Shown: positions 1 through 64,000 of the stretch, piece after piece
Layout of the letters: the number at the start of each line of letters is the position of its first letter
How positions within the stretch are numbered: the first letter of the stretch is position 1
Virus record (IMG/VR): IMGVR_UViG_3300018494_000083
Strand: one strand, 5' to 3'
Source: a virus
Lineage: Duplodnaviria; Caudoviricetes
DNA length: 64,000 nt
The notes under the pieces: model-generated
Told to the model about the DNA's origin: nothing
The model's database searches: none
Seen by the model: only the letters and a program-made list of their open reading frames with translations
Program-made: the position numbers and the translations under genes

Positions 1-253
1 ACGGAGGCTGTACAATGTAGAGTCTACCGTCTTCAATTACCTGAGGAAATGCCCTCATGAATATAACGATAAGACCTGCTTGTATACTACCACCGTCGGG
101 GTCCGCATCAGTTAAGACGAATATTTTATCTGGAATGATATCGTCTATATTTCCTCTCTTACCAGGAACGAGTCCAATGATACGAGAGAGGTCACTGATT
201 ATATCTTTCTTAAGTAATTCTGCCGTTGGACAATCATAGATATTATCAACTTT
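1..253 (-). CDS. gyrB: Type II topoisomerase GyrB-like subunit, exon 3 (runs off window start)
   Basis: Translates KVDNIYD...IFVLTDADPDGGSI...IEDGRLYIVQPP, matching the TOPRIM DxDxDG region of GyrB; in frame after removing the intron. Confidence 0.9.
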
Positions 254-541
254 CATTATCTTCACATAGGTCGTTAATCTATGCAGTTCCTAAAGAACTT
301 CTCTATATTACTATAGAAGTTGAGACTATATCTTCACCCTTAACAGGGGCATACCATTTCGATTTAAGGGATTCTCACCCACCCACTTGGGTCCTACTCC
401 TATTGCCGACTTCCACGGCTTGTTTCAGGATAGTCGTTGAACCTTCATCTTTCGATGCTTGGCTGCTGATTAGGTTTGGAACCCTTCCAGCAATTAAATA
501 TGTGTCCGTATACCATTACTGGTATAGGAGGCTAGTTGTTA
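254..541 (-). ncRNA. Group I intron 2 in gyrB (288 nt, no ORF)
   Basis: 5' exon ends in U (AGAGGT) and can pair with GCCTC (P1); intron ends in G; core blocks shared with the other three introns; splicing restores LRG|K. Confidence 0.88.
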
Positions 542-595
542 ACCTCTGAGTTTATAAATACTCTGATAATCCAAACGTGAGCTTTCAACCTGATT
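542..595 (-). CDS. gyrB: gyrB exon 2 (54 nt, NQVESSRLDYQSIYKLRG)
   Basis: Fills exactly the GyrB segment between EGDSAG and LRGK. Confidence 0.88.
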
Positions 596-882
596 CATTT
601 TATTCACATAGGTCGCTAATCTATGCAGTTCTCTTATGAACTTCTCTAGGTCTCCCTAGATGTTTAGACTATATCTTCATCTCCTTTCGGAGAGTCTACC
701 GTTTCCATTTAAGGGGATTTCACCCACTCGCTTGAGCCGTACTCCTATTGGTTATTTCTAACCCAAGGGATAGTCGTTGAACGTTACTCTTTCGAGTCTT
801 CGCTGCGGATTGTCCTTACGGATATCCCCGCAATTAGATAGATACCAGTATACAGTCACCCGTATACACAGGCAATCAATTC
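596..882 (-). ncRNA. Group I intron 1 in gyrB (287 nt, no ORF)
   Basis: Inserted right after EGDSAG; P1 pairing GCAGGT/GCCTGT; P10-like GATT/AATC; terminal G. Confidence 0.88.
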
Positions 883-2163
883 ACCTGCAGAGTCTCCCTC
901 TACTATATAAAGCTCAGTATAAGAAGTTGTACATCCCATTCTCTTAGGGAAGAACTTCTCAATTGCATCCTTACTTAAGCCATTACCAACTTTCTTAACT
1001 TGCTGTCTAGCTTTGATAGAAGACATTCTTGCCTTGATATTATCCCTAAGGATAGTGGCAATGATTCTTATATCAGAGTCAGTCATCTTGTTGAGCTGTT
1101 TAGTAATGAATTCTTCGATCTCTTCTCCGATAGTTACGGAGGTGAACTTCTCTTTAAACTGACCAAGATACTCAGGTTCGTTAGTCACCAAGACAACTAC
1201 ACCACAAAGACCAAGACGAACATCTTCCTTACGGAATTGATAGTTCTTCTTATCCTTCTCAGACAGGAAGTTCTTGTATAGATACTTGCGGAAGAACTCA
1301 TATAGTGCATTGGATACTGCCTCTACATGCGTTCCGCCTTCTTTGTTATAAATATAGTTACACCAACCCATAATCGCATTCTCTTCGGTAACTGCTTTAG
1401 AGTTATAACCGAAACCAATACGACACTTGGTTAGGGATCCCTTAGGTTGGTAGTCAAGGAACCATGTCTTAGAAGTTGATTTACAGTACTTCTTAAACAG
1501 CTCCTCAGTAGTAAGTCCTTCAAACTTTTCTTTGATCTTCTTACCCTCTTTGGTTACACCAGAGAACTTAATCTTAAAACCAGGGCATGCATCGGCTTTT
1601 TCTTCAACCATCTGCATGATATTTTCACAGCTAAGCTTATCAGTCTCTTTCAAATATTTATCAGAGATACGGAACTTAACAAAAGTTCCATGTTTATCAG
1701 GATCTGCCTTTTCGACGATTTCTTTCTTGAAATAACCGTCTACATATTTTCTGGTTACGGATTTCTTATCTCTCGTTGATGTAATCTCAAAATAATCAGA
1801 CAAGAAGTTTGCCAGTTTATTACCAATACCATGTAATCCACCGGCACTCGTATAGGCACTTTCATTACCCTTAGAGAACTTACCAGAACTGTTAAGGACT
1901 TCACACAGTTCTTTCAGTCTTTCAATAGGAATACCACGTCCATTATCGGTTACGGTTACTTCCCTTGTTTTCTCATTGTAGGTAACTTCGACAGAGCCTC
2001 CAACTTGCATAATTTCATCCTGGGCATTGTCCACTATTTCACGTACTAAATGGAGACATCCAGCAAGACGTTTGTCAGGAATATACAAGTGCGGCTGTTT
2101 AACGACTCTGTCTCTGTCATCCATCAAGACTTCGATGGACGAGGCATCATATTTGACAGCCAT
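883..2163 (-). CDS. gyrB: GyrB-like subunit exon 1 (GHKL ATPase, transducer, start of TOPRIM)
   Basis: EIVDNAQDE, DNGRGIP, SGKF, GGLHGIG, EGGTH and IVEGDSAG motifs. Confidence 0.93.
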
Positions 2164-2257
2164 TATATACCTCCTTGGTGAAATTTAGCGAATCGAACTA
2201 TTCGCCATGATATAGTGTCATTTTCATAGTACTTTGGAAAGTCCTACAAAATACACT

Positions 2258-2572
2258 CTACATTATACAATCTCGAATCAAACGATTATACCATATTGGG
2301 TCTTCATCTTTGAGTGATTCAAAATCGTATACTTCTTCTTGAACGTTGACTCGACCAGTATGATCATAAAAGTTAACTTTATCAGAACTGACTACAAAGT
2401 GCCCAGTTATTGGCATGTAATAGATCTTCAGGTTTGGAAAACGGGCACAGAGAATAATAGCAAAGTAATAACAGTTTCCAGTAGTCCAATTACAGTCTCC
2501 TGGAAATCTTCTGTTTATAAACTCGGTTATTATTTCATCAGTAATCAGATTCCTCTTGGTTACATCTTTCAA
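2258..2572 (-). CDS. Hypothetical protein
   Basis: 104-aa ORF (GNCYYFA...GHF...YD), co-directional with neighbours. Confidence 0.65.
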   Translation of the reverse strand: MKDVTKRNLITDEIITEFINRRFPGDCNWTTGNCYYFAIILCARFPNLKIYYMPITGHFVVSSDKVNFYDHTGRVNVQEEVYDFESLKDEDPIWYNRLIRDCIM

Positions 2573-3299
2573 ATCTATATCCTTTCGTGTTTGGTTGTTG
2601 ACCCTTTAAGACTCTGTTTATGCATTTCATATCCACATTGTATTTCTTGGCTATTCTCGATAAGCCTTCCTCAATAGTAATCTTTCCATCTGGATGAATT
2701 ACCTTCAAGGTTACTTTCTTCTGTGGTGTGTAATGGTCTACGTACTTTTGTTGTTCCTTAGCACTCAACCATATACATGTGCTTGGAGAGTACACTTTAT
2801 TTGTATCCTCATTGAATTGCCTAGCGTCTTTATCTAGACTAATCTTATTTTCAAGCAACAATTGTCTATCCCAACCGACTAATTCCTGAGCATCATAGAA
2901 AAAAGATGAGAAACTGCGCCATCTCTCACAGACTCTTACATCCTTATCAAAGTAGGATTTATGACTTTTATGGTTCTCATTATAGCACCTGTAGATCATA
3001 AACTTCCATCTATCGTATAGAGCTTTACATAATATTGGGTCATCTCTCTTGAGTTCCTCGTATTTATCACCGAGGTAACCAAGCCCCAATACAGTAGGCT
3101 TTCTACGATCTTTGACTTCTCCAGTTCTCACTTGGTTGTAGGGAGCAACCGTTTTATAACCAGTCTTTGGGAAATAAATAGAGACATACAGCTCATTGTC
3201 TGTATGTCTTCGAAATGTTTTCAGTATCCATATAGGATCTTTTTCCTTGTTACGGAAAGTATAAGCTGATCGAGCTTTAATATTATAGAATTTACTCAT
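2538..3299 (-). CDS. Free-standing HNH-like (homing-type) endonuclease
   Basis: LYDRWKFMIYRCY...VRVCERWRSFSSF...LDKD...YSPSTCIW pattern typical of phage HNH-family endonucleases; probable C-terminal DNA-binding module. Confidence 0.7.
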   Translation of the reverse strand: MSKFYNIKARSAYTFRNKEKDPIWILKTFRRHTDNELYVSIYFPKTGYKTVAPYNQVRTGEVKDRRKPTVLGLGYLGDKYEELKRDDPILCKALYDRWKFMIYRCYNENHKSHKSYFDKDVRVCERWRSFSSFFYDAQELVGWDRQLLLENKISLDKDARQFNEDTNKVYSPSTCIWLSAKEQQKYVDHYTPQKKVTLKVIHPDGKITIEEGLSRIAKKYNVDMKCINRVLKGQQPNTKGYRFERCNQEESDY

Positions 3300-3370
3300 A
3301 TGATAAAAAATAAAAATGGATGGAGACCGAAGTCTCCATCCATCTTATTTATCTTATTAGTGAATAAGGA

Positions 3371-3889
3371 TTAGTAAGATACACGATAGAACTTATTCTT
3401 GTCCTTCTTCTTACCCTTCTTATTCTTCTTCTTTTTCTTCTTACCGTTCTTGTAAGAATCCTTGTGCTCGTTCATGAGTCTCTCTACGAGATCAGGGCAA
3501 CGAGAGATAATACGAAGTGCCTTCGTGATCTCATCGTCAGTCTCCTCATTGATTGCGAGTCTGTTACGAGCGATAGAGAGCACAGAGTAGATTACATCAT
3601 GTGCTGCAATAACCGAATCCTTGGAAAGCATCTCAGGATCGGTGTGAATCTTACCACCACAGATCTTGCAGATACGGAACATACCGTCATCGCTTGTCTT
3701 GAAGTGGGTCTTGCCATGATCGCGGTCGATATGGTTACACTGGCAACGCTTGATGATTTCCTTGTCCTTCTGCTTGAGAAGTCGGAGTTCTTCCTTTCTC
3801 TTCTCTTTCTTGGACTTCTTCTTCTGCTCGCCGCCTTCGTATCTGAACTTGCCACGAATAATACGCTTAGACATTGTGGTTTCCTCCAA
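3371..3889 (-). CDS. Lys-rich hypothetical protein with CxH/CxxC motifs
   Basis: ORF with basic termini; probable start at MSKR after a GGAGG SD. Confidence 0.7.
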   Translation of the reverse strand: MEETTMSKRIIRGKFRYEGGEQKKKSKKEKRKEELRLLKQKDKEIIKRCQCNHIDRDHGKTHFKTSDDGMFRICKICGGKIHTDPEMLSKDSVIAAHDVIYSVLSIARNRLAINEETDDEITKALRIISRCPDLVERLMNEHKDSYKNGKKKKKKNKKGKKKDKNKFYRVSY

Positions 3890-3990
3890 TTTGTTTTTGT
3901 TATTATTTTCGTTCGGGAATGTTGAAAATAATGTGTACTTTATAATAATCTGTTGAGGAAGTAATTTATTTTTATTCCTACAGGTTATTT

Positions 3991-4022
3991 CAGAAATATG
4001 ATGTATATTTAAGCGTTATTTT
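3991..4022 (-). promoter_or_regulatory. Conserved phage promoter-like motif AAAATAAnn-N5-AWTATACAYYATATT
   Basis: Same motif also at ~15569-15597(-), ~15981-16008(-), ~20256-20284(-) and ~41000-41028(+), always upstream of genes. Confidence 0.6.
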
Positions 4023-4101
4023 GTATACTTAATATACCCAAGCAATAGACATGTAAGATTTCTCCTACATGTCTATTGTTATAAATTACATTAAACTGTA
4101 A

Positions 4102-4722
4102 TTAGCCGATAGTTACAGGAACTACTGCAACCTCAGTTGCAGTGAAAGGATCGCTGACAAATGCTCTTGCATAAACCGTAGTTCCAGCAGCGACAGACTT
4201 CACATCTACGTCAGCATCGGTATTATCAGCTGCAGCCTGTGCAAGCTCTTCGGTGCTGAAATAACCGATTGTTACATTTGCTGCAGGATCGGTTGTGAGA
4301 ATCTGGAAAACTTTGCCGTATATAAGTTCAGCAGCACTTGCCACATTGTACTCATCCTTCTCGAACTGCACAGTTACCGTGGGTGCAAATGTAGGATCGA
4401 TAGCTTTAACGATATCGGCAGCAGTCTTAAAATTTTCCTGCATAACGAAGTGTACAGAGAATACAACGTTAAGGTCTACAAAGGATGTGATAGGATCACC
4501 CTTAACGCTCAGTTCTGCAGGGATATGCTCATGGAATACGAAACCGGTTGGACCGGTGCCGTCACCAACAAAATATGCATTACCAGCTTTATACATATCT
4601 TGGAAATTGAAGATAGGCAGGTTATCAATATGCATCAGAGAGATACTACGCCATCTCTCACCTTCGGGCAGGTTCTGATCTCCCAATGCATTACATACAG
4701 CCAGAAAATGTTCGTATGTCAT
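4102..4722 (-). CDS. Hypothetical protein (possible virion protein)
   Basis: 206-aa ORF with SD and an upstream AACA-N6-TA motif at 4750-4761. Confidence 0.7.
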   Translation of the reverse strand: MTYEHFLAVCNALGDQNLPEGERWRSISLMHIDNLPIFNFQDMYKAGNAYFVGDGTGPTGFVFHEHIPAELSVKGDPITSFVDLNVVFSVHFVMQENFKTAADIVKAIDPTFAPTVTVQFEKDEYNVASAAELIYGKVFQILTTDPAANVTIGYFSTEELAQAAADNTDADVDVKSVAAGTTVYARAFVSDPFTATEVAVVPVTIG

Positions 4723-4761
4723 TACAGGTTTCCCCTTTCTTGTATTATTTAATAAATTGTT

Positions 4762-5958
4762 TTAGATAAACATCCAGACCTTATTAATAGCCCTTGTGAC
4801 GGCTGTATAACGAAGTTGTCTCATATATTCTCTATCTCCTACCCACTCATCATAGTATAGAACAGATCCATACTGAGATCCCTGGGATAGGTGAACTGTT
4901 AGAGCTTCACCAAATTCAAGCTTAGCTCCATGGTTATATTCACTAACTTCTTTCTCACCGCAAGGTTGTTTAATAAAGTCATAGTCACAGGCAAGTGCTT
5001 CATAGTACTCATCTGTGTAGTCTGGTTGGAAATCGATTCTATAGATACCTTTATGTAGGGCACACTCATCCATTCGTATTGGGTACTTCACCTTTCCAAG
5101 AATACCATTGATAAGAGGTATTCCATCCAAGGATCTGTACCAGCAATTCTTACGGCAGATAAGTTTGTCACCTACATTAGGAAGCTTACCTTTAGATCCA
5201 TGAAGTTCTCTGACTCGGTTATTGAACATATTACGAGTCTTATTCTTAGCAGTCAGAATAATATCTGCTTCCAAGAGATGTCTATCCTTCATATATTCTT
5301 TAGGTAGAATCCAGGCGTCATTAAACCAGTTGTAGTGACGAGGAAGTTCTTTACCTTCCCTGATTCTGGTAGCAAGTTGAACTATTCCACTGAACTCTGC
5401 TTGTCTGGTAATCTCTGTTAGTTCATACTTAACCTTCTTAGCGAACGGAGATTCACCAAACACAGGTCTAAGCTGATAAGAGTCACCAGATGCAATAACA
5501 GGAATTCCATGCTTATAAATAGCATGCATTAGTTCTTCATTCACCATAGACCATTCATCGACAACTATAAGTTTAACATGAGGATCTATAAAATCTTTCT
5601 CTTTAAATTTCATTTCCGTAACAGTTCGACCGTTAACGGTAACAAGTCTACCATCTCTTACCTTGGGAGATTCAACTAAGTCATAGAATGTAGAATGTAT
5701 TGTACTAGCATCAAAGCCCTTCTGCATAAGAACAGATGCGGCTTTTCCAGTGAATGCTACATATAATACTTCATCTCTCTCAAGACCGAGTTTATTTACT
5801 ACATAAGGCAATATCGATGTTTTACCTGTACCAGCAGGACCACTGTATACGAAATCTTGGTCGTTAGAATGAGTATACCATTTATAGATAAGATGCATTA
5901 ACTCTCTTTGTCCGTCGGTAAACTCAAACTGTTTCTTCAATTGGCTCATTATTGTCAC
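4762..5958 (-). CDS. SF1B RecD/Dda-like ATP-dependent helicase
   Basis: GPAGTGKT, IVVDEWSM, GDSYQLRPV, LTEITRQ, TVHLSQGSQY, YTAVTRA. Confidence 0.9.
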   Translation of the reverse strand: MTIMSQLKKQFEFTDGQRELMHLIYKWYTHSNDQDFVYSGPAGTGKTSILPYVVNKLGLERDEVLYVAFTGKAASVLMQKGFDASTIHSTFYDLVESPKVRDGRLVTVNGRTVTEMKFKEKDFIDPHVKLIVVDEWSMVNEELMHAIYKHGIPVIASGDSYQLRPVFGESPFAKKVKYELTEITRQAEFSGIVQLATRIREGKELPRHYNWFNDAWILPKEYMKDRHLLEADIILTAKNKTRNMFNNRVRELHGSKGKLPNVGDKLICRKNCWYRSLDGIPLINGILGKVKYPIRMDECALHKGIYRIDFQPDYTDEYYEALACDYDFIKQPCGEKEVSEYNHGAKLEFGEALTVHLSQGSQYGSVLYYDEWVGDREYMRQLRYTAVTRAINKVWMFI

Positions 5959-6514
5959 CTCTTTTGAGGAATGTCATAAGGTTTTCCATATATTGCTTAT
6001 GTTCATCTGCATCCATCATCAATGCGGCAATAATCGACATCTTCAAAATGGCTGCCGAAGGACTGGTCTTAATGTAAGAGCCTTCGACTACCTTACCATC
6101 CTTGGTAAGCCAGCCAGAGTACTTAATTTTACCGTCTTTTTCGTAGTCATTTATTTCAAGGGTATCGAAATCAATATAATTGAATTCCTCAAACAATTCA
6201 ATAATAATGTTGGCATGTTTTTCATTCCGGAAGGGTCTGAAAATAGCCAGGTCTTTTGGAATCTTTGATATCGAACTAAACCTTTCAGCAAAGCCTAAAT
6301 ACTTGGTTCCGCACATAAGTGGGTCAAGATATAGGTCTGAATATATAGTAAAGTCGCTATCAACATCTAAATCTAACATATGAAGGAATTGCGAAGTCAG
6401 TTCGAATTCAGCTTCGGAGATCTTAGATTTTCGACGTCTAATTCGTGTCATTTTTATGTACATGATTAGCTCCTTCAAGTAAATATATAAGGAGATGAAA
6501 CTATGGACAAGCAA
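5924..6514 (-). CDS. Hypothetical protein
   Basis: Long ORF; real start probably MYIKM (~6463) after a GAAGGAG SD. Confidence 0.65.
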   Translation of the reverse strand: MLVHSFISLYIYLKELIMYIKMTRIRRRKSKISEAEFELTSQFLHMLDLDVDSDFTIYSDLYLDPLMCGTKYLGFAERFSSISKIPKDLAIFRPFRNEKHANIIIELFEEFNYIDFDTLEINDYEKDGKIKYSGWLTKDGKVVEGSYIKTSPSAAILKMSIIAALMMDADEHKQYMENLMTFLKRGDNNEPIEETV

Positions 6515-6934
6515 GCCAGAATAGGTTTTAAAGACTATATGTTTGTCTACTCTCTGGAAGAGGTAACGAACCCTACAGAACTTTTGGTAACTATTCCTGA
6601 TGTCTTTGTCGATAAGCCAGTTTCATCCGCAGATAGTGCCAAGATTCTCAAAGGTCCTACGACCATTTTCAAGAATACTAATCTTCCAGCACTATCAAAG
6701 TACTATGTTTCAAGTAATTATATGAGATTAAAAGTTATCAACTACTTTGGCGGAACCAGTAATATTGTTGGTCCCAATATCAGAGCAGATGGTAATGTAC
6801 TTAAAATCTCTTCTTCAGAGCCGAGTAACTATCCTATTGCGGTAGGTATCGGCAATGTAAAGGTTGGGGATCGTTTACTTGCAACCTTTATTAACGGTAA
6901 CCCAAATAACGGAATCATTATTGCGAGGTGTTAA
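6503..6934 (+). CDS. Putative baseplate/spike OB-fold-like protein
   Basis: AGGAG SD; C-terminal VGDRLLATFINGNPNNGII resembles gp5/gpV N-terminal domains (weak). Confidence 0.5.
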   Translation: MDKQARIGFKDYMFVYSLEEVTNPTELLVTIPDVFVDKPVSSADSAKILKGPTTIFKNTNLPALSKYYVSSNYMRLKVINYFGGTSNIVGPNIRADGNVLKISSSEPSNYPIAVGIGNVKVGDRLLATFINGNPNNGIIIARC

Positions 6935-7353
6935 TTATGGCTGACAATACTAAGATCCGAACATTGGAAGACCTTGTTAAATACGGGGCATCGTCAGACT
7001 ATACAATTCCCAAGGTGATTACGCTTAGGAAAGTCGGCAAAGTAATAATGCCCGATGAGATCGTTTACGATAAGTACCGTGATTTGATCTTCCAAAATAG
7101 TTATCTTCAATCTCTTACGATTGAGCAACAAAAATCATATAGATATCGTCCTGATCGTTTAAGCATGGAGCTTTATGGAACTACGAATTTGTCCCATATT
7201 ATTCTCTATCTTAACAAATGTGCAGAGATCGACTTTAAACCCGAAGACACAGTCAGAGTTCTTGACCCTGATGCTGTGCTCGATGTATTGAAGTTAATTC
7301 TGACACACGAAACCGGACGCATTACTGCAGCTAAACAAAAAGCAATGGGATAA
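6928..7353 (+). CDS. Baseplate wedge protein, T4 gp53/LysM-like
   Basis: YRYRPDRLSMELYGTTNLSHIILYLN motif. Confidence 0.65.
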   Translation: MLIMADNTKIRTLEDLVKYGASSDYTIPKVITLRKVGKVIMPDEIVYDKYRDLIFQNSYLQSLTIEQQKSYRYRPDRLSMELYGTTNLSHIILYLNKCAEIDFKPEDTVRVLDPDAVLDVLKLILTHETGRITAAKQKAMG

Positions 7354-7382
7354 GACGCAAAGTCTTATCCCAATTTCTTGTC

Positions 7383-7964
7383 CTAAATAAGTACTTTCTG
7401 TCTTCTACTAATATGATAGAAACCATCTCTGATAATAGATTTACCCGTGGTTCTGCCATAGATAGAAATATATCCCTCGGAATTAGCCATTGCCTTTATC
7501 TTGGTTAGTTCCATCATGCGAAGAGTTCTAAGCTCTTTCTCTTTATCTTCGAGCAATTTAAGAGCTTGACGTTTCTCCTTAATTGCATCATCTGCATTCT
7601 TGCAAACGTCGACGATACTATCAAACGAGTCTTCATAATCTTCACCAAGCGAACTACAGAATTCAAGGAATTTATTTTCGCTTTCCTCTTTAGGATCTGT
7701 AAAGTCTGCTCTACCCGTGGTTCTTTGAACACCCATCGGGTTAAAGTCTTCCATACTAAGTCTTGATAAGGGTTTGCCATCAATATCTGGTGTAAGCAAA
7801 ATTTGGTTGTGTTCATCAAATGGATGAAGGAACAGATAAATCCTATCTTTATTAGGCTTACCTCTAAACTTCTCCAGTTTGAATCCCATGTATTGCTTAC
7901 CTGTATCTTCATCTCCGTCTTGTTCACGGTTGATGATAATACAACAGTCCGTATTTTTCATGAC
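7383..7964 (-). CDS. dnaB: DnaB-like helicase exon 3
   Basis: Begins VMKNTDCCIIINRE, followed by KFRG; in frame with the upstream exons after splicing. Confidence 0.85.
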   Translation of the reverse strand, partial: VMKNTDCCIIINREQDGDEDTGKQYMGFKLEKFRGKPNKDRIYLFLHPFDEHNQILLTPDIDGKPLSRLSMEDFNPMGVQRTTGRADFTDPKEESENKFLEFCSSLGEDYEDSFDSIVDVCKNADDAIKEKRQALKLLEDKEKELRTLRMMELTKIKAMANSEGYISIYGRTTGKSIIRDGFYHISRRQKVLI

Positions 7965-8332
7965 CATTATCTTCACACAGGTCGTTAATCTGTGCAGTTC
8001 TCTTATGAACTTCTCCAGCATTTCTCTGGATGTTGAGACTATATCATCATCTTCTTTCGAAGGGTTATCCATTTCGATTTAAGGGATTCTCACCCACCCA
8101 CTTGGGTCCTACTCCTATTGCCGATTCTCACGGCTTATTTCAGGATAGTCGTTGAACGTTCCTCTCTCGAGGCTTCGCTGCGGATTATTCAATCTTTAAC
8201 CTTTTTACTATTCCTCGGATAATTACTCCGAGCCATTATGTTTCACATAACTTAGTAGCCAAAGCTCTAAGAATATCCCCGCAATTAGAATAATTTTGTA
8301 ACTAGTCCATCACTAGACTAGGGGACATGCTA
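7965..8332 (-). ncRNA. Group I intron B in dnaB (368 nt)
   Basis: P1 pairing TGGGAT/GTCCC; terminal G; core near-identical to gyrB intron 2; carries ~80 extra nt. Confidence 0.85.
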
Positions 8333-8344
8333 ATCCCATGATTC
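8333..8344 (-). CDS. dnaB: dnaB micro-exon 2 (12 nt, ESWD)
   Basis: GAATCATGGGAT lies between the terminal G of intron A and the P1 of intron B; gives NVS-ESWD-VMKNTD. Confidence 0.8.
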
Positions 8345-8633
8345 CAAATATCTTCACTAAGGTCGTTAATCTTAGCAGTTCTTCTACGAACTTCTCTAGG
8401 TTACCCTAGAAGTTGAGACTATATCTTCATCCTTTATATAAAGGAGCTCACCATTTCCATTTAAGGGGATTTCACCCACTCACTTGAGCCGTACTCCTGT
8501 TGACCATTTCAGGTCCAATGGGATAGTCGTTGAACGTTACTCTTTCGAGTCTTCGCTGCTGATTAGGTCTGTAACCCTCCCAGCAATTAAATGAGGATCG
8601 ATATACGTTACCGTATAAAGGAGCAAATTCCTT
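8345..8633 (-). ncRNA. Group I intron A in dnaB (289 nt)
   Basis: P1 pairing GAGT/GCTC; terminal G; core near-identical to gyrB intron 1. Confidence 0.85.
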
Positions 8634-9986
8634 ACTCACGTTTTGTTTACCAAGTAACTTAGTTGTATTCTTTTTGTTATTAGCCACTGCTTCAGACATA
8701 ATCGAAGAAGCAGTTCTGTTTAACTGAGCCGCAGAGATGAACGGAATATGTCTAGCCTTTGCAAGCTCTGCCATTTCCGTTGCTACATTACCCAAGTTAA
8801 AACGCATTTCATTTGTTTGATGCTTGGGCTTAAGCTTCTCAATATAGTCCTGTACCACTGCAATGATCTGAATTCCCTTACGGTCAAAGTCAGAGATCAG
8901 TGCATCAATATCAGATACTCCAATTTCCTTATCTGAGAAATACCTGAAGATAAAGTCGATACTGTTCTTATCGCTTCTCTTATTGATAAGACCGGCAGAC
9001 TTAAGACCTTCGACAATTTGTTCGTTGGAGAAGTTTCTGATATCTTCGCCAGATACAGACATATTAAAGATTCTCTCAAATGTCTCTGATTTAGAGTTCT
9101 CTTGAGAGATGAATAGTACTGCTTGTTTCTTTCCATCCACTATGGGTAACTTGTTATACTTCGTTATCCACAATGCACAGGAAAGTAGAACGATTGATTT
9201 ACCTACACCAGTAACACCCATGAACAGATATGATCTACCTGATTCAAATCCACCGTTCAGCATCTTATTCAAGAACTGAATTCCGGTTCTGAGTTTGTTA
9301 TTCGGTGCATTCAGATCGTCCATAACCGAATCTATCTCACCTAAGATCGTATCGGTTGTTAAGTCGAAACCTTTACCGTCTCGACGATATTCTTCACTCT
9401 TACGAACTTCGGCATCGATCTTTGTCATTATCCGTTTAAGTTCGTTAGAGAAGTCAGAAATTCTGTTAAAATATCCTTGGTCCTTTCGCTCAAATAGGGA
9501 AGCCAGTTCCTTTGAGCAAGTAAGAGACCATCCATTGATCAGATTCTCGAATACCATAGTATTTAAATACTTACAGGTATCATTATCCATTCTCTGACCA
9601 ACTAAGGGCTTGACCACTTCCTGGTCAATTATGTCTTTCAATCGGCGGTCGCAATTTCGAAGAATATGTTGAACCACCAATGTTTTAGATGTTAAGTTTA
9701 GCTCACATCTAGCTTCCATAGCAAGCTTAATAAACTCAAGTCTTGCCTTTGCACTATCATTAGTTCTATATGGTTTAGGATCAAGCATTTCGAACATTGT
9801 CTTCATGTTAGCAAGAGCCGAATGTGTAACACTATCAGCTCTCATTGTAACTGAATAAAGACAAAATTGATCTAATTCATCTATTGATAGATTGAGAGGA
9901 AGCAGACAGTAATCTTTACTGTCTCGTGGATCGTAAACTAGTACATCCTCAATAATGTCTTCCGACGCATAATCAAGGTTGAACAT
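8634..9986 (-). CDS. dnaB: DnaB-like replicative helicase exon 1
   Basis: TGIQFLNKMLNGG, GVTGVGKS (Walker A), ISQEN, VVQDYI, SAAQLNR; spliced product ~648 aa. Confidence 0.9.
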
Positions 9987-9987
9987 A

Positions 9988-11163
9988 TTACTTGATACCC
10001 TTTCTCTCTAATGTTTTTGCACTGATGTATTTACGGATCTCATCCTCTGAGATCCGTGTATTTCTTTCAATCAATGCCCATAATCTTATTCGTTCGACGA
10101 TATCTAAGCCGTCTTGTAGATATGGCTTTTTCTCTCGTCGTTCGGTTCCAACTGTCTCCTGTTCATATGACTTCTCGGACAGTACTTTGAAACCTAAGGT
10201 TATATCGGTGTTTTTTGAGAAATACTTCTTTAACATCCCTATTTTTACAGTTGTATCTTCCTTATCAATACAAGTTACTTTAAGGGATAACTTGTCGACC
10301 TTATGGTCCTTGATATAGTTGTCTACATAGGAAGCTATTTCATCAACTGTATTTGTCTCTATGAAGTTATTAGAGAGCTTAAGAGTTGCGAAATTGAAAG
10401 TATATTCATTGACGACCTTATCAACTCGGTAACATCCTTCTTCTTGGATATATGAAACTATATTCCAACCTTTATCCTCTTCTTCCCCATGACAAGTTCT
10501 GAGGGCTGAGCCTACATAGAAAAACTTATCATTGAAGTTCATAGGTGTATGGATGTGACCAGCCAAGATAGGTCCTCGACAGACATTGTAAAACTGAGAC
10601 AGCTTGAAGATGGGTGCCGAAGAGTCCAAGTTCTCACTATTCTGTGTAGTGAACTGACAGGGCTCTATGGTACCATGCATGAATATCATATCAAAGTAAT
10701 CTCTTGGTTTATCAAAGATCTCTTTGTAGTATTCATCTGTATCTTCTTTTATGTAGTTCTCAGCAATGTATGCATATTTATGACCATCAATTTCTTCTAT
10801 CATGAAGTCATTGATAATCTTAAAATCGATACCAAAATCATATTCATAGTGAGCAATCGTATTGAGCTGATCGAGATCATGAGACTTCGTTCCTTTGATA
10901 ACTCGTACAAATGCTCCATGAGATTTGGCTATCTTGATTAGTGCAGCAATGAACCATTGGAATACATCAGCGTATTCGGAATTCATTGATATTTGATAGT
11001 GAAGCGTGTCACCACATAGTACAATACCATCTAAGTATGCAATATTTTTGAGCTTTTCAATAATGCCGTGTTTTAGCTGATATTTGTATTCTTTATGAGA
11101 GATTGATCTATTGCCGATATGAACGTCCGCAATAGCGGCAATGATTTTAAATCCTCTATTCAT
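9988..11163 (-). CDS. Mre11/SbcD-like metallophosphoesterase nuclease
   Basis: ADVHIG, CGD, GTKSHD, MHG, AGHIH, YVGS motifs. Confidence 0.85.
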   Translation of the reverse strand: MNRGFKIIAAIADVHIGNRSISHKEYKYQLKHGIIEKLKNIAYLDGIVLCGDTLHYQISMNSEYADVFQWFIAALIKIAKSHGAFVRVIKGTKSHDLDQLNTIAHYEYDFGIDFKIINDFMIEEIDGHKYAYIAENYIKEDTDEYYKEIFDKPRDYFDMIFMHGTIEPCQFTTQNSENLDSSAPIFKLSQFYNVCRGPILAGHIHTPMNFNDKFFYVGSALRTCHGEEEDKGWNIVSYIQEEGCYRVDKVVNEYTFNFATLKLSNNFIETNTVDEIASYVDNYIKDHKVDKLSLKVTCIDKEDTTVKIGMLKKYFSKNTDITLGFKVLSEKSYEQETVGTERREKKPYLQDGLDIVERIRLWALIERNTRISEDEIRKYISAKTLERKGIK

Positions 11164-11218
11164 TTAAGCACTCCTTTCATCGTTATTCAATACTATAATG
11201 TATATCTTTAAAAGGTTT

Positions 11219-11935
11219 TTATTCCCAGTCCTGATCTATTACGTTCATAAAACGGTACAATCCGGTAGCCGCCATGAAAGCGTTATAATAGAAGTCAATA
11301 TCTCCACCAGGAACTTCATCGATCGTTTTAAGGACACCTTTAGTACCTCTTTTCTTATCGAGTCTGAGAACTGCGACTTGTTCGATGTGTTCACCATACT
11401 GGTCTTCATACATCTTGGCATATGCAGCCAATTGCATATACATTGTAGGATGAAAGTCTGAGCTTGTTTTAAAGTCGATAATAGTAAGCTTTCCTTTATA
11501 TCGACAGAGCAGATCAAGAGTTCCACCGTAGAAGTCACAAACCATTTTGACTTCTGTATCAATGGGATCTATCTCATCACCATGATCTCTCCACCAGAGT
11601 AAGAACGAGTTAATTGCATTTCTCGTCTTCTCATTCATTTCATATGGAAGGCTATCTATCTCAACGTTGACATTATATCTTTCCGATCTTCTGTCAAAGA
11701 TGAAACTTTCGATATAATTATGTGCAAGCGATCCTATGACACTTGCATCGTTTAATTCTTTAGTGAGTGACTTCCTCTTCCAGCCAAGTGAGTTTGCCCA
11801 CTGCATGAGACTTTCTTTACCGATAACTTTCAGCACAGTCGTAACAGATGGCACTCTATTACCAGGATATGACTCATAATTTGTATGATCTGTAGAAAGA
11901 GGAATTTGATACTTTTTTCTACTGGAAATTCTCAT
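11219..11935 (-). CDS. PD-(D/E)XK exonuclease
   Basis: PSVTTVL, GSLAHNYIE, GGTLDLL, IIDFKTS, QLAAYA. Confidence 0.85.
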   Translation of the reverse strand: MRISSRKKYQIPLSTDHTNYESYPGNRVPSVTTVLKVIGKESLMQWANSLGWKRKSLTKELNDASVIGSLAHNYIESFIFDRRSERYNVNVEIDSLPYEMNEKTRNAINSFLLWWRDHGDEIDPIDTEVKMVCDFYGGTLDLLCRYKGKLTIIDFKTSSDFHPTMYMQLAAYAKMYEDQYGEHIEQVAVLRLDKKRGTKGVLKTIDEVPGGDIDFYYNAFMAATGLYRFMNVIDQDWE

Positions 11936-12043
11936 AATAATCTCCTTTCTCTTAATATTTTGTCCTCGGCGTTCTAAAAGATTAGAAAACTTCTTATATT
12001 TAGATCTTTCAAATTTATAGTGTATAACCTAGTAGAGTTTTGA

Positions 12044-14179
12044 ACTCCGGCAATGATTAATGTTGAGAATGAGAATAGATGGTGGTGGACGCATGAGAAA
12101 GGTTATGGCGGAGATTGGTCATATAGTCCACGAGATAAAGATCATGGTTGGATACTCCAACCCAAATCTATAAAGGAACAACAGCCGGAGCATCTAGAGT
12201 ATTCTCTTTAAATCTTGCTGGTTGGGCATATGATTGGTATGTAGATCCGAGAGATATCAATGGTAAGTCCAAGATTACATGTCTATGATGACAATACTAG
12301 AGGTACAATAATAATTTTGAGTGGGTATAGTCAAGATTGGGGATATCCACAATCCTTATCGTATATACTCCATATATCAATCTAGATGGACAGACAATAA
12401 ATGCTAAAATGAATTCATTAATAATATCCCAATGGGGCACTTTGATTATTTATTGGGCTTCTGGTGAGTTTATCCAAGATGGTGTCCTACTCCTAAATCA
12501 ATAATGTGGGGACAAACAGAAAATCATATTTACCATAATCATATAGTTACTCAATATGGCGATATGAATCATGATTTCTGGGTAATTCTTGAACGTGGTG
12601 TAAATTACTCCTAATGCACATCTTACTGCATTGACCCATCAAAATACTATCAATGTCATTCGAGATCCAGGTGAAATTAATTACTATACATATCCTTATA
12701 ATTCGAATCATACGTATGATTACTCCGTTTAATGATCCATATAAATTATCGACTATATTCTTTATAATTACCACAGATTCAATATCTTCATATGGTACAG
12801 GTAAACAGTATTCATATGATACAAATGGTCGATACTCCAATTAAGTCGTTCAAAAACACTGATGATTCGGCTCGCAGATATCATACAATAATGGATACTA
12901 ACGGTCAAGCTCTATTAGACGGTTGGTATGCTATATATGGATTTAGAGGTGTGCTACTCCAGTATTAATAGGATTTCCAGGAAATAGTGACCAATATGCA
13001 TCTCTTGGCTGGCGAATGGCTCAAATACCAGATTGGGGACATGGGCATTCATCATATGATACTGGTTATTCGTATGGATCTTGACTCCATTATTTAATAA
13101 TTCTAGTATTCAAACATGGCATTGCAATGCATTTAAAGCTATTTATAAAGGAAGTGATGGCACATATGACCAGAATTGGATAATTGGTGTCTATACTCCA
13201 CATTTTCTGTACCATATTCCAAACTTTACAATGTTCACAGATATAGATGGACAATCAAGACCAAATTATTCTATGTACGGTCAATTTCCTCAGAGTAATG
13301 GTTCAACTCCTAGTATATCTATAACAACTGAAAAGTCTCCTCGAAGTAGTTACATTAACTCTTCCGGAAGTATCGGACTTGCAGCATATGCACAATTTGG
13401 ATATGGTTCACTCCACATTTTTTATATATCTATGCTGAATATGCCATGCTTATTAGTCCATCTGGCACGAGCGATGTCAACTGGAATAGTACATTAGGTA
13501 GCCGTCCACACGAGATAGGTGATTTACTCCAGGTACTATGAAACCAACAGATAACCATCCACGCCATACATATATAATGAATAATGGTAGAGGTGGAGAT
13601 GGCGCATATGTTCAGTTCTCGTATGATCTACTCCAAGTCTTGACCAATTTGATATGAATAATAACTGGTATGCACCATGCATAATTAATACTGGACAAGG
13701 CTCATTTGGTCATACTGGTACATCTGGTAAAGATGGAGACTCCAGATGATAGATTTATCAATGCAAATAAATTTACGAATATAGATGTTATTACACCAGT
13801 TGGATATGTATCAAATGGTTATGGATTAGTATATCAAAAACATGGTATCAGATACTCCTAGTTATGAGTACGATGCATGGTATAAACACATATCTGCAAT
13901 AAATCAATCAGGTTCTGGAATTGCGGATAGTTTTGAATGGATCTGGGGTGTTTATATACTCCAGATGTATTAGATACAATATATACATATTATTTTCACC
14001 TAATATATAATGCAGGACTAAGTACAGGTGGAGGTTATTTATTTCCAGGCGGATTAGGAGGTGTATCTACTCCATGGTCGCAATATTATTCTCAAACTTC
14101 CGAATACCACATGGGTTTATTTAAGCTGATAACTGAAACGGAATACACATCACAGTTACTAGCATACTTATCGTATGGT
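12044..14179 (+). repeat. Variable-region cassette array 1 (19 units, ~100-125 bp each)
   Basis: Units begin ACTCC (one AGTCC) and mostly end at GGT/GGA; every unit is stop-free in the TP frame; unit 2 (12154-12264) matches the target VR at 110/111 nt. Confidence 0.9.
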
Positions 14180-14223
14180 CTCTCGACTTATTTTTCTGAC
14201 ATTATATTAATCAATATTGACAA

Positions 14224-15189
14224 GTGAGGTATATTATTATGAAAGTACTGAGTAATACTTCTGTATATAACTATGCCGAACTTCTTGGTGGAGCCAAACT
14301 CAGTGCTGCTATTAAATCGCTTATCGATGATAAACATGGAGCAGTATATGTAACCGAATCTCAGTTAGAAGATGTATTCTATAAGATTCGCCACAAGAGT
14401 TTCAACTTCAAAGCTAAGTTCGGTGTAATCGATTTATTCCGTAAAGGAGTAATTCGTCTTGTTTATAACGAGAAGGTTAAACTCACCGTTGCAGTTCCTT
14501 TCTTTGCATATAAGATGCAGAATGGTAAACTCGGTGTAGTTGTCAACATTTCCAACTATGCACATCTTGAGAAAGATGGCTCTATTAAGATCGATCCTCT
14601 GGTTCTTTATTCTCTCATGGTTGCAGGTGCTTATAGTCTCCAAGCAGAGACTCAGCAGGCTATTCTTGCTACCAATGGACTTCCTGAGTTCTATGCTGAT
14701 CTGTTCGTATCTGTGGTTGCTCGTATGAGTAATCTCGATATGATTCGTCGCGAAAAGATCAAGTTCATCATGACTAAGTTCATGTGCATGAATCTCGGAA
14801 TGGACGAACCCAGAGCATCCAGTGCAGCTAAGAAGGTCATCAAGAATCTCGATGACTATAGCGTTGAGCAGCTTGATCTTGCAATTCCGGTTGCAGCATA
14901 TGTAGATCTTGATAATCTCATCAACGCTCTTCGTGAAGCACTTCCTGAAATCTCGGGTATCACTTATGGTATGATCTTCGACCGTTGGATTAAATCCTAT
15001 GGTGAAGCTACTGGATTTGCACTCGAATATATTCCTTTCTTCATCCTGACATTTGTCGCTCTTATTACTAACTGTAATAGTCTTGCTAACGTTAAGACTA
15101 TTGAGCGTGAAGCAAATAAGGATGCAAGAAGACTTGTAACTCTGTACGACCGTATTGAGACCGCTGTACAGGTTTCCGCAAACATTTAA
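14224..15189 (+). CDS. Hypothetical protein (probably late/virion)
   Basis: Long ORF; probable start MKVL after GAGG; GACA-N6-TA motif at 14198-14209. Confidence 0.75.
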   Translation: MRYIIMKVLSNTSVYNYAELLGGAKLSAAIKSLIDDKHGAVYVTESQLEDVFYKIRHKSFNFKAKFGVIDLFRKGVIRLVYNEKVKLTVAVPFFAYKMQNGKLGVVVNISNYAHLEKDGSIKIDPLVLYSLMVAGAYSLQAETQQAILATNGLPEFYADLFVSVVARMSNLDMIRREKIKFIMTKFMCMNLGMDEPRASSAAKKVIKNLDDYSVEQLDLAIPVAAYVDLDNLINALREALPEISGITYGMIFDRWIKSYGEATGFALEYIPFFILTFVALITNCNSLANVKTIEREANKDARRLVTLYDRIETAVQVSANI

Positions 15190-15277
15190 CAAAAAAAAAT
15201 AAAATTCGGGAGAGGCTTCAACCTCTCCCGATATGTTTATATATTTTTAGCCAACAAGCAACATATAAATAATGATG

Positions 15278-15460
15278 TTAAAATATTGGAGTCAAATTTT
15301 TCATAGGATATCCTTTCCCGTGTGCAGTAATGATTGGTTGCAGCAACGGTTTCTTCTTATGAATAATAGGATTTTTCGCTACCGCTTCGTTATGGCAGTC
15401 ACAAACCACTTTCAGTAGTTGTGGATGCTTGCAACAAAGGCGAATAAAATTATCGCTCAT
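15278..15460 (-). CDS. 60-aa hypothetical protein, copy 1
   Basis: GAAAGGAG SD; paralog of 15689-15871. Confidence 0.75.
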   Translation of the reverse strand: MSDNFIRLCCKHPQLLKVVCDCHNEAVAKNPIIHKKKPLLQPIITAHGKGYPMKNLTPIF

Positions 15461-15688
15461 ATTGAGATCTCCTTTCGATATATTTCGAATTTGACATCAT
15501 AACCTAGGTTGACGGATAAGAGGGCTGACTCTTATCCGTCTTTTCCTTGATTATTATATCATATTCATAAATATGGTGTATAATTAAGTCTTATTTTAAA
15601 CTAAAAAAAATAAAATTCGGGAGAGGTTGAAGCCTCTCCCGATATGTTTATATATTTTTAGTCAACAAGCAACATATAAATAATGATG

Positions 15689-15871
15689 TTAGATTATTGG
15701 TGTTATATTCTTCATAGGATATCCATTTCCACTCGTTGTGATTTTCGGCATCAACAGTGGTTTATTCTTATGAATAACCGGATTTTTCAATACACCTTCA
15801 TTGTGGCAATCACAAACAACTTTCAACAGTTGCGGATACTCACGGCAAAGGCGAATGAGGTTATCACTCAT
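15689..15871 (-). CDS. 60-aa hypothetical protein, copy 2
   Basis: GAAAGGAG SD; conserved frame, length and Cys/His residues. Confidence 0.75.
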   Translation of the reverse strand: MSDNLIRLCREYPQLLKVVCDCHNEGVLKNPVIHKNKPLLMPKITTSGNGYPMKNITPII

Positions 15872-16074
15872 GCTAAGTATCTCCTTTCAATGAATTTGAA
15901 TTTGACATCATAACCTAGGTTGGCGGATAAGAGTTGCAGCTCTTATCCGTCTTTTTCCTTGATTATTATATCATATTCATAAATATGGTGTATAATTAAG
16001 TCTTATTTCAACTCAAAAAAAATAAAAATATGGAGATAGGCATTTCTGCCTATCTCCTTTATTTGTCGTTATTT

Positions 16075-16257
16075 TTAACTGCGAGGTCTGAAGCATTCGA
16101 CAAGAACACATACAGTTACAGAACCAATCAGATACCACCATGCAGGACTGCAAACCTCAATACCAGCTAATGGTGCAAGATTAAAGCATACCATGATAGC
16201 AAGTAATCTGATAATGCTATGAATGGTTGATTTATATTTCTTAATAAAATCCATCAT
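16075..16257 (-). CDS. Small membrane protein
   Basis: Two hydrophobic segments; start overlaps the dut stop. Confidence 0.55.
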   Translation of the reverse strand: MMDFIKKYKSTIHSIIRLLAIMVCFNLAPLAGIEVCSPAWWYLIGSVTVCVLVECFRPRS

Positions 16258-16991
16258 AACTCATTCTTTCCTTTGTGTTCTTTATCTTTGTTCTTCTTGA
16301 CTTTATCTTCAAAGTCTTTCATATCCTTCTCACGCTTCTGATGATGTTTCTTAAGGGCTTCATCCATAGAACCGAGATCTGACTCAGAAGGTACGCCGTG
16401 ATATACCTTGGGAGTAAATGCACCGGTTACAAAGACAGGTTTACCAGTTCCTTCATCGGGATATTTAGGATACTGCTGATCCTGCATCTGTTCAGTTCCA
16501 GTAGAACCAAATCCACCCTGACCACGATCGGTTGTTCCAAGCTCCTCAAGAGTTTGAACTTCAAGGAACTTAGCAGCTTTATACTCAAGGAAAATTCCCT
16601 GGCATACACGCTCACCAATCTTGATAGTTCTGGTTTCGGTGGGATGAAGATTCTTGAGACAGATCATAATCTCTCCACGGTAATCCGCATCGATAGTGCC
16701 AGGCGTGTTGGCAACGATAAGATCTTTCTTACAAGCCATTCCACTTCTCGGAACGATAGCAAGATAATATCCTTTGGGAATAGCCATATGAATTCCAGTG
16801 TGAACCATGACTCTTCCAAAAGGTTTGATCTCACACTCATCCTTCTTAACCTTTACCAGATTATTCATATCAGAAGGGATTTCGAATGAATATGAATAAA
16901 GATCAATACCAGCTGCATCTTCCGAACCATAAGTAGGAAGAATTACATCAGGATGATCTCTGAAAATTTGAACGTCGATAAATGACTTCAT
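16254..16991 (-). CDS. dut: Trimeric dUTPase with C-terminal extension
   Basis: AAGIDL, PRSG, GTIDADYRGEI, GERVCQ, RGQGGFGSTG motifs. Confidence 0.95.
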   Translation of the reverse strand: MKSFIDVQIFRDHPDVILPTYGSEDAAGIDLYSYSFEIPSDMNNLVKVKKDECEIKPFGRVMVHTGIHMAIPKGYYLAIVPRSGMACKKDLIVANTPGTIDADYRGEIMICLKNLHPTETRTIKIGERVCQGIFLEYKAAKFLEVQTLEELGTTDRGQGGFGSTGTEQMQDQQYPKYPDEGTGKPVFVTGAFTPKVYHGVPSESDLGSMDEALKKHHQKREKDMKDFEDKVKKNKDKEHKGKNEL

Positions 16992-17002
16992 TGTATCACC
17001 TC

Positions 17003-18064
17003 TCAGTTATAGTGAATAAGTACGTCGATTGCGCTATCAATCTCGTACGCGAACATGTAGTTTCGAATGTGGGTTCTCCACTGCTCTGTTATTTCTTCGT
17101 CGATCATCTTGGCTACTGCATCATCGGGAATACGTTTATTTCCATATTTCTCAGTTGCCTTACCAACAAGAGCATCAAATTGATAATAGAGAGTATCGGT
17201 GAAATGCTTAAGATAAGTCTGGATGTTGTTTGCAGGAGAAGAATGATTCTCCAGAGAGATACAATGGATGATATAAGCAATCATTTTGTAGATTCTCTTA
17301 ACACCAGCCTTAATAGGATAAGTAGGAATTAGAACCTTGTAGATATTTTTACCTACATCAGACCAAGGCTCACTCATCACATCAAATGTCTGACTGACTG
17401 CCATATACTGGGAAGTCGTGAGAGACATATAGGGATGTGTACAAGCAATGATATCACTTCTATCGAGCCCAAAAGGCGTTCCGGTATGAGTGAGAAGATT
17501 ACCATTCTCGTTCATCTCAGAAACGGTCTTATTATAAGACTCAAGGTCGTCAGTAAGCATATATTTAATGCTTGCAATCGGCATATTCTTCCAAGTCGAG
17601 TTGTTATGGAACAACATGATCTGATAACCATCGAAGATACGGCTATAGTAGGAAGCAATTGCCTTCTGCTGATCATCACTCTTATCTTCTTCGGAAGTAA
17701 GATTCTTGAATGCCTTATAGGTCTTCAGATAATTCTGATTCTCCTCATTTGTTAACGGGATAATACCGAGGTATCTATCTTTGTCAGCAAATGCATTATT
17801 CAGATCCTGTACATATGCAGCGAGAAGTTTAAGCACTCTGTCGTTGCATACTCGGATAAATTCGATAATTGTCTTACCGAACTCAGGATCTTCTTCTTCA
17901 CGAGCAGCTGTCTCAGGCTCAATGTTGATCATATTCAAAGTAGAAGATATGATACTTACAATCGAGTCATAAGCAGGCTGCATAAGCTTGTTGAAGAATG
18001 CAACGTCGATACCAATATCTCTATTGGTATCTTCGCCGCAAACTACGAGATTTATTTTTTTCAT
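17003..18064 (-). CDS. Hypothetical protein
   Basis: 353-aa ORF with AGGAG SD. Confidence 0.75.
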   Translation of the reverse strand: MKKINLVVCGEDTNRDIGIDVAFFNKLMQPAYDSIVSIISSTLNMINIEPETAAREEEDPEFGKTIIEFIRVCNDRVLKLLAAYVQDLNNAFADKDRYLGIIPLTNEENQNYLKTYKAFKNLTSEEDKSDDQQKAIASYYSRIFDGYQIMLFHNNSTWKNMPIASIKYMLTDDLESYNKTVSEMNENGNLLTHTGTPFGLDRSDIIACTHPYMSLTTSQYMAVSQTFDVMSEPWSDVGKNIYKVLIPTYPIKAGVKRIYKMIAYIIHCISLENHSSPANNIQTYLKHFTDTLYYQFDALVGKATEKYGNKRIPDDAVAKMIDEEITEQWRTHIRNYMFAYEIDSAIDVLIHYN

Positions 18065-18075
18065 ATCTCGGCTCC

Positions 18076-18510
18076 TTAGGGACGAATTCTGGTCATCTGA
18101 ACGAAGCCATCTTCAATCGTTGTGGTCTTAGGCTTACCATCTTTCTTACCAGACTTCTTACCCTTCTTTTTCTTTTTCTTGGAATCCTTCTTGGACTTAT
18201 CATCCTTTTCCTTCTTAGATTCCTTAGAGTCCTTCTTCTTTTTCTTCTTCTTACCCTTCTTATCCTTGTTATCGGAATCGGAAAGACCAAGATGCTTAGC
18301 AGCGAACTCTACGATCTCTGCAGGAGTAGCCTTTTCACCGTCGATCTTGAAACAGAGCTTTACTTCATTGTAATCCATGTCTGCAAGAATGTCTTTTCTG
18401 AAGAGCTCAGTCTTTGCGAGAAGATACAGATTCTTAAGCTGCTTATCATTCTCAATCTTCAGGGTGGTGGTTTTCTCCTTGTTAGCCGAGGAATAGATTT
18501 TTACTTTCAT
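18076..18510 (-). CDS. Highly Lys-rich (histone-like) hypothetical protein
   Basis: Poly-K C-terminal half; GAAAGGA SD. Confidence 0.7.
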   Translation of the reverse strand: MKVKIYSSANKEKTTTLKIENDKQLKNLYLLAKTELFRKDILADMDYNEVKLCFKIDGEKATPAEIVEFAAKHLGLSDSDNKDKKGKKKKKKKDSKESKKEKDDKSKKDSKKKKKKGKKSGKKDGKPKTTTIEDGFVQMTRIRP

Positions 18511-18551
18511 GGTGCGGGTTTCCTTTCATTTTATATTATAATTATTTAGTA

Positions 18552-19316
18552 TCATGCCCAGTCTTCTGTTGAGTGATTGATGTGTCTCTTCTCAAACAGT
18601 TGACGCATAATGTCGAGAGAATTGGAAATAGACCAATCTCTATGAGAATCAATCATATTGGGTTTCTTCTCATCTTCATCAAGAAGTCCAATTTGAATGA
18701 TCTTCTTACCCCAACCGTATCCTAAGATAGCGGGGGGTACATGAGTAACAAGGTCACCGAAGTTTCTCAACGGATAGAAATGACTGAATCTTTCCTTGAC
18801 TTTCTTAGGAAGAATTCCCCAAGTAAATCTAGGACATCCAAATCCATATCCGAGAACCATTACTCGGTCACCAAATAAGTACTGCATATCCTCTGTGCAG
18901 AATCCTGATAAGGCTGCTCCATGAGAATATCCACATACTACAATCTTCTCAGTATCCTTATGTAAGTTAAGAAGATTTCTTACAGTTCTTATAATGGCAT
19001 CGTTCATAGACTTATATACATTCAGGAATCCAGCATGACCTCTCCAAGGTTCGTCCTGATCCTTGTAGGCATGAGGCGGGAAATAGAAATTCGACCACCA
19101 GTCAACGAGAGAATCAGTCTGTTCAAAGTGAATGTAAATTGTCTTGTTTGCATAGGAGACATGATAATCACCATCGTTGTCGGTATGAGTATACATATCG
19201 TTATTATGGAGATAACAGTTCCTATTATAAAGCTCATAAAGATCGATGCCATATTTCTCTTTATGCTCTTTGAACAATGCGATGGTCTCTGCCATCTTCT
19301 TGTTAATTTTTCTCAT
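18552..19316 (-). CDS. Class 3 lipase-like alpha/beta hydrolase
   Basis: HAGF, GYSHGAA (GxSxG), FGCPR, DLVTHVPP. Confidence 0.85.
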   Translation of the reverse strand: MRKINKKMAETIALFKEHKEKYGIDLYELYNRNCYLHNNDMYTHTDNDGDYHVSYANKTIYIHFEQTDSLVDWWSNFYFPPHAYKDQDEPWRGHAGFLNVYKSMNDAIIRTVRNLLNLHKDTEKIVVCGYSHGAALSGFCTEDMQYLFGDRVMVLGYGFGCPRFTWGILPKKVKERFSHFYPLRNFGDLVTHVPPAILGYGWGKKIIQIGLLDEDEKKPNMIDSHRDWSISNSLDIMRQLFEKRHINHSTEDWA

Positions 19317-19317
19317 T

Positions 19318-20244
19318 TTATTCCTCCAATCCCGGAATAGCCGGAATATACTTATGAATGAATTCGATGAGATCCTTTTTCTTGGTTTTCGTTCCGTTTA
19401 GTTTCGTTATCTTATTAATGATCTTATAGTAGAATGCCTCGTTACTTGATTCGAGTTTCTCAATTACATCTGGGAAGAATCTCGGAATTATCAGATTACT
19501 CAGAGTCTGGTCCTTCTTGAAGTTCCACTTGTACTCATATCTGTGTTCTTCTTCCCATATTTCTTCAAACGGAGCATCTGGATTCTCTGGTGCTGAAGTT
19601 TCATAGACTCTCATATCGCAACGAATGTCTACTTTATCGATCTTATTAATAAACTTCTTTCTTACCTTAAAGTAGATATTTTCAGTATATCTCATAAGGC
19701 TGAATTTGGTCCCAGGTTCTTGCTCTTTTCTCATCTTATACTTCTTCTTATTGAATGTAATAAGAGGAGGGAAAGTTTCGCCTTCTTGAACCATGTAATC
19801 AATATCCTTGTAGAACTTAGATACTCCGTTATATTTATATCGGATATTTTCCTTGTCATAACGGATTCTTAAGTTCTCAAATACATATAGATAATTACAT
19901 TCATGAACCCAGAATGAATCATTTAATACATTCTCCGTTATCAAAATCTCCAGCATCTTAGCAAAGAGTTTATCGGTAGTATCGTAGCTATATGTATGGT
20001 GTATCCACGGGTTTAGGTCTCCATCCATTAATGGACCATCTAGAAAACTATATCTAAATTTGATATTTTTCATATCTTTAATTTTGTTATAAGTCTTCGG
20101 GTTCATCTTTACATATGCGGTACCATATAAACATGAATGGACTTCAAGTAAGATAAAACTTACTTTGTTTTCTTTCACGGATCGTCCATCTTCAAGTGGA
20201 TGATATTTTCCGCTACGGTAACAAACTATACCGTTCATATTCAC
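19318..20244 (-). CDS. Hypothetical protein
   Basis: 308-aa ORF with SD and an upstream promoter-like motif. Confidence 0.7.
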   Translation of the reverse strand: MNMNGIVCYRSGKYHPLEDGRSVKENKVSFILLEVHSCLYGTAYVKMNPKTYNKIKDMKNIKFRYSFLDGPLMDGDLNPWIHHTYSYDTTDKLFAKMLEILITENVLNDSFWVHECNYLYVFENLRIRYDKENIRYKYNGVSKFYKDIDYMVQEGETFPPLITFNKKKYKMRKEQEPGTKFSLMRYTENIYFKVRKKFINKIDKVDIRCDMRVYETSAPENPDAPFEEIWEEEHRYEYKWNFKKDQTLSNLIIPRFFPDVIEKLESSNEAFYYKIINKITKLNGTKTKKKDLIEFIHKYIPAIPGLEE

Positions 20245-20335
20245 ACTCCTTTCGTGAATATAATGTATATTTACATCTTATTTTGTTCATATGAAAAACA
20301 ATAGGCATGGGATTTTCACCCATGCCTAGTTTTTA

Positions 20336-20638
20336 TCATTCAATATCCATGTCAGTGAGATAGAACTTCTCCTGGCTATTCATAGGAACGCAGGCTTCAG
20401 TGAAGAGTCTACCTTTAGAGTCCATGATCTTATATTGCTGACGAGTGTCCTTATAAACAAGGTACTCTTTTCCGAATTTAACAATCGTTGAGTAGGAAGC
20501 TACCTGCTTTACAGTAGCCAGATATTCTTCCTGCTTGACTTTGTTCATTCTGAGATATTTATTATATTCAACGAAGTCGAGAGTAGGAGTAATTCTTCCC
20601 TCTTCAACTTCAGCAGTTTCCATAATCATCTCATCCAT
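20336..20638 (-). CDS. Hypothetical protein
   Basis: 100-aa ORF at the end of the RT operon, followed by a hairpin. Confidence 0.65.
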   Translation of the reverse strand: MDEMIMETAEVEEGRITPTLDFVEYNKYLRMNKVKQEEYLATVKQVASYSTIVKFGKEYLVYKDTRQQYKIMDSKGRLFTEACVPMNSQEKFYLTDMDIE

Positions 20639-20644
20639 TGTAGA

Positions 20645-21394
20645 TTACCATCCTTCCTTGAAACTTAAGAGAGCAGTCTTGAATGTATCAGACTGATATT
20701 CTTCGGGAATAGGCATACCATAGACTACCTTCTTTGCAGTCTCGATATCTACACTCTTAATATAAGACTTAAGAGAGTTGAAATAAGACAGATGATAGTT
20801 TCTATAGTTATTTGCGGTCAGTATGATATCCTGAATATCTTTCTTCGACCAGAGTTTCTCAAGCTCACCAGCACAGTGATATGCGAATTCCTCTTTATTT
20901 GTAAAGATGGCTAATTCAACACTGAGTGCGAGAAGGTTGATCTGATCAGTCTCGGTAAGATCAACATGATGGGATTTACCGTCAGAGAGTACAATATTAA
21001 TACCGCTTATGATTCTCTTATTACAAGCATCGCTCATATTAGCAATAACGCTATTACGAACATAGTCAAGAGTAGAGGTGTCTTCAATGGTGGCAACGTT
21101 ATAGATATCGTGGTTCTCATTAACCACGGATTTAAGAGTTTCATACTCACTCATCGAGATTTTAACGAGTCTCATGGGTTCAGTCGGATAAGAATGCTCT
21201 GTATCAAACTCGAGATCTCCAGTTACATAGATCTTATCATCATGTAACTCACCAGCAAGACCGACCGTAAGTCGGTAATTGGTATTAGGTCCAGATTTCT
21301 CTTTTCTTAGTCTTCTACCAGCTTTCTTATATACAACTAATCCATCGGAGACATCCAAGATCTTACCAGATGTACTTACAAATTTATAATACAT
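20645..21394 (-). CDS. DUF4376-like tail-fibre-associated protein
   Basis: DLTETDQINL...YHCAGE...YHLSYFNSLKSYI pattern, recalled from Firmicutes phage DGR neighbourhoods. Confidence 0.6.
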   Translation of the reverse strand: MYYKFVSTSGKILDVSDGLVVYKKAGRRLRKEKSGPNTNYRLTVGLAGELHDDKIYVTGDLEFDTEHSYPTEPMRLVKISMSEYETLKSVVNENHDIYNVATIEDTSTLDYVRNSVIANMSDACNKRIISGINIVLSDGKSHHVDLTETDQINLLALSVELAIFTNKEEFAYHCAGELEKLWSKKDIQDIILTANNYRNYHLSYFNSLKSYIKSVDIETAKKVVYGMPIPEEYQSDTFKTALLSFKEGW

Positions 21395-22487
21395 TTATCT
21401 TGCCTCCAAATAATGATTTTATATAGTTAACAAATTCAACTTCGTTCTGACGAGAGCCGAATGATTCTATTGTATCCATAGTAGACTTACAATATTCACG
21501 AACCTTATTTAGCTCTATTTCACCAGACTTCCATTTATTGTAAAGCTTCTTGAGTTTCTTCTTGTTAGATTGCATCTTTTTCTTAGGGATAGATGATATG
21601 ATCTTCCCTGATTTCTTAACTCGGAATTCTATCTTAAGATATTTAAATTCTTCGATAGTACTTATCTTAACTTTGTTTTCATTCAAAGTAAGTCCAAGCT
21701 CGGCACCTAATTCACTTACACTCTCAAGAACCTTCATAAGTTCTTCTCGTGTTCGCATGATAAGATAAGCATCATCTACATAGCGTCCAAAGAACTTTAC
21801 ATGACATTTCTCTTTGATGAAATGGTCAATTACATTTGGGTATACTACACCAACTAATTGACTGAAAGGTGCACCAAAAGGCATCTGTTCATATTGGCAA
21901 AACTCAGCAAGCTGTTTCTTTATTAGATTGTTTTTGGTATTTTTAGATACCACATTTAAAGCCTTATCGGGGATAATACTGTTAAAATATGACGAATAAT
22001 CTATAACCGCAATACAACAGCTCGTACCCCACTTATTAAATGCTTTAACTAGATCTTCTTTGATATTGACGTAGGCTTGTGTCATTCCTTTATTCTTGAC
22101 ATTGCCTACATTACCGTCTACTATTGATCCCAATACTACATCACTGAGATAATAGTCGTTGATAGTTTTCTGCACTAATCGTTCTTCGAGATGAGGTGTC
22201 TGAATATGTCTCTTCTTTCCTCGGTCTGTGATATCTACATCATATACACCTTTTGATTTGTAGATCTCTCCATGCTCAGCATTGTCCGCCATTTCATATA
22301 TGGCATACAGAGATTTTTCTTCAAACCTTGCATATGAGCCTTTCGATTTACGAGAACCTTTAGACATGCGATCATAAGTCTCAAATAGATTAGTAAATGA
22401 GAGTATATCAGATAACTCTGGTTCATCCTTGTGCTTCTTCCGTTGACGATTTTGATAACGGATTTCGCGTCTTTCTTTTGAGTTCAT
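21384..22487 (-). CDS. DGR-type reverse transcriptase
   Basis: RGKKRHI, ERLVQK, IDYSSYFNSI, MPFGAPFSQ (SQ motif of DGR RTs), GRYVDD; 367 aa with no maturase or endonuclease domain; downstream of an avd-like gene. Confidence 0.9.
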   Translation of the reverse strand: MNSKERREIRYQNRQRKKHKDEPELSDILSFTNLFETYDRMSKGSRKSKGSYARFEEKSLYAIYEMADNAEHGEIYKSKGVYDVDITDRGKKRHIQTPHLEERLVQKTINDYYLSDVVLGSIVDGNVGNVKNKGMTQAYVNIKEDLVKAFNKWGTSCCIAVIDYSSYFNSIIPDKALNVVSKNTKNNLIKKQLAEFCQYEQMPFGAPFSQLVGVVYPNVIDHFIKEKCHVKFFGRYVDDAYLIMRTREELMKVLESVSELGAELGLTLNENKVKISTIEEFKYLKIEFRVKKSGKIISSIPKKKMQSNKKKLKKLYNKWKSGEIELNKVREYCKSTMDTIESFGSRQNEVEFVNYIKSLFGGKINVL

Positions 22488-22489
22488 CT

Positions 22490-22910
22490 ATCCTCCATGA
22501 TAAAAAAGTTTCGTAAGAATCCTATTGAGACTCTTACGAAATTGGCTTCTGTATAATCAGTTGTAGATAGCATAGATTACATAGGGAATTGGTATGAAAC
22601 TACAGAGCTATCAATTCTGTAGCCATGCAAGAAGCGTCCACCTATCCCATCAGAATCATATAATGATTTCCTCCTTCAACAGAAGATACTGAATTCACCT
22701 TGTGGGTTACTATGCCTGACCAGCTGCTGAGAGACCATGAAGCTAGTTATGTATTTTTAAGTTGAATCCCGAAGCAAACACCATACGATGTATATGTCTT
22801 CCATATCTTAGTTCGGGCTTCACACCCGCATCAGCTGCCTTAGTAAGATATGTATTGAGAGAGGTTCTCAACGACGTTCGATATAGGAAATCATGTATAT
22901 AATCACTTCC
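22490..22910 (-). ncRNA. DGR RNA region (degenerate TR with IMH*-like end plus spacer)
   Basis: ORF-free interval between avd and RT; 17 nt ATGGTGTTTGCTTCGGG (22768-22784) identical to the target VR 3' flank (27091-27107); hairpin at 22510-22540. Confidence 0.7.
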
Positions 22911-22912
22911 AT

Positions 22913-23407
22913 TTAGTAATATGCAGAGAAGTCTTTACCAAATGCAATAGAGAATCTCTTAAACGCTCTTTGGTCTTGTTTCATTACACCACGAATTAAC
23001 CTTGCCTCATCCAATATTCGTCCTGTAAACTCTTTGAGAACTTTATCTTTGTCTTCGATAAGTTCCTGAATTTCCATTCGCTTACCAATCTTAAGGAGCT
23101 TTCCAACTACCTTAAGAGAGGATATTGTGGCTTCAAAGAATTCTTGGCGTCGTTCATATGCTTTTCGGTACATCTCATATGTGGCATCAGTCTTTCCATA
23201 CTTCCAGAATTTAAAATCTATCTTTATATCATTTGCTTTCTCTAAATATTCCTGAGCCAGAGTGATATTGTACAATATGCGGTTTGTAAATGTTCCCGAG
23301 TATCGTTTAGGAAATTTTGAGCAGTGATTATATGTATAAGCTACTAGATCAGCCATATTATCAATGAATTTAATTTGGGATGAACCAACATCTCCGTAAT
23401 TATCCAT
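22913..23407 (-). CDS. avd: Avd-like accessory protein (four-helix bundle)
   Basis: 164 aa, FPKRY...EKANDI...ERRQEF...LIRGVMKQD pattern; canonical position upstream of TR-RT. Confidence 0.8.
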   Translation of the reverse strand: MDNYGDVGSSQIKFIDNMADLVAYTYNHCSKFPKRYSGTFTNRILYNITLAQEYLEKANDIKIDFKFWKYGKTDATYEMYRKAYERRQEFFEATISSLKVVGKLLKIGKRMEIQELIEDKDKVLKEFTGRILDEARLIRGVMKQDQRAFKRFSIAFGKDFSAYY

Positions 23408-23493
23408 ATTTTCCTCCTTATGGGTGTTGTAATTTATACTAATACATTGCTCATTGGAATATATACTCGTAAAGCCCTAAATATAATATCTAC

Positions 23494-23604
23494 ACCATGA
23501 TCTTCATTACCAGACCACGTTCCACCGGTAGGATTTCCATCAATATATATTCGCTTCCACCTATCGGCAATCATTACATCAGATACTATTTCATATGTAG
23601 GAGT
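23494..23604 (-). repeat. Solo variable-region cassette
   Basis: 111 nt ACTCCT...CATGGT encoding TPTYEIVSDVMIADRWKRIYIDGNPTGGTWSGNEDHG, directly after a terminator U-tract. Confidence 0.8.
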
Positions 23605-23640
23605 AAAAAAAGAAGAGATAGCCCGAAGGCTATCTCTCTT
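23605..23640 (-). terminator. Intrinsic terminator
   Basis: GAGATAGCC-TTCG-GGCTATCTC stem followed by a T-run. Confidence 0.85.
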
Positions 23641-23644
23641 ATTT

Positions 23645-25660
23645 TTAAAGTGTAAGGTTGTATGCAATATAAGTCGCGTACTGATCCTTGAGAGTTTGAA
23701 TGATATTACCCTTGGCGTCAACGATGCTATGATCACCATTATAACTGATTACGTTATAAGGTTCTGCGTCACCATATACTTCACGGATTCTGTCATTCTT
23801 ATAGACCATATTGATAGCCTCTCTGGTCTCAGGTGCAACTCGTACATAAGCCATATGATCATGGCTAATCCAACCTTGAATCTTATCGAGCATCTCGAGA
23901 GTCTCAGTCATCGTCAATTTACCAAAGTCAGCCTTAAGACCAAGAATAGTAAATACTGCCGATTTCTTACCACTCTCAGTGAAATCATTAAGGAATGTAT
24001 CTTGAAGCTCGACCATATCTTTATGGAGATTTCCGTCATCATCTGTATAAGTGATGACATAATTATCTCCTATATCCATAATCTTTTGTCCAAGGAAAAC
24101 AATTCCAAGAACATCAGCACTATCCCAGTTAGTGATAGTGGAAAGAGTTCTTAATGATCCACAGTATTGCTTTGTTTCGATTCCCCAGAAGATCGTTCTT
24201 GTGATCAAGCAGTTCGTATATTCATCCTCAGAGAGGAGATAGATAGCCGAATTAACAGGACCACAATATTTATACCAGTCCTTACGAGAATCCCAAGATT
24301 CTGTAGGATCGGTATCAGGAAGATCTGCAAAATGGAGATAGTTCTGACCATGTTTGATGAAGATGTGATTCTCTCCAGATTTAGTGGAAACAATCCTGAA
24401 CTCCTTCTGGTCTACTCTCTTACTCTTAAGATTGATGCCAATATCGGTAATCTTATCAACGAGGTAAAGGTTACCAGACTTATCACACTCGAAACGGTAG
24501 TCTCTACCAACCTTCTTACCAGTTCTTGCATCGATATAGGTATCGCTCAGAATCGTGTAAGAGGAATCATTCTTATGGTCATTCGTCCACTTAAAGTCGT
24601 AGACTTCCCAACCATAATCAGTTTTGTATTTGAGCTTATTCATAAGCTTATTGACTTCATACCCACGCTCCTTACAATCCGAAATGAAGAGCATATCAGG
24701 TGCAGGATCACGAATGATATCAGTAAGAATAGCTTGCATCTCAACCTTGTTTACGGATACTGTATATTTGGGCTGTTCGCCGATGATATTGGTACGCGTA
24801 TAAACACGATCGTATTCATTGGCTTCACCAAGTGTCGGAAACGAACCAGCTACAACATAGTCGCCGTTCTCACGATAGATCTTAAACTCATTCTCAGGAT
24901 AACCGTCATCATTATAAACGACTCCTATTTGGAGCATATAGGTTGTATCAGATTCGAGTTTATAAGAGCTTCTGTAAAGAGGAACTCTGAATCCGCCTAC
25001 CTGGGCAACGAACTGTCCATCAATGAACGAGATCTTATATGTCGGGGTTTCGATGATATTAGGTACATTATATTCCGAAGAAGATATATGTACCGTATAT
25101 GTGGTTATATGGCTCTTAGATTTGTGATGGATCTCATTATAGAGAACCTCAGCCTTAGTCCTATTCAAGTTTCTTTCATGAAGCTTCTGATAAGGCTGAA
25201 CACAATCTCTTCTAAGAGTGATAACCGGAATGATATTCAGTTCACTACCCTTACCGAAATGAATCGGACACTTGGTTGCAGTAAAGAAACCATGATAAGG
25301 TTCGTCTGTTTCGATAAGGAATTCCTCGAAAGGAATCTCGGAGATGAACTCAATTTCTTCTTCTTTGACCGATCTTGCATATACAAGAGATGTACCAATG
25401 GGAGTGATACAATCGATCAAATCCTCGGGAAGACAAGATGTAATGTAGATAGAATCAAGCCATTCAATCTTGCCTGTTTTGATCTTGTCAGGAATTCCAA
25501 CAAGTGCAAGGTTAGCAGTCATATTGTCATTAATACTAACTACATATGCCTTGATACTTGTCTTTGTTCCATCGAGATTTGTATAGGAGAGCGTCTTATA
25601 GTCTCCCAATTTGAGATCTTTCTGAGTCATCTTAAACCAACTCTGTTTAATAGCACTCAT
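23645..25660 (-). CDS. Large hypothetical protein, possibly with a degenerate DUF6273-like N-terminus
   Basis: 671-aa ORF; LKLGDYKT and IIPVITL weakly resemble DUF6273 elements. Confidence 0.65.
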   Translation of the reverse strand: MSAIKQSWFKMTQKDLKLGDYKTLSYTNLDGTKTSIKAYVVSINDNMTANLALVGIPDKIKTGKIEWLDSIYITSCLPEDLIDCITPIGTSLVYARSVKEEEIEFISEIPFEEFLIETDEPYHGFFTATKCPIHFGKGSELNIIPVITLRRDCVQPYQKLHERNLNRTKAEVLYNEIHHKSKSHITTYTVHISSSEYNVPNIIETPTYKISFIDGQFVAQVGGFRVPLYRSSYKLESDTTYMLQIGVVYNDDGYPENEFKIYRENGDYVVAGSFPTLGEANEYDRVYTRTNIIGEQPKYTVSVNKVEMQAILTDIIRDPAPDMLFISDCKERGYEVNKLMNKLKYKTDYGWEVYDFKWTNDHKNDSSYTILSDTYIDARTGKKVGRDYRFECDKSGNLYLVDKITDIGINLKSKRVDQKEFRIVSTKSGENHIFIKHGQNYLHFADLPDTDPTESWDSRKDWYKYCGPVNSAIYLLSEDEYTNCLITRTIFWGIETKQYCGSLRTLSTITNWDSADVLGIVFLGQKIMDIGDNYVITYTDDDGNLHKDMVELQDTFLNDFTESGKKSAVFTILGLKADFGKLTMTETLEMLDKIQGWISHDHMAYVRVAPETREAINMVYKNDRIREVYGDAEPYNVISYNGDHSIVDAKGNIIQTLKDQYATYIAYNLTL

Positions 25661-26481
25661 TAGTTTGCCCTCCTTTTATAGATTTGCACTGTGGTATGCA
25701 TATCAACTTCAAGCTCTCGACCGATAGGCATATCATTATTCATCGAGAAATAACCCGCACCACTAGGAGTACCGGATACCTCAGAATGATTAAACTTTTG
25801 GAAGTGGTAGATAGCCTTAGGTCTGAAATCATGATTTTTATCATCGATACATATAGCCAGACAGATTTCTTCTCTTACTTTACCCGTTGTGATAACTTCT
25901 TCCATTACGTGATCATATACTCGTTCAGTATAGATACGATACAAGTCATTTGGCATAAACTCAATGACAATACGGATTGCCGAGTTCTCAGTCGGGATAG
26001 TAAGAATATTTACATGACTAATAAACTTAGCCATTCTCATATTGAAGTGAATTTTCAGGAAGCCGTTATTATTAAGGGCATCCAATACTTCAGTAACAGG
26101 AATGCTTTCCAATGCCTCATACTTTCCAGAGCAGTAGCAATCCGGAGCGTCGTATGCCCGTCTACTCGGAATATAACCATAGACAATCTCATCTTCATTC
26201 TCGGAGAGCTTAATGAAATTACCCAGATAGTTATTGTGAATATTAAGGTATTGTTTCTCATAATCAGCAACAGGTTTAAGTGTTGCAGTTATGAGATAGT
26301 CGTTTCCAATGGAATCAGATTGTGGACCAGAGATGGTCAGAGGGATGCTCGAAGGCATCCCCCTTACATCAAAGGTATCTACATTGATGATATCACCCGT
26401 TTCGAATTCAGGATTCTCTTCGGATAATCCACCATTTTTCACAACTTCATCCAAGGTTTCAAATGAAATTATGTTGTTCAT
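25660..26481 (-). CDS. Hypothetical protein
   Basis: 273-aa ORF translationally coupled to the next gene. Confidence 0.7.
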   Translation of the reverse strand: MNNIISFETLDEVVKNGGLSEENPEFETGDIINVDTFDVRGMPSSIPLTISGPQSDSIGNDYLITATLKPVADYEKQYLNIHNNYLGNFIKLSENEDEIVYGYIPSRRAYDAPDCYCSGKYEALESIPVTEVLDALNNNGFLKIHFNMRMAKFISHVNILTIPTENSAIRIVIEFMPNDLYRIYTERVYDHVMEEVITTGKVREEICLAICIDDKNHDFRPKAIYHFQKFNHSEVSGTPSGAGYFSMNNDMPIGRELEVDMHTTVQIYKRRAN

Positions 26482-26532
26482 ATTAGGTACCTTCCTTCTT
26501 CATTATTATCATTAATATATTGTATAATTGGC

Positions 26533-27336
26533 TTAAGCAAACCTATCCAAATAACGACAAGAATGAAGTTTAGTCAGTTCCTCGTTTGTAAGAACTTTAT
26601 TGTAGAACTCATAGCCTTCAATTACCGTATTGCTATTACCAAATACAGCTCTTCTATTATCGGAGCTATAGGCTCTTGCATTAGCAGTAATATTAGCCAG
26701 AGTATTTGTAGATTTAAGTTTACCGTTTACATATCCACGAATAGTAGCCGAACCAGTCTTATCTTGAGAGATAATGAGAGTGATTCGGTCTCCATCGTTG
26801 ATATTAGCGGGTGCAATGACCACTTGACCTCCGACGAAAATGCCTTGGGAACCATTCGAGATGTTGTAACCGCCGGTCAAACCGTTGCCGGAGTCCAGTG
26901 AATACCGCATATCAAAAATACCGCCGACATCAACCGCACCATCCAAGTCCTTAATTCTAAAGTCATAGATATGCGTAATTCCAACCTTGGGACTGCAAGC
27001 CATTGCAGGGAATACTTCGACTTCGCCTCGAGATTTCAGCGCGAGCGCCGCGTTGTAGTATCTTGCATGGTTTCTTTGCTTGGTTGAAAGCCCGAAGCAA
27101 ACACCATTGATATCTCTCGGATCTACATACCAATCATATGCCCAACCAGCAAGATTTAAAGAGAATACTCTAGATGCTCCGGCTGATGTTCCTTTATAGA
27201 TTTGGGTTGGAGTGCGAAGCCACCAGTATGTATAGTTAGGTGAGTCGTTGATGAGGAACTTCTTACGGATGAGAACAAAAAAGCGGGTAGTGAGTTTCCC
27301 CACTACCCTAAACAATCCCTTGTCACCAAGGGTCAA
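26533..27336 (-). CDS. DGR target: DUF6273/CLec-like variable segment fused to a LamG/ConA-like domain; start uncertain
   Basis: YWWLRTP...NGVCFG motif; C-terminal YVNG...YNKVLTNEEL is LamG-like; no ATG upstream of the VR, and the first ~20 codons overlap a terminator-like hairpin. Confidence 0.75.
   Translation of the reverse strand: MTLGDKGLFRVVGKLTTRFFVLIRKKFLINDSPNYTYWWLRTPTQIYKGTSAGASRVFSLNLAGWAYDWYVDPRDINGVCFGLSTKQRNHARYYNAALALKSRGEVEVFPAMACSPKVGITHIYDFRIKDLDGAVDVGGIFDMRYSLDSGNGLTGGYNISNGSQGIFVGGQVVIAPANINDGDRITLIISQDKTGSATIRGYVNGKLKSTNTLANITANARAYSSDNRRAVFGNSNTVIEGYEFYNKVLTNEELTKLHSCRYLDRFA
27103..27213 (-). other. Variable region (VR) currently matching array-1 cassette 2
   Basis: Reverse complement equals 12154-12264 except A12181 vs T (position 27186). 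Confidence 0.92.
27277..27308 (-). terminator. Terminator-like hairpin just upstream of the target VR
   Basis: GGGTAGTG-N8-CACTACCC followed by GCTTTTTT. Confidence 0.7.
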
Positions 27337-27623
27337 CAGTTAAACAACACTTATGTCCACAGAGCAATGAAAAGCAGGTTCATTTTTTGAAGGTACCCGT
27401 TTATGGCAGCAACGAGAATTTTACGGTTTGCGAAATTTATATATACAGGAGGTTTGTCAATGACAAGAAAGTTTACCATGTGTTGCTTAACTAGGAATAA
27501 GAATTATATAGTTTAATGTTAGCTTATTTTTATTTTTAATTAATATACAATTATACATTATTATTATGGAATTAGGAAACTAGTTCCAAATCGAAAATAT
27601 ATTATGAAAGGAAGTGACTTAGA

Positions 27624-28685
27624 TTGGCAAAAGTAGCTGAACTTAAAGCTTCTAGTTTGGAGCTTTTCAAAACACATATACTTACATCACAACCTTTGGC
27701 TCGTTTAAGTCCTTCTGGACGAGAGCTACAAATGAGATGTCCGTTCTGTGGAGATAGCGATTCCAACAGAACGAAATTGAGTTTCTCGATAAACGTAGAT
27801 CTTAACTCAGATAACTTTCTCAGATATCAATGTTTCAGAGCATCTTGTTTACAGAGAGGTGTTATCAATAGAGACTTCTTCGAAATGATTGAGTTTAACC
27901 AAGACCATGCAGTATCAGATATTACTGAATATATGGCTGCTAGAATGGTTAAGATTGGTGGTAAATATGTAGCCAAGAAAAGAAAGAGTCTCGTTAATGT
28001 AATAAATACATTAAGTCCAGTTTCTGATAAGAAGCTTGAATATATAAACAACCGTCTTGGTCTTAATTTGACTTACCAAGATATTTATAAGCTCAAGATC
28101 AATCTAGACTTCTGTGAATTGCTCACAACTAATGGTCTAGAGATTCCATATGATAAACAACGATATTATGGAATGCTTAGTGATTATGGAATCAGTTTCA
28201 TATCAGCATATAATGACTTTGTTATCATTCGTGATATTTCAAAGTCTCAACTTATTGGTAAAAGATATACCAATATGAATATATTCCAAAACTACGATAA
28301 TGTAACGAAGTGTTATAGTATTCCAAGAAGCATAGATCTACTTGATCCTGAACCTTGTATCATCAATATTAGCGAGGGAGCATTCGATATCATTGGTGTA
28401 TATTATCACCTTAAGATAGATCGAAAGTATAAGAACCAAGTATTCTTGGCGGCTTGTGGCGGCGGAATTGTAAATACAATAAAAGCATTTATCAAACAGT
28501 ATGGACTAATCAATGTGAAGATTAACATCTTCTCAGATGCAGATGTCCCTATTGAGAAATATAATGAAGTCTATAAACTTAAGAAGTATGTAAAAGACTT
28601 CAAAGTCCATGTGTACTATAATACACTGGAAAAAGATTTTGGTGTCCCTAAGGATAAAATAAAAATAATTAAGTCCACATTATGA
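27624..28685 (+). CDS. DNA primase (Zn finger plus TOPRIM)
   Basis: CPFCGD...CFRASC, ISEGAFD, FSDAD, KDFG. Confidence 0.85.
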   Translation: MAKVAELKASSLELFKTHILTSQPLARLSPSGRELQMRCPFCGDSDSNRTKLSFSINVDLNSDNFLRYQCFRASCLQRGVINRDFFEMIEFNQDHAVSDITEYMAARMVKIGGKYVAKKRKSLVNVINTLSPVSDKKLEYINNRLGLNLTYQDIYKLKINLDFCELLTTNGLEIPYDKQRYYGMLSDYGISFISAYNDFVIIRDISKSQLIGKRYTNMNIFQNYDNVTKCYSIPRSIDLLDPEPCIINISEGAFDIIGVYYHLKIDRKYKNQVFLAACGGGIVNTIKAFIKQYGLINVKINIFSDADVPIEKYNEVYKLKKYVKDFKVHVYYNTLEKDFGVPKDKIKIIKSTL

Positions 28686-28702
28686 TGGCAGGAGGAACAA
28701 AA

Positions 28703-29064
28703 ATGAAAATCTTTTTGAGTCACAACATGAACGGTGTTTCTGAAGAAGAAATTATCAGAACTCGGGAATACTGGAAGGATACGATCAAAAATCGTTTCGG
28801 TCCTGACACTGAGTTCATCGACAACTATACTCATCCTGATGCACCTGAGAATGCCCGAGGTTATGGCACCTCGGTAGATCCATTCAACAGATGTCTGAAG
28901 CGGATGCGGTATTCTTCTTCCCCGGCATGTCCAGTGCAAATGGTTGCACAATTGAAAAGAAGGTTTGTAAAACTTACGGTATTAAGATCTTGTCTACATA
29001 TGATCTCTATAATGTAGATAAACACGAAGAGAAATCCGAGCGTAAGATCAAATTATCTTTATAA
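28703..29064 (+). pseudogene. DUF4406-like protein with a frameshift at ~28855
   Basis: MKIFLSHNMNG...EEI in one frame continues as LWHLGRSIQQMSEADAVFF...ANGCTIE in another. Confidence 0.7.
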
Positions 29065-29134
29065 GAAATTGGGTATGTCCTTCGGGGCATACCCAGACTT
29101 TATTTTTTTTTTGTTAATACCTAAATTTACGGTA

Positions 29135-29146
29135 AACATTCTATTA
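29135..29146 (+). promoter_or_regulatory. Late-promoter-like motif (A/G)ACA-N6-TA
   Basis: Also at 14198, 51324, 57873 (+) and 4750, 27509, 33821, 47010, 51277, 62244 (-), at operon starts; resembles the AR9 late promoter consensus. Confidence 0.6.
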
Positions 29147-29179
29147 ATAATTTTAGGATTATAAAGGAGATGGTTAGTT

Positions 29180-30427
29180 ATGCGTATAATGGATGTACAA
29201 GAATTTAAATCTGACCAATACTCTGCCTATAAAGAACGAAGAACATCTCAATTTACAAGGTTTCTTGACAAGACAGTAGACTTTGTAACCTACTACTCTA
29301 TCAATAAGGCTATATCCACTGGATCTATTAATAATCAAGATGTGGACAGCTATATTGGTGCTGATAGTCCTGTGAGATACAATAAGATCAACAATATGCC
29401 GGTTTATGGTTTCCCGATTATCGGCGACCAGAATGGCTACGATGAAGAAAATGCGGGTTTTTCTGCATTAGACTTCGAGGGTGAGATCATTGTACTTCAG
29501 GACATTATTGAGCCTGTAGAGGGTGACTGCTTCATTCTTAATATTTTTAGTGAAAGATATTTCTTCCGAGTAACGGAAGTAAAGCAAATTGTATTGCGTT
29601 CGAAGCCTCACTATAATGTAAGCTTCATGGTCGGACATCCTGACTATCTTGATCAACTTAATAAACAGGTTGTTGAAGAGTATAATGCTATCTTTGATAA
29701 CATTGGAACGCAAGATAGAGTAATCATCTCTGCAAATGAATATGATCTCAGAAAGCAGTTTGAGAAGATCTATAAAGAGATCTCGGATTACTATATTGCA
29801 CGATTCTTCGATCCCAAGATTACGATGTTTGAACTTTCGCTACCCATGAGTATCCGAAATTCTCTCACTAAATACACTGATAAGTTTCTTATTCGATTCA
29901 TGGAAAGTAATCGAATTATTACATTCGACAGTCTCTTGAAGACGTCGTTTGTATTGGATTACAATAGTCTTGGTGATACCAATGACTTTATCGAATATAA
30001 GAAATCTATCTTCTGGGCAATAGAGAACAAAACTATGTCAAAATTCATCCCTGCTAGGTTTGTCGAAGCAAAGAAAATCGTTTCCCCGTTTACTCTTCTT
30101 AAGGGTCAAACTGACGAGGAATGCTTTGTAGCTGACAAGTACTGCGTGGATGAGCCTACGGATAATGCTTTCTTCTTTGAGTATGACTATTCTGCCATTC
30201 TCCAGAGATGGAATGCAGGTGATACTTATGAGGCTGCAAATAATCCGTATGATAAGGCTCTCACTATTATCGTTAAGTATATGAAAGGTATCATGATGAT
30301 GCCTGGTTATTTTGCTGATATGATTGGTGAGATGAATCCCGTTCAAGAATACACAATGTTACCCATTATGCTCTTTATCATCAGAGAGCAGATTAAGGGT
30401 CTCATGACAACCAAAATTTCGATTTAA
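29180..30427 (+). CDS. Putative virion (neck/head-tail) protein
   Basis: 415-aa ORF after a late motif; IEPVEGDCF...FRVTEV beta-barrel-like segment. Confidence 0.6.
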   Translation: MRIMDVQEFKSDQYSAYKERRTSQFTRFLDKTVDFVTYYSINKAISTGSINNQDVDSYIGADSPVRYNKINNMPVYGFPIIGDQNGYDEENAGFSALDFEGEIIVLQDIIEPVEGDCFILNIFSERYFFRVTEVKQIVLRSKPHYNVSFMVGHPDYLDQLNKQVVEEYNAIFDNIGTQDRVIISANEYDLRKQFEKIYKEISDYYIARFFDPKITMFELSLPMSIRNSLTKYTDKFLIRFMESNRIITFDSLLKTSFVLDYNSLGDTNDFIEYKKSIFWAIENKTMSKFIPARFVEAKKIVSPFTLLKGQTDEECFVADKYCVDEPTDNAFFFEYDYSAILQRWNAGDTYEAANNPYDKALTIIVKYMKGIMMMPGYFADMIGEMNPVQEYTMLPIMLFIIREQIKGLMTTKISI

Positions 30428-30441
30428 GGAGGCATACTATT

Positions 30442-31083
30442 ATGCTGAATTCTTTTGTAAAGGAACTTGCCTCTATCGATTCTAAGGAAACGAACGATAA
30501 GCTCATCCTTGAGTCGATCACTGATGGCACTGTTGCCGATGTAAAACCTGACGATGCTGCTCCCGAGGTATGCCCCGAATTCGAGAAAGCACTTGCTGAT
30601 CTTGAGATTCCCGAGGATGCTCCCCAGGAGACTAAGGATGACTATATCCTTAATCGTCTTGACCAAGTATTTGGTAATACCGATGAGAAGCCTGAACCCG
30701 TTCCTACTGTAGCTCCCACTGAGGTGGTTACTGAGGCTACGAAGGGTAAGACTCTCTCCATGTCCGAAAAGGACTATAATGCAATGAAGTCTATGCTTGC
30801 TGCTTATGGCTCTGCTACTCCCGAAGAGCAGAGTGCTACGGAAGACAAGGTAAGACTCTTCATCGTTTATATCCTTAAGGGTCTTGAAAATGCAAGTCTT
30901 GAGAATCCTGTAGACGATCGTATACAGGGTACTATCAATCATATGTATAAGGTTTTCGTAAAAGAAAAGTTTGAATACAATAAGGATTGGGATGCTAAGC
31001 AGGCTATTTCTGCTAAGCTCAAGGCTATTGGAAAAGCACTTCCCAAGCATTACCCAACTGTAATTGTTGACGTAAAGAAATAA
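30442..31083 (+). CDS. Hypothetical virion protein
   Basis: AGGAGG SD; ILES/VTEA motifs resembling protease sites. Confidence 0.7.
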   Translation: MLNSFVKELASIDSKETNDKLILESITDGTVADVKPDDAAPEVCPEFEKALADLEIPEDAPQETKDDYILNRLDQVFGNTDEKPEPVPTVAPTEVVTEATKGKTLSMSEKDYNAMKSMLAAYGSATPEEQSATEDKVRLFIVYILKGLENASLENPVDDRIQGTINHMYKVFVKEKFEYNKDWDAKQAISAKLKAIGKALPKHYPTVIVDVKK

Positions 31084-31102
31084 TCACACGGAGGATAAAC
31101 AT

Positions 31103-31699
31103 ATGTTTAAAATTGTATCTATCAGAGACGTTGGAGCAAAGGTAGAGATTATTGGTAGAGGCGTAATCAGAACCCCTATCAACAAGATCCTGCTTACCGA
31201 TGAACAGATCTACCGTCTTCTGAACACCCATATGGGTCCCAAGCAGGTATTCCTGATTAATCCTGCAAATGAGAATCAGTCCGTTCGTCTTACTCTTGCA
31301 AACTGCACTACTCCTGTTGAGGAGATCTTCGGAGCTCCTAAGGCAGAGGTTGCTGTTGAGCCTGAGACGACTGAGACTTATACCCTCGACGATGTAACTG
31401 AACCTGAGACAGCAGATGAGCCTGTGGCAGTAGTCGCAGAAGACCCTCAGACTGATGCCGAGGTTGCAGATACTGACGTCGCTACCGAGCCTGAGGCTCC
31501 CGTAGTTGAAGAAGAAGAGGATGTAACCGCTGATCCTGATGACGTCTTCGTTACCGGTACCGTAGTTGGTGAAGTTGACGAGACTGTTGCAGATGAGACC
31601 GTTACTACTGTAGCTGAGACTGCAGAGGACACTGAGCCCGCTCAGAAGCCTGCCTACTACAAGAACAACTACAAGAAGAATAACTATAAGAAAAACTAA
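31103..31699 (+). CDS. Acidic low-complexity protein
   Basis: GGAGG SD; E/D/V/T-rich body and YKNNYKKNNYKKN tail. Confidence 0.75.
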   Translation: MFKIVSIRDVGAKVEIIGRGVIRTPINKILLTDEQIYRLLNTHMGPKQVFLINPANENQSVRLTLANCTTPVEEIFGAPKAEVAVEPETTETYTLDDVTEPETADEPVAVVAEDPQTDAEVADTDVATEPEAPVVEEEEDVTADPDDVFVTGTVVGEVDETVADETVTTVAETAEDTEPAQKPAYYKNNYKKNNYKKN

Positions 31700-31743
31700 A
31701 AAATATAGAGAGTATAGCCACATCGGCTATACTCTCTATTTGT

Positions 31744-32223
31744 TTATTCTAAAGTCAATCCACTTCCAAGGATATCAGATGCAATACTAGGTAAAGCACC
31801 CGAACCATCAAAAGAAGTCGGATCTAATGCAATATCTTCATTCGTGTCATCGAAATTAAGTGACGGAATAAGAGGGGTAGGAGAAGGAGCCCGAGGATTA
31901 TCAGGATCCTCAAACATTTCAGTTTGCACATCAGAAGAAAGATACTTTTCTCTGAGCTCTTCAATAGACATCTCTTTGATATCTTTCTCATACTCAGCTT
32001 CTTTCTCAGGATCTTCAAAGCATCCAGTCTTCTCTCTCATTTCGAGATCAAGATCAGACATACTACTTTCGTAGAGACGGTCACTTTCATAATCTCTCAT
32101 AATCGATTCACACATGATGTCGATATCGTCATTAGACATAAATTCATTGCATTTACGCTTTTCCATATCGATCACATCCTTAATAATCACGATGGATAGT
32201 TTCCATATACTTATAGAAACCAC
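31744..32223 (-). CDS. Acidic hypothetical protein
   Basis: ORF; likely start MEKRK. Confidence 0.65.
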   Translation of the reverse strand: MVSISIWKLSIVIIKDVIDMEKRKCNEFMSNDDIDIMCESIMRDYESDRLYESSMSDLDLEMREKTGCFEDPEKEAEYEKDIKEMSIEELREKYLSSDVQTEMFEDPDNPRAPSPTPLIPSLNFDDTNEDIALDPTSFDGSGALPSIASDILGSGLTLE

Positions 32224-33793
32224 TATCGTAAAGAAGTTTATATTTTGTGAGACTTAATACATCTCGAGGTTCACCAGGCTTACCAAAGTAAACGTCAATG
32301 TGATTATCATTTCTCAAATTGTACAAAGTATGATACAGATGTAAGTGACCATGCACGTTAATCTTATCTCCAGCCACAAACTCAGGATAATGTGAGAAGA
32401 GATACTTTGCTGTGTCAATTCTATCTGTTACATAATAGTAACCAAGATCATAATAATCTTTGACTGACAGGTGATCATTATTGCCGAGTACCAATACAAC
32501 CTTCTTGCAATTTAATCCATTGAGAAGTTTAGTTGTATAAGTCTTGACAAAAGTGGTATCTTTCGAAGTAACGATATCACCAAGCAGAAGCACAAGGGAA
32601 TCTGGCGTAGTGACTGCGTTAATTCTATCGATAGCATCCTGAAGTCTTTCATCTGTGGTCATATTGAGATTCTTTCTGCCAATATGAATGTCACTTGCAA
32701 GATGAACAAGTTGAGGATGCATTTCAATCATATTTATGATATGCTTCAAGTTAGCGGTATGACCAGGAGCTTCATTAGGAAGAAGCTTTACTAACTCAAT
32801 ATTATTGATAACTGTTTTTCTTTGCTTTCCAAGAGGAAGTGCTTCAACTGCTTCATTAAGAGATTCTCTATACTTCTTGATCTGGCTATCGAGATTTTCG
32901 AAGTAGAACGAAGGCATATCATCAGCAGCAAGGTGTTGAGCCTTAAGTGCTTCAAGTTCGTTGATCTTCTCTTGGATAGACTCTTTTCGGATTTTAGCCG
33001 ATTCATTGATAACAATCGTCGGATCTGGCTTTTTATTGATATTTCCTTCCTCTTCATCGGTGGAAGTTATATTATTAAGCCTTATTTTCGACAATACTGC
33101 AACTAATTGCATCATATTCTTATGTGTAATCTTCACATAATTGAATACTTTCTGGTTCTTCATGAGAAGATCCTTGGCTTCCTCACGCTCTCTGTTCTCT
33201 CTGAATCCAGGGTGAGTATTCTCGTCCTTTCCATCCTTAACCTCAATAATGAGATTAAATTCAGTGAGATAGATATCGGTGATCCAATGTTTCTTCTCTC
33301 CTTTGAATTCATACTCGAGAATCGGTCCAGGCATTTGAACAGTGTCAGGATCAATATCGAATACTTTATCCAACCACTCAATAGCAAACTTCTCATAAGA
33401 TCCAGTGTAGGTAAACTTATGCTTACCATCAGACCAGAGATAAGTACCACTGATTGATCTATTTGCGAGCATCTTTTCCTGATGCTTGGGATCGGATAAA
33501 AGATTTGTCTTGCCGTAGACACGCATCATTCGCTCTTCGGCAATCTTTTTATTTTTTTCTTTACAAGCCTTGGAACCACAGATCTGATAGGGCTTACCTG
33601 CCTTCTCATTCCATGGCGTCAAGTTATGACAATATCTACAAATACCGCTGACTCTTCCATTATGGTTCAGACTATACACGAACTGTGCAGTCGACATATT
33701 ATTCGGAAGATCCTCCTTATGTACAGACTCGACATGAATAAGGATATCAGCTTTCTTAGAGAATGTCTTATGACAAATAGGACATCTAGCCAT
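32180..33793 (-). CDS. Fusion: C2H2/Zn finger, TnsA-like PD-(D/E)XK nuclease, calcineurin-like phosphoesterase
   Basis: CPICH...HVESVH; GSYE...WITDIY...IIEVKD; SDIHIG, LLGD, GNND, HGHLH. Confidence 0.7.
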   Translation of the reverse strand: MARCPICHKTFSKKADILIHVESVHKEDLPNNMSTAQFVYSLNHNGRVSGICRYCHNLTPWNEKAGKPYQICGSKACKEKNKKIAEERMMRVYGKTNLLSDPKHQEKMLANRSISGTYLWSDGKHKFTYTGSYEKFAIEWLDKVFDIDPDTVQMPGPILEYEFKGEKKHWITDIYLTEFNLIIEVKDGKDENTHPGFRENREREEAKDLLMKNQKVFNYVKITHKNMMQLVAVLSKIRLNNITSTDEEEGNINKKPDPTIVINESAKIRKESIQEKINELEALKAQHLAADDMPSFYFENLDSQIKKYRESLNEAVEALPLGKQRKTVINNIELVKLLPNEAPGHTANLKHIINMIEMHPQLVHLASDIHIGRKNLNMTTDERLQDAIDRINAVTTPDSLVLLLGDIVTSKDTTFVKTYTTKLLNGLNCKKVVLVLGNNDHLSVKDYYDLGYYYVTDRIDTAKYLFSHYPEFVAGDKINVHGHLHLYHTLYNLRNDNHIDVYFGKPGEPRDVLSLTKYKLLYDSGFYKYMETIHRDY

Positions 33794-33893
33794 GTTTCAT
33801 ATTCTCCTTATTAGTTTCATTAATAGTATGTTTTTCGTTTATTTAAGGCATTATTAATAACTTTTTACCGTTAAAACTATTATATAAAGGAGG

Positions 33894-34310
33894 GTGAGAC
33901 CAATGATTGAAGTAACTTTATCTTCCGATTCATTCAAACAAAATCCGACCTTTGCTGACGAGATTGCGATCCTCAGACAGCTCTATAACTTAATCGTTAT
34001 GAAGCCAGGTACAGACCCTCTTAATCCTGCAAAAGGATGTGACGTTAACTCGGCTTACTATAAGTTCAAATCTGAGATGGATACCATTGTTTTGGAACAG
34101 ACCATCAGAGAACAGATACTTGCTTATACTGATTACAAAATTTCTAATGTAAGCTGTAAGACTCTTAAGAGTGGAGAGAAATGGGTGCTTCATGTATTCC
34201 TTTCTATTATGGGAATGGAGCGAGAGCTTGTTGTAAGTACAAACGGCGAATTCTCTCAGTATACGGTCATAGATTCACTAACACAAGAAATTTTTGATGA
34301 AAATCAATAA
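33894..34310 (+). CDS. Baseplate wedge protein, T4 gp25-like
   Basis: LYNLIVMKPGTDPLNPAKG motif. Confidence 0.6.
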   Translation: MRPMIEVTLSSDSFKQNPTFADEIAILRQLYNLIVMKPGTDPLNPAKGCDVNSAYYKFKSEMDTIVLEQTIREQILAYTDYKISNVSCKTLKSGEKWVLHVFLSIMGMERELVVSTNGEFSQYTVIDSLTQEIFDENQ

Positions 34311-34341
34311 TTTATAAATTTTAAATGGAGGAGACTCTAAT

Positions 34342-35916
34342 ATGGAAAACACGACACAGAATTCAAGATTACAAGAAAGACTCAATAAGGTACGTGAAAA
34401 CGATGTGCCCATGAGTCCGGCAGCTCCCGTAGCATCCAAGGAGGAAATTCTTGCGGTAAGAGCAGAGGTTGCTCCTCAGCCCAAGGTAGATCCTGATATG
34501 GATGTTGATGTAATTGACGGCGGTGAAATCGGAACTATCCGTGTAACCGAAGCTGCTCCTACTGAAGAGACTGGACCTGCAGCGCCTGGTGATGATCTCT
34601 TCGATGGTCTCAAGGACATTGAGGCTGAAAACGCTGCCATGGCAGATGAGCTTGCTGAGAAACAGGAGGCTGTACTTGATGGCAGAGACCCTGGTGGTGA
34701 AGATGATACCACCGAAGTTCCTACTGATGATGTCGAGGCTATTCTCAGTCAGATTGAAGATGCTGATGCATATGATGATTCTGACGAGATTCTTAAGAAT
34801 GATAACATCGAGGAACTTCTTGTAGAGATCGAGCGTCAGAAAGTATTTGCGACTGAAGTAAATACTAACTCTGAAGCTACCGGTCCTTCCCAGTATGTCG
34901 TCGAAGTTGACGAGACGTACCAGAACGCAGTAGAAGAAGTAATGGATGTTAACAGCATCAGAATCACAAAGCCTACCAACACTGGTCGTAATGCTCTTCT
35001 CGAGAGATATACCAATGTGGGTAATAGCGTAGCTATTCCTCTTCCCAACTCTGGCATCTTTGTACAGATCACCGGTGCTGGTGTAGATGAGCTTATCGCT
35101 ATGTCCAGAATTAACACTGAAAATCCTATGGCTGATGAGCTCAACAAACTCAAGTTTGTTTGTGACCATATCATCAATTCGAGTATCGGTCCTATGAAGC
35201 TTCAGCAGCTTATCAAGGTTGTATCTTACTACGACCTCTATACTCTTTACTACGGACTTCTCGCAGCTACTCATCCCGATCATATCGAGATTTCGAGAAT
35301 TTGTCCTGTTTGTGAAGAGACCTATTATGTTGACATGAGAACGAGAGACCTTCTTCTCAATGCAACAGACTTCCAGAGATCTGAAGCTGATATCCGTGAT
35401 AATGTAACTACTTATAAGAGACTCATCGAATCCGCACAGCTCAGTAAGGTTTATAAGAAGTTCCACTCCAATGGTAACATGCTTATTCACTACAAGCATC
35501 CTTCGATCGAGGCTTGGTTGCAGACCTATCACATGCTCAGACCTGAAGTTCTTCACCGTTACGAAGATCTTGTTAACTTTGCATTCTGCATTGACAAGAT
35601 TGCCCTTCGTGATAAGAAGACCAACATGTTCGTTGAGTATAAGGATCCCAATGAGATCGTTCTCATTATCTCCAGACTCAAGGACATCAATGATAAATAT
35701 GAAATCGCCGACATGGTAGATGAAGTAAGACCTTCTTACATTCCTACCTATGGTTACCAGAAGTGTACATGCCCTCACTGTGCAAGCAAGAATGATACCG
35801 AGAATATCAATGTTCCCAGCTTGCTTTTTACGTTAGCCCGAGACGAGGACTGGATGGCGATGATGAGACGGGCAGCAGTAATCCAGAAGAGGAAAGCGTC
35901 CGAGAAGAAAGGATAA
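34342..35916 (+). CDS. Baseplate hub/tail assembly protein (T4 gp26-like C-terminus, acidic N-terminus)
   Basis: Two CxxC motifs (CPVC, CPHC) followed by ...SLLF. Confidence 0.55.
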   Translation: MENTTQNSRLQERLNKVRENDVPMSPAAPVASKEEILAVRAEVAPQPKVDPDMDVDVIDGGEIGTIRVTEAAPTEETGPAAPGDDLFDGLKDIEAENAAMADELAEKQEAVLDGRDPGGEDDTTEVPTDDVEAILSQIEDADAYDDSDEILKNDNIEELLVEIERQKVFATEVNTNSEATGPSQYVVEVDETYQNAVEEVMDVNSIRITKPTNTGRNALLERYTNVGNSVAIPLPNSGIFVQITGAGVDELIAMSRINTENPMADELNKLKFVCDHIINSSIGPMKLQQLIKVVSYYDLYTLYYGLLAATHPDHIEISRICPVCEETYYVDMRTRDLLLNATDFQRSEADIRDNVTTYKRLIESAQLSKVYKKFHSNGNMLIHYKHPSIEAWLQTYHMLRPEVLHRYEDLVNFAFCIDKIALRDKKTNMFVEYKDPNEIVLIISRLKDINDKYEIADMVDEVRPSYIPTYGYQKCTCPHCASKNDTENINVPSLLFTLARDEDWMAMMRRAAVIQKRKASEKKG

Positions 35917-36115
35917 AGTCTTATCGGCAGCTTTTAGATATGGCATATGAACTTTTTGATGGAAAATATTCGATCCATGATTTAGGTGCTATGCCTTATC
36001 ACGAGCTTATCGAAAATATCGAACGAGAACAGAAGTTCCAAAATGAATTTGGTTCTCGCAGAGATAAGAGAGAAGCTAAAGAAATCGAAGAGAACTTATA
36101 AAGGAATGTACAGCT

Positions 36116-36478
36116 ATGAATGTAGAAAAGCCAAAAGACAGAATTGATCTGTTGAAACAGCTGTGCTTCATCGGTGGAGATGAGGCAGTAAATGTATTCA
36201 GTTCCTACATTCCGGATCACTATAATGAGATATACACTCTTTATGGTCTTTTAGAATCATTGAAGATTGATTACAATAATATCAGATTCATGAAACCGAA
36301 GGACCATAAGGAGAGTTTCGTTTTCTTATGTGAATTCAATATTCCATCCGATAAAGAGAAAATAACTGCCTATTTGGCAGACCATGCAAACAAAATACAG
36401 TTCATGCGAAAGAATCCCTACTTGGTGTTTATCAAGGACCAGAACGATTGCACGAACATTAAATTCAAGCATCTTTAA
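36116..36478 (+). CDS. Hypothetical protein
   Basis: 120-aa ORF with AAGGA SD. Confidence 0.7.
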   Translation: MNVEKPKDRIDLLKQLCFIGGDEAVNVFSSYIPDHYNEIYTLYGLLESLKIDYNNIRFMKPKDHKESFVFLCEFNIPSDKEKITAYLADHANKIQFMRKNPYLVFIKDQNDCTNIKFKHL

Positions 36479-36492
36479 AGGAGGGATTAGCG

Positions 36493-38061
36493 ATGTATTT
36501 ACGAATGCTACAAATAGATGATTTCGTGAAGCTGAATAATCTTCGTGAGATCAAGGATCCTATTTACATGCAATTTAAACAACCAACTCCAGAAGGGTTG
36601 TTCAGTCATGAGATTTTTGGTATAACCCAGTATGATAGATCTACTATTTGGGGCTATATCGACCTCGGTGCTAGATTCTTGCATCCTCTTGCGGCGAATA
36701 ACTTTAAGAAATATGGATCGACCTTTGAAAATATCATCTATGGTCTTAAACGCTATAGAATGGTCGATGGTGAGTTTATCGAAGATGAAGAAAATGGTGA
36801 CACCGGAATTGATTTTCTTTACGAAAATTACGATAATATAAAATGGAGAGATACACCGAGTATTGGATCAAGCGAAAGGATTAAATTCCTTAAGCAAGGT
36901 AAAGATAGAATCTTTATCACCAAATTCCCAGTATGCCCTCCGTTCTATCGTGATATCAATGACAACTCTTCCACAGGTATCCCTGTTGTAAATGAGTTGT
37001 ATAAAAAGGTTATCTCTCAATGTATGGCACTTAAGAAGAAAGGATCGTTCTCTTTCTTTGGAAACCTTACAAGAGCTAACATCCAAAAAACACTTGTTGA
37101 AATCTTTGACCATTATGTCACTTCCCTTAAAGGTAAGACTGGTTTAATGCGTAGATCTGTAATGGGTCGTAATATTGACTACGGTGTATGGTGCGTTCTT
37201 GCATCTCCTGTAATTGACTGTGAAAGATATGATGAAATGCTGGTTGACTTTGACCACATGGGAATCCCTCTTGCAGCAGTCCTCGCAATGTTTAAACCCT
37301 TTATCTTACAGGCAACCAAAGATTTCTTTGCAAACGAATTTGTGAGATCGGGTAAATACCCCGTCTTGAAGATGACCGGTAAAGGAAAGTACGAAACTGT
37401 ACTGGTAGACTTTATCGATCCTCTGAGTGAATTCTCTGATGATTTTATCGACAAAAGAATTGCAAACTTTGTCAATGGCTATTCTACCAGATTTGAGCCA
37501 ATTGAGATTCCTAGTAACCGTGAAGGTATTAAGGGATACTTGTCTATATCTGGTCGTTTTGGTAGTGATGAAAAGATCTCTACTCGTCCTATGACTTGGA
37601 CTGATCTGTTCTTCATCGTTGCCGAAGAATGTACACAAGACAAGAGTGCAATCTGGAGTCGTTATCCTATAGATCATTTCTATTCTGTTGAATATCCTAA
37701 GGTTAGAGTAATGTCAACCATTACTACTACAACCGCAACTATCGATAATAAAACCTACAAGTGGTATCCGAATGTCAAAGTTGGTCAAGATTCCTCTTCT
37801 GACTTTGTGGCAACGATTGCACCATGTAACGTTAATATCGGAGCTTTAGGCGCGGACTACGATGGAGATAGTACTCCGCTCAGAGGAATATTCACAGCAG
37901 AAGGAAATATCGAAGCTGAGAAGTTCAGAAGAGATAAAAAGAATTTCTTGGATCTCCAAGGAAGAAATATCAGACCTACAGAGAAAGACTTCTGTCAGTT
38001 AATGTATTCTTTGACTAAGCCTAGCATTGTTATGCCTGGTGAACTTGAAGATCCTAACTAA
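36493..38061 (+). CDS. Phage multisubunit RNA polymerase beta'-like subunit (catalytic fragment)
   Basis: PEGLFSHEIFG, WGYIDL, KGKTGLMRRSVMGRNIDY, RYP, GADYDGD catalytic motif. Confidence 0.9.
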   Translation: MYLRMLQIDDFVKLNNLREIKDPIYMQFKQPTPEGLFSHEIFGITQYDRSTIWGYIDLGARFLHPLAANNFKKYGSTFENIIYGLKRYRMVDGEFIEDEENGDTGIDFLYENYDNIKWRDTPSIGSSERIKFLKQGKDRIFITKFPVCPPFYRDINDNSSTGIPVVNELYKKVISQCMALKKKGSFSFFGNLTRANIQKTLVEIFDHYVTSLKGKTGLMRRSVMGRNIDYGVWCVLASPVIDCERYDEMLVDFDHMGIPLAAVLAMFKPFILQATKDFFANEFVRSGKYPVLKMTGKGKYETVLVDFIDPLSEFSDDFIDKRIANFVNGYSTRFEPIEIPSNREGIKGYLSISGRFGSDEKISTRPMTWTDLFFIVAEECTQDKSAIWSRYPIDHFYSVEYPKVRVMSTITTTTATIDNKTYKWYPNVKVGQDSSSDFVATIAPCNVNIGALGADYDGDSTPLRGIFTAEGNIEAEKFRRDKKNFLDLQGRNIRPTEKDFCQLMYSLTKPSIVMPGELEDPN

Positions 38062-38365
38062 CGACGAAAAAGAGGTAGTAGGAAAACCTACTACCTCTTT
38101 GATGAAGAAAAAGAACAACCGAGAAATAATATAACAGCTATTGTGATAACTCTGACATTTTATGTTTGTAAATGCTACACGCATTAGTGTTTCAGTTCAA
38201 GCAATAACCACCATATTACTTATGGTTATTTTAATGTTGTTCCTAAATTAAACAAGATTCTTCAACTCATAAAAATATATACATACCGAACAATATAATG
38301 TGATGCTTCTCATGCTGTCACATGCTGTTTGTTTTCGGCATTTTTGGACTCCTTATTTTGTAAAA

Positions 38366-38400
38366 GGGCATATCCTCCGCAGGGATATGCCCGCTTTTTT
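38366..38400 (+). terminator. Terminator-like hairpin preceding array 2
   Basis: GGGCATATCC-N7-GGATATGCCC followed by GCTTTTTT. Confidence 0.8.
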
Positions 38401-38410
38401 CGTCCTCTGC

Positions 38411-40984
38411 ACTCCAATATCATACGGATTATGGATTCAAGATAAAGGAAGTTTCGTACTTGGAACACCTGTTAGTGGAACTGCGACATATGCATATAGT
38501 TCTAATCTAGATGGTGCTACTCCAGGAATGTATAATGAGGCAGAATGGAGACAGTATTACAGATTAAATATAGACGGAATTGGAGGAGCTGGCGGTTATA
38601 CATACGGGGTTGACGGATTAGGGTATGGTTTTACTCCAGGTACACATGACGGGGTTGACGGATTATATAATGAGATGATTCGACTCGGTTATAGCGGCGA
38701 TATAAATTTTGCAGGAGCTCAAGATAGCATACGAGGTGTATAGACTCCAGCAAGAAATCATCATTCAGTACCAGTTGATTTGAAATCTATGATAAATGTA
38801 TCGATATTTGGAGATGCAAGAAGTAATTATATTGAGGCTAGCTATAATCATGGTGCTACTCCATCAATATTCATAAATTCTGATAGTCATACAAGATATA
38901 CAATTTATAACAGAGATGGACTTGGAAGAGATTATGCATATGTTATCGATAACTATGGTACTACTCCATCTGATACAAACCCAAATTATGATGGGACATT
39001 GGAAGATTTTCATTGGATAGCCAATTATGGAGGACCTTATACAGGTTGGTTACCTACTTGGATAATAGGTGTCACTCCTTTAATGCATGCCGATTCAATA
39101 CATTTAGATCAAAGATCCTTTGCCATTACATATCAAGATGGTTGTTTTCAGGTTGATCAAATCGAAAGTTATTATACCCATGGTTATTACTCCAGATAAA
39201 TTGCTTCATGTAGGCGAATTAGCAGGATGCCATTATTATTGGTTTGGTACTGGCGGATATGGAGGTTATGGCGGAACAGTTTGGGACAAAAGAGGTGTCT
39301 CAACTCCAGTCATGAATTATCACTCAATAAAAATAGATCAATACTCAATTGCCAATATATTACCTAATGGAAATGCACATGCATCTCTAATAGAAACATA
39401 TTATAATCATGGTGTCACTCCACCAGCATTTGGTTGGATGTACCAAGGGAGTCCATCTGGATACGGTCATATTGCAATCATATTTAGTTGGGGAGAATCA
39501 TCTGCTAGCAACCAAAGTACAGCTAATCCAAATGGTGCTACTCCAGGTCATGCTCTCAGGTACAATGGTATGTATCCTGCAGAAGGATCTCTTAGCCTTT
39601 CTGATGGCAGGGGAGCTGATTCTGGAACTATTTATCAGGCGTATAATGGTACTCCTTCTGTTAACGACCCAACGATGTTAATATATGGCGGATATAAATA
39701 TTCCTATTACTTTTATGATATGAGAGAATATGGAGGTATATCTGCTGATTCATCTGTTGGAGATCGAGGTGTTTATGACTCCATTTTGGAATACAAATTA
39801 TGATATAGCTTATCCAACATGGGTTTATAAAATAGAAAGTACTGGTTGGTGTATAAGTTATAGAAATACTACCCTGGATAAACTTGGTGATATACTCCGT
39901 CAGTAGCCGATAAATATAATGGATCTATATTGATACAGGAGAGTGTTCGGATTAATGGAGATTGTTCATGGAATGTATCAAGGGAAAAGTATGGACTCCT
40001 GGGTTGCTGGGAGACGTATATCATTGGTGCGATCAGTTTGAATACACCCAACCAGATGGGATTGTATATAGTAGTGGATTTGGATGTCATTCTAATCATG
40101 GTTACATTACTCCAGTTAGTGTGAATAAAATATATTCTAGCGACATTAATAACACTTGTGTAATTTTAAGAAATGGTGAAAGCGGGACATATGGCTATTT
40201 CTATTCAGGTGCCAATAATGGTGCTACTCCTAGTAATATGACAGATAGCAATGCTCAATTGTGGGATAATGGAATATCTGCAATCGGAACTTGGATTAAT
40301 ACTTTGTGGAATAAAATTGGTGTACAACTCCACATTTAATAGTACGAAATTTTATCCAGGAAATGTACTGTACGAGTTTAATCATAGCTGACGGATACGG
40401 TGTAACAGATCAGTGGTTCATGTCAAATTATAAGCTTGGTGAATACCACTCCAAGATCAGAATCACTAATATATGAAGGAACTGAATTATCAACGGATCA
40501 TTTGTATGCCATACATGATATCGGTCAATGCTCTCCCAGATTTTATATTAATATGTATGGTTCTACTCCAGATGTAAGATATTGGGTTGGTTTAAATGTA
40601 TGGCATGAAGGTATCTTTTGTCATATTCATACTGAATATAATGAATATGTAAATTACGCAAATTGTAAGTATGAGTTACTCCAAGTAGACGAGTTCCACC
40701 AGATGGAGAACAGAGAGGAACTAGAGTTCAAACCGATGGGACGTGTTCCGAACTTATATATACTATTCTTCGGTATGGACAACTCCAAGTAGATCTAAAG
40801 TAGCCATCAATGATGATCGATGGTGCAGATATTGGGAAAATGGGACAGTCACCTTTCAAGCATATCCAACAATCAGGTATGGTCTACTCCAAGTAATTCA
40901 AAAGCTGCAGATAGTCTGAGATGGTGTAGATTTATGAATAACGGAACAATTACAGTCTTAGCTTATCCATCAATATCGTATGAA
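38411..40984 (+). repeat. Variable-region cassette array 2 (23 units)
   Basis: Periodic ACTCC...GGT units, each open in the TP frame (e.g. TPISYGLW...NLDG, TPGMYNEA...GYG); linkers shift the frame or contain stops. Confidence 0.9.
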
Positions 40985-41217
40985 ATACTTACTTGAAACA
41001 AAATAAGACATAAATATACATCATATTTGTGATATGAGCAGGAGTAATTACAAGACTTATTATATTAATATAGGGAGTTAATATAATAACAGATCATTAG
41101 TAATCACTGTGGGTATATAAAAAGATATACTCTGATTAACACATCAATAATGTACCGTGAAATGCGGCGCATGTTAATTATCATATCAAAAAAATAATTC
41201 AAAGAGAGGTACACAAA

Positions 41218-41976
41218 ATGACCACAACAAATCCGAAACTCACACTTAGCACTGAAGTCCTTGGTGTGGCAGAAGGAAAACCGGAGGATCTGTCAGGTTA
41301 TATCCTTAATCCTAAGGAAGTATCTTCTGCTGTTGCGAGGGTATTTGAACTTTTGGGTGTTGACAAGGATGATATCAGATGCGTAAAGCTCGCTTCTGAT
41401 GCTGACAACAAGCCTAAGATTATCGTCGAGGTTTCCTACAAAGCTGTTAAGAAGAACGACGATAACCAGCCTACCGCTTCCTGGACCGAGTTCTATGAAG
41501 GCGGCAATCCCGAAGGTGGAAAGAATCGTCTCTCCAACTTCATTTACAAGTCCCTTATGGGCTGTGCGTATTATGGACAGGATCACAACGCTCTCAAGTG
41601 GCGTAAGGTTGTCCGTGGAGATGCTAAGTACGCTCAGATCGAGTTCGATCCTTACATCTTCATTGCATTCGCATACAACATCAACTTCGCTGATCCCTTC
41701 TTCAAGATCTCTGCTCCTGCTACTCGCTGGACTTCCAACGATAAGCTCGACGAGATGTCCGGTAAGGAGAGAAAGGCAATTCTTCGCAAGGAAGCAGAAT
41801 ACAAAGAGGAGAATCTTCGTCCCTGTGTCTTCTACGTAACTTTCGCAAAGAATTCTACTTGGAGAGCTAAAGACGGCTCTCAGGTAAACGGCTTCCATCC
41901 TGAGCAGGTTGAGTACGTTTACGGCGAGATGACTCGCGAGAGAAAGAAGGAGAAGAAAAAGAAGAAGAACCACTAA
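41218..41976 (+). CDS. Hypothetical protein
   Basis: 252-aa ORF, GAGG SD, upstream promoter motif at ~41000-41028. Confidence 0.75.
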   Translation: MTTTNPKLTLSTEVLGVAEGKPEDLSGYILNPKEVSSAVARVFELLGVDKDDIRCVKLASDADNKPKIIVEVSYKAVKKNDDNQPTASWTEFYEGGNPEGGKNRLSNFIYKSLMGCAYYGQDHNALKWRKVVRGDAKYAQIEFDPYIFIAFAYNINFADPFFKISAPATRWTSNDKLDEMSGKERKAILRKEAEYKEENLRPCVFYVTFAKNSTWRAKDGSQVNGFHPEQVEYVYGEMTRERKKEKKKKKNH

Positions 41977-42089
41977 GGTCCTCTCTTTATTCTCCACCGA
42001 TAACACTAGTCGGTAAGATAAATACGGAATGGGGTTTCGGCTCCATTCCGTATTTTTATTTTTTATCTTAAGAAAGATGGTTTACTATT

Positions 42090-42500
42090 ATGGCAAAAGA
42101 AATTTCATGTAAAGTACTTAAAGTATATTGCCAAACTGATGAAACTGAATACGGGGATACTCGTATGTGTGAAATCAGTTGGAATAATAGACCATGTAGT
42201 GGTGTGGATATTCGTAAATATGATAAATCGCGTGATGCTATGTTTAAAGGTATCACAGTTACATATAAAGGTTTGGAAGACATCGTAACAGCAGCCATTG
42301 AACATGGCTTAGTTGATACAGATGTCGTAAAGATGGCTATCGATAAGAGAGAAAACTCTGTATTCGGAGACGAAGATTTTGCTAAGTTGTTCAAGAAGAT
42401 GAATCACGAAAGTGAAGCTTATGAAAGAGATAAGTACGGAATGCTTCGAGATGACGATGGTAGAATTGTAATCTCTGCTAGACGAAAGGGGCTCAAGTAA
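42090..42500 (+). CDS. PC4/YdbC-like ssDNA-binding protein
   Basis: ISWNN...VDIRKY...KGITVT motif. Confidence 0.7.
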   Translation: MAKEISCKVLKVYCQTDETEYGDTRMCEISWNNRPCSGVDIRKYDKSRDAMFKGITVTYKGLEDIVTAAIEHGLVDTDVVKMAIDKRENSVFGDEDFAKLFKKMNHESEAYERDKYGMLRDDDGRIVISARRKGLK

Positions 42501-43522
42501 TGAACTATCCTGAAGTTTACGATGACATAGCCGAAACCTTACGAACTGCACTTGGTCGCAATAAGATCAAATACTCAGTCTTGGATGAATTACTTGAACT
42601 TCCCAGAATTGATGCAATTCATATTAATCTGGATAGTATCTTTTCATTCATTACTGCTAAGTATTTGGTAAAGTCTGAAGAAATAGATGCATCGTATAGA
42701 TATGTGATAGCTTCGTCGATACTGAATATCGTGGGTCATTATCGCCACTTCTGTGTAAGACGTGGATGGATTCCTACAATATATCTCTATGTCACAAATA
42801 AGTGGAGTGAGACAGTTGAGGCTTCCCTAAAGCTCATCGAGATTATATCTTATTATATCGATAAGGTATACTTCATGAAAGTGACAAAACATGATGCTCC
42901 TTATATCTATATGAACTATTTCATTCGAGAGCAAAAGAATTTCAATAACTTAATCCTCACGAAGGATATGATGGATCTTCAGTTACTTGCGGAATATACT
43001 CATGTAATTCATCTGAACAAAGACAATAGTATCTATTATTCACCTAAGAATCTTTGGTACAATATGTCTGAAGGTGCGGTTGAGCATAGTGTGATGACAC
43101 ATGAGCTTATTGGTCCTGTGTTATTCTATTCTGGAACTGGCACAAAGAATTCCGGTGTAAAGAATATGGGTAAAAAGAAGACCGTTAAGTTATTCGATAA
43201 ACTCGTATCCAGAGGTCAACTTACTAATAGCCGATACTTCAGCTATGAAGATATTGTCTATGATGCTGGGGATTTCCTGGATGACGATCTGACAAAGTTC
43301 AAAGAAAACTTCGCAAAGTATGACTTATTTACCCGATACAACAAGGTTATGACCACAAGCAAATCTCGAATCTTGGACAGTTATATAATAGATAAATTCT
43401 CGAGAAAAGATCTCTATGAATTGAATAATAAATACTTTACAGGATTCGATAGCTTGCAACTTGAATATCTCATGGAAGTTCCTGCAGATCCTAAAGCAGG
43501 CGGTCGTAAACTGAAATGGTAG
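42500..43522 (+). CDS. Putative FEN/RNase H-like 5'-3' nuclease-fold protein
   Basis: ILTKDMMDLQL and GVKNMGKKKTVKL (helix-hairpin-like); catalytic residues look degenerate. Confidence 0.5.
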   Translation: MNYPEVYDDIAETLRTALGRNKIKYSVLDELLELPRIDAIHINLDSIFSFITAKYLVKSEEIDASYRYVIASSILNIVGHYRHFCVRRGWIPTIYLYVTNKWSETVEASLKLIEIISYYIDKVYFMKVTKHDAPYIYMNYFIREQKNFNNLILTKDMMDLQLLAEYTHVIHLNKDNSIYYSPKNLWYNMSEGAVEHSVMTHELIGPVLFYSGTGTKNSGVKNMGKKKTVKLFDKLVSRGQLTNSRYFSYEDIVYDAGDFLDDDLTKFKENFAKYDLFTRYNKVMTTSKSRILDSYIIDKFSRKDLYELNNKYFTGFDSLQLEYLMEVPADPKAGGRKLKW

Positions 43523-43532
43523 GAGGTAACAC

Positions 43533-44777
43533 ATGTCAATACCTGTAACTGACCTTTCGGTCTACAAATATATGCTCAGTGATGTAACTCTGACAGCTCC
43601 TGGTTGGTCTGAACCATACGTCATTGAGCAAGGTAAAATCACTTCTGTTTCAATTGTGAATAACTATGAGGGTGCTATCATTCCTCAGTTATCACTTGAA
43701 GCAGTTGTTCCATATAAGACATACTATGAGATCTTGGCATCTTCCAAGAATCTCGAAGCAACATTTACTATCTCTTCTACAATCGGAGGAGATACCAGTG
43801 GATCGGGTGAACAGACACCTTTGGCAGCCTATAATAATGAGTATGCTAAAGTTAAGATGCGTGCAACTAACCAAGGTTATGTGCACTCACGAGATGTTGT
43901 TGAAACCCAGATGGACATCACAGGTGATACATCAACTAGCGAGTCTATGGATATGCAGATCAAACTGTTTCTGTATGACTCGGAGAAGTTGATTAAATAT
44001 AGACGCAATAAGTCGTTTGTTATTAACGGTAACATGAACGATGCTATCTATGAAATGCTTTCTAGCCGAGGTGTAGATAATATAGTATTTACACCAACCA
44101 TGGAAGTAGAACAAGCTACTTATGCAATTCCTTATGGTGACCTTGGTCAGAATCTTGAAGATCTCAATCGCCACTATGGAATATATGATTACAAGTATCT
44201 ATTCTTTATGGGTCTCGACCGTACATACTTGATCTCTAAGGGAAACCTCGGAAACGATCTCGAGTATGGTGAATTAGGTACTGTTAATGTCTATGTAGAG
44301 CCTTATGATTCCGAAACGCCTAATATCTATGCTGGTTGCTATCGAGATGAGATTAATAAACTCTATGTACTTGGTACAATGGATGCAAAGATTGATGATG
44401 TCGACACTCTTGCAGACTATGCATATGGTGGCAAGATCACCAGTGTAGTAGCAGGAACCAAAAACAAATACACTGATACAGTTGGTACTTATGATGTAGA
44501 GAAGTCCTATCTTATAAACAATAAGAAAGAACATACTCAGTTCATCCACGAGCTTCATGAAAGTAAGAGAATGCTTATGGTAAACTTCAAGAACATCGAC
44601 CTTAGTATCATTACACCCAACAAGAAATATGTGGTTTTAGCTAATGAAAAATTCTATGACCAGGATTATGAAATCTCTGGAGAATATAGATTGGCTAACT
44701 CTTCGATTGCTCTTGTTAATGATGGTACCGGTGCATTCAATGCAACTGTATCTTTAAGCTTACTCAAAGTAAACTAA
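43533..44777 (+). CDS. Putative baseplate hub/tail protein
   Basis: 414-aa ORF; LNRHYGIY and IITPNKKY...GEYRL hub-like C-terminus. Confidence 0.55.
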   Translation: MSIPVTDLSVYKYMLSDVTLTAPGWSEPYVIEQGKITSVSIVNNYEGAIIPQLSLEAVVPYKTYYEILASSKNLEATFTISSTIGGDTSGSGEQTPLAAYNNEYAKVKMRATNQGYVHSRDVVETQMDITGDTSTSESMDMQIKLFLYDSEKLIKYRRNKSFVINGNMNDAIYEMLSSRGVDNIVFTPTMEVEQATYAIPYGDLGQNLEDLNRHYGIYDYKYLFFMGLDRTYLISKGNLGNDLEYGELGTVNVYVEPYDSETPNIYAGCYRDEINKLYVLGTMDAKIDDVDTLADYAYGGKITSVVAGTKNKYTDTVGTYDVEKSYLINNKKEHTQFIHELHESKRMLMVNFKNIDLSIITPNKKYVVLANEKFYDQDYEISGEYRLANSSIALVNDGTGAFNATVSLSLLKVN

Positions 44778-44791
44778 GAGAGGTAAATACT

Positions 44792-45004
44792 ATGGCAATC
44801 TTACATAAAGTATCTTGCCTCTATGAGAATGATATTGACAAGTTCAATAATATTCTTAAAGAAAATGATTTCTTCATCTGTAGCGGTGGTCCACAGTATG
44901 TATTGCTTAAGGGCGAACGTCAATTCGGTCAACGATTTGAGACACCTCAGGCAGCATACTTGTGGGCTATTCAAGAAATTTTCGGGCAAGATTCATACGG
45001 TTAA
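44792..45004 (+). CDS. Small hypothetical protein
   Basis: GAGG SD, followed by a hairpin. Confidence 0.6.
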   Translation: MAILHKVSCLYENDIDKFNNILKENDFFICSGGPQYVLLKGERQFGQRFETPQAAYLWAIQEIFGQDSYG

Positions 45005-45131
45005 ACAACAAAGATAAAGAGTATAGGAAAAATCCTATACTCTTATTTTTTTGGTTTTTAGTAGGTAGTGATTATACACTATAATTGTGATAGAGATATC
45101 AAATAAATAAAATATAGATTGGAGAATCATT

Positions 45132-45368
45132 ATGTCAAACTACTTAGTCAAAATGAAACCCTCAGAAAAGTTACCCGATGGATCTATTTATGTAGATCAG
45201 GAAGCATGCCCTGTATTCATTGAATGCCAGGTTACCTTCGGTTCTACTAAAGTCCATGTTGTTCCTCTTGATGAGGATTATCCCGAAGGTACATATTATA
45301 AAGAAGAATTCGCTGCTCTTGTTGAAGATGGCAAGGCAGTCTTGTTGAGGGATCATGATGAAGCATAA
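45132..45368 (+). CDS. Small hypothetical protein
   Basis: GGAG SD. Confidence 0.65.
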   Translation: MSNYLVKMKPSEKLPDGSIYVDQEACPVFIECQVTFGSTKVHVVPLDEDYPEGTYYKEEFAALVEDGKAVLLRDHDEA

Positions 45369-45585
45369 AAATATCATATTCATACTCGCATCAATAATCA
45401 TTGTATTGGGTGCACTTGCGGCATTAATCATACTCACCCAACTTGCAATTGATCTGTTCTTATACATCTTCATTGAAACTGAACTGTATTGGATTGTGTG
45501 TCCAATCTTTATAGTTTTACTTATCGTTGGAATGATATATGGTGCCACTTCTGGAAAAGGTGGAACTTGGGAGGGAAAGAAATGA
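45355..45585 (+). CDS. Small two-TM membrane protein
   Basis: Two hydrophobic helices. Confidence 0.6.
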   Translation: MMKHKNIIFILASIIIVLGALAALIILTQLAIDLFLYIFIETELYWIVCPIFIVLLIVGMIYGATSGKGGTWEGKK

Positions 45586-46034
45586 AAAGAGTATACTCGG
45601 TATGTATAGTAATCGAATTCATATTATGTCTTGGGATGATGTTATATGCATCTAAGTCCATAATTGAAACGTATTATAATACATCACCAATTTGGGCAAT
45701 CGTCGGTGCAGTAATCTGCGATTTGATCATTGGAATTGTATGCTCTTTAATCATGGCATACATTGCAGAATGGGGAGAAAGGGACCAAAAAGAAATGAAC
45801 AAAATGACAAGAAGTGAAGCAATGGCGGCTATTCAAGCCGACCCGAACGTTAAAGTAACTCATGATTACTTTAGTCCTGAAGAATATCTTTATATGAAAG
45901 ATGGGAAGATCTACACAGAAGAAGGATATCTTTTCGAAGACTTTGACCCACATAGTCACAATAACGGAATGCGTCTTCGTGACGGCGAAAACTGGGCAAC
46001 CGGATGGAGTATCTGGAAGGGCGATAGCCAATAA
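45582..46034 (+). CDS. Membrane protein with soluble C-terminal domain
   Basis: Probable start MKRVY overlapping the previous stop; two TM segments. Confidence 0.6.
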   Translation: MKRVYSVCIVIEFILCLGMMLYASKSIIETYYNTSPIWAIVGAVICDLIIGIVCSLIMAYIAEWGERDQKEMNKMTRSEAMAAIQADPNVKVTHDYFSPEEYLYMKDGKIYTEEGYLFEDFDPHSHNNGMRLRDGENWATGWSIWKGDSQ

Positions 46035-46098
46035 AGATTAACAACAAAAAAAACGGAGGATAGCGTAATTGCTATCCTCCAAATTTTATTTTTTTTCT

Positions 46099-46977
46099 TT
46101 AGTTTACTGCAAACTCATACATAAGTCGAGTGGTCTCTTCTTTAGTATAAGTCTTAATGCCGAGTGAATGAATGCACTCGAGAAGAGTGTATGTGCAAAG
46201 TGTTTCACACAAAATATCTTCCATATCATCAGAGCTTACAGTTGCATTGCCGGACTCAGTCATAACAGCTCTACTCTTGTTGATGTAGATTGCATTGAAG
46301 AGAGACTTAGGACCGTTGTTGAAGACATTTACGCCACCAGCAACTGCCTCAGCCATTGTTTCTCCCTCAACTGCGGACAGAGAATCAACAACTGCGTCAA
46401 TCTTTTCTTTCTGCTCTTTGGACTTAGCCTCTTCATCCTTGTAGATGTCGATGATTCTATCCTGGAGAGCACCTGCATAAACATCCTTAGAATTTTCTCT
46501 TTCGAACTGATCGATGAGTTTCATATCATCCTTACTAAGAATGACTTTCTTATCATAAGCCTTAGCTTCCTCAGTAGACTTCTCTTCAGCGATTGCTTCA
46601 GCGAGAGGAAGGAGAGCTTTGATATAAGGGGATGCATGTTCAAGCTGAGCATGGAGCTTTTCAAACGAATCGCATTCAGAAAGTGCAGAAACAACTTCTC
46701 TGCGAGCCACAGGCATAAGCTGAGGTGCAAGTTCATTTGCATTTTCAATAACGAGCGCATCCATATACAGTCTCGACACAGCCTCTACAATTACTGCTTT
46801 GGTTACATCAAGCTGATACTTCATAACTTTCACAGGCAACTCTTTGGCTGCCATAGACTCGTTGAAAACTCTTCTACTTTCTTCAGTAGCTTCGTTGATA
46901 GCATTCACTCTTGCCTCTTCCTGAGCATATTCATCAGCTCTGACAAGCTTAAGGTATTCAGATACACTATTACCCAT
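46099..46977 (-). CDS. Putative head/virion protein
   Basis: AGGAGG SD; late motif at 47010; INEA/FNES/MTES motifs. Confidence 0.7.
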   Translation of the reverse strand: MGNSVSEYLKLVRADEYAQEEARVNAINEATEESRRVFNESMAAKELPVKVMKYQLDVTKAVIVEAVSRLYMDALVIENANELAPQLMPVARREVVSALSECDSFEKLHAQLEHASPYIKALLPLAEAIAEEKSTEEAKAYDKKVILSKDDMKLIDQFERENSKDVYAGALQDRIIDIYKDEEAKSKEQKEKIDAVVDSLSAVEGETMAEAVAGGVNVFNNGPKSLFNAIYINKSRAVMTESGNATVSSDDMEDILCETLCTYTLLECIHSLGIKTYTKEETTRLMYEFAVN

Positions 46978-47019
46978 GATACTACCTCCTAAAAATACGA
47001 TTTATTTTATAATAAGATG

Positions 47020-48639
47020 TTACTCAATGTTCACGACGATATTATCGAGAGGAACACTGATAAATTCGGACACATAAGCATCCGTACTTGTCGGAGCATT
47101 GTACTGGATAAGTCTATACTGAGATTGGAATCCATTAATAGATTCGAGCTCGATATACTTAATATACTCAGACATGTCGTTCATTACATTGGTAAGTACA
47201 TTACCCATGTAAAGTTTGTTGTTTTCGGAATTAGCGAAAATCTGTTCAATATGCTTCTTGATACACTGCTTCAGTTCAAGGAGCTTAGCGGTATCAAGTG
47301 TAGCATAGTTTTCAGTCAGACCAGCATAAACTACTACAGACAACTCAAGATCTCCAATATTCACAGCATTGCTACCATTAGAGAATGCAATTGTAAAGTA
47401 GTTACTTGGTCCAGATGTATTGAAGAATCGATAATCTGTATCGAAGTTATTGAGAAGTTTTCCCTTAACCTGTGACAGCAGATCTCTTGAATCAAAGATA
47501 ATATCTCTGAGTCTCTCTTCATATTCATCAAGACTTGCAATTTCTACACAAGGAACATCAAGCATCTGTGCCGGATCATCAGTGGAGATATCGATACGAA
47601 TAATATCAGTCATATCTACATAGAGATCAATAAGAGAAGATGTGTTAGAGTAGACATCACAAAGTCTATATCTAAAATTATCAGTACCTGCATTGTACTC
47701 ACAGATACCGGTATACATAGGATACAAGTTAGTAGAACCAGGAACGCCACCAGTTACAGCAGTAAAGACAGCACTCGAACCAGTTCCAACTTTGTTAACA
47801 AGAAGTCTCGAGTCATTTACATACTCAAAATCTTCGGTCTCTGCATACTCAAGATAATAGCAACCGATACCAAATCTGAACTGTTGAGGATCGATATCGA
47901 TACCATCTGCATCATAAAGAGCTCCATCAATGATAAACTCTCTATCCATATTGATATCAGAAGCACCAGCATTGATATCAGTAGGATTGTACAGATTCAT
48001 ACCCTTGAGTCGGAGAATTGTATTGTTATCAGAATCCATATAAGGATCTACCTTGAGGTCTGCCTCAAATACAAAGATATCATCAGAGTAAGATTTAAAC
48101 TCGAAGTCAAAGATACCTTTTACAATATTCGTTGCATTATTCTCATAGACAAATCCACGGAGGATGATAACTTTCTTAACATTGCCGGTATTTACATAGG
48201 TTACATTTCCATCAGGACCAGCTACGGTTTTCAGAGCCTTATGGTAGTCACCGTCCGTCATTACATTTACCTTCATCTTATATGTATCAGACTGAATATC
48301 TCGAGTGATATCAACATGGTCGATACGGAAGTTGATAGGTGATGTAGTATCAGTGTCCACACAAGTCATTCTCGGCGAAGCACCGATGTTGGAGGAATAA
48401 ACCTGAATACCTGCATCTGTATAAGCAAGGTTGTAAGGAGAGCAATATCTCTGTGTTGGCTCAAGTTCGGTGCCAGAGCTCCAGAAAGTTCCGAGAGTTC
48501 TAGGTGCATCCACATTGACACAACGAGAAGGAATTACTCCACCATCTTTGGTTTTGATCTTAGAGTTGATATCGAATACCATATTTACCAGATCGGATCT
48601 AACCTTTCTGATATAGTATTCATTGATTCCGTCCATCAC
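47020..48639 (-). CDS. Baseplate wedge protein, C-terminal part
   Basis: 539-aa ORF without a clear SD; appears to continue 48665-49792 in the +1 frame. Confidence 0.6.
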   Translation of the reverse strand: MMDGINEYYIRKVRSDLVNMVFDINSKIKTKDGGVIPSRCVNVDAPRTLGTFWSSGTELEPTQRYCSPYNLAYTDAGIQVYSSNIGASPRMTCVDTDTTSPINFRIDHVDITRDIQSDTYKMKVNVMTDGDYHKALKTVAGPDGNVTYVNTGNVKKVIILRGFVYENNATNIVKGIFDFEFKSYSDDIFVFEADLKVDPYMDSDNNTILRLKGMNLYNPTDINAGASDINMDREFIIDGALYDADGIDIDPQQFRFGIGCYYLEYAETEDFEYVNDSRLLVNKVGTGSSAVFTAVTGGVPGSTNLYPMYTGICEYNAGTDNFRYRLCDVYSNTSSLIDLYVDMTDIIRIDISTDDPAQMLDVPCVEIASLDEYEERLRDIIFDSRDLLSQVKGKLLNNFDTDYRFFNTSGPSNYFTIAFSNGSNAVNIGDLELSVVVYAGLTENYATLDTAKLLELKQCIKKHIEQIFANSENNKLYMGNVLTNVMNDMSEYIKYIELESINGFQSQYRLIQYNAPTSTDAYVSEFISVPLDNIVVNIE

Positions 48640-48664
48640 ATTCAGGAAAGTTCCGATATCATTC

Positions 48665-49792
48665 TCAGATAACAGCGTTAAGCAAGGGTGTATTCTTAAT
48701 CACATAAGATCTCAGACCATCCATGTCGAGGTTATCAGAACCGGTCTGATTTGTGTAGAAAGGAATACAAGCAAGGCTGATACCTGAATAGGTATGTCTG
48801 CTATCGGGAGAATCGATTTTACATTGGATATCAGATCCATTACCTACGTACTCAAGGTCATTAACCTCAGCACCAAGGGTAGAAAAGATCTCGATTCTGA
48901 ATGTAGAGTTATACTGGGGTTGGAATCCAGTGAAATCAAAACGCACTTTGTGTTCATCATAAAGAACTTCGTAGTAGATGACATTCTCTTCATAGTAGTT
49001 AGTATCATATTTCGGAACTGCCTTCATAAAAGTGAATGTCGAGCTATCGGATTCTTTATAATAAATATTGAAGTAAGAGAACTGGTTGGTATAATCAAAA
49101 TCGATACCAGTCAGGGAGATGGTATCGTTCTCGGTTACAACATAGTCATGCTTAGTTTTGGTAAGCTGTTTGAGTTGAACTCTGAAGAGTACAACTTTCG
49201 TTTTATTTCCAGTTCTGTAGCAAGGAATGTGTTCATGTTGAATATCTTCAGACACATTCATTTCAGGATAAACATAATCAGTTGTAGAGGTTACATCAGT
49301 ATCTCCATAACCGAGATATCTTGCACTGTAAACATACTGACTTGTTTCCTCGGACCAAAGAGCAGTAAGCTCAATGTCGTACTCGGGCTTGAAGACATAG
49401 TTATTGATTGTGATAACAAGGTCTTTCTCAAGAACGAGTTTGTATGTTTTCGGGTTAGTGCTAACTACCTTACCAAAATTAATAATATCATCGGACTTTA
49501 CACCGAGGAAGGTATGAATAGAAGTAGGTGTAGCATTAGGAATCTTTAACCCGATCTTATAAGCAGCATATTCAAGAGTAGATCTCTTCATAGCTGTCTT
49601 GGGAAGGTATTCGTTTGCTCTTACTGACGAGTCATATAAGGAAGATCCATACATATGTGCCAGCGACTCAGTAAGAAGTCCAAACATACCAATTCTTTGT
49701 GTACTTAAATCTTCACCGAAATAGTTCTTACCCATCTCAGTAATTGTTTGGATAAGATCATATTCAGAAGAAATATGGATAAGTTCTGACAT
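48665..49792 (-). CDS. Baseplate wedge protein (gp6/J-like), N-terminal part
   Basis: IGMFGLLTESL...ANEYLPKTAMKRSTL...STLGAEVN pattern. Confidence 0.65.
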   Translation of the reverse strand: MSELIHISSEYDLIQTITEMGKNYFGEDLSTQRIGMFGLLTESLAHMYGSSLYDSSVRANEYLPKTAMKRSTLEYAAYKIGLKIPNATPTSIHTFLGVKSDDIINFGKVVSTNPKTYKLVLEKDLVITINNYVFKPEYDIELTALWSEETSQYVYSARYLGYGDTDVTSTTDYVYPEMNVSEDIQHEHIPCYRTGNKTKVVLFRVQLKQLTKTKHDYVVTENDTISLTGIDFDYTNQFSYFNIYYKESDSSTFTFMKAVPKYDTNYYEENVIYYEVLYDEHKVRFDFTGFQPQYNSTFRIEIFSTLGAEVNDLEYVGNGSDIQCKIDSPDSRHTYSGISLACIPFYTNQTGSDNLDMDGLRSYVIKNTPLLNAVI

Positions 49793-49795
49793 ATA

Positions 49796-51250
49796 TTATA
49801 CCCACCTTAATTTATATTGACCGTCATTCTTTGCTGCTCGATTCTTCGAAGAACTATCACTACCACTCATTGCCATAGAATCGCCCATAGTAATATAGGG
49901 ACCATTGACATATGGTACACCATGAATTCCAAGTTCAGGTAAATAGTTCGGATAGAAAGCAGCAGCTTCACCGGTACCATCAATGTAATAGTATCTCATG
50001 GCATTTCCACAATTAATGTTTTTCTTACCATAATAACTCATGATAGTATCGATAAGTCGTTGATCGGCTGTCATGTTTTTACTCTTAAGTGTATCGGTTA
50101 CTGAGGTTGCAAAAGATGCCAACGAGCTATGAGGACTCGTTGAGCTGTTGAGGTTATCGACTGCAATCTTATTCTTATTGATATCCATTCTGATATAATC
50201 TGAACGGATCTTGTAGAGTGCATTCATCTCCATCAAATGTGCCTCATGTTGTACCGATCTCATGGAGTATGCGAAGTTAATCGTATACTTAAGATCCTTG
50301 TCATTGATGCCATCTTGAGTAGCAAAGATATCATCAGGAACACTCAGCGGGAATATACCAGTGAGTTTTTCCCAATAAATGATATTCTCCATAGTCTCAT
50401 CGGTTACTACATAGTAAGCAGATGCGGCATAGTCAAGGATACCGAGACCAATATAACGGCGATAAGGAGATGCATAACCAAGTGTAACAGCTTGGATATA
50501 CTCAGCCCATAACTTAATTGTATAGAACAAAGAAAGGTCACGGCGATCAGTAAATTCCATACTAACCGTTCCTGCAACCTTATGTTTGAATGTAGGCTCA
50601 CCATAGAGAACAGAGTTTCCATGGAAAGTCTTAGCCATCTCAGTATAGTCAATCTCTCTCTGAGCAGGTGCATAACCACTGAACTGGTTGGTCATGATGG
50701 CTAACCAGGGTGTTTCGAATTTAGGATCAACAAATGCTGCGAGAGACTTGAAGATTCGTTTACCTAGGGCTTCGCCCGATGAAAACTCATTCTTACCGAG
50801 ATTGAAGATATAGTTAAATGTAGGAAGTCGTCCAAGGTCATCATTGATTTTATCAGTATTCGCTTTGTAGCTACTCAGCGAATTCGTGGTAGTCTTAAAG
50901 AGATTCATATTCGGTCTTGTCATGAATAAGAATCCTTTAGTAGAGAGACGACTTTCTGGTACCTGTAGTTTAAAGCGATTTATCTTGGTAATCTGCCTTG
51001 TATCATTAGGAACACTGACCATCAATTCATAGGCAGCAGCTCTTTCAAGTTCAGTAGGCGTACTGACGCTCGTGTTATTACTGATAAACTTATCATCGGC
51101 GTCTTTTGCAGCTTTCGCAATCTTGTCATAATCAGCTGTAACCTGCTTAGCAAGTGCATTTTGGTTATTTGCAACAGTTGCTGTTGACATTGCTGCTTGC
51201 ACTGCTTTCTTTACTTTGTTGATCAAGTTCAAAAAGTTAGATAATGCCAT
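49796..51250 (-). CDS. Putative tail tube initiator/baseplate protein
   Basis: FLFMTRPNMN...LTGIFPLSVP...INFAY tube-like fold hints; late motif at 51277. Confidence 0.55.
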   Translation of the reverse strand: MALSNFLNLINKVKKAVQAAMSTATVANNQNALAKQVTADYDKIAKAAKDADDKFISNNTSVSTPTELERAAAYELMVSVPNDTRQITKINRFKLQVPESRLSTKGFLFMTRPNMNLFKTTTNSLSSYKANTDKINDDLGRLPTFNYIFNLGKNEFSSGEALGKRIFKSLAAFVDPKFETPWLAIMTNQFSGYAPAQREIDYTEMAKTFHGNSVLYGEPTFKHKVAGTVSMEFTDRRDLSLFYTIKLWAEYIQAVTLGYASPYRRYIGLGILDYAASAYYVVTDETMENIIYWEKLTGIFPLSVPDDIFATQDGINDKDLKYTINFAYSMRSVQHEAHLMEMNALYKIRSDYIRMDINKNKIAVDNLNSSTSPHSSLASFATSVTDTLKSKNMTADQRLIDTIMSYYGKKNINCGNAMRYYYIDGTGEAAAFYPNYLPELGIHGVPYVNGPYITMGDSMAMSGSDSSSKNRAAKNDGQYKLRWV

Positions 51251-51384
51251 AGGTATCCTCCTCTCTTCTTATCTTATAATAAATTGTTTCTATTATAAGT
51301 CGGAAATTACTGGCTATTTCGTAAACAATAATATAAATTAATGAATTTATTTATTAAAAATATATCTTAAAGGAGGATGAAATA

Positions 51385-52539
51385 ATGGCAGATACTTTGA
51401 AGAATATCGCTGACTTTGCGGATAAATTTGATAGCAATTTCAAGGTTGTTCCGAAGATGACGTCTATCTCCGCTCAGGCAACGAAGTCTACCTATTATTT
51501 TCCGATCTTAGTATCTAAGAATGTCTCCATGAAGACCGCTAATCTCATTTCCACAAACCTTGAGACTATGTACGGTTATTTCATGCGTGCATGTTTTGCT
51601 CTTACCCCTGCTATTAAGGTTAAGGGAGATGTCAACGTTGAAGAATATCTGAAGAGATTCCATCAGAATTCCGGCGTGGCTAGAAATAAATTTGGAATTA
51701 TCTTGAGGGAGGAAGTTGAAGAGTTCAAGTTTCTTCCTAATGAACCGCTCAACGAGGCAGGTAAGTATTGCAAGGATGACTACATGGGTGCAGCAGATGA
51801 TGTGATCGCCTCTGTTAAGTCTGCAAACGATCTCAAAGAGCAACTCAAAGCAAAGGCAGCCATTGATTTCGCAAAAGGATCCTGGGATGCTGGCAAGCTT
51901 GAGAAAGTAAATGGTATGACACCTTCCGTTATGCCTGTAACCTGTCAGTTCCTTGTTGACGGACATGATAAGCCGGTTGAAGTTAAGATTCCTGTCGGAA
52001 TCAAAGTTATGCTTCATCCTGCAGAGCCTGTTGATATCAATGATCGTGTTGCTGATGCAATTGTTGGTCATGGTGTAATCAAGAGCCTCGTTCGCTGGAC
52101 TTCTGGTGAAGTTGAGTCTCTCGGTGATATGCTCTTCGGTACTACTCGTATGAAGAAAAACATTTCTGGGGAAACCAAGATGGATCAGTGGTTCGATGTA
52201 ATCGAGCGTCGTAAGAGAATCAACAAGCTTTCTCTCGGACTGGCTGCTAAGAAGCCTTTCCTTCCCAACATGACTATTCATCTCTCTACTTACGATGTAG
52301 AAGAGATTGAAAGAAAAACAAAAGTAAATCTTCTCAAGAATATCAATATGGCTCAGCGTCTCGTTAAAGAGTGCTTCTTGCTTGCTCTCGTTATCACTGA
52401 CGATGCTTATGAGACTGCTTACATCCTTTACGATGGTCATAATGACTTCGAGGAGATTCCTTTCAATACAATCAAGCGTGAGAATGATAAGACTTCCGAT
52501 ACCATGGTAAGTATTCTCAAAACTTTCGCTGGTAAATAA
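51385..52539 (+). CDS. Putative virion (head) protein
   Basis: AGGAGG SD; late motif at 51324; PLNEA. Confidence 0.7.
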   Translation: MADTLKNIADFADKFDSNFKVVPKMTSISAQATKSTYYFPILVSKNVSMKTANLISTNLETMYGYFMRACFALTPAIKVKGDVNVEEYLKRFHQNSGVARNKFGIILREEVEEFKFLPNEPLNEAGKYCKDDYMGAADDVIASVKSANDLKEQLKAKAAIDFAKGSWDAGKLEKVNGMTPSVMPVTCQFLVDGHDKPVEVKIPVGIKVMLHPAEPVDINDRVADAIVGHGVIKSLVRWTSGEVESLGDMLFGTTRMKKNISGETKMDQWFDVIERRKRINKLSLGLAAKKPFLPNMTIHLSTYDVEEIERKTKVNLLKNINMAQRLVKECFLLALVITDDAYETAYILYDGHNDFEEIPFNTIKRENDKTSDTMVSILKTFAGK

Positions 52540-52549
52540 GGAGGATCAT

Positions 52550-53629
52550 ATGAATAAATATCTCACATATACTGAAGGTTGTGAAGTTGTATCCTTCCTT
52601 AACGAAAATGCAATGCTTCCTACTATTCCTCTCAATGAGGATGCCCAGCTTTCTGCTGGTTCTGCGGTTGTAGATAAAATGCTCGACCTCACTCTTTCGA
52701 GATATAACAAGATCGATTTCGGCGAGATCGAAAAGTCCCGTGGTGACGTAACCAACTGCAGAATGTATAAGAACCTGAGAGAGGCTATTGATATCCTTTG
52801 TGATATCGACATGACTACTCATAAGATTCCTGGTGCTGTTGTAGTTTCGACTGCACTTAACAATCTTCTGACTCTCAAGAATAACTTTATGTATGGCTTC
52901 AGAACTAAGAATTCTCTTGCCATCATCCTTTACAATACGATGTACTACTCGGTTGTTGAAGCTACCTCTTACCTCATCGCTACTTCGGTAGACTTTGCTA
53001 AGAACGGTAACAAGATGGAGTACACTGCTCACGAGATCAACAACAGAGATGTAGTTCTCATCAATAATCTCAACAAGTTTAACCAGAAGGTTGCTGACGG
53101 TGTGGTAATTAAGTTTATCAACACTGCTCACGATACCGAGGTTGAATATAAAGCAAGTGGCGAAACTCTTACTGAGGCTTCGTTCTTCTCTGATAGCCTT
53201 GATGTTATCAGAAAGATTCTCGGCAAGTTTGGTCACATTGAAGAGAAACTTGGTGACAATGGAAAGATCAGCAAGAAGCTTAATCTTACTACTACCGGTA
53301 AGATTGCAGTTGGCTTTGCTTCTGCAGCTGCTCTGATTTACCTTATGGTAAACATCATTCCGATCATCAAGTCTTGTATCTATGTAATTTACAGACTTCG
53401 TCATAAGATCAGCGAATCCGCTAAGATCCAGGCTGAGCTCATCGAGATGAACATTGAGATTCTCAAGGAGCAGGGTGCCGATGAAGATGTAATTGCAAAA
53501 CAGGAAAAGGCGGCTGAAAGATTCCGTAAGATCGCCGACAAATTTGCTCTCGATTGTGATAAGTCCGAGAGAGATGCAAAGAAGGACACGAACGAGGATA
53601 AGATCGATGCGACGGAAGTAATTATTTAA
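52550..53629 (+). CDS. Putative virion (head) protein
   Basis: AGGAGG SD; LNEN/LNED/LTEA. Confidence 0.7.
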   Translation: MNKYLTYTEGCEVVSFLNENAMLPTIPLNEDAQLSAGSAVVDKMLDLTLSRYNKIDFGEIEKSRGDVTNCRMYKNLREAIDILCDIDMTTHKIPGAVVVSTALNNLLTLKNNFMYGFRTKNSLAIILYNTMYYSVVEATSYLIATSVDFAKNGNKMEYTAHEINNRDVVLINNLNKFNQKVADGVVIKFINTAHDTEVEYKASGETLTEASFFSDSLDVIRKILGKFGHIEEKLGDNGKISKKLNLTTTGKIAVGFASAAALIYLMVNIIPIIKSCIYVIYRLRHKISESAKIQAELIEMNIEILKEQGADEDVIAKQEKAAERFRKIADKFALDCDKSERDAKKDTNEDKIDATEVII

Positions 53630-53636
53630 AAGAGAG

Positions 53637-55295
53637 GTGACTGATATGCCAGAGATCTCTAAAATGGATAAGTTACTGACGATGCTCGAATCAGCTACCG
53701 TTGAAACAGATAAGTATTCTACTTCTCTTAATGAGGAGATTGATATCAAACTTGCTTCTGTATTCGATAAGGTTAATAGCTTCATCAACGTATTCCCAAG
53801 AGTTTCTTCCTCTTATAAGACGGAGGAACTTCATCAGCTTATTAACCAGGTCAACTCTATTCATCTTGATGGAGGTTACAGAGCATCTACTTATCCTAAT
53901 ATGCAGATTGGTGTAGCATCCAATACTCTTAATGTAACATCGTTGTTCGATTTCGTTTTGAACGAGATCAAAAAGCATTCAGCCAAACCATCGCAAACTT
54001 TTAACCCGACACATATAAATCAGAAGGCAATCGCCAATGCATGTAAACAGTGCACAGGAAAGATGCCTTCTGAGCTTATGACTCTTCCCGAGTTCAAGTA
54101 TCAGTTCCAACTTGCTGTGTTTGGTGGCTTTAACAAAATTATTGTCATTCCTAATCTCAATAGGCTGACAAATAATGCGTTAAGAGTGCCGATAATGATT
54201 AAATTTATCGACAATAGATTAATACACCAACATATTTCTCAACTTAAGAAATACAAATCTGATCTTGAGGCTGAATTCGATTCCTTGGAAGCGAAGGATC
54301 CTAGTCTTATGAAGTACTTCAATGCTTATGCCGATGCAATTGGATTAGCTATTGAGAACACTCTTAGGATTTATAAGATCATGAGGAATGTTTATACACA
54401 ATACGATATCGAGTTCCGAAATGTTCTTCGTAACATAGTCGAACACAATAAATCGAATAACGAATCTGTTATTGAGACTAATCTCCTAGAGACGGCTAAT
54501 TTTATTAGCTCTGCAGTTAAGCCTCTTCGTAAGATCTCGTCCAATATCAGCGAGGTTCTGAATGAGTCTGCGTCTCCGGATACGGATTATAATATATCAG
54601 AATCATTAAACAATTTTCTTGCAGACTTCAAAGAAAGAGCATTTGCTACTAAAGAGGATAGGCTCAAGATCCGTACTCGTTATTTGACTGAAATGGGTTT
54701 GGTTACCAAGCGACTTAACCTTGTAGATGCGTTCGTTCGCAAAAATCCCGATATCCAAATTCAAGCATATTCCAATATCAATCGTCTCTTCGATATAGAA
54801 GAGCTCGAAAAGCAACTGTCTAAAAATGCTCAGTTTTTAACTGATATTTTAGAACATTGTGATAAGTACAGTAATAAAGACATAAAATTCTTTATCAAGG
54901 AAATGATTCCGTCAAGTTTACAGCATTGTATTCCTGATAGTGAAGTGAATTTCATTGGTGTACTTTTAACTCAAATTTCGCAAATGATATGTGGTGATAA
55001 TCGGTACATTCATCCGGATATCTATGTCATATCCCAAAATATTGTATCTATCCCAAATTACTTGGGTATAATAGATAGCCACATAAACAATCTCGTTTCA
55101 TTAATTGAACATACAATTAATGAATTGGTTGCTAGTAGTTCTTCTGCTAGTAACGAACTCAAAATGGTAATTGATGTAATAACAAACGCGGCATTCGCGT
55201 ATCTTGCAATAATTCTTAATGTTTACAAAGATCTATCTATTATAGAAGATTCGGCACTACATGCGGTTACAGCAATTTCCGAAATGTTAGACTGA
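53637..55295 (+). CDS. Putative virion protein
   Basis: 552-aa ORF; LESA/LNEE/LNES. Confidence 0.7.
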   Translation: MTDMPEISKMDKLLTMLESATVETDKYSTSLNEEIDIKLASVFDKVNSFINVFPRVSSSYKTEELHQLINQVNSIHLDGGYRASTYPNMQIGVASNTLNVTSLFDFVLNEIKKHSAKPSQTFNPTHINQKAIANACKQCTGKMPSELMTLPEFKYQFQLAVFGGFNKIIVIPNLNRLTNNALRVPIMIKFIDNRLIHQHISQLKKYKSDLEAEFDSLEAKDPSLMKYFNAYADAIGLAIENTLRIYKIMRNVYTQYDIEFRNVLRNIVEHNKSNNESVIETNLLETANFISSAVKPLRKISSNISEVLNESASPDTDYNISESLNNFLADFKERAFATKEDRLKIRTRYLTEMGLVTKRLNLVDAFVRKNPDIQIQAYSNINRLFDIEELEKQLSKNAQFLTDILEHCDKYSNKDIKFFIKEMIPSSLQHCIPDSEVNFIGVLLTQISQMICGDNRYIHPDIYVISQNIVSIPNYLGIIDSHINNLVSLIEHTINELVASSSSASNELKMVIDVITNAAFAYLAIILNVYKDLSIIEDSALHAVTAISEMLD

Positions 55296-55332
55296 ATCGA
55301 TCCCTATGTAAATATGAGGAGGATTATACATT

Positions 55333-56319
55333 ATGACTATTACGTATGAACAGGCATATAATAAGCTTGATTCCATTGTTGAGTCCGCTCTCGTTAACTT
55401 CGAATGTGAGGTTCTTACTGAGGGTGTGGATGTCGGCAAGGCATTCCGTGTAGTTAAGGCTGCAATCATCAAGCTTATCGATACTGTAATCAATTTCGTT
55501 AAGCAGCTTGCTGTTAAGTTCAAGGCAAGAGGCATCGACAGCGTTCCTTACAAGGCTGGCGAGCTCAAGGCTGCTGTTGATCGTGCAACTGCTGACTCTC
55601 TTTGCGCTAGCATCTCTAAGGTAGCTGGCGATCTCCGCAACGGCGACGTTAACACCAACGCTAACGCTGCTATCAAACTCGGTGAGAGAACCACTGCTGA
55701 CGGTACTGTTAGCAAGGCTGACATCATCGCTATCCTGAACACTGTTCACAAGACCACTGCTCAGCTTAAGGCTGAGATCAACCGCTACGCTGATAACGAT
55801 CCCGACGCTGCTAAGAAGCTCGAGATCATCAAGGGCTACGTAACTAAGCTCAACCAGGTTGCTAACGCAGTTGCTACTGTTGTTGGTAAGGCTGGTGAGT
55901 CTGCTCGTGCAGATGCAAAGGCTCAGAAGGCTGCAAACGCTGCTAAGGCTGCTGCTGGTAAGGCAGAAGTTCCTTCTACTCAGAGCGAGTCTGCAACGGT
56001 TCGTATGGCTAAGCTTCTTGTTGAGGCTGCTGCTATCCTTGAGGAGGCTGAAGGCGGCGATGCTGCTGTTGAGGCACATCCTTATGTTGACGGTATCGAG
56101 GGCGGCGAAGGTACTCAGGATCCTATCGATGATATCCCTGAGGAGAAGCCCGAAGAGGCTGCAGCTCCTGCTCCCGAAGTTTCCGGTGGCGAGGGTGCTC
56201 CCGTAGATCTTGAGGAGATCAAGGAACTTGTTGGCGACGACAAGGAAGCTATCGCTCTCATGACTGAGGACGAAGGCTCCGCTGTATGCGAGGCTGTTGA
56301 AATCGACTTTGGTTTCTGA
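55333..56319 (+). CDS. Putative abundant internal head protein
   Basis: Strong codon bias, Ala-rich, acidic tail; LTEG. Confidence 0.7.
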   Translation: MTITYEQAYNKLDSIVESALVNFECEVLTEGVDVGKAFRVVKAAIIKLIDTVINFVKQLAVKFKARGIDSVPYKAGELKAAVDRATADSLCASISKVAGDLRNGDVNTNANAAIKLGERTTADGTVSKADIIAILNTVHKTTAQLKAEINRYADNDPDAAKKLEIIKGYVTKLNQVANAVATVVGKAGESARADAKAQKAANAAKAAAGKAEVPSTQSESATVRMAKLLVEAAAILEEAEGGDAAVEAHPYVDGIEGGEGTQDPIDDIPEEKPEEAAAPAPEVSGGEGAPVDLEEIKELVGDDKEAIALMTEDEGSAVCEAVEIDFGF

Positions 56320-56356
56320 TTTGTATCACCACAGTTGATATAAACTTTGAATAAAT

Positions 56357-56392
56357 ATGGCAGACGGATTAATTTCCGTCTGCCATTTTTTT
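56357..56392 (+). terminator. Intrinsic terminator preceding array 3
   Basis: ATGGCAGACGGA...TCCGTCTGCCAT followed by a T-run. Confidence 0.85.
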
Positions 56393-56403
56393 GTTTATTT
56401 TTT

Positions 56404-57833
56404 ACTCCATGTATAGGAACTGATCGTCCATTGCCAATATATAATCATCTTGTCAGAAATGTAGGTGCATCATTTAGTACTGGAGCAGATTATGTTTATT
56501 CTGCGTATGACTCCAACAAATGTAAATGATAATAGAGAAATGTACGGAACAAGTTTAATGCTCTTTTCAGGTGAGGGATTTATTAAAATGCATTCAACTG
56601 TGCGAGCATCCCTTGGTGACTACTCCACATAAAGTGCTACATTATGATAGAGAGAATTATGGCAATTCATTAGTTCTATATGATGGACGATCATACGCCG
56701 ATTCATATTATTCTGTAACTTATCAGATTGGTGGATATACTCCATTAAAAGATATAGGATATAATAATTACGAAAAACTCAACGGAATAAACCCAAGTGG
56801 ACAACCAGAGATGAAATACATGTGGATTCCAAATACCGAAAATGACGTCGGTGAGTAACTCCAACCCTTTGGTCTATTTATGATTATAATTATGATATAT
56901 TATACAGAATGGCAGATTATGGAGATTTAATTCTTGGTTCTGCTAGTCAATTATTTGGTGCCCATACTCCAGATACATGCTTTGAAATATTATCAATTGA
57001 ATCAACCAAATGGAAAGTAATTCATAATACTGGTGTAACTGTTGGCGGTCACGGAATTAGAGTCACTGACATTCCGGCTGGTGCAGGTGTTTGACTCCAG
57101 CAATGAATGAATTAAAAGCAGTGATTAATTATTCTGCATTTTTCTGGTTTTGGGATAGTATGTTATATTATGGATATATGCCAAATCATAACATTCCTGT
57201 TTGCACTCCTCTATCAAATCGATCTATATCAGATCTTGAGGGAGATCAGATACGATTTGCTGCATTATACAAAGATGCTGATGTATATTGACATTCCGTA
57301 AATTCTTGGATTTATGGTACTCCATATTCTCCTGGAGAATCTGCAACTTATTATATTGATAACAGCGGAAATAGTTCACCAAGAACAGGCAATATATTAG
57401 AAACTAGAGGTGTGACTCCGCAAGGAAAGATAGATCCATCAGCAAAAGCAGTAAATATCAATATTGCATATAATGGTCTTCCATCTTTACAGAACCCATC
57501 AGTGTCAGTTTGTGAATTACTCCAGTTAGAGAAAATGAATATGGACCACTTTATCACTTTGTCCTTGAAGCTACAGGTATTTCTAGAGGTGCGGGATGGT
57601 GTAGTACTCTTACTCTGACTGGTGTTAATTATTCACTCCTGAGGGTAGATCTTTATCTCACATAATATCGAATAAGGGAGAAGATAATCCTAGGTATACA
57701 AATATAGATACCAAATGGGGTGTTTGTTATTACTCCACAAGCGAAAATTCAAAGTGGAATAAAAACGGTATATCTCTTTATATCTGATTTTGGATTTTAT
57801 AGTATAGGTAATCCGAGCACACAAAAGTATGTT
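56404..57833 (+). repeat. Variable-region cassette array 3 (13 units)
   Basis: ACTCC-initiated units; 12 are open and one has an in-frame TGA (57289-57291); unit 12 ends GGTGTTTG like the target flank. Confidence 0.88.
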
Positions 57834-57898
57834 TTTCAGCATTTATATACAGGAGTCAGATCATAACTGACGAACATTTATATAATAACTTCCGAAGG

Positions 57899-58600
57899 GT
57901 GGTAATGAACATGCAGACTTTTATCGAAATCAAAGATAAATTCAATACCCATGTCTGCAATGGTGAATCATTGCACGACACTTATGTGAAGTATCTCGTT
58001 GATATATTCGAGGAATTTCAGACCCATGTCCAGCATTGGAGAGATGTGGTTAAACATAGAAATCGTATTCTTACTTTCAACCTTGTATATGGTGATGACG
58101 CTACTACCGATACCGATATTAGTGTCTCCTTTAAGAATATCATCATGTATCGCAATCTTCTTCTTAAGGATATGCTTAAGGATAAACTCGGTCACAATAT
58201 TATCAGTTATGAAAACTTCACATCTAACTTCCACAATATTCTTGGTCCTACCAGAATGGTATCTTTGGATTTGATGAACAGTAGCAAGATGAATATCATT
58301 ACCAACATCTCTACAATTATCACTTACATCACATCTATGTACCAGAGATTCTCATCTCTCAAGGTAATGAGCCAAAATGAAAAGGAAGTATATCTTGACA
58401 AGCTCTGGCTCTTTGTTACTCTTTGTAATAATTCAGTCATTGCAATCCGTACAGCCACTTCAGCGCTTAAGAACTATCTTCCCGTTGAAGAGGTTGATTA
58501 TATGTCTATGAAGCGTCCAGCTGAGGGAATTCATTTCAACGAAATCCCCAACGACGTCACTATGACAAGAGAGGAGGAATCTAAGGATGATTCCGAATAA
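57899..58600 (+). CDS. Hypothetical protein
   Basis: 233-aa ORF; late motif at 57873. Confidence 0.7.
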   Translation: MVMNMQTFIEIKDKFNTHVCNGESLHDTYVKYLVDIFEEFQTHVQHWRDVVKHRNRILTFNLVYGDDATTDTDISVSFKNIIMYRNLLLKDMLKDKLGHNIISYENFTSNFHNILGPTRMVSLDLMNSSKMNIITNISTIITYITSMYQRFSSLKVMSQNEKEVYLDKLWLFVTLCNNSVIAIRTATSALKNYLPVEEVDYMSMKRPAEGIHFNEIPNDVTMTREEESKDDSE

Positions 58601-61031
58601 AAATATCAATCCGCAGTTTAATAAAGCTGATGATCTTGTCAGCTCTAGGGCTTATACTTTCTTAGATTCCTACATCTATATGAGGAACGGAAAGTATAAT
58701 GCTCTATACAATGCAAATAAAGAGATTCTTGCAATTGAGCGAGAGGCTCTTGATAAGCAGAGTGCAGAGATCTTATACTACGCATTGACAGAACAAACAA
58801 AGATGTTGAATACTGTCGTCATTCGTATCCGTAACTTTGCACAGAATATCAGAGGAGACGTGATTCAGAATCTTCAGACAATTATCCCTGAAGCTGATGA
58901 AATGCGTAAATTTGAGGAAGCTCTTAAAGCATCTAATCCTTATCCTCAAAAAGTTGTAAATTACAAGATTTCGCCTATCGAGTATCCGAATATGGCAGTA
59001 TTTTACAGCTTATTCAAGAGAGAATTAAAGGCATATGCCGATATCGAAGATGATAAAGCAGCAAAAGATAATCCATTTATTCACAACTATGCTACCAAGT
59101 TCTTGATTGACTCGGCAGAAGAGTTGGCTCATATCAATGTGGATATCTTATCTTCCGAGGAATTCTTTATTACTAATCTTCCTAAGTTGATTAAGATTAA
59201 GGAATACTTCAAGAAGAAACAGCAAATCATCACCGGTATCAACCGTGACTTCAGAACTTTCTATTTCTATCTCAGACAGTTTAGAATGCTTCAAAAAGTC
59301 ATGGCTACTATGAATCCTACCGTTATGAATGATGGTAGAATCTCTGTTGCCGGTTGTTCCAAACCGCTGAATTCGTTCAGTGATTATCTTATATATTACA
59401 AGCACTACACAATGATGGTTAAGTACCTCATTGATGTAGTATCCACTTACGACATGAAGTTCTTTAACAAGATCTATGCCATCCAATCTAACATCGAAGT
59501 TTACAGAGCAGTTATTAACTCTGTAGTATCTCGCTATCAAACTCAGATGAGAAACAACGAGTCTGCTGAAATTGATAGCATGATTTCTGGTGTGGACAAT
59601 GTGAACTTGTTCTTGAACGACGCTTATGAACTGACTCCCGAAGAGATGGCTCATAAAGAAAAGTGGATGCAAATGGATTATGGTCCCAAGGAGAACTGGT
59701 CAGCTGAAATGAAGGCTGAGTCTGATGCTTATTGGGCTAGACATCCTGAATATTTTGAGAAGTTCAACGATGGACAGTTTGATATCATTCCTGATACTAT
59801 CCATAAACTTGAAGTTCCCAAATCCTTAGTTGCTGATCCTGAGGACGCATATGAGTATGATCCTGACGAAGATCTCGAAGAGATTGAAACAGATGATCAT
59901 AATTATGAGATGCAGAAAGTTAAGGAAGGCAACTCTCTTTACACTACCGATGCTTACAATAGCTTCGATGAGGTTGATAAAACTTGGTTTGAATCTAAGA
60001 AAGTTTTTGATAGCACATCTATCAAGGATCTTATCAGTAACAAACAGGCTACTATCACCGAGGCAGTTGATGCTAAAGTAAATGCGAAGAAAGCTATCCA
60101 GTTGATGAGAGACGCTATCATTGCTGCGTCTGCTAAGTTCAAGGATTCTGCAAAGACTATCCGTGAAGAATATGCAGAAACAATGGATGCACTCGAATCT
60201 TTCAATATAGATGAATTCGATCTTACTGGTATCGAGTTTGAAACCTTTAAATATCATAAGGGTGTAGATCATATGCATCACATCAAGATACCTACATATC
60301 GTCCTGATGATAATGATCTGCTTACTGAAGGTGATGGCATTGGTTACAAACAGAAATACTTCAAAGATCTCTATTACTTCAGTTATAAGGGTCAACCTCT
60401 TAACAAGAACAGATTCCGTGGATCTCAGGCTAAGTCTGTGATCAGCGGTGATAAGATTAAAGAAGCATATGAATTCTTTACTAACTTCATCGATACCTAC
60501 AATAATACTGTAGTGAGAGCTATGGCTGCTTCTAATACTAGAATCGCAAATGCTCTCAGAGTCGATGAAAATATGCTTGAATCTGCATTCGGAAGAACTG
60601 ACCTGCTTACTGAGGCTATCTTGATAAACCGTTCTATGTTTAAGAATGATCTTTATTCTATCTTACTTGAAGCAGGAGAAGATGATCATGACGCAATGAT
60701 GGATGATCTTGAAGATATTGTAGGAGTTGAACCTGAAGATTATGATAGACATGATCCCGAAGGTGATGTTCCTCCAGAAGAAGAGATTCCAGAAGACGAA
60801 GAAAACTCTCAGGAACCCAAGGAACCTGAGAGAGAAGATGATGCAAGTAATTTGAATATTGACGAACCTGAAGCCGAGAAAGCTAATAAGAGTCTTGTAG
60901 TTGCTGAAGCACTCAGAATGTACTGTAAGATTTGTTATGAGGTTCAGTCTGCTCGTATGGATATTTATGAAGAAATCTATGAAACGGCATTCAAGTTCCT
61001 TCATGTATTAATCACTTCAACTAAAAAATAA
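58587..61031 (+). CDS. Large putative virion protein
   Basis: 814 aa; ITEA/LTEA/LLEA motifs and acidic tracts. Confidence 0.7.
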   Translation: MIPNKNINPQFNKADDLVSSRAYTFLDSYIYMRNGKYNALYNANKEILAIEREALDKQSAEILYYALTEQTKMLNTVVIRIRNFAQNIRGDVIQNLQTIIPEADEMRKFEEALKASNPYPQKVVNYKISPIEYPNMAVFYSLFKRELKAYADIEDDKAAKDNPFIHNYATKFLIDSAEELAHINVDILSSEEFFITNLPKLIKIKEYFKKKQQIITGINRDFRTFYFYLRQFRMLQKVMATMNPTVMNDGRISVAGCSKPLNSFSDYLIYYKHYTMMVKYLIDVVSTYDMKFFNKIYAIQSNIEVYRAVINSVVSRYQTQMRNNESAEIDSMISGVDNVNLFLNDAYELTPEEMAHKEKWMQMDYGPKENWSAEMKAESDAYWARHPEYFEKFNDGQFDIIPDTIHKLEVPKSLVADPEDAYEYDPDEDLEEIETDDHNYEMQKVKEGNSLYTTDAYNSFDEVDKTWFESKKVFDSTSIKDLISNKQATITEAVDAKVNAKKAIQLMRDAIIAASAKFKDSAKTIREEYAETMDALESFNIDEFDLTGIEFETFKYHKGVDHMHHIKIPTYRPDDNDLLTEGDGIGYKQKYFKDLYYFSYKGQPLNKNRFRGSQAKSVISGDKIKEAYEFFTNFIDTYNNTVVRAMAASNTRIANALRVDENMLESAFGRTDLLTEAILINRSMFKNDLYSILLEAGEDDHDAMMDDLEDIVGVEPEDYDRHDPEGDVPPEEEIPEDEENSQEPKEPEREDDASNLNIDEPEAEKANKSLVVAEALRMYCKICYEVQSARMDIYEEIYETAFKFLHVLITSTKK

Positions 61032-61170
61032 ACAAGATAAGGGTATGAGCTCACGCTCATACCCTACTTTTTGTCTCAAACGACATCTTTAAAATGAAAG
61101 GAAAAAAACATTGAAAACTTTAACGAAACCATTCACAGAAAACCTCGTGGAATCTCACCACATTATAATG

Positions 61171-61503
61171 TTAGTAATTTGCACATTCAATGAACACGAG
61201 GTCATCGGAATCTTCGGTTATATCAAAGAAGATATCAATGTTATCTTTAATCGCAGAATTCAGATCTGCTACATCAGGAATTTCAGTTTCTCTGTCAAGA
61301 CTGTGGTTTATTTCACTCATCACAAATCGAGTAAGTACAGAGGGCATATCCATTCCATTCGTGGATACACTTACAAATTGCTTCCTGATATCATTGCAAT
61401 CTACGCCCTTACATTCGTCATCGAGGTAACGGCAAAGATCGAAAATTGTATAATTTAGCCTGCTCCTGATAAGGAAAGCAGTCGTTCTTGGTGTCATATT
61501 CAT
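61171..61503 (-). CDS. Hypothetical protein
   Basis: 110-aa ORF downstream of rusA. Confidence 0.6.
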   Translation of the reverse strand: MNMTPRTTAFLIRSRLNYTIFDLCRYLDDECKGVDCNDIRKQFVSVSTNGMDMPSVLTRFVMSEINHSLDRETEIPDVADLNSAIKDNIDIFFDITEDSDDLVFIECANY

Positions 61504-61508
61504 CAGAC

Positions 61509-62216
61509 TTACCTTCTCTTATTCGTTTTCTTTTTGGAATATGGTGTAACTAAAAGTTTGGCATCTATATAATTTTCGAGATCTTTATACGATTTTCTAT
61601 GAGTGATTGTCTTATATGTATATTCACTAATAACCCCATTAGGGAATATGATATCCAACACTACTCGGGGCTTGAGTGAATAGTATTTATTAAAGGATGA
61701 TGACACAACAATGTCATCATCCATTATCACATGTTTCTGAATCATATCACAGTATGCCTTAAGGATATTATCGAAGTCTGGCTTACCGATCGCATAATCG
61801 TGCTCAGTTTCATATAATACCATTTCCAGAGGATTAACAGTGGTAGGCATAGGTGCATATGCTGTTAGATTTATTCTCATAGGAACCGTGATTACTTTGA
61901 GTTCATCATCAATATTCTTAATGAATTTCTCGATAGCATCAAAGTTCGCTTTTGCGTTAGGAACATGTAGACCACGGAACTTAAAATTCGTCCGTGGTCT
62001 ATGTGCTTGAATCGGAATTTCATAAAACGTAAATCTCAAGCAACGGTATTCAATAGACTCTTTAGCTTCCATAACTCTATCAAGAGCCATGTTTAGCAAG
62101 TCCTCGTTAAACTTGTCACCAAGCTTATCTTGTAACCGTTCATAGACATCCAAACTTACATTACCATAGAGTTCAGCATATTCTTTTTCTCTCTCTTTTC
62201 GAGAACGTATACGCAT
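61509..62216 (-). CDS. rusA: RusA-like Holliday junction resolvase
   Basis: RPR, KPDFDNILKAYCD, DDDIV, KYYSLKPRV. Confidence 0.8.
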   Translation of the reverse strand: MRIRSRKEREKEYAELYGNVSLDVYERLQDKLGDKFNEDLLNMALDRVMEAKESIEYRCLRFTFYEIPIQAHRPRTNFKFRGLHVPNAKANFDAIEKFIKNIDDELKVITVPMRINLTAYAPMPTTVNPLEMVLYETEHDYAIGKPDFDNILKAYCDMIQKHVIMDDDIVVSSSFNKYYSLKPRVVLDIIFPNGVISEYTYKTITHRKSYKDLENYIDAKLLVTPYSKKKTNKRR

Positions 62217-62275
62217 AATAATCTCCTTTGGTATTTAAGTTATTATAACAATGTCTGTTCCAATTTACTTTTCAA

Positions 62276-64000
62276 TTATCCCTTAGCCAGTGTGTTTGCT
62301 TTTTGTACAGTGTTCATATAGTCGTCAATAAGTTCACGTTCGAATGCAGGGAAATACCAGCCGTCATCGGTGATACGAACCTGGTTCTTTACACGGTTCT
62401 TAAGGAAGTTTGTCATGAACTGTACCTGTACTGTGGTTGATGGAGAGTTAAGGTTGTATCCAGAATAGGATGCAACGAAATCCATCAGACCGATATTATT
62501 GAATAGCATACCAAGAATCTTCTTGTATGCACCTGGGTTGATCGAAGTGAACAACGAACCAAGCGAACCAGTTGTAGTTCCCTTATACTCATTGGTCATA
62601 AAGATCTTTTCATACATATCCTGAATAGAGATTGTTACATTAATCTCTGTAGGAAGATGATGAATTGTATGAGACTCACCGCCATTACCACCACGCTCAA
62701 TTGCAAGAGAACTTACAATACCAAGCTGACAGTTAAACTGACCCTTGGAGAAAGCCTGGATAACAAAAGGTGAGGTATAGGTATTAGGACCAGCAGCCTG
62801 TCTCGGGAGAGCCAGAGCCATCAGTCGTGCAAGAGGTCTGAGCACATAAAGGAATACAGACTCGGGATCACCGTAAGGAGATACGAGTTTAACCTTGAAT
62901 TCGTGGGAGACCTCAGTATTAGAATCAGACCAGATTTCAGGTAAGGACATTTGGGATCCCATGAGGATACCACCAGCACCTTCTCCAATTACACCAAGGA
63001 AAGATCCAGAAAGTGTGCTTGCAATGTTTTCAAAAACACCACCAAGCAGAGAACCTTCAGATACATCAATACCAAGTGCTTCACCGAAGAAAGACCACTG
63101 TTTAACTTTGTCCGAATATTCAGTTACCTTACTTGCTACATTCGACTGAGCAGTTTCGGTACTGAATGTTTGACTGAGCTGAGAATCGGGTTGGTAGTAA
63201 CAGAAGATAGCAGGAGCTGTACCAAACTGACGAGTGAAGATATTGTCTCCTCCATCAAGTACAGTAATTGTATCATCGTACTGACCGTAAGTTGTATTGG
63301 CTCTGCCACTCATGAGTGCACATTCTTTATCGGCAATACCAATAAAGGTTGCAAACATATGACAGAGAGTGTTGACATATGCAATGTATTCATTATACTG
63401 ACTGGAGAATGAATAGAAACGCTCGTAGTCTTTACTGATGAAAGAGTAGATCCAGTTTTGGATATCACCAGCACCAGCACCTTTTACGATACCAGTGATG
63501 ATACCTTTAACACTATCTCCCATCTTAGAGAGGAAGCTAGATCTGTCAGGGAATCCTGCACGGAGAACGGCAATAGGCATATCATTAATAATATTCTCAA
63601 TGAAGTCCTTACCGTAACCAGTACGAGACTTGTCATTACCACCGGTATTAATCCAACCATAACGAATATCTGTATTAGACAGGAAGTTGAAAGGCAGACC
63701 GGTGATAGAGTGAATACTTACATATGGGCTTTCGTTATTTGCGATATTAGACGAATTATTGATAGCATAGATGTTGGAAGTCTGCGAATCACTCTTTTTT
63801 GCGAGATTCTTAATAGCATTTACTGCACCACTGATAGCTGATGCAATACCAGCAAAAATACCAGTCTTAGGTGTAGCAGCATTAGGCTTCTTAGCAGGAG
63901 CAAATAGCGAAGCAAGTTTAAACTTGGATGCAGGTGCTGCTCTTAGAGCCATCATTCGTCTTACAGGAACTTGAACTACTGCTCCAGTTTCAGGATCTAC
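62276..64000 (-). CDS. Putative tail/baseplate protein (5' end outside the window)
   Basis: Frame stays open upstream of 63955 to the window end; LPEIWSDS...KLVSPYGD...LPTEINVTISIQD. Confidence 0.6.
   Translation of the reverse strand, partial: VDPETGAVVQVPVRRMMALRAAPASKFKLASLFAPAKKPNAATPKTGIFAGIASAISGAVNAIKNLAKKSDSQTSNIYAINNSSNIANNESPYVSIHSITGLPFNFLSNTDIRYGWINTGGNDKSRTGYGKDFIENIINDMPIAVLRAGFPDRSSFLSKMGDSVKGIITGIVKGAGAGDIQNWIYSFISKDYERFYSFSSQYNEYIAYVNTLCHMFATFIGIADKECALMSGRANTTYGQYDDTITVLDGGDNIFTRQFGTAPAIFCYYQPDSQLSQTFSTETAQSNVASKVTEYSDKVKQWSFFGEALGIDVSEGSLLGGVFENIASTLSGSFLGVIGEGAGGILMGSQMSLPEIWSDSNTEVSHEFKVKLVSPYGDPESVFLYVLRPLARLMALALPRQAAGPNTYTSPFVIQAFSKGQFNCQLGIVSSLAIERGGNGGESHTIHHLPTEINVTISIQDMYEKIFMTNEYKGTTTGSLGSLFTSINPGAYKKILGMLFNNIGLMDFVASYSGYNLNSPSTTVQVQFMTNFLKNRVKNQVRITDDGWYFPAFERELIDDYMNTVQKANTLAKG

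Follow-up and report, generated by a model that had tools for sequence, protein, structure and literature searches.

The window analyzed here, a 64,000-nt stretch of DNA from a gut jumbo phage, holds arrays of silent cassettes, and whole cassettes were found to be copied faithfully and in one direction, from array to VR, at two recipient sites, with the donor kept and the boundaries exact. The relatives of this phage are 257–263 kb, the run labels include goat gut, and identity between its RNA polymerase subunit and the proteins of Listeria, Staphylococcus and Bacillus jumbo phages was 31–33%. The cassettes of the window are:

12154..12264, + strand: donor cassette 2 of array 1, 37 codons, Thr-Pro...Gly, with orthologues at 70–76% in L006, L064 and L230
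12044..14180 (end approximate), + strand: array 1, 19 silent cassettes, one unit of which starts AGTCC at 12266
38411..40990 (end approximate), + strand: array 2, 23 cassettes, one family of which is installed in target protein P0204
56404..57835 (end approximate), + strand: array 3, 13 cassettes, one family of which is installed in target protein P0201
23494..23604, − strand: solo cassette following a terminator, found in only some of the strains

Apart from the one at 12266, the units begin with ACTCC. Over 30 codons, 54 of the 55 array units were free of stops in frame 0 (the ACTCC frame), with the other two frames giving 8 and 1, and a mid-unit hairpin motif, [IVL]xxxG, was identified in 54 of 70 cassette families where shuffles gave an expectation of 20. 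Based on the open frame and this motif, the units appear to be selected, interchangeable versions of a single protein segment. Pairwise identity among the 70 families was below 68%, and between strains the array units had been gained, lost, duplicated and recombined. No promoter signal was found for array 1; a motif near 12018 was rejected as its promoter, as it more likely serves the divergent gene.

The comparison of cassette 2 (12154–12264, + strand) with the reverse complement of 27103–27213 gave 110 identical nucleotides of 111, as in the original prediction, with identity running exactly from ACTCC through GGT. The sole mismatch is A12181, one of 35 adenines in the cassette, which is T in the VR and changes Thr to Ser. 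Logan contigs from four runs contained both alleles, each at about one copy, confirming that the match was real. The array-side contig carried A and no other letters at this position, an 83-nt contig (27156–27238) carried the T allele and, with the depth of a single copy, continued into the target 5' flank; in three of the listed runs the shared 83 nt formed a separate contig at approximately double depth. Three of these four runs possibly represent the source samples. Since the A and T alleles sit in separate contexts at single-copy depth, the match is not an assembly collapse.

The recipient of cassette 2 lies in a composite region of the window:

27103..27213, − strand: VR copy of cassette 2 at the headless recipient locus D, identified by its match to cassette 2 and by Logan contigs
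27214..27269, − strand: 5' flank common to D and the full-length target, 56 nt, ending in codons for WWLR
27068..27102, − strand: 35-nt, IMH-like 3' flank common to D and the target, the crossover or assembly-swap interval of the window
27277..27308, − strand: terminator-like hairpin and T-tract, directly behind which D is inserted; the site is empty in L044
26533..27067, − strand: 3' part of the real LRR_5+DUF6273 target gene (1873–1886 aa), identified by comparison with other strains and by Pfam

Strains with the same RT (95–100%) have, upstream of the RT gene, a gene for an LRR_5 + DUF6273 protein of 1873–1886 aa, which is a probable host-binding gene. DUF6273, a known DGR target, resembles a C-type lectin (PMC10743442; bioRxiv 2024.10.15.618418); the assignment of a C-lectin fold to the region rests on Pfam and PMC10743442, an AlphaFold model having been discarded (pLDDT 39). 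A gene for a 3690-aa LRR_5 protein precedes the target in all strains (L005:1-231 and upstream). The original prediction had taken 27103–27213 as the target VR and the match as evidence of transfer between array and target; the transfer is upheld, but the recipient is most likely a headless second copy, D, and not the intact expressed gene.

D, a decayed piece of the target, lies upstream of the gene at 27624–28685 with a terminator on either side. It is absent from L044 and occurs in this strain, L048 and L052, each time with a different VR. The window joins the 5' side of D and the VR to the 3' side of the real target gene. In the same assembly the expressed copy lies approximately 107 kb upstream with a different VR, and a reciprocal, 1720-aa truncated product was recorded from the same contig. 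The hybrid arose either from a genuine inversion, of approximately 134 kb, or from a swap during assembly. The VR at 27103–27213 most likely belongs to D, with one assembly having the same VR in the full-length gene (P0206). D and the target form inverted repeats whose flanks near the VR (27068–27269) share strain-specific SNPs, while the distal part of D is decayed. All four combinations of D or target VR and flank occur among the assemblies, so a second means of switching may lie in inversion or in exchange of VRs. An origin of the cassette 2 match in repeat collapse or misjoining would fit with the hybrid being the minority arrangement (4 contigs, versus 19 with the intact gene beside the RT). 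Such an artefact is highly improbable, given that unitigs showed both alleles at single-copy depth, that the same VR was found in D with native flanks in L041–L043 as well as in P0206, and that independent cassette and VR pairs were identified in other strains.

Terminator T-tracts directly precede the solo cassette (23494–23604), the pseudo-target D (27269–27308) and the starts of arrays 2 and 3; the solo cassette and D, lying behind terminators, are possibly the products of mis-homing or library-founding events. A conserved non-coding leader of about 200 nt (27310–27520, − strand) ends in a terminator and is near-identical in all strains, including those without D. It had no Rfam match and is a possible small RNA.

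Analyses of related gut jumbo phages of approximately 260 kb identified 18 distinct VRs of 93–129 nt, which occupy the ACTCC-to-GGT segment of the LRR+DUF6273 gene between conserved flanks. Eight of these belong to cassette families, with sources in arrays 1, 2 and 3, a proportion about as expected because roughly half of the library is visible. In all five cases that could be traced the whole cassette had been replaced, with the donor and recipient sharing 5 nt at one end and 0–8 nt at the other. In addition to the pair in the window, same-strain pairs were found for the D VR of L048 and an array on the same contig (107/108, the difference being T to A) and for the expressed VR of L064 and its own contig (111/111). 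The expressed VR of L010 was identical over 51/51 nt to a cassette on its own contig and over 96/96 nt to one in a strain with the same RT allele. Two VRs equalled cassette alleles of other strains (L048 vs L001; L058 vs L230, the latter over 94 nt). Apparent private changes in the L058 VR were discounted once the identical cassette allele had been found in L230.

The original prediction left the direction of transfer undecided. Cassette 2 has syntenic, diverged orthologues in L006, L064 and L230, and the matched cassettes in general have syntenic orthologues at 70–96% in other strains. Because the cassettes thus predate the VR copies, and because the VR matches the allele of its own strain, the transfer was from array to VR. 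At the mismatched site two of the three outgroup cassettes have A, and an A-to-T change in the VR copy is, from these alignments, probably the more parsimonious history; a change in the array copy was considered, as L006 has T, and dropped, as L064 and L230 have A.

Together, the four same-strain pairs differed at 2 of 426 nt, bearing out the earlier suggestion of low-error copying. The changes fell at 1 of 135 adenines (upper 95% bound 3.5%) and 1 of 291 other bases; with one event at A and one at T there is therefore no bias, and the A-to-T mismatch, at first seen as fitting RT infidelity, loses that value. The lone mismatch is uninformative on mechanism. Both changes lie in D copies, which presumably drift. 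In canonical relatives of the RT a median of 49% of adenines were changed, with canonical TR/VR pairs present in 102 of 123 related-RT loci, and the value for BPP-1 is 52% (PMC7826257). An A-bias in mismatches had been set out as the test of an RT route. The bias is indeed absent, but the rule that its absence refutes that route was too strong, as there is independent evidence for an RT route without mutagenesis.

It could be argued that the arrays are an archive in which VRs made elsewhere are deposited, so that a match marks a recent deposit or a back-conversion hiding earlier mutagenesis. The solo cassette and locus D, as present/absent insertions behind terminators, indicate that deposition happens, and the ragged, target-like 3' tails of the cassettes are in keeping with it. 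We consider an archive improbable as the explanation of the matches, given the older syntenic orthologues of the matched cassettes, the two VRs equal to cassette alleles of other strains, and the lack of an evident source of new VRs. Furthermore, no adenine signature was found between orthologous cassettes, which change equally at A and T (A-C 120, G-T 107; genes 65, 59), and this argues against hidden back-conversion of mutated VRs. Deposition may explain the origin of the library and not the match of cassette 2 to its VR.

For the expressed VR of this strain no near-identical donor was found among the cassettes compared (0/17 and 4/13 shared words), the assembly of the window lacking about 7.5 kb relative to the 257-kb contig; this VR may have arisen by mutation or as a mosaic.

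An RT module lies at a distance of about 4.6 kb from the VR, and its components are:

21384..22487, − strand: DGR-type reverse transcriptase, 367 aa, with R93 = bRT R74, F204 = bRT I181 and YVDD intact
22913..23407, − strand: Avd-like four-helix protein, 164 aa, predicted-structure TM 0.66/0.81 to the Avd-like cluster
22764..22789, − strand: retained template-repeat 3' end and IMH*, with 7 template-only bases, 15 nt shared with the target, then ATTC; matched by cassette tails
22524..22724, − strand: Rfam RT-2 RNA (RF03077) in the spacer, 90.8 bits, E 1.7e-19
22488..22912, − strand: whole avd-RT spacer RNA, with a predicted 19-bp upstream:spacer duplex, a predicted 7-bp template-end:spacer duplex and the template body as a predicted, stable multibranch element

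The RT is under purifying selection, based on 38 synonymous versus 11 non-synonymous codon changes. At the position equivalent to I181 it has Phe, where 214 of 235 homologues have Leu or Ile; in bRT, I181 contacts the incoming dNTP and promotes misincorporation (PMC7826257; bioRxiv 2023.10.23.563531). The Avd-like protein had no Pfam or relevant NCBIfam match and was assigned from its structure match and its usual position. The spacer duplexes were predicted at p 0.86–0.99, and we liken the two of them to the priming and stop elements of the BPP-1 spacer RNA (bioRxiv 2023.10.23.563531). Retained in the spacer are the orthologous template 3' end and the IMH* signature of canonical relatives; the template body has homology to no VR, the stretch shared between TR and VR being only 15 nt. 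In L001, L006 and L009 the spacer was >99% identical, a near-identity common to avd that may reflect a recent sweep. A 64-aa zinc-ribbon gene directly follows the RT in one strain group (L006:11094-11288).

The strongest link between this module and the cassettes is provided by the cassette tails. In 67 of 70 families the tail matched the template junction over at least 4 contiguous nucleotides in frame (4–8 nt), with a trade-off between the target-shared side and the template-only side. By a fixed-rule tail test, families without a terminal GGT had the template-only GTAT in frame in 11 of 14 cases, compared with 12 of 347 internal windows (p=1.5e-12). Protein selection is a poor explanation of GTAT, since the G before TAT is a third-position, largely synonymous base. 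These GGT-less cassettes share 1–2 nt with the target and 4–7 nt with the template RNA, and their use in the absence of template sequence is hard to envisage. No VR recovered could be linked to a GGT-less cassette from the same strain, and the tail match could be a relic of cassette origin. In the cassette at 57094 a non-Gly codon is accompanied by an extended constant-like tail, and in the VR at L009:5365-5493 Arg, not Gly, precedes the constant Val-Cys; the 3' junction can therefore lie beyond the Gly codon.

The same observations bear on DNA-level gene conversion of the vls/msp2 type, in which phage recombination proteins would use ACTCC and the GGT tail as microhomologies, leaving the RT module as a relic or as only a past builder of the library. 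High fidelity without A-bias is what such conversion would give, and the homogenization of D and target flanks within strains, with all four combinations in assemblies, makes DNA recombination plausible. Difficult to accommodate are the very short sequences shared at the two ends of a cassette, the GGT-less cassettes sharing less with the target than with the template RNA, and the intactness of RT, Avd and spacer RNA despite the loss of the canonical template. We consider gene conversion a possible but unlikely source of the VR copies.

We instead favor, with reasonable though incomplete confidence, a DGR-derived, high-fidelity cassette-switching system that would work by an RT route, a reading based on sequence comparison. 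In this proposal, cDNA synthesis by the RT and Avd would begin in cis on the spacer RNA, at the 3' end that the template has kept, in a BPP-1-like manner; it would cover only a short stretch and stall ahead of the folded template remnant. The cDNA 3' end would then anneal through 4–8 nt to a cassette tail, in array RNA or an array DNA strand, and be extended along the cassette up to ACTCC. Replacement of the VR by the chimeric cDNA would rely on the constant sequence at the 3' end and on the 5-nt anchor at the 5' end. Fidelity could come from an altered dNTP pocket (the I181-equivalent Phe) or from copying of DNA, and selection on occasional use would keep cassettes open and VR-shaped. The requirement of BPP-1 bRT for a template in cis is a point against copying of cassettes in trans, and no report of template switching was found in the literature examined. 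We also lean slightly toward viewing the system as a retroelement without hypermutation, in which an RNA would act as universal primer and adaptor, and short cDNA would jump by 4–8-nt homology onto remote cassettes for faithful, site-specific installation.

In Borrelia vlsE/vls, Anaplasma msp2 and Neisseria pilE/pilS, silent cassettes are copied one way into an expression site and the donor is unchanged; homology between cassettes and expression site is high there, and conversion is segmental. The phage system likewise copies one way from silent, retained cassettes, but whole unrelated cassettes are exchanged between 5-nt and 3–8-nt anchors, in a phage and beside an RT, and the 70 families lack the extensive homology with segmental tracts of vls-type conversion. 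Shufflons and integron cassette arrays also store a repertoire, which a site-specific recombinase inverts or excises. Receptor or function switching from a stored repertoire is common to these and the phage system, in which, by contrast, the donor stays and no recombinase site longer than 5 nt was seen.

With DGRs (BPP-1, and the DGRs of Firmicutes phages with DUF6273/tentaclin targets; PMC10743442), the system has in common a DGR-clade RT with GxxxSQ, an Avd-like gene (by structure match), a spacer RNA with predicted duplexes, a template 3' end with the IMH*/IMH difference (TTCGG(G)ATTC vs TTCGG(G)CTT, as in L158–L209), a DUF6273 target, and copy-and-replace of the VR. It differs from DGRs in a template body without homology to the VR over its length, the absence of adenine-specific mutagenesis, Phe at the I181 site, and a donor set of dozens of cassettes that are remote, non-homologous and variable in length. 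As two defining features of DGRs and one of vls-type conversion are absent, we place the system in neither class, its outcome being like vls and its chemistry probably like a DGR. No description of such a system was found in the literature searched, which mostly did not extend to subscription papers.

The system has been seen so far in one phage species cluster. Scans of viral_contigs and JGI yielded neither the target nor close relatives of the RT, and no runs of ≥7 anchors were detected in related-RT loci (160), pattern-matched viral loci (27) or genome loci (37), with ≤10 kb covered on each side. A sister RT (P0216, 38% identical; L057:1-1230, a 1.2-kb contig) has the same Phe, a similar upstream hairpin and a similar start of the downstream gene; judging by these features, its lineage is likely a second phage lineage carrying the cassette system.

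If our reading is correct, the phage would switch receptors by cassette and not by hypermutation, diversifying them from a pre-selected library of binding tips of varying lengths, beyond the reach of point mutation of a single template; this mode was not found in the literature searched. The system makes several DGR questions testable, including the cause of adenine mutagenesis (through the natural Phe at I181), the minimum homology for cDNA integration (5 nt at the 5' end) and RT use of templates in trans. The cassettes themselves would be a natural library of lectin-fold binders and, if copying is RT-driven, the system would be a candidate tool for faithful, targeted insertion of payloads of about 110 nt, a natural programmable cassette writer.

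Elsewhere in the window, four group I introns (Rfam RF00028) lie in two pairs at 301–892 and 8015–8643 (− strand), by the topoisomerase II and DnaB-like helicase genes, and an HNH gene lies at 2538–3299. Positions 15185–16036 hold two to three tandem units of about 411 bp with a promoter-like motif and hairpins; each unit has a 60-aa ORF in relatives, and L064 has one unit fewer.

What the first reader, a model, noticed from the sequence alone, without database searches (positions are those of the whole stretch)
23494..23640. Cassettes sit immediately after intrinsic terminators
Seen: the solo cassette abuts a terminator U-tract (TTTTTTT-ACTCC), array 3 begins ~12 nt after one, and array 2 begins 10 nt after one. 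Array 1 lacks an obvious terminator. Inference: either selection to keep cassettes silent or lowly transcribed, or an insertion mechanism that targets transcript 3' ends (for example RT template jumping). The solo unit beside avd may be a nascent array.
Basis: partly seen in the sequence, partly recalled or inferred. Interest (0 to 1): 0.7.

Follow-up and report, generated by a model that had tools for sequence, protein, structure and literature searches.

The report
Phage cassette library parked behind terminators
A giant phage stores about a hundred silent spare tips for one surface protein, and most of the storage blocks begin within 10-27 bases of a transcription stop signal; related phages with the spot still empty show that a block starts as one exact cassette pasted there, most likely because these gaps between genes are the only safe places, though a reverse transcriptase aiming at RNA ends is not excluded.

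Summary
Observation confirmed and extended. The cassettes are ~110-nt Thr-Pro...Gly units that replace the variable tip of a DUF6273 domain whole (8 of 10 live tips traced to a stored cassette), beside avd, an RT-2 RNA and a DGR-class RT. Six of 8 blocks (4 in the window, 4 fetched from relatives), plus a silent second acceptor slot, start 10-27 nt after a terminator stem; the other two start at divergent gene starts. Uniform non-coding placement is rejected (P~1e-3 in the window). Eleven related loci have the solo site empty: the insert is exactly one cassette, joined by 1-2-nt microhomologies, with 4 target bases lost. But the distance is not fixed, free space behind cassette-free terminators is only 13-38 nt, arrays show no leader polarity, terminator-led arrays do donate, and the solo is old and under purifying selection, not nascent. 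Best reading: capture into seams between transcription units, kept by selection (0.5); RT jump to RNA 3' ends 0.25. No RNA data obtained. The scan found the library before, here and on other DNA; the empty site was not in the notes I saw.

The parts
23613..23638 (-). Intrinsic-terminator hairpin of the 671-aa gene (T-runs on both sides, so probably bidirectional)
   Evidence: z -5.7; identical in filled and empty relatives
23492..23604 (-). Solo cassette, ACTCC...GGTGT, one open Thr-Pro...Gly-Val frame; present/absent polymorphism
   Evidence: synonymous-biased divergence
23439..23451 (-). AR9-like late-promoter-like motif in front of avd (inferred)
   Evidence: AR9 consensus from PMC5312081
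22913..23407 (-). avd-like accessory gene, 164 aa
   Evidence: PHROG 3206 'Avd protein of DGR', E 0.002 (weak); position before spacer and RT
22761..22782 (-). Copy of the constant 3' end of the variable region (IMH*-like); no template body in front of it
22524..22724 (-). RT-2 RNA (Rfam RF03077), the probable DGR spacer RNA
   Evidence: 90.8 bits, gathering 40, full length
21384..22487 (-). DGR-class reverse transcriptase, 367 aa, YVDD, intact in 15 alleles
27285..27308 (-). Terminator hairpin in front of the silent second acceptor slot
27031..27269 (-). Second copy of the variable region with its constant flanks (acceptor slot), starting 15 nt after the stem; in this assembly joined to the 3' end of the target gene by an inversion or mis-join
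27103..27213 (-). Variable region in the slot; equals array 1 unit 2 (12154-12264) at 110 of 111 nt, one A>T
12044..14175 (+). Array 1, 19 units; no terminator, back-to-back with the divergent gene 11219-11935; ends just before a late-promoter-like motif (14198)
38366..38400 (+). Terminator in front of array 2; fixed leader while the first cassette differs between strains
38411..40995 (+). Array 2, 23 units; ends before an early-promoter-like motif (41011)
56357..56392 (+). Terminator of the 328-aa gene, in front of array 3
   Evidence: z -8.2
56404..57850 (+). Array 3, 13 units; first unit of relatives lost; ends before a late-promoter-like motif (57873)

Best explanation
The cassettes are stored templates of a DGR-derived swap system. 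SHOWN: whole cassettes replace the variable tip of a 1,880-aa LRR + DUF6273 protein; every block lies in a seam between transcription units, either between a gene's terminator and the next promoter or at a divergent gene start; a block is founded by pasting exactly one ACTCC...GGTGT unit into a site that has no ACTCC, through 1-2-nt microhomologies with a 4-nt loss and no duplication; strains then differ by gains, duplications and ACTCC-to-ACTCC losses anywhere along an array. INFERRED: the pasted piece is a stray cassette-length cDNA (or DNA copy) made during tip swapping; most insertions in this dense genome break an mRNA, a terminator or a promoter and are purged, so survivors sit in the 13-38 nt behind a terminator stem or at divergent starts. 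The terminator belongs to the upstream transcript. It keeps cassette RNA low but does not block use as a donor; leaky read-through is a plausible source of template RNA.
For: Empty versus filled alleles. Stem-to-start distances of 10, 10, 13, 15, 18, 25 and 27 nt, no fixed register. Room behind cassette-free terminators 13-38 nt. Arrays 1 and 5 have no hairpin and sit at divergent gene starts. Arrays 1, 2, 3 and the solo end just before the next promoter-like motif. Donor use from both kinds of array. No leader polarity. Array 3 shows that a T-run/ACTCC junction can arise by plain deletion. Group IIC introns show that sites behind terminators are tolerated hiding places (PMC7306698).
Against: The two smallest blocks (1 and 2 units) both start 10 nt after the stem, about where a terminated RNA ends (7-9 nt, own knowledge), although the empty avd gap offers up to 46 free nt. 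Six of 7 blocks at co-directional junctions are in sense with the terminated gene (P=0.06); pure safe-harbour predicts no bias unless read-through is needed. Promoters and terminators are motif matches only. That the empty allele is ancestral is inferred (about 0.7), not rooted.
Confidence: 0.5

Rival explanations
1. Template jump to transcript 3' ends. The RT copies a cassette RNA to its ACTCC end, jumps to the U-rich 3' end of a terminated mRNA and continues; the chimeric cDNA integrates by long homology on the gene side and by GT microhomology on the far side. This seeds new arrays exactly at terminators, in sense.
For: The solo junction has exactly this anatomy: upstream flank unchanged, ACTCC directly after the T-run, 2-nt join and 4-nt loss downstream. 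Smallest blocks at 10, 10 and 13 nt. Sense bias 6 of 7. The insert starts exactly at ACTCC though the target has none, which implies an intermediate with a defined end.
Against: Arrays 2, 3 (in relatives) and 4 start 18-27 nt from the stem; arrays 1 and 5 have no terminator; the second slot, which is not a cassette-length product, also sits behind a terminator. Only one founding event has an empty allele. No processing at ACTCC is shown. In BPP-1 the template must be flanked in cis by avd and spacer RNA (bioRxiv 10.1101/2023.10.23.563531); jumps by a DGR RT are not described there.
Confidence: 0.25
2. DNA-structure targeting. The long perfect hairpins extrude as cruciforms or single-strand stem-loops, are nicked or recognised, and capture cassette DNA beside the stem, like group IIC introns at terminators or the hairpin that BPP-1 needs at its target.
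For: Stems of 10-14 bp at all six sites. BPP-1 homing needs a hairpin/cruciform (PMC3240598). Class C introns recognise terminator structure (PMC7306698). It would also cover the second slot.
Against: In BPP-1 the hairpin lies downstream of the variable region, here upstream of the cassette. No fixed distance. Hairpins between convergent genes (15206, 45016, 46055, 61066) carry no cassette.
Confidence: 0.13
3. Active throttling. Terminators in front of arrays are selected to hold cassette RNA low and so set the swap rate, or to avoid harmful untranslated RNA; the short leader transcripts before array 2 and the slot would be attenuators.
For: No late-promoter-like motif in sense upstream of, or inside, any block. 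The array 2 leader is conserved while cassettes change. The terminators before array 2 and the slot close short non-coding stretches, not genes.
Against: The solo's terminator is identical in phages without the cassette, so it does not exist for the cassette. Donor use does not differ by array type.
Confidence: 0.12

Closest known systems
Diversity-generating retroelements (Bordetella phage BPP-1 mtd-avd-TR-Sp-brt; DUF6273-target DGRs of gut phages)
   Same: avd, structured spacer RNA (RF03077), RT, a lectin-type variable region with a constant 3' end repeated in the RNA.
   Different: No template in cis; about 100 unrelated templates in at least 8 remote blocks; whole-tip replacement with about 3% of adenines changed (canonical relatives: median 52% in their best window); 5' homology of 5 nt against at least 8 bp in BPP-1 (PMC3240598). 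The survey PMC5758913 describes many targets per template; my term search in it found no passage on many templates per target.
Group IIC (class C) introns
   Same: A retroelement-derived insert directly behind Rho-independent terminators, where it does little harm (PMC7306698).
   Different: The insert is a 110-nt protein-coding fragment, not a ribozyme with its own RT; the distance to the stem is not fixed; two arrays ignore terminators.
Silent-cassette antigenic variation (Borrelia vls, Neisseria pilS, Anaplasma msp2; own knowledge)
   Same: Promoterless, start-less partial genes copied one way into one expressed locus; cassettes under selection on their peptide.
   Different: In a phage; cassettes unrelated to each other; only 5-nt and 3-5-nt end homologies; RT and avd next door.
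CRISPR arrays and integron cassette arrays (own knowledge)
   Same: Tandem, colinear units that vary between strains, behind a fixed leader.
   Different: No leader-end polarity, the only repeat is 5 nt, no integrase or cas gene recognised in the window.

Membership tests
DGR | DGR-class RT with intact catalytic motif | tested here: met
   RVT_1, YVDD and SQ in 15 alleles, synonymous excess; 63 of 80 nearest RT relatives have adenine-specific TR/VR pairs; BPP-1-type RT structure hit E 7e-7
DGR | avd accessory gene | tested here: inconclusive
   PHROG 3206 E 0.002, no Pfam or NCBIfam hit; position fits
DGR | Structured spacer RNA between template and RT | tested here: met
   RF03077 RT-2, 90.8 bits
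DGR | Template repeat in cis, flanked by avd end and spacer | tested here: not met
   The spacer shares only about 22 nt of constant end with the target; templates are 9-80 kb away
DGR | Variable region in a lectin-type target | tested here: met
   DUF6273 in the 1,873-1,886-aa target of relatives
DGR | Adenine-specific hypermutation of the copy | tested here: not met
   Same-sample pairs: 3 of 108 adenines and 2 of about 230 other bases differ, against a median of 52% in canonical relatives
DGR | Hairpin just downstream of the variable region | tested here: inconclusive
   Only a loose long-range fold, no short GC stem with 4-nt loop
DGR | RT-dependent retrohoming through RNA | not testable with these tools
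Group IIC intron | Insertion behind an intrinsic terminator | tested here: met
   6 of 8 blocks; empty allele for the solo
Group IIC intron | Insert is a ribozyme that encodes its own RT/maturase | tested here: not met
   110-nt insert, no Rfam match over 22400-23700 other than RT-2; RT scores 72 bits on TIGR04416, cut-off 300
CRISPR-like array | Leader-polarised acquisition | tested here: not met
   Retention by thirds of the array 0.67/0.67/0.86, 0.61/0.55/0.65, 0.67/0.69/0.81; mid-array gains and duplications
Silent-cassette antigenic variation | Silent partial genes copied into one expression site | tested here: met
   8 of 10 distinct tips match a stored cassette; reading frame kept in 309 of 316 cassette alleles, omega about 0.2
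Silent-cassette antigenic variation | Extended homology between cassettes and expression site for homologous recombination | tested here: not met
   5 nt at the 5' end, 3-7 nt at the 3' end

The most novel reading that the evidence does not exclude
A DGR-derived RT builds its own template library: it copies a cassette, jumps onto the 3' end of terminated mRNAs and thereby plants new silent arrays exactly at transcription termini, whose leaky read-through then feeds them back as templates for whole-tip replacement.
Probability: 0.25. Interest if true: 0.85.

Novelty: new variant of a known kind. Interest (0 to 1): 0.64.

Why it matters
The library itself, a phage that changes its probable binding tip by swapping whole stored cassettes with DGR parts, was in no paper my ten searches found. 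How such a library is founded was open. The empty/filled pair gives a single founding event at base resolution: a cassette-length piece with a defined ACTCC end, joined by 1-2-nt microhomologies. That points to a discrete intermediate and against homologous gene conversion, and it makes the RT-jump idea testable with one Term-seq run and one in vitro assay. The placement rule alone (hide behind terminators) is a known strategy and is mostly explained by selection, which caps the score.

Tried and rejected
No whole genome is held and the ENA/JGI records cannot be searched by handle. The phage is absent from the viral collection. A degenerate pattern from one tip found nothing in metagenome contigs; a slot pattern gave only unrelated DUF6273 genes and canonical DGRs. 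A walk to the array 16 kb left of the window returned no DNA. One tip peptide search was blank. 80 loci of distant DGR RTs have no ACTCC-type arrays within 10 kb. Rejected: (a) a 101-aa frame running through the hairpin into the solo, because it is frameshifted in relatives; (b) a special TTTGTT leader, because 5 of 23 cassette-free terminators have it too; (c) a shared 10-mer before array 1 and avd as a DGR promoter, because it varies in empty alleles and overlaps the divergent promoter; (d) ACTCC at 46010(-) as another solo, because it lies 44 nt from a stem and overlaps an open frame on the other strand; (e) a truncated target gene, because it is a second slot joined by an inversion or mis-join; (f) rooting the solo gain on a tree, because flanks are recombinant. 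PMC6182147 was a wrong id from memory and PMC6082379 is not held; neither is used.

Full report
What the window is. It is part of a jumbo phage (RNA polymerase and virion PHROGs; relatives on 257-263 kb contigs). On the minus strand lie a 671-aa gene, a terminator, the solo unit, an avd-like gene (PHROG 3206, E 0.002), a 425-nt spacer that matches Rfam RT-2 (90.8 bits) and an RT. The cassettes are 96-130-nt units that begin with ACTCC, read open from Thr-Pro and mostly end near GGT: 19 in array 1, 23 in array 2, 13 in array 3, and the solo.

What the cassettes do. In relatives the gene upstream is a 1,873-1,886-aa LRR protein with a DUF6273 domain. Between the constant WWLR-TP and GVCFG flanks, ten different tips were seen, unrelated to each other. 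Eight match a stored cassette: three from array 1, one from array 3, two from array 4 and two from array 5. In the three same-sample pairs only 3 of 108 adenines and 2 of about 230 other bases differ, whereas 63 of 80 loci of the nearest RTs have ordinary adenine-specific pairs, median 52% in the best window. Orthologous cassettes evolve under purifying selection on the peptide (556 synonymous and 415 non-synonymous changes, omega about 0.2; stops in 7 of 316 alleles against 264 and 300 in the other frames). The spacer carries only the constant 3' end, no template. So the system works like a silent-cassette library built from DGR parts, and fails two defining DGR tests. Earlier notes of this scan reached the same reading for this genome and for tandem-template DGRs elsewhere; I had reached it before reading them.

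The observation. Under uniform placement in non-coding DNA, three of four block starts behind a strong hairpin has P = 0.0012.

The refutation test. I looked for arrays outside the window through tip peptides, not through terminators. Array 4 (L130, 14-15 units) starts 25 nt after a 10-bp stem that follows a stop codon. Array 5 (L245-L250, 17 units) has no hairpin and starts 50 nt from a divergent start codon, like array 1; array 6 (10 units) starts 13 nt after a stem. Two of three blind cases has P = 0.013 under the uniform null. Led by note e1-5664728 I then found a two-unit block 10 nt behind the terminator of a 412-aa gene. A silent second copy of the variable region with its flanks also starts 15 nt after a stem. 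The tally is 6 of 8 blocks plus the slot behind terminators, and 2 at divergent starts. None lies inside an operon or between convergent genes.

The empty site. Eleven related loci (L112, L113, L117-L120, L122-L126; L119 repeats L112's contig) have a 129-nt gap between the 671-aa gene and avd, with the same hairpin and no cassette; eight loci are filled. The filled allele replaces 4 bases with 110: the A of ACTCC coincides with the A after the T-run, and the cassette's last GT coincides with the target's GT. There is no duplication. The empty allele occurs in two variants, has four bases that the filled one lacks, and keeps no ACTCC, whereas losses inside arrays leave one. I therefore infer gain (about 0.7); the flanks are recombinant, so a tree does not root it. 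The insert starts exactly at ACTCC although the target has none, so the donor had a defined end, which suits a cassette-length cDNA. All filled loci hold the same cassette family. It differs by up to 12 of 111 bases, with 12 synonymous and 3 non-synonymous changes (P about 1e-5), so it is old and functional, and it has not grown.

Targeting or selection. Distances from stem to first base are 10, 10, 13, 15, 18, 25 and 27 nt. Behind cassette-free terminators the next promoter-like motif or ribosome site comes after 13-38 nt (the late motif resembles the AR9 consensus, PMC5312081), and arrays 1, 2, 3 and the solo end just before such a motif. Any insertion that spares both signals must start about where these do. 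The close gap at array 3 arose by loss of the first unit through a TA microhomology. Arrays change all along their length, not at the terminator end. Terminator-led arrays are used as donors at a rate not distinguishable from the others (3 of about 59 against 5 of about 41 cassettes, P = 0.27). The solo's terminator exists without the cassette. These points favour capture into seams followed by selection (0.5). In favour of an RT jump to RNA 3' ends (0.25): the two smallest blocks both sit at 10 nt, the solo's anatomy is what such a jump would leave, and 6 of 7 blocks at co-directional junctions are in sense (P = 0.06). Hairpin-directed DNA capture (0.13) has precedent in BPP-1 target recognition (PMC3240598) and class C introns (PMC7306698), but the geometry differs. 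Throttling as the prime cause gets 0.12. The readings overlap, since selection acts under all of them.

Limits. No transcript data. Promoters and terminators are motif and folding predictions. RT dependence of swapping is inferred from gene context and the short end homologies; BPP-1 needs its template in cis and at least 8 bp of 5' homology, so the mechanism here must differ and is not shown. Relatives are metagenome assemblies and not independent of each other. At least two arrays named in earlier notes were not matched to my loci.

Verdict. A real and non-random placement. It is best read as the footprint of how a cassette library is founded and tolerated, with one founding event resolved to the base. 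New variant of a known kind; interest 0.64.

Noticed in passing
window 37850-37880; L008, L010, L012 about 2900-3750 / 2550-3400 / 2450-3290: In relatives the catalytic ADYDGDS stretch of the RNA polymerase subunit is split by two adjacent group I intron-like inserts around a 13-nt micro-exon that encodes YDGD; the window's gene is intron-free.
   Followed up: partly
window 27031-27269 (-); L127 2686-2924: A 240-nt silent copy of the variable region with both constant flanks (second acceptor slot). The window's assembly joins it to the target's 3' end, by inversion or mis-assembly; most same-strain contigs have the full-length gene.
   Followed up: partly
window 252-870 and 7963-8623: Two pairs of group I intron-like repeats next to the gyrase B and DnaB genes.
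   Followed up: no
L245/L246 10890-11095 (-) and 8953-10912 (+): A two-unit block and the 17-unit array 5 meet tail to tail, and their last units overlap on opposite strands.
   Followed up: partly
window 12264-12272: The junction between units 2 and 3 of array 1 reads AGTCC instead of ACTCC, so unit 3 may be unusable; single cassettes at 38633 and 57205 carry stops in frame.
   Followed up: no
window 38100-38400 (+) and 27310-27620 (-): The terminators before array 2 and the slot close short non-coding stretches, not genes; possible small RNAs or leaders, conserved in relatives.
   Followed up: no
window 21384-22487 (-): The RT reads GAPFSQ where its relatives' consensus reads GLGLGSQISQ; this may relate to the low adenine error rate.
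   Followed up: no
window 15185-16070: Tandem 411-nt units, each a 60-aa gene with its own promoter motif and hairpins; a 54-nt copy of one terminator also lies beside the second slot in L127.
   Followed up: no
L112 8094-8288: An extra 64-aa zinc-ribbon gene directly after the RT in some strains.
   Followed up: no
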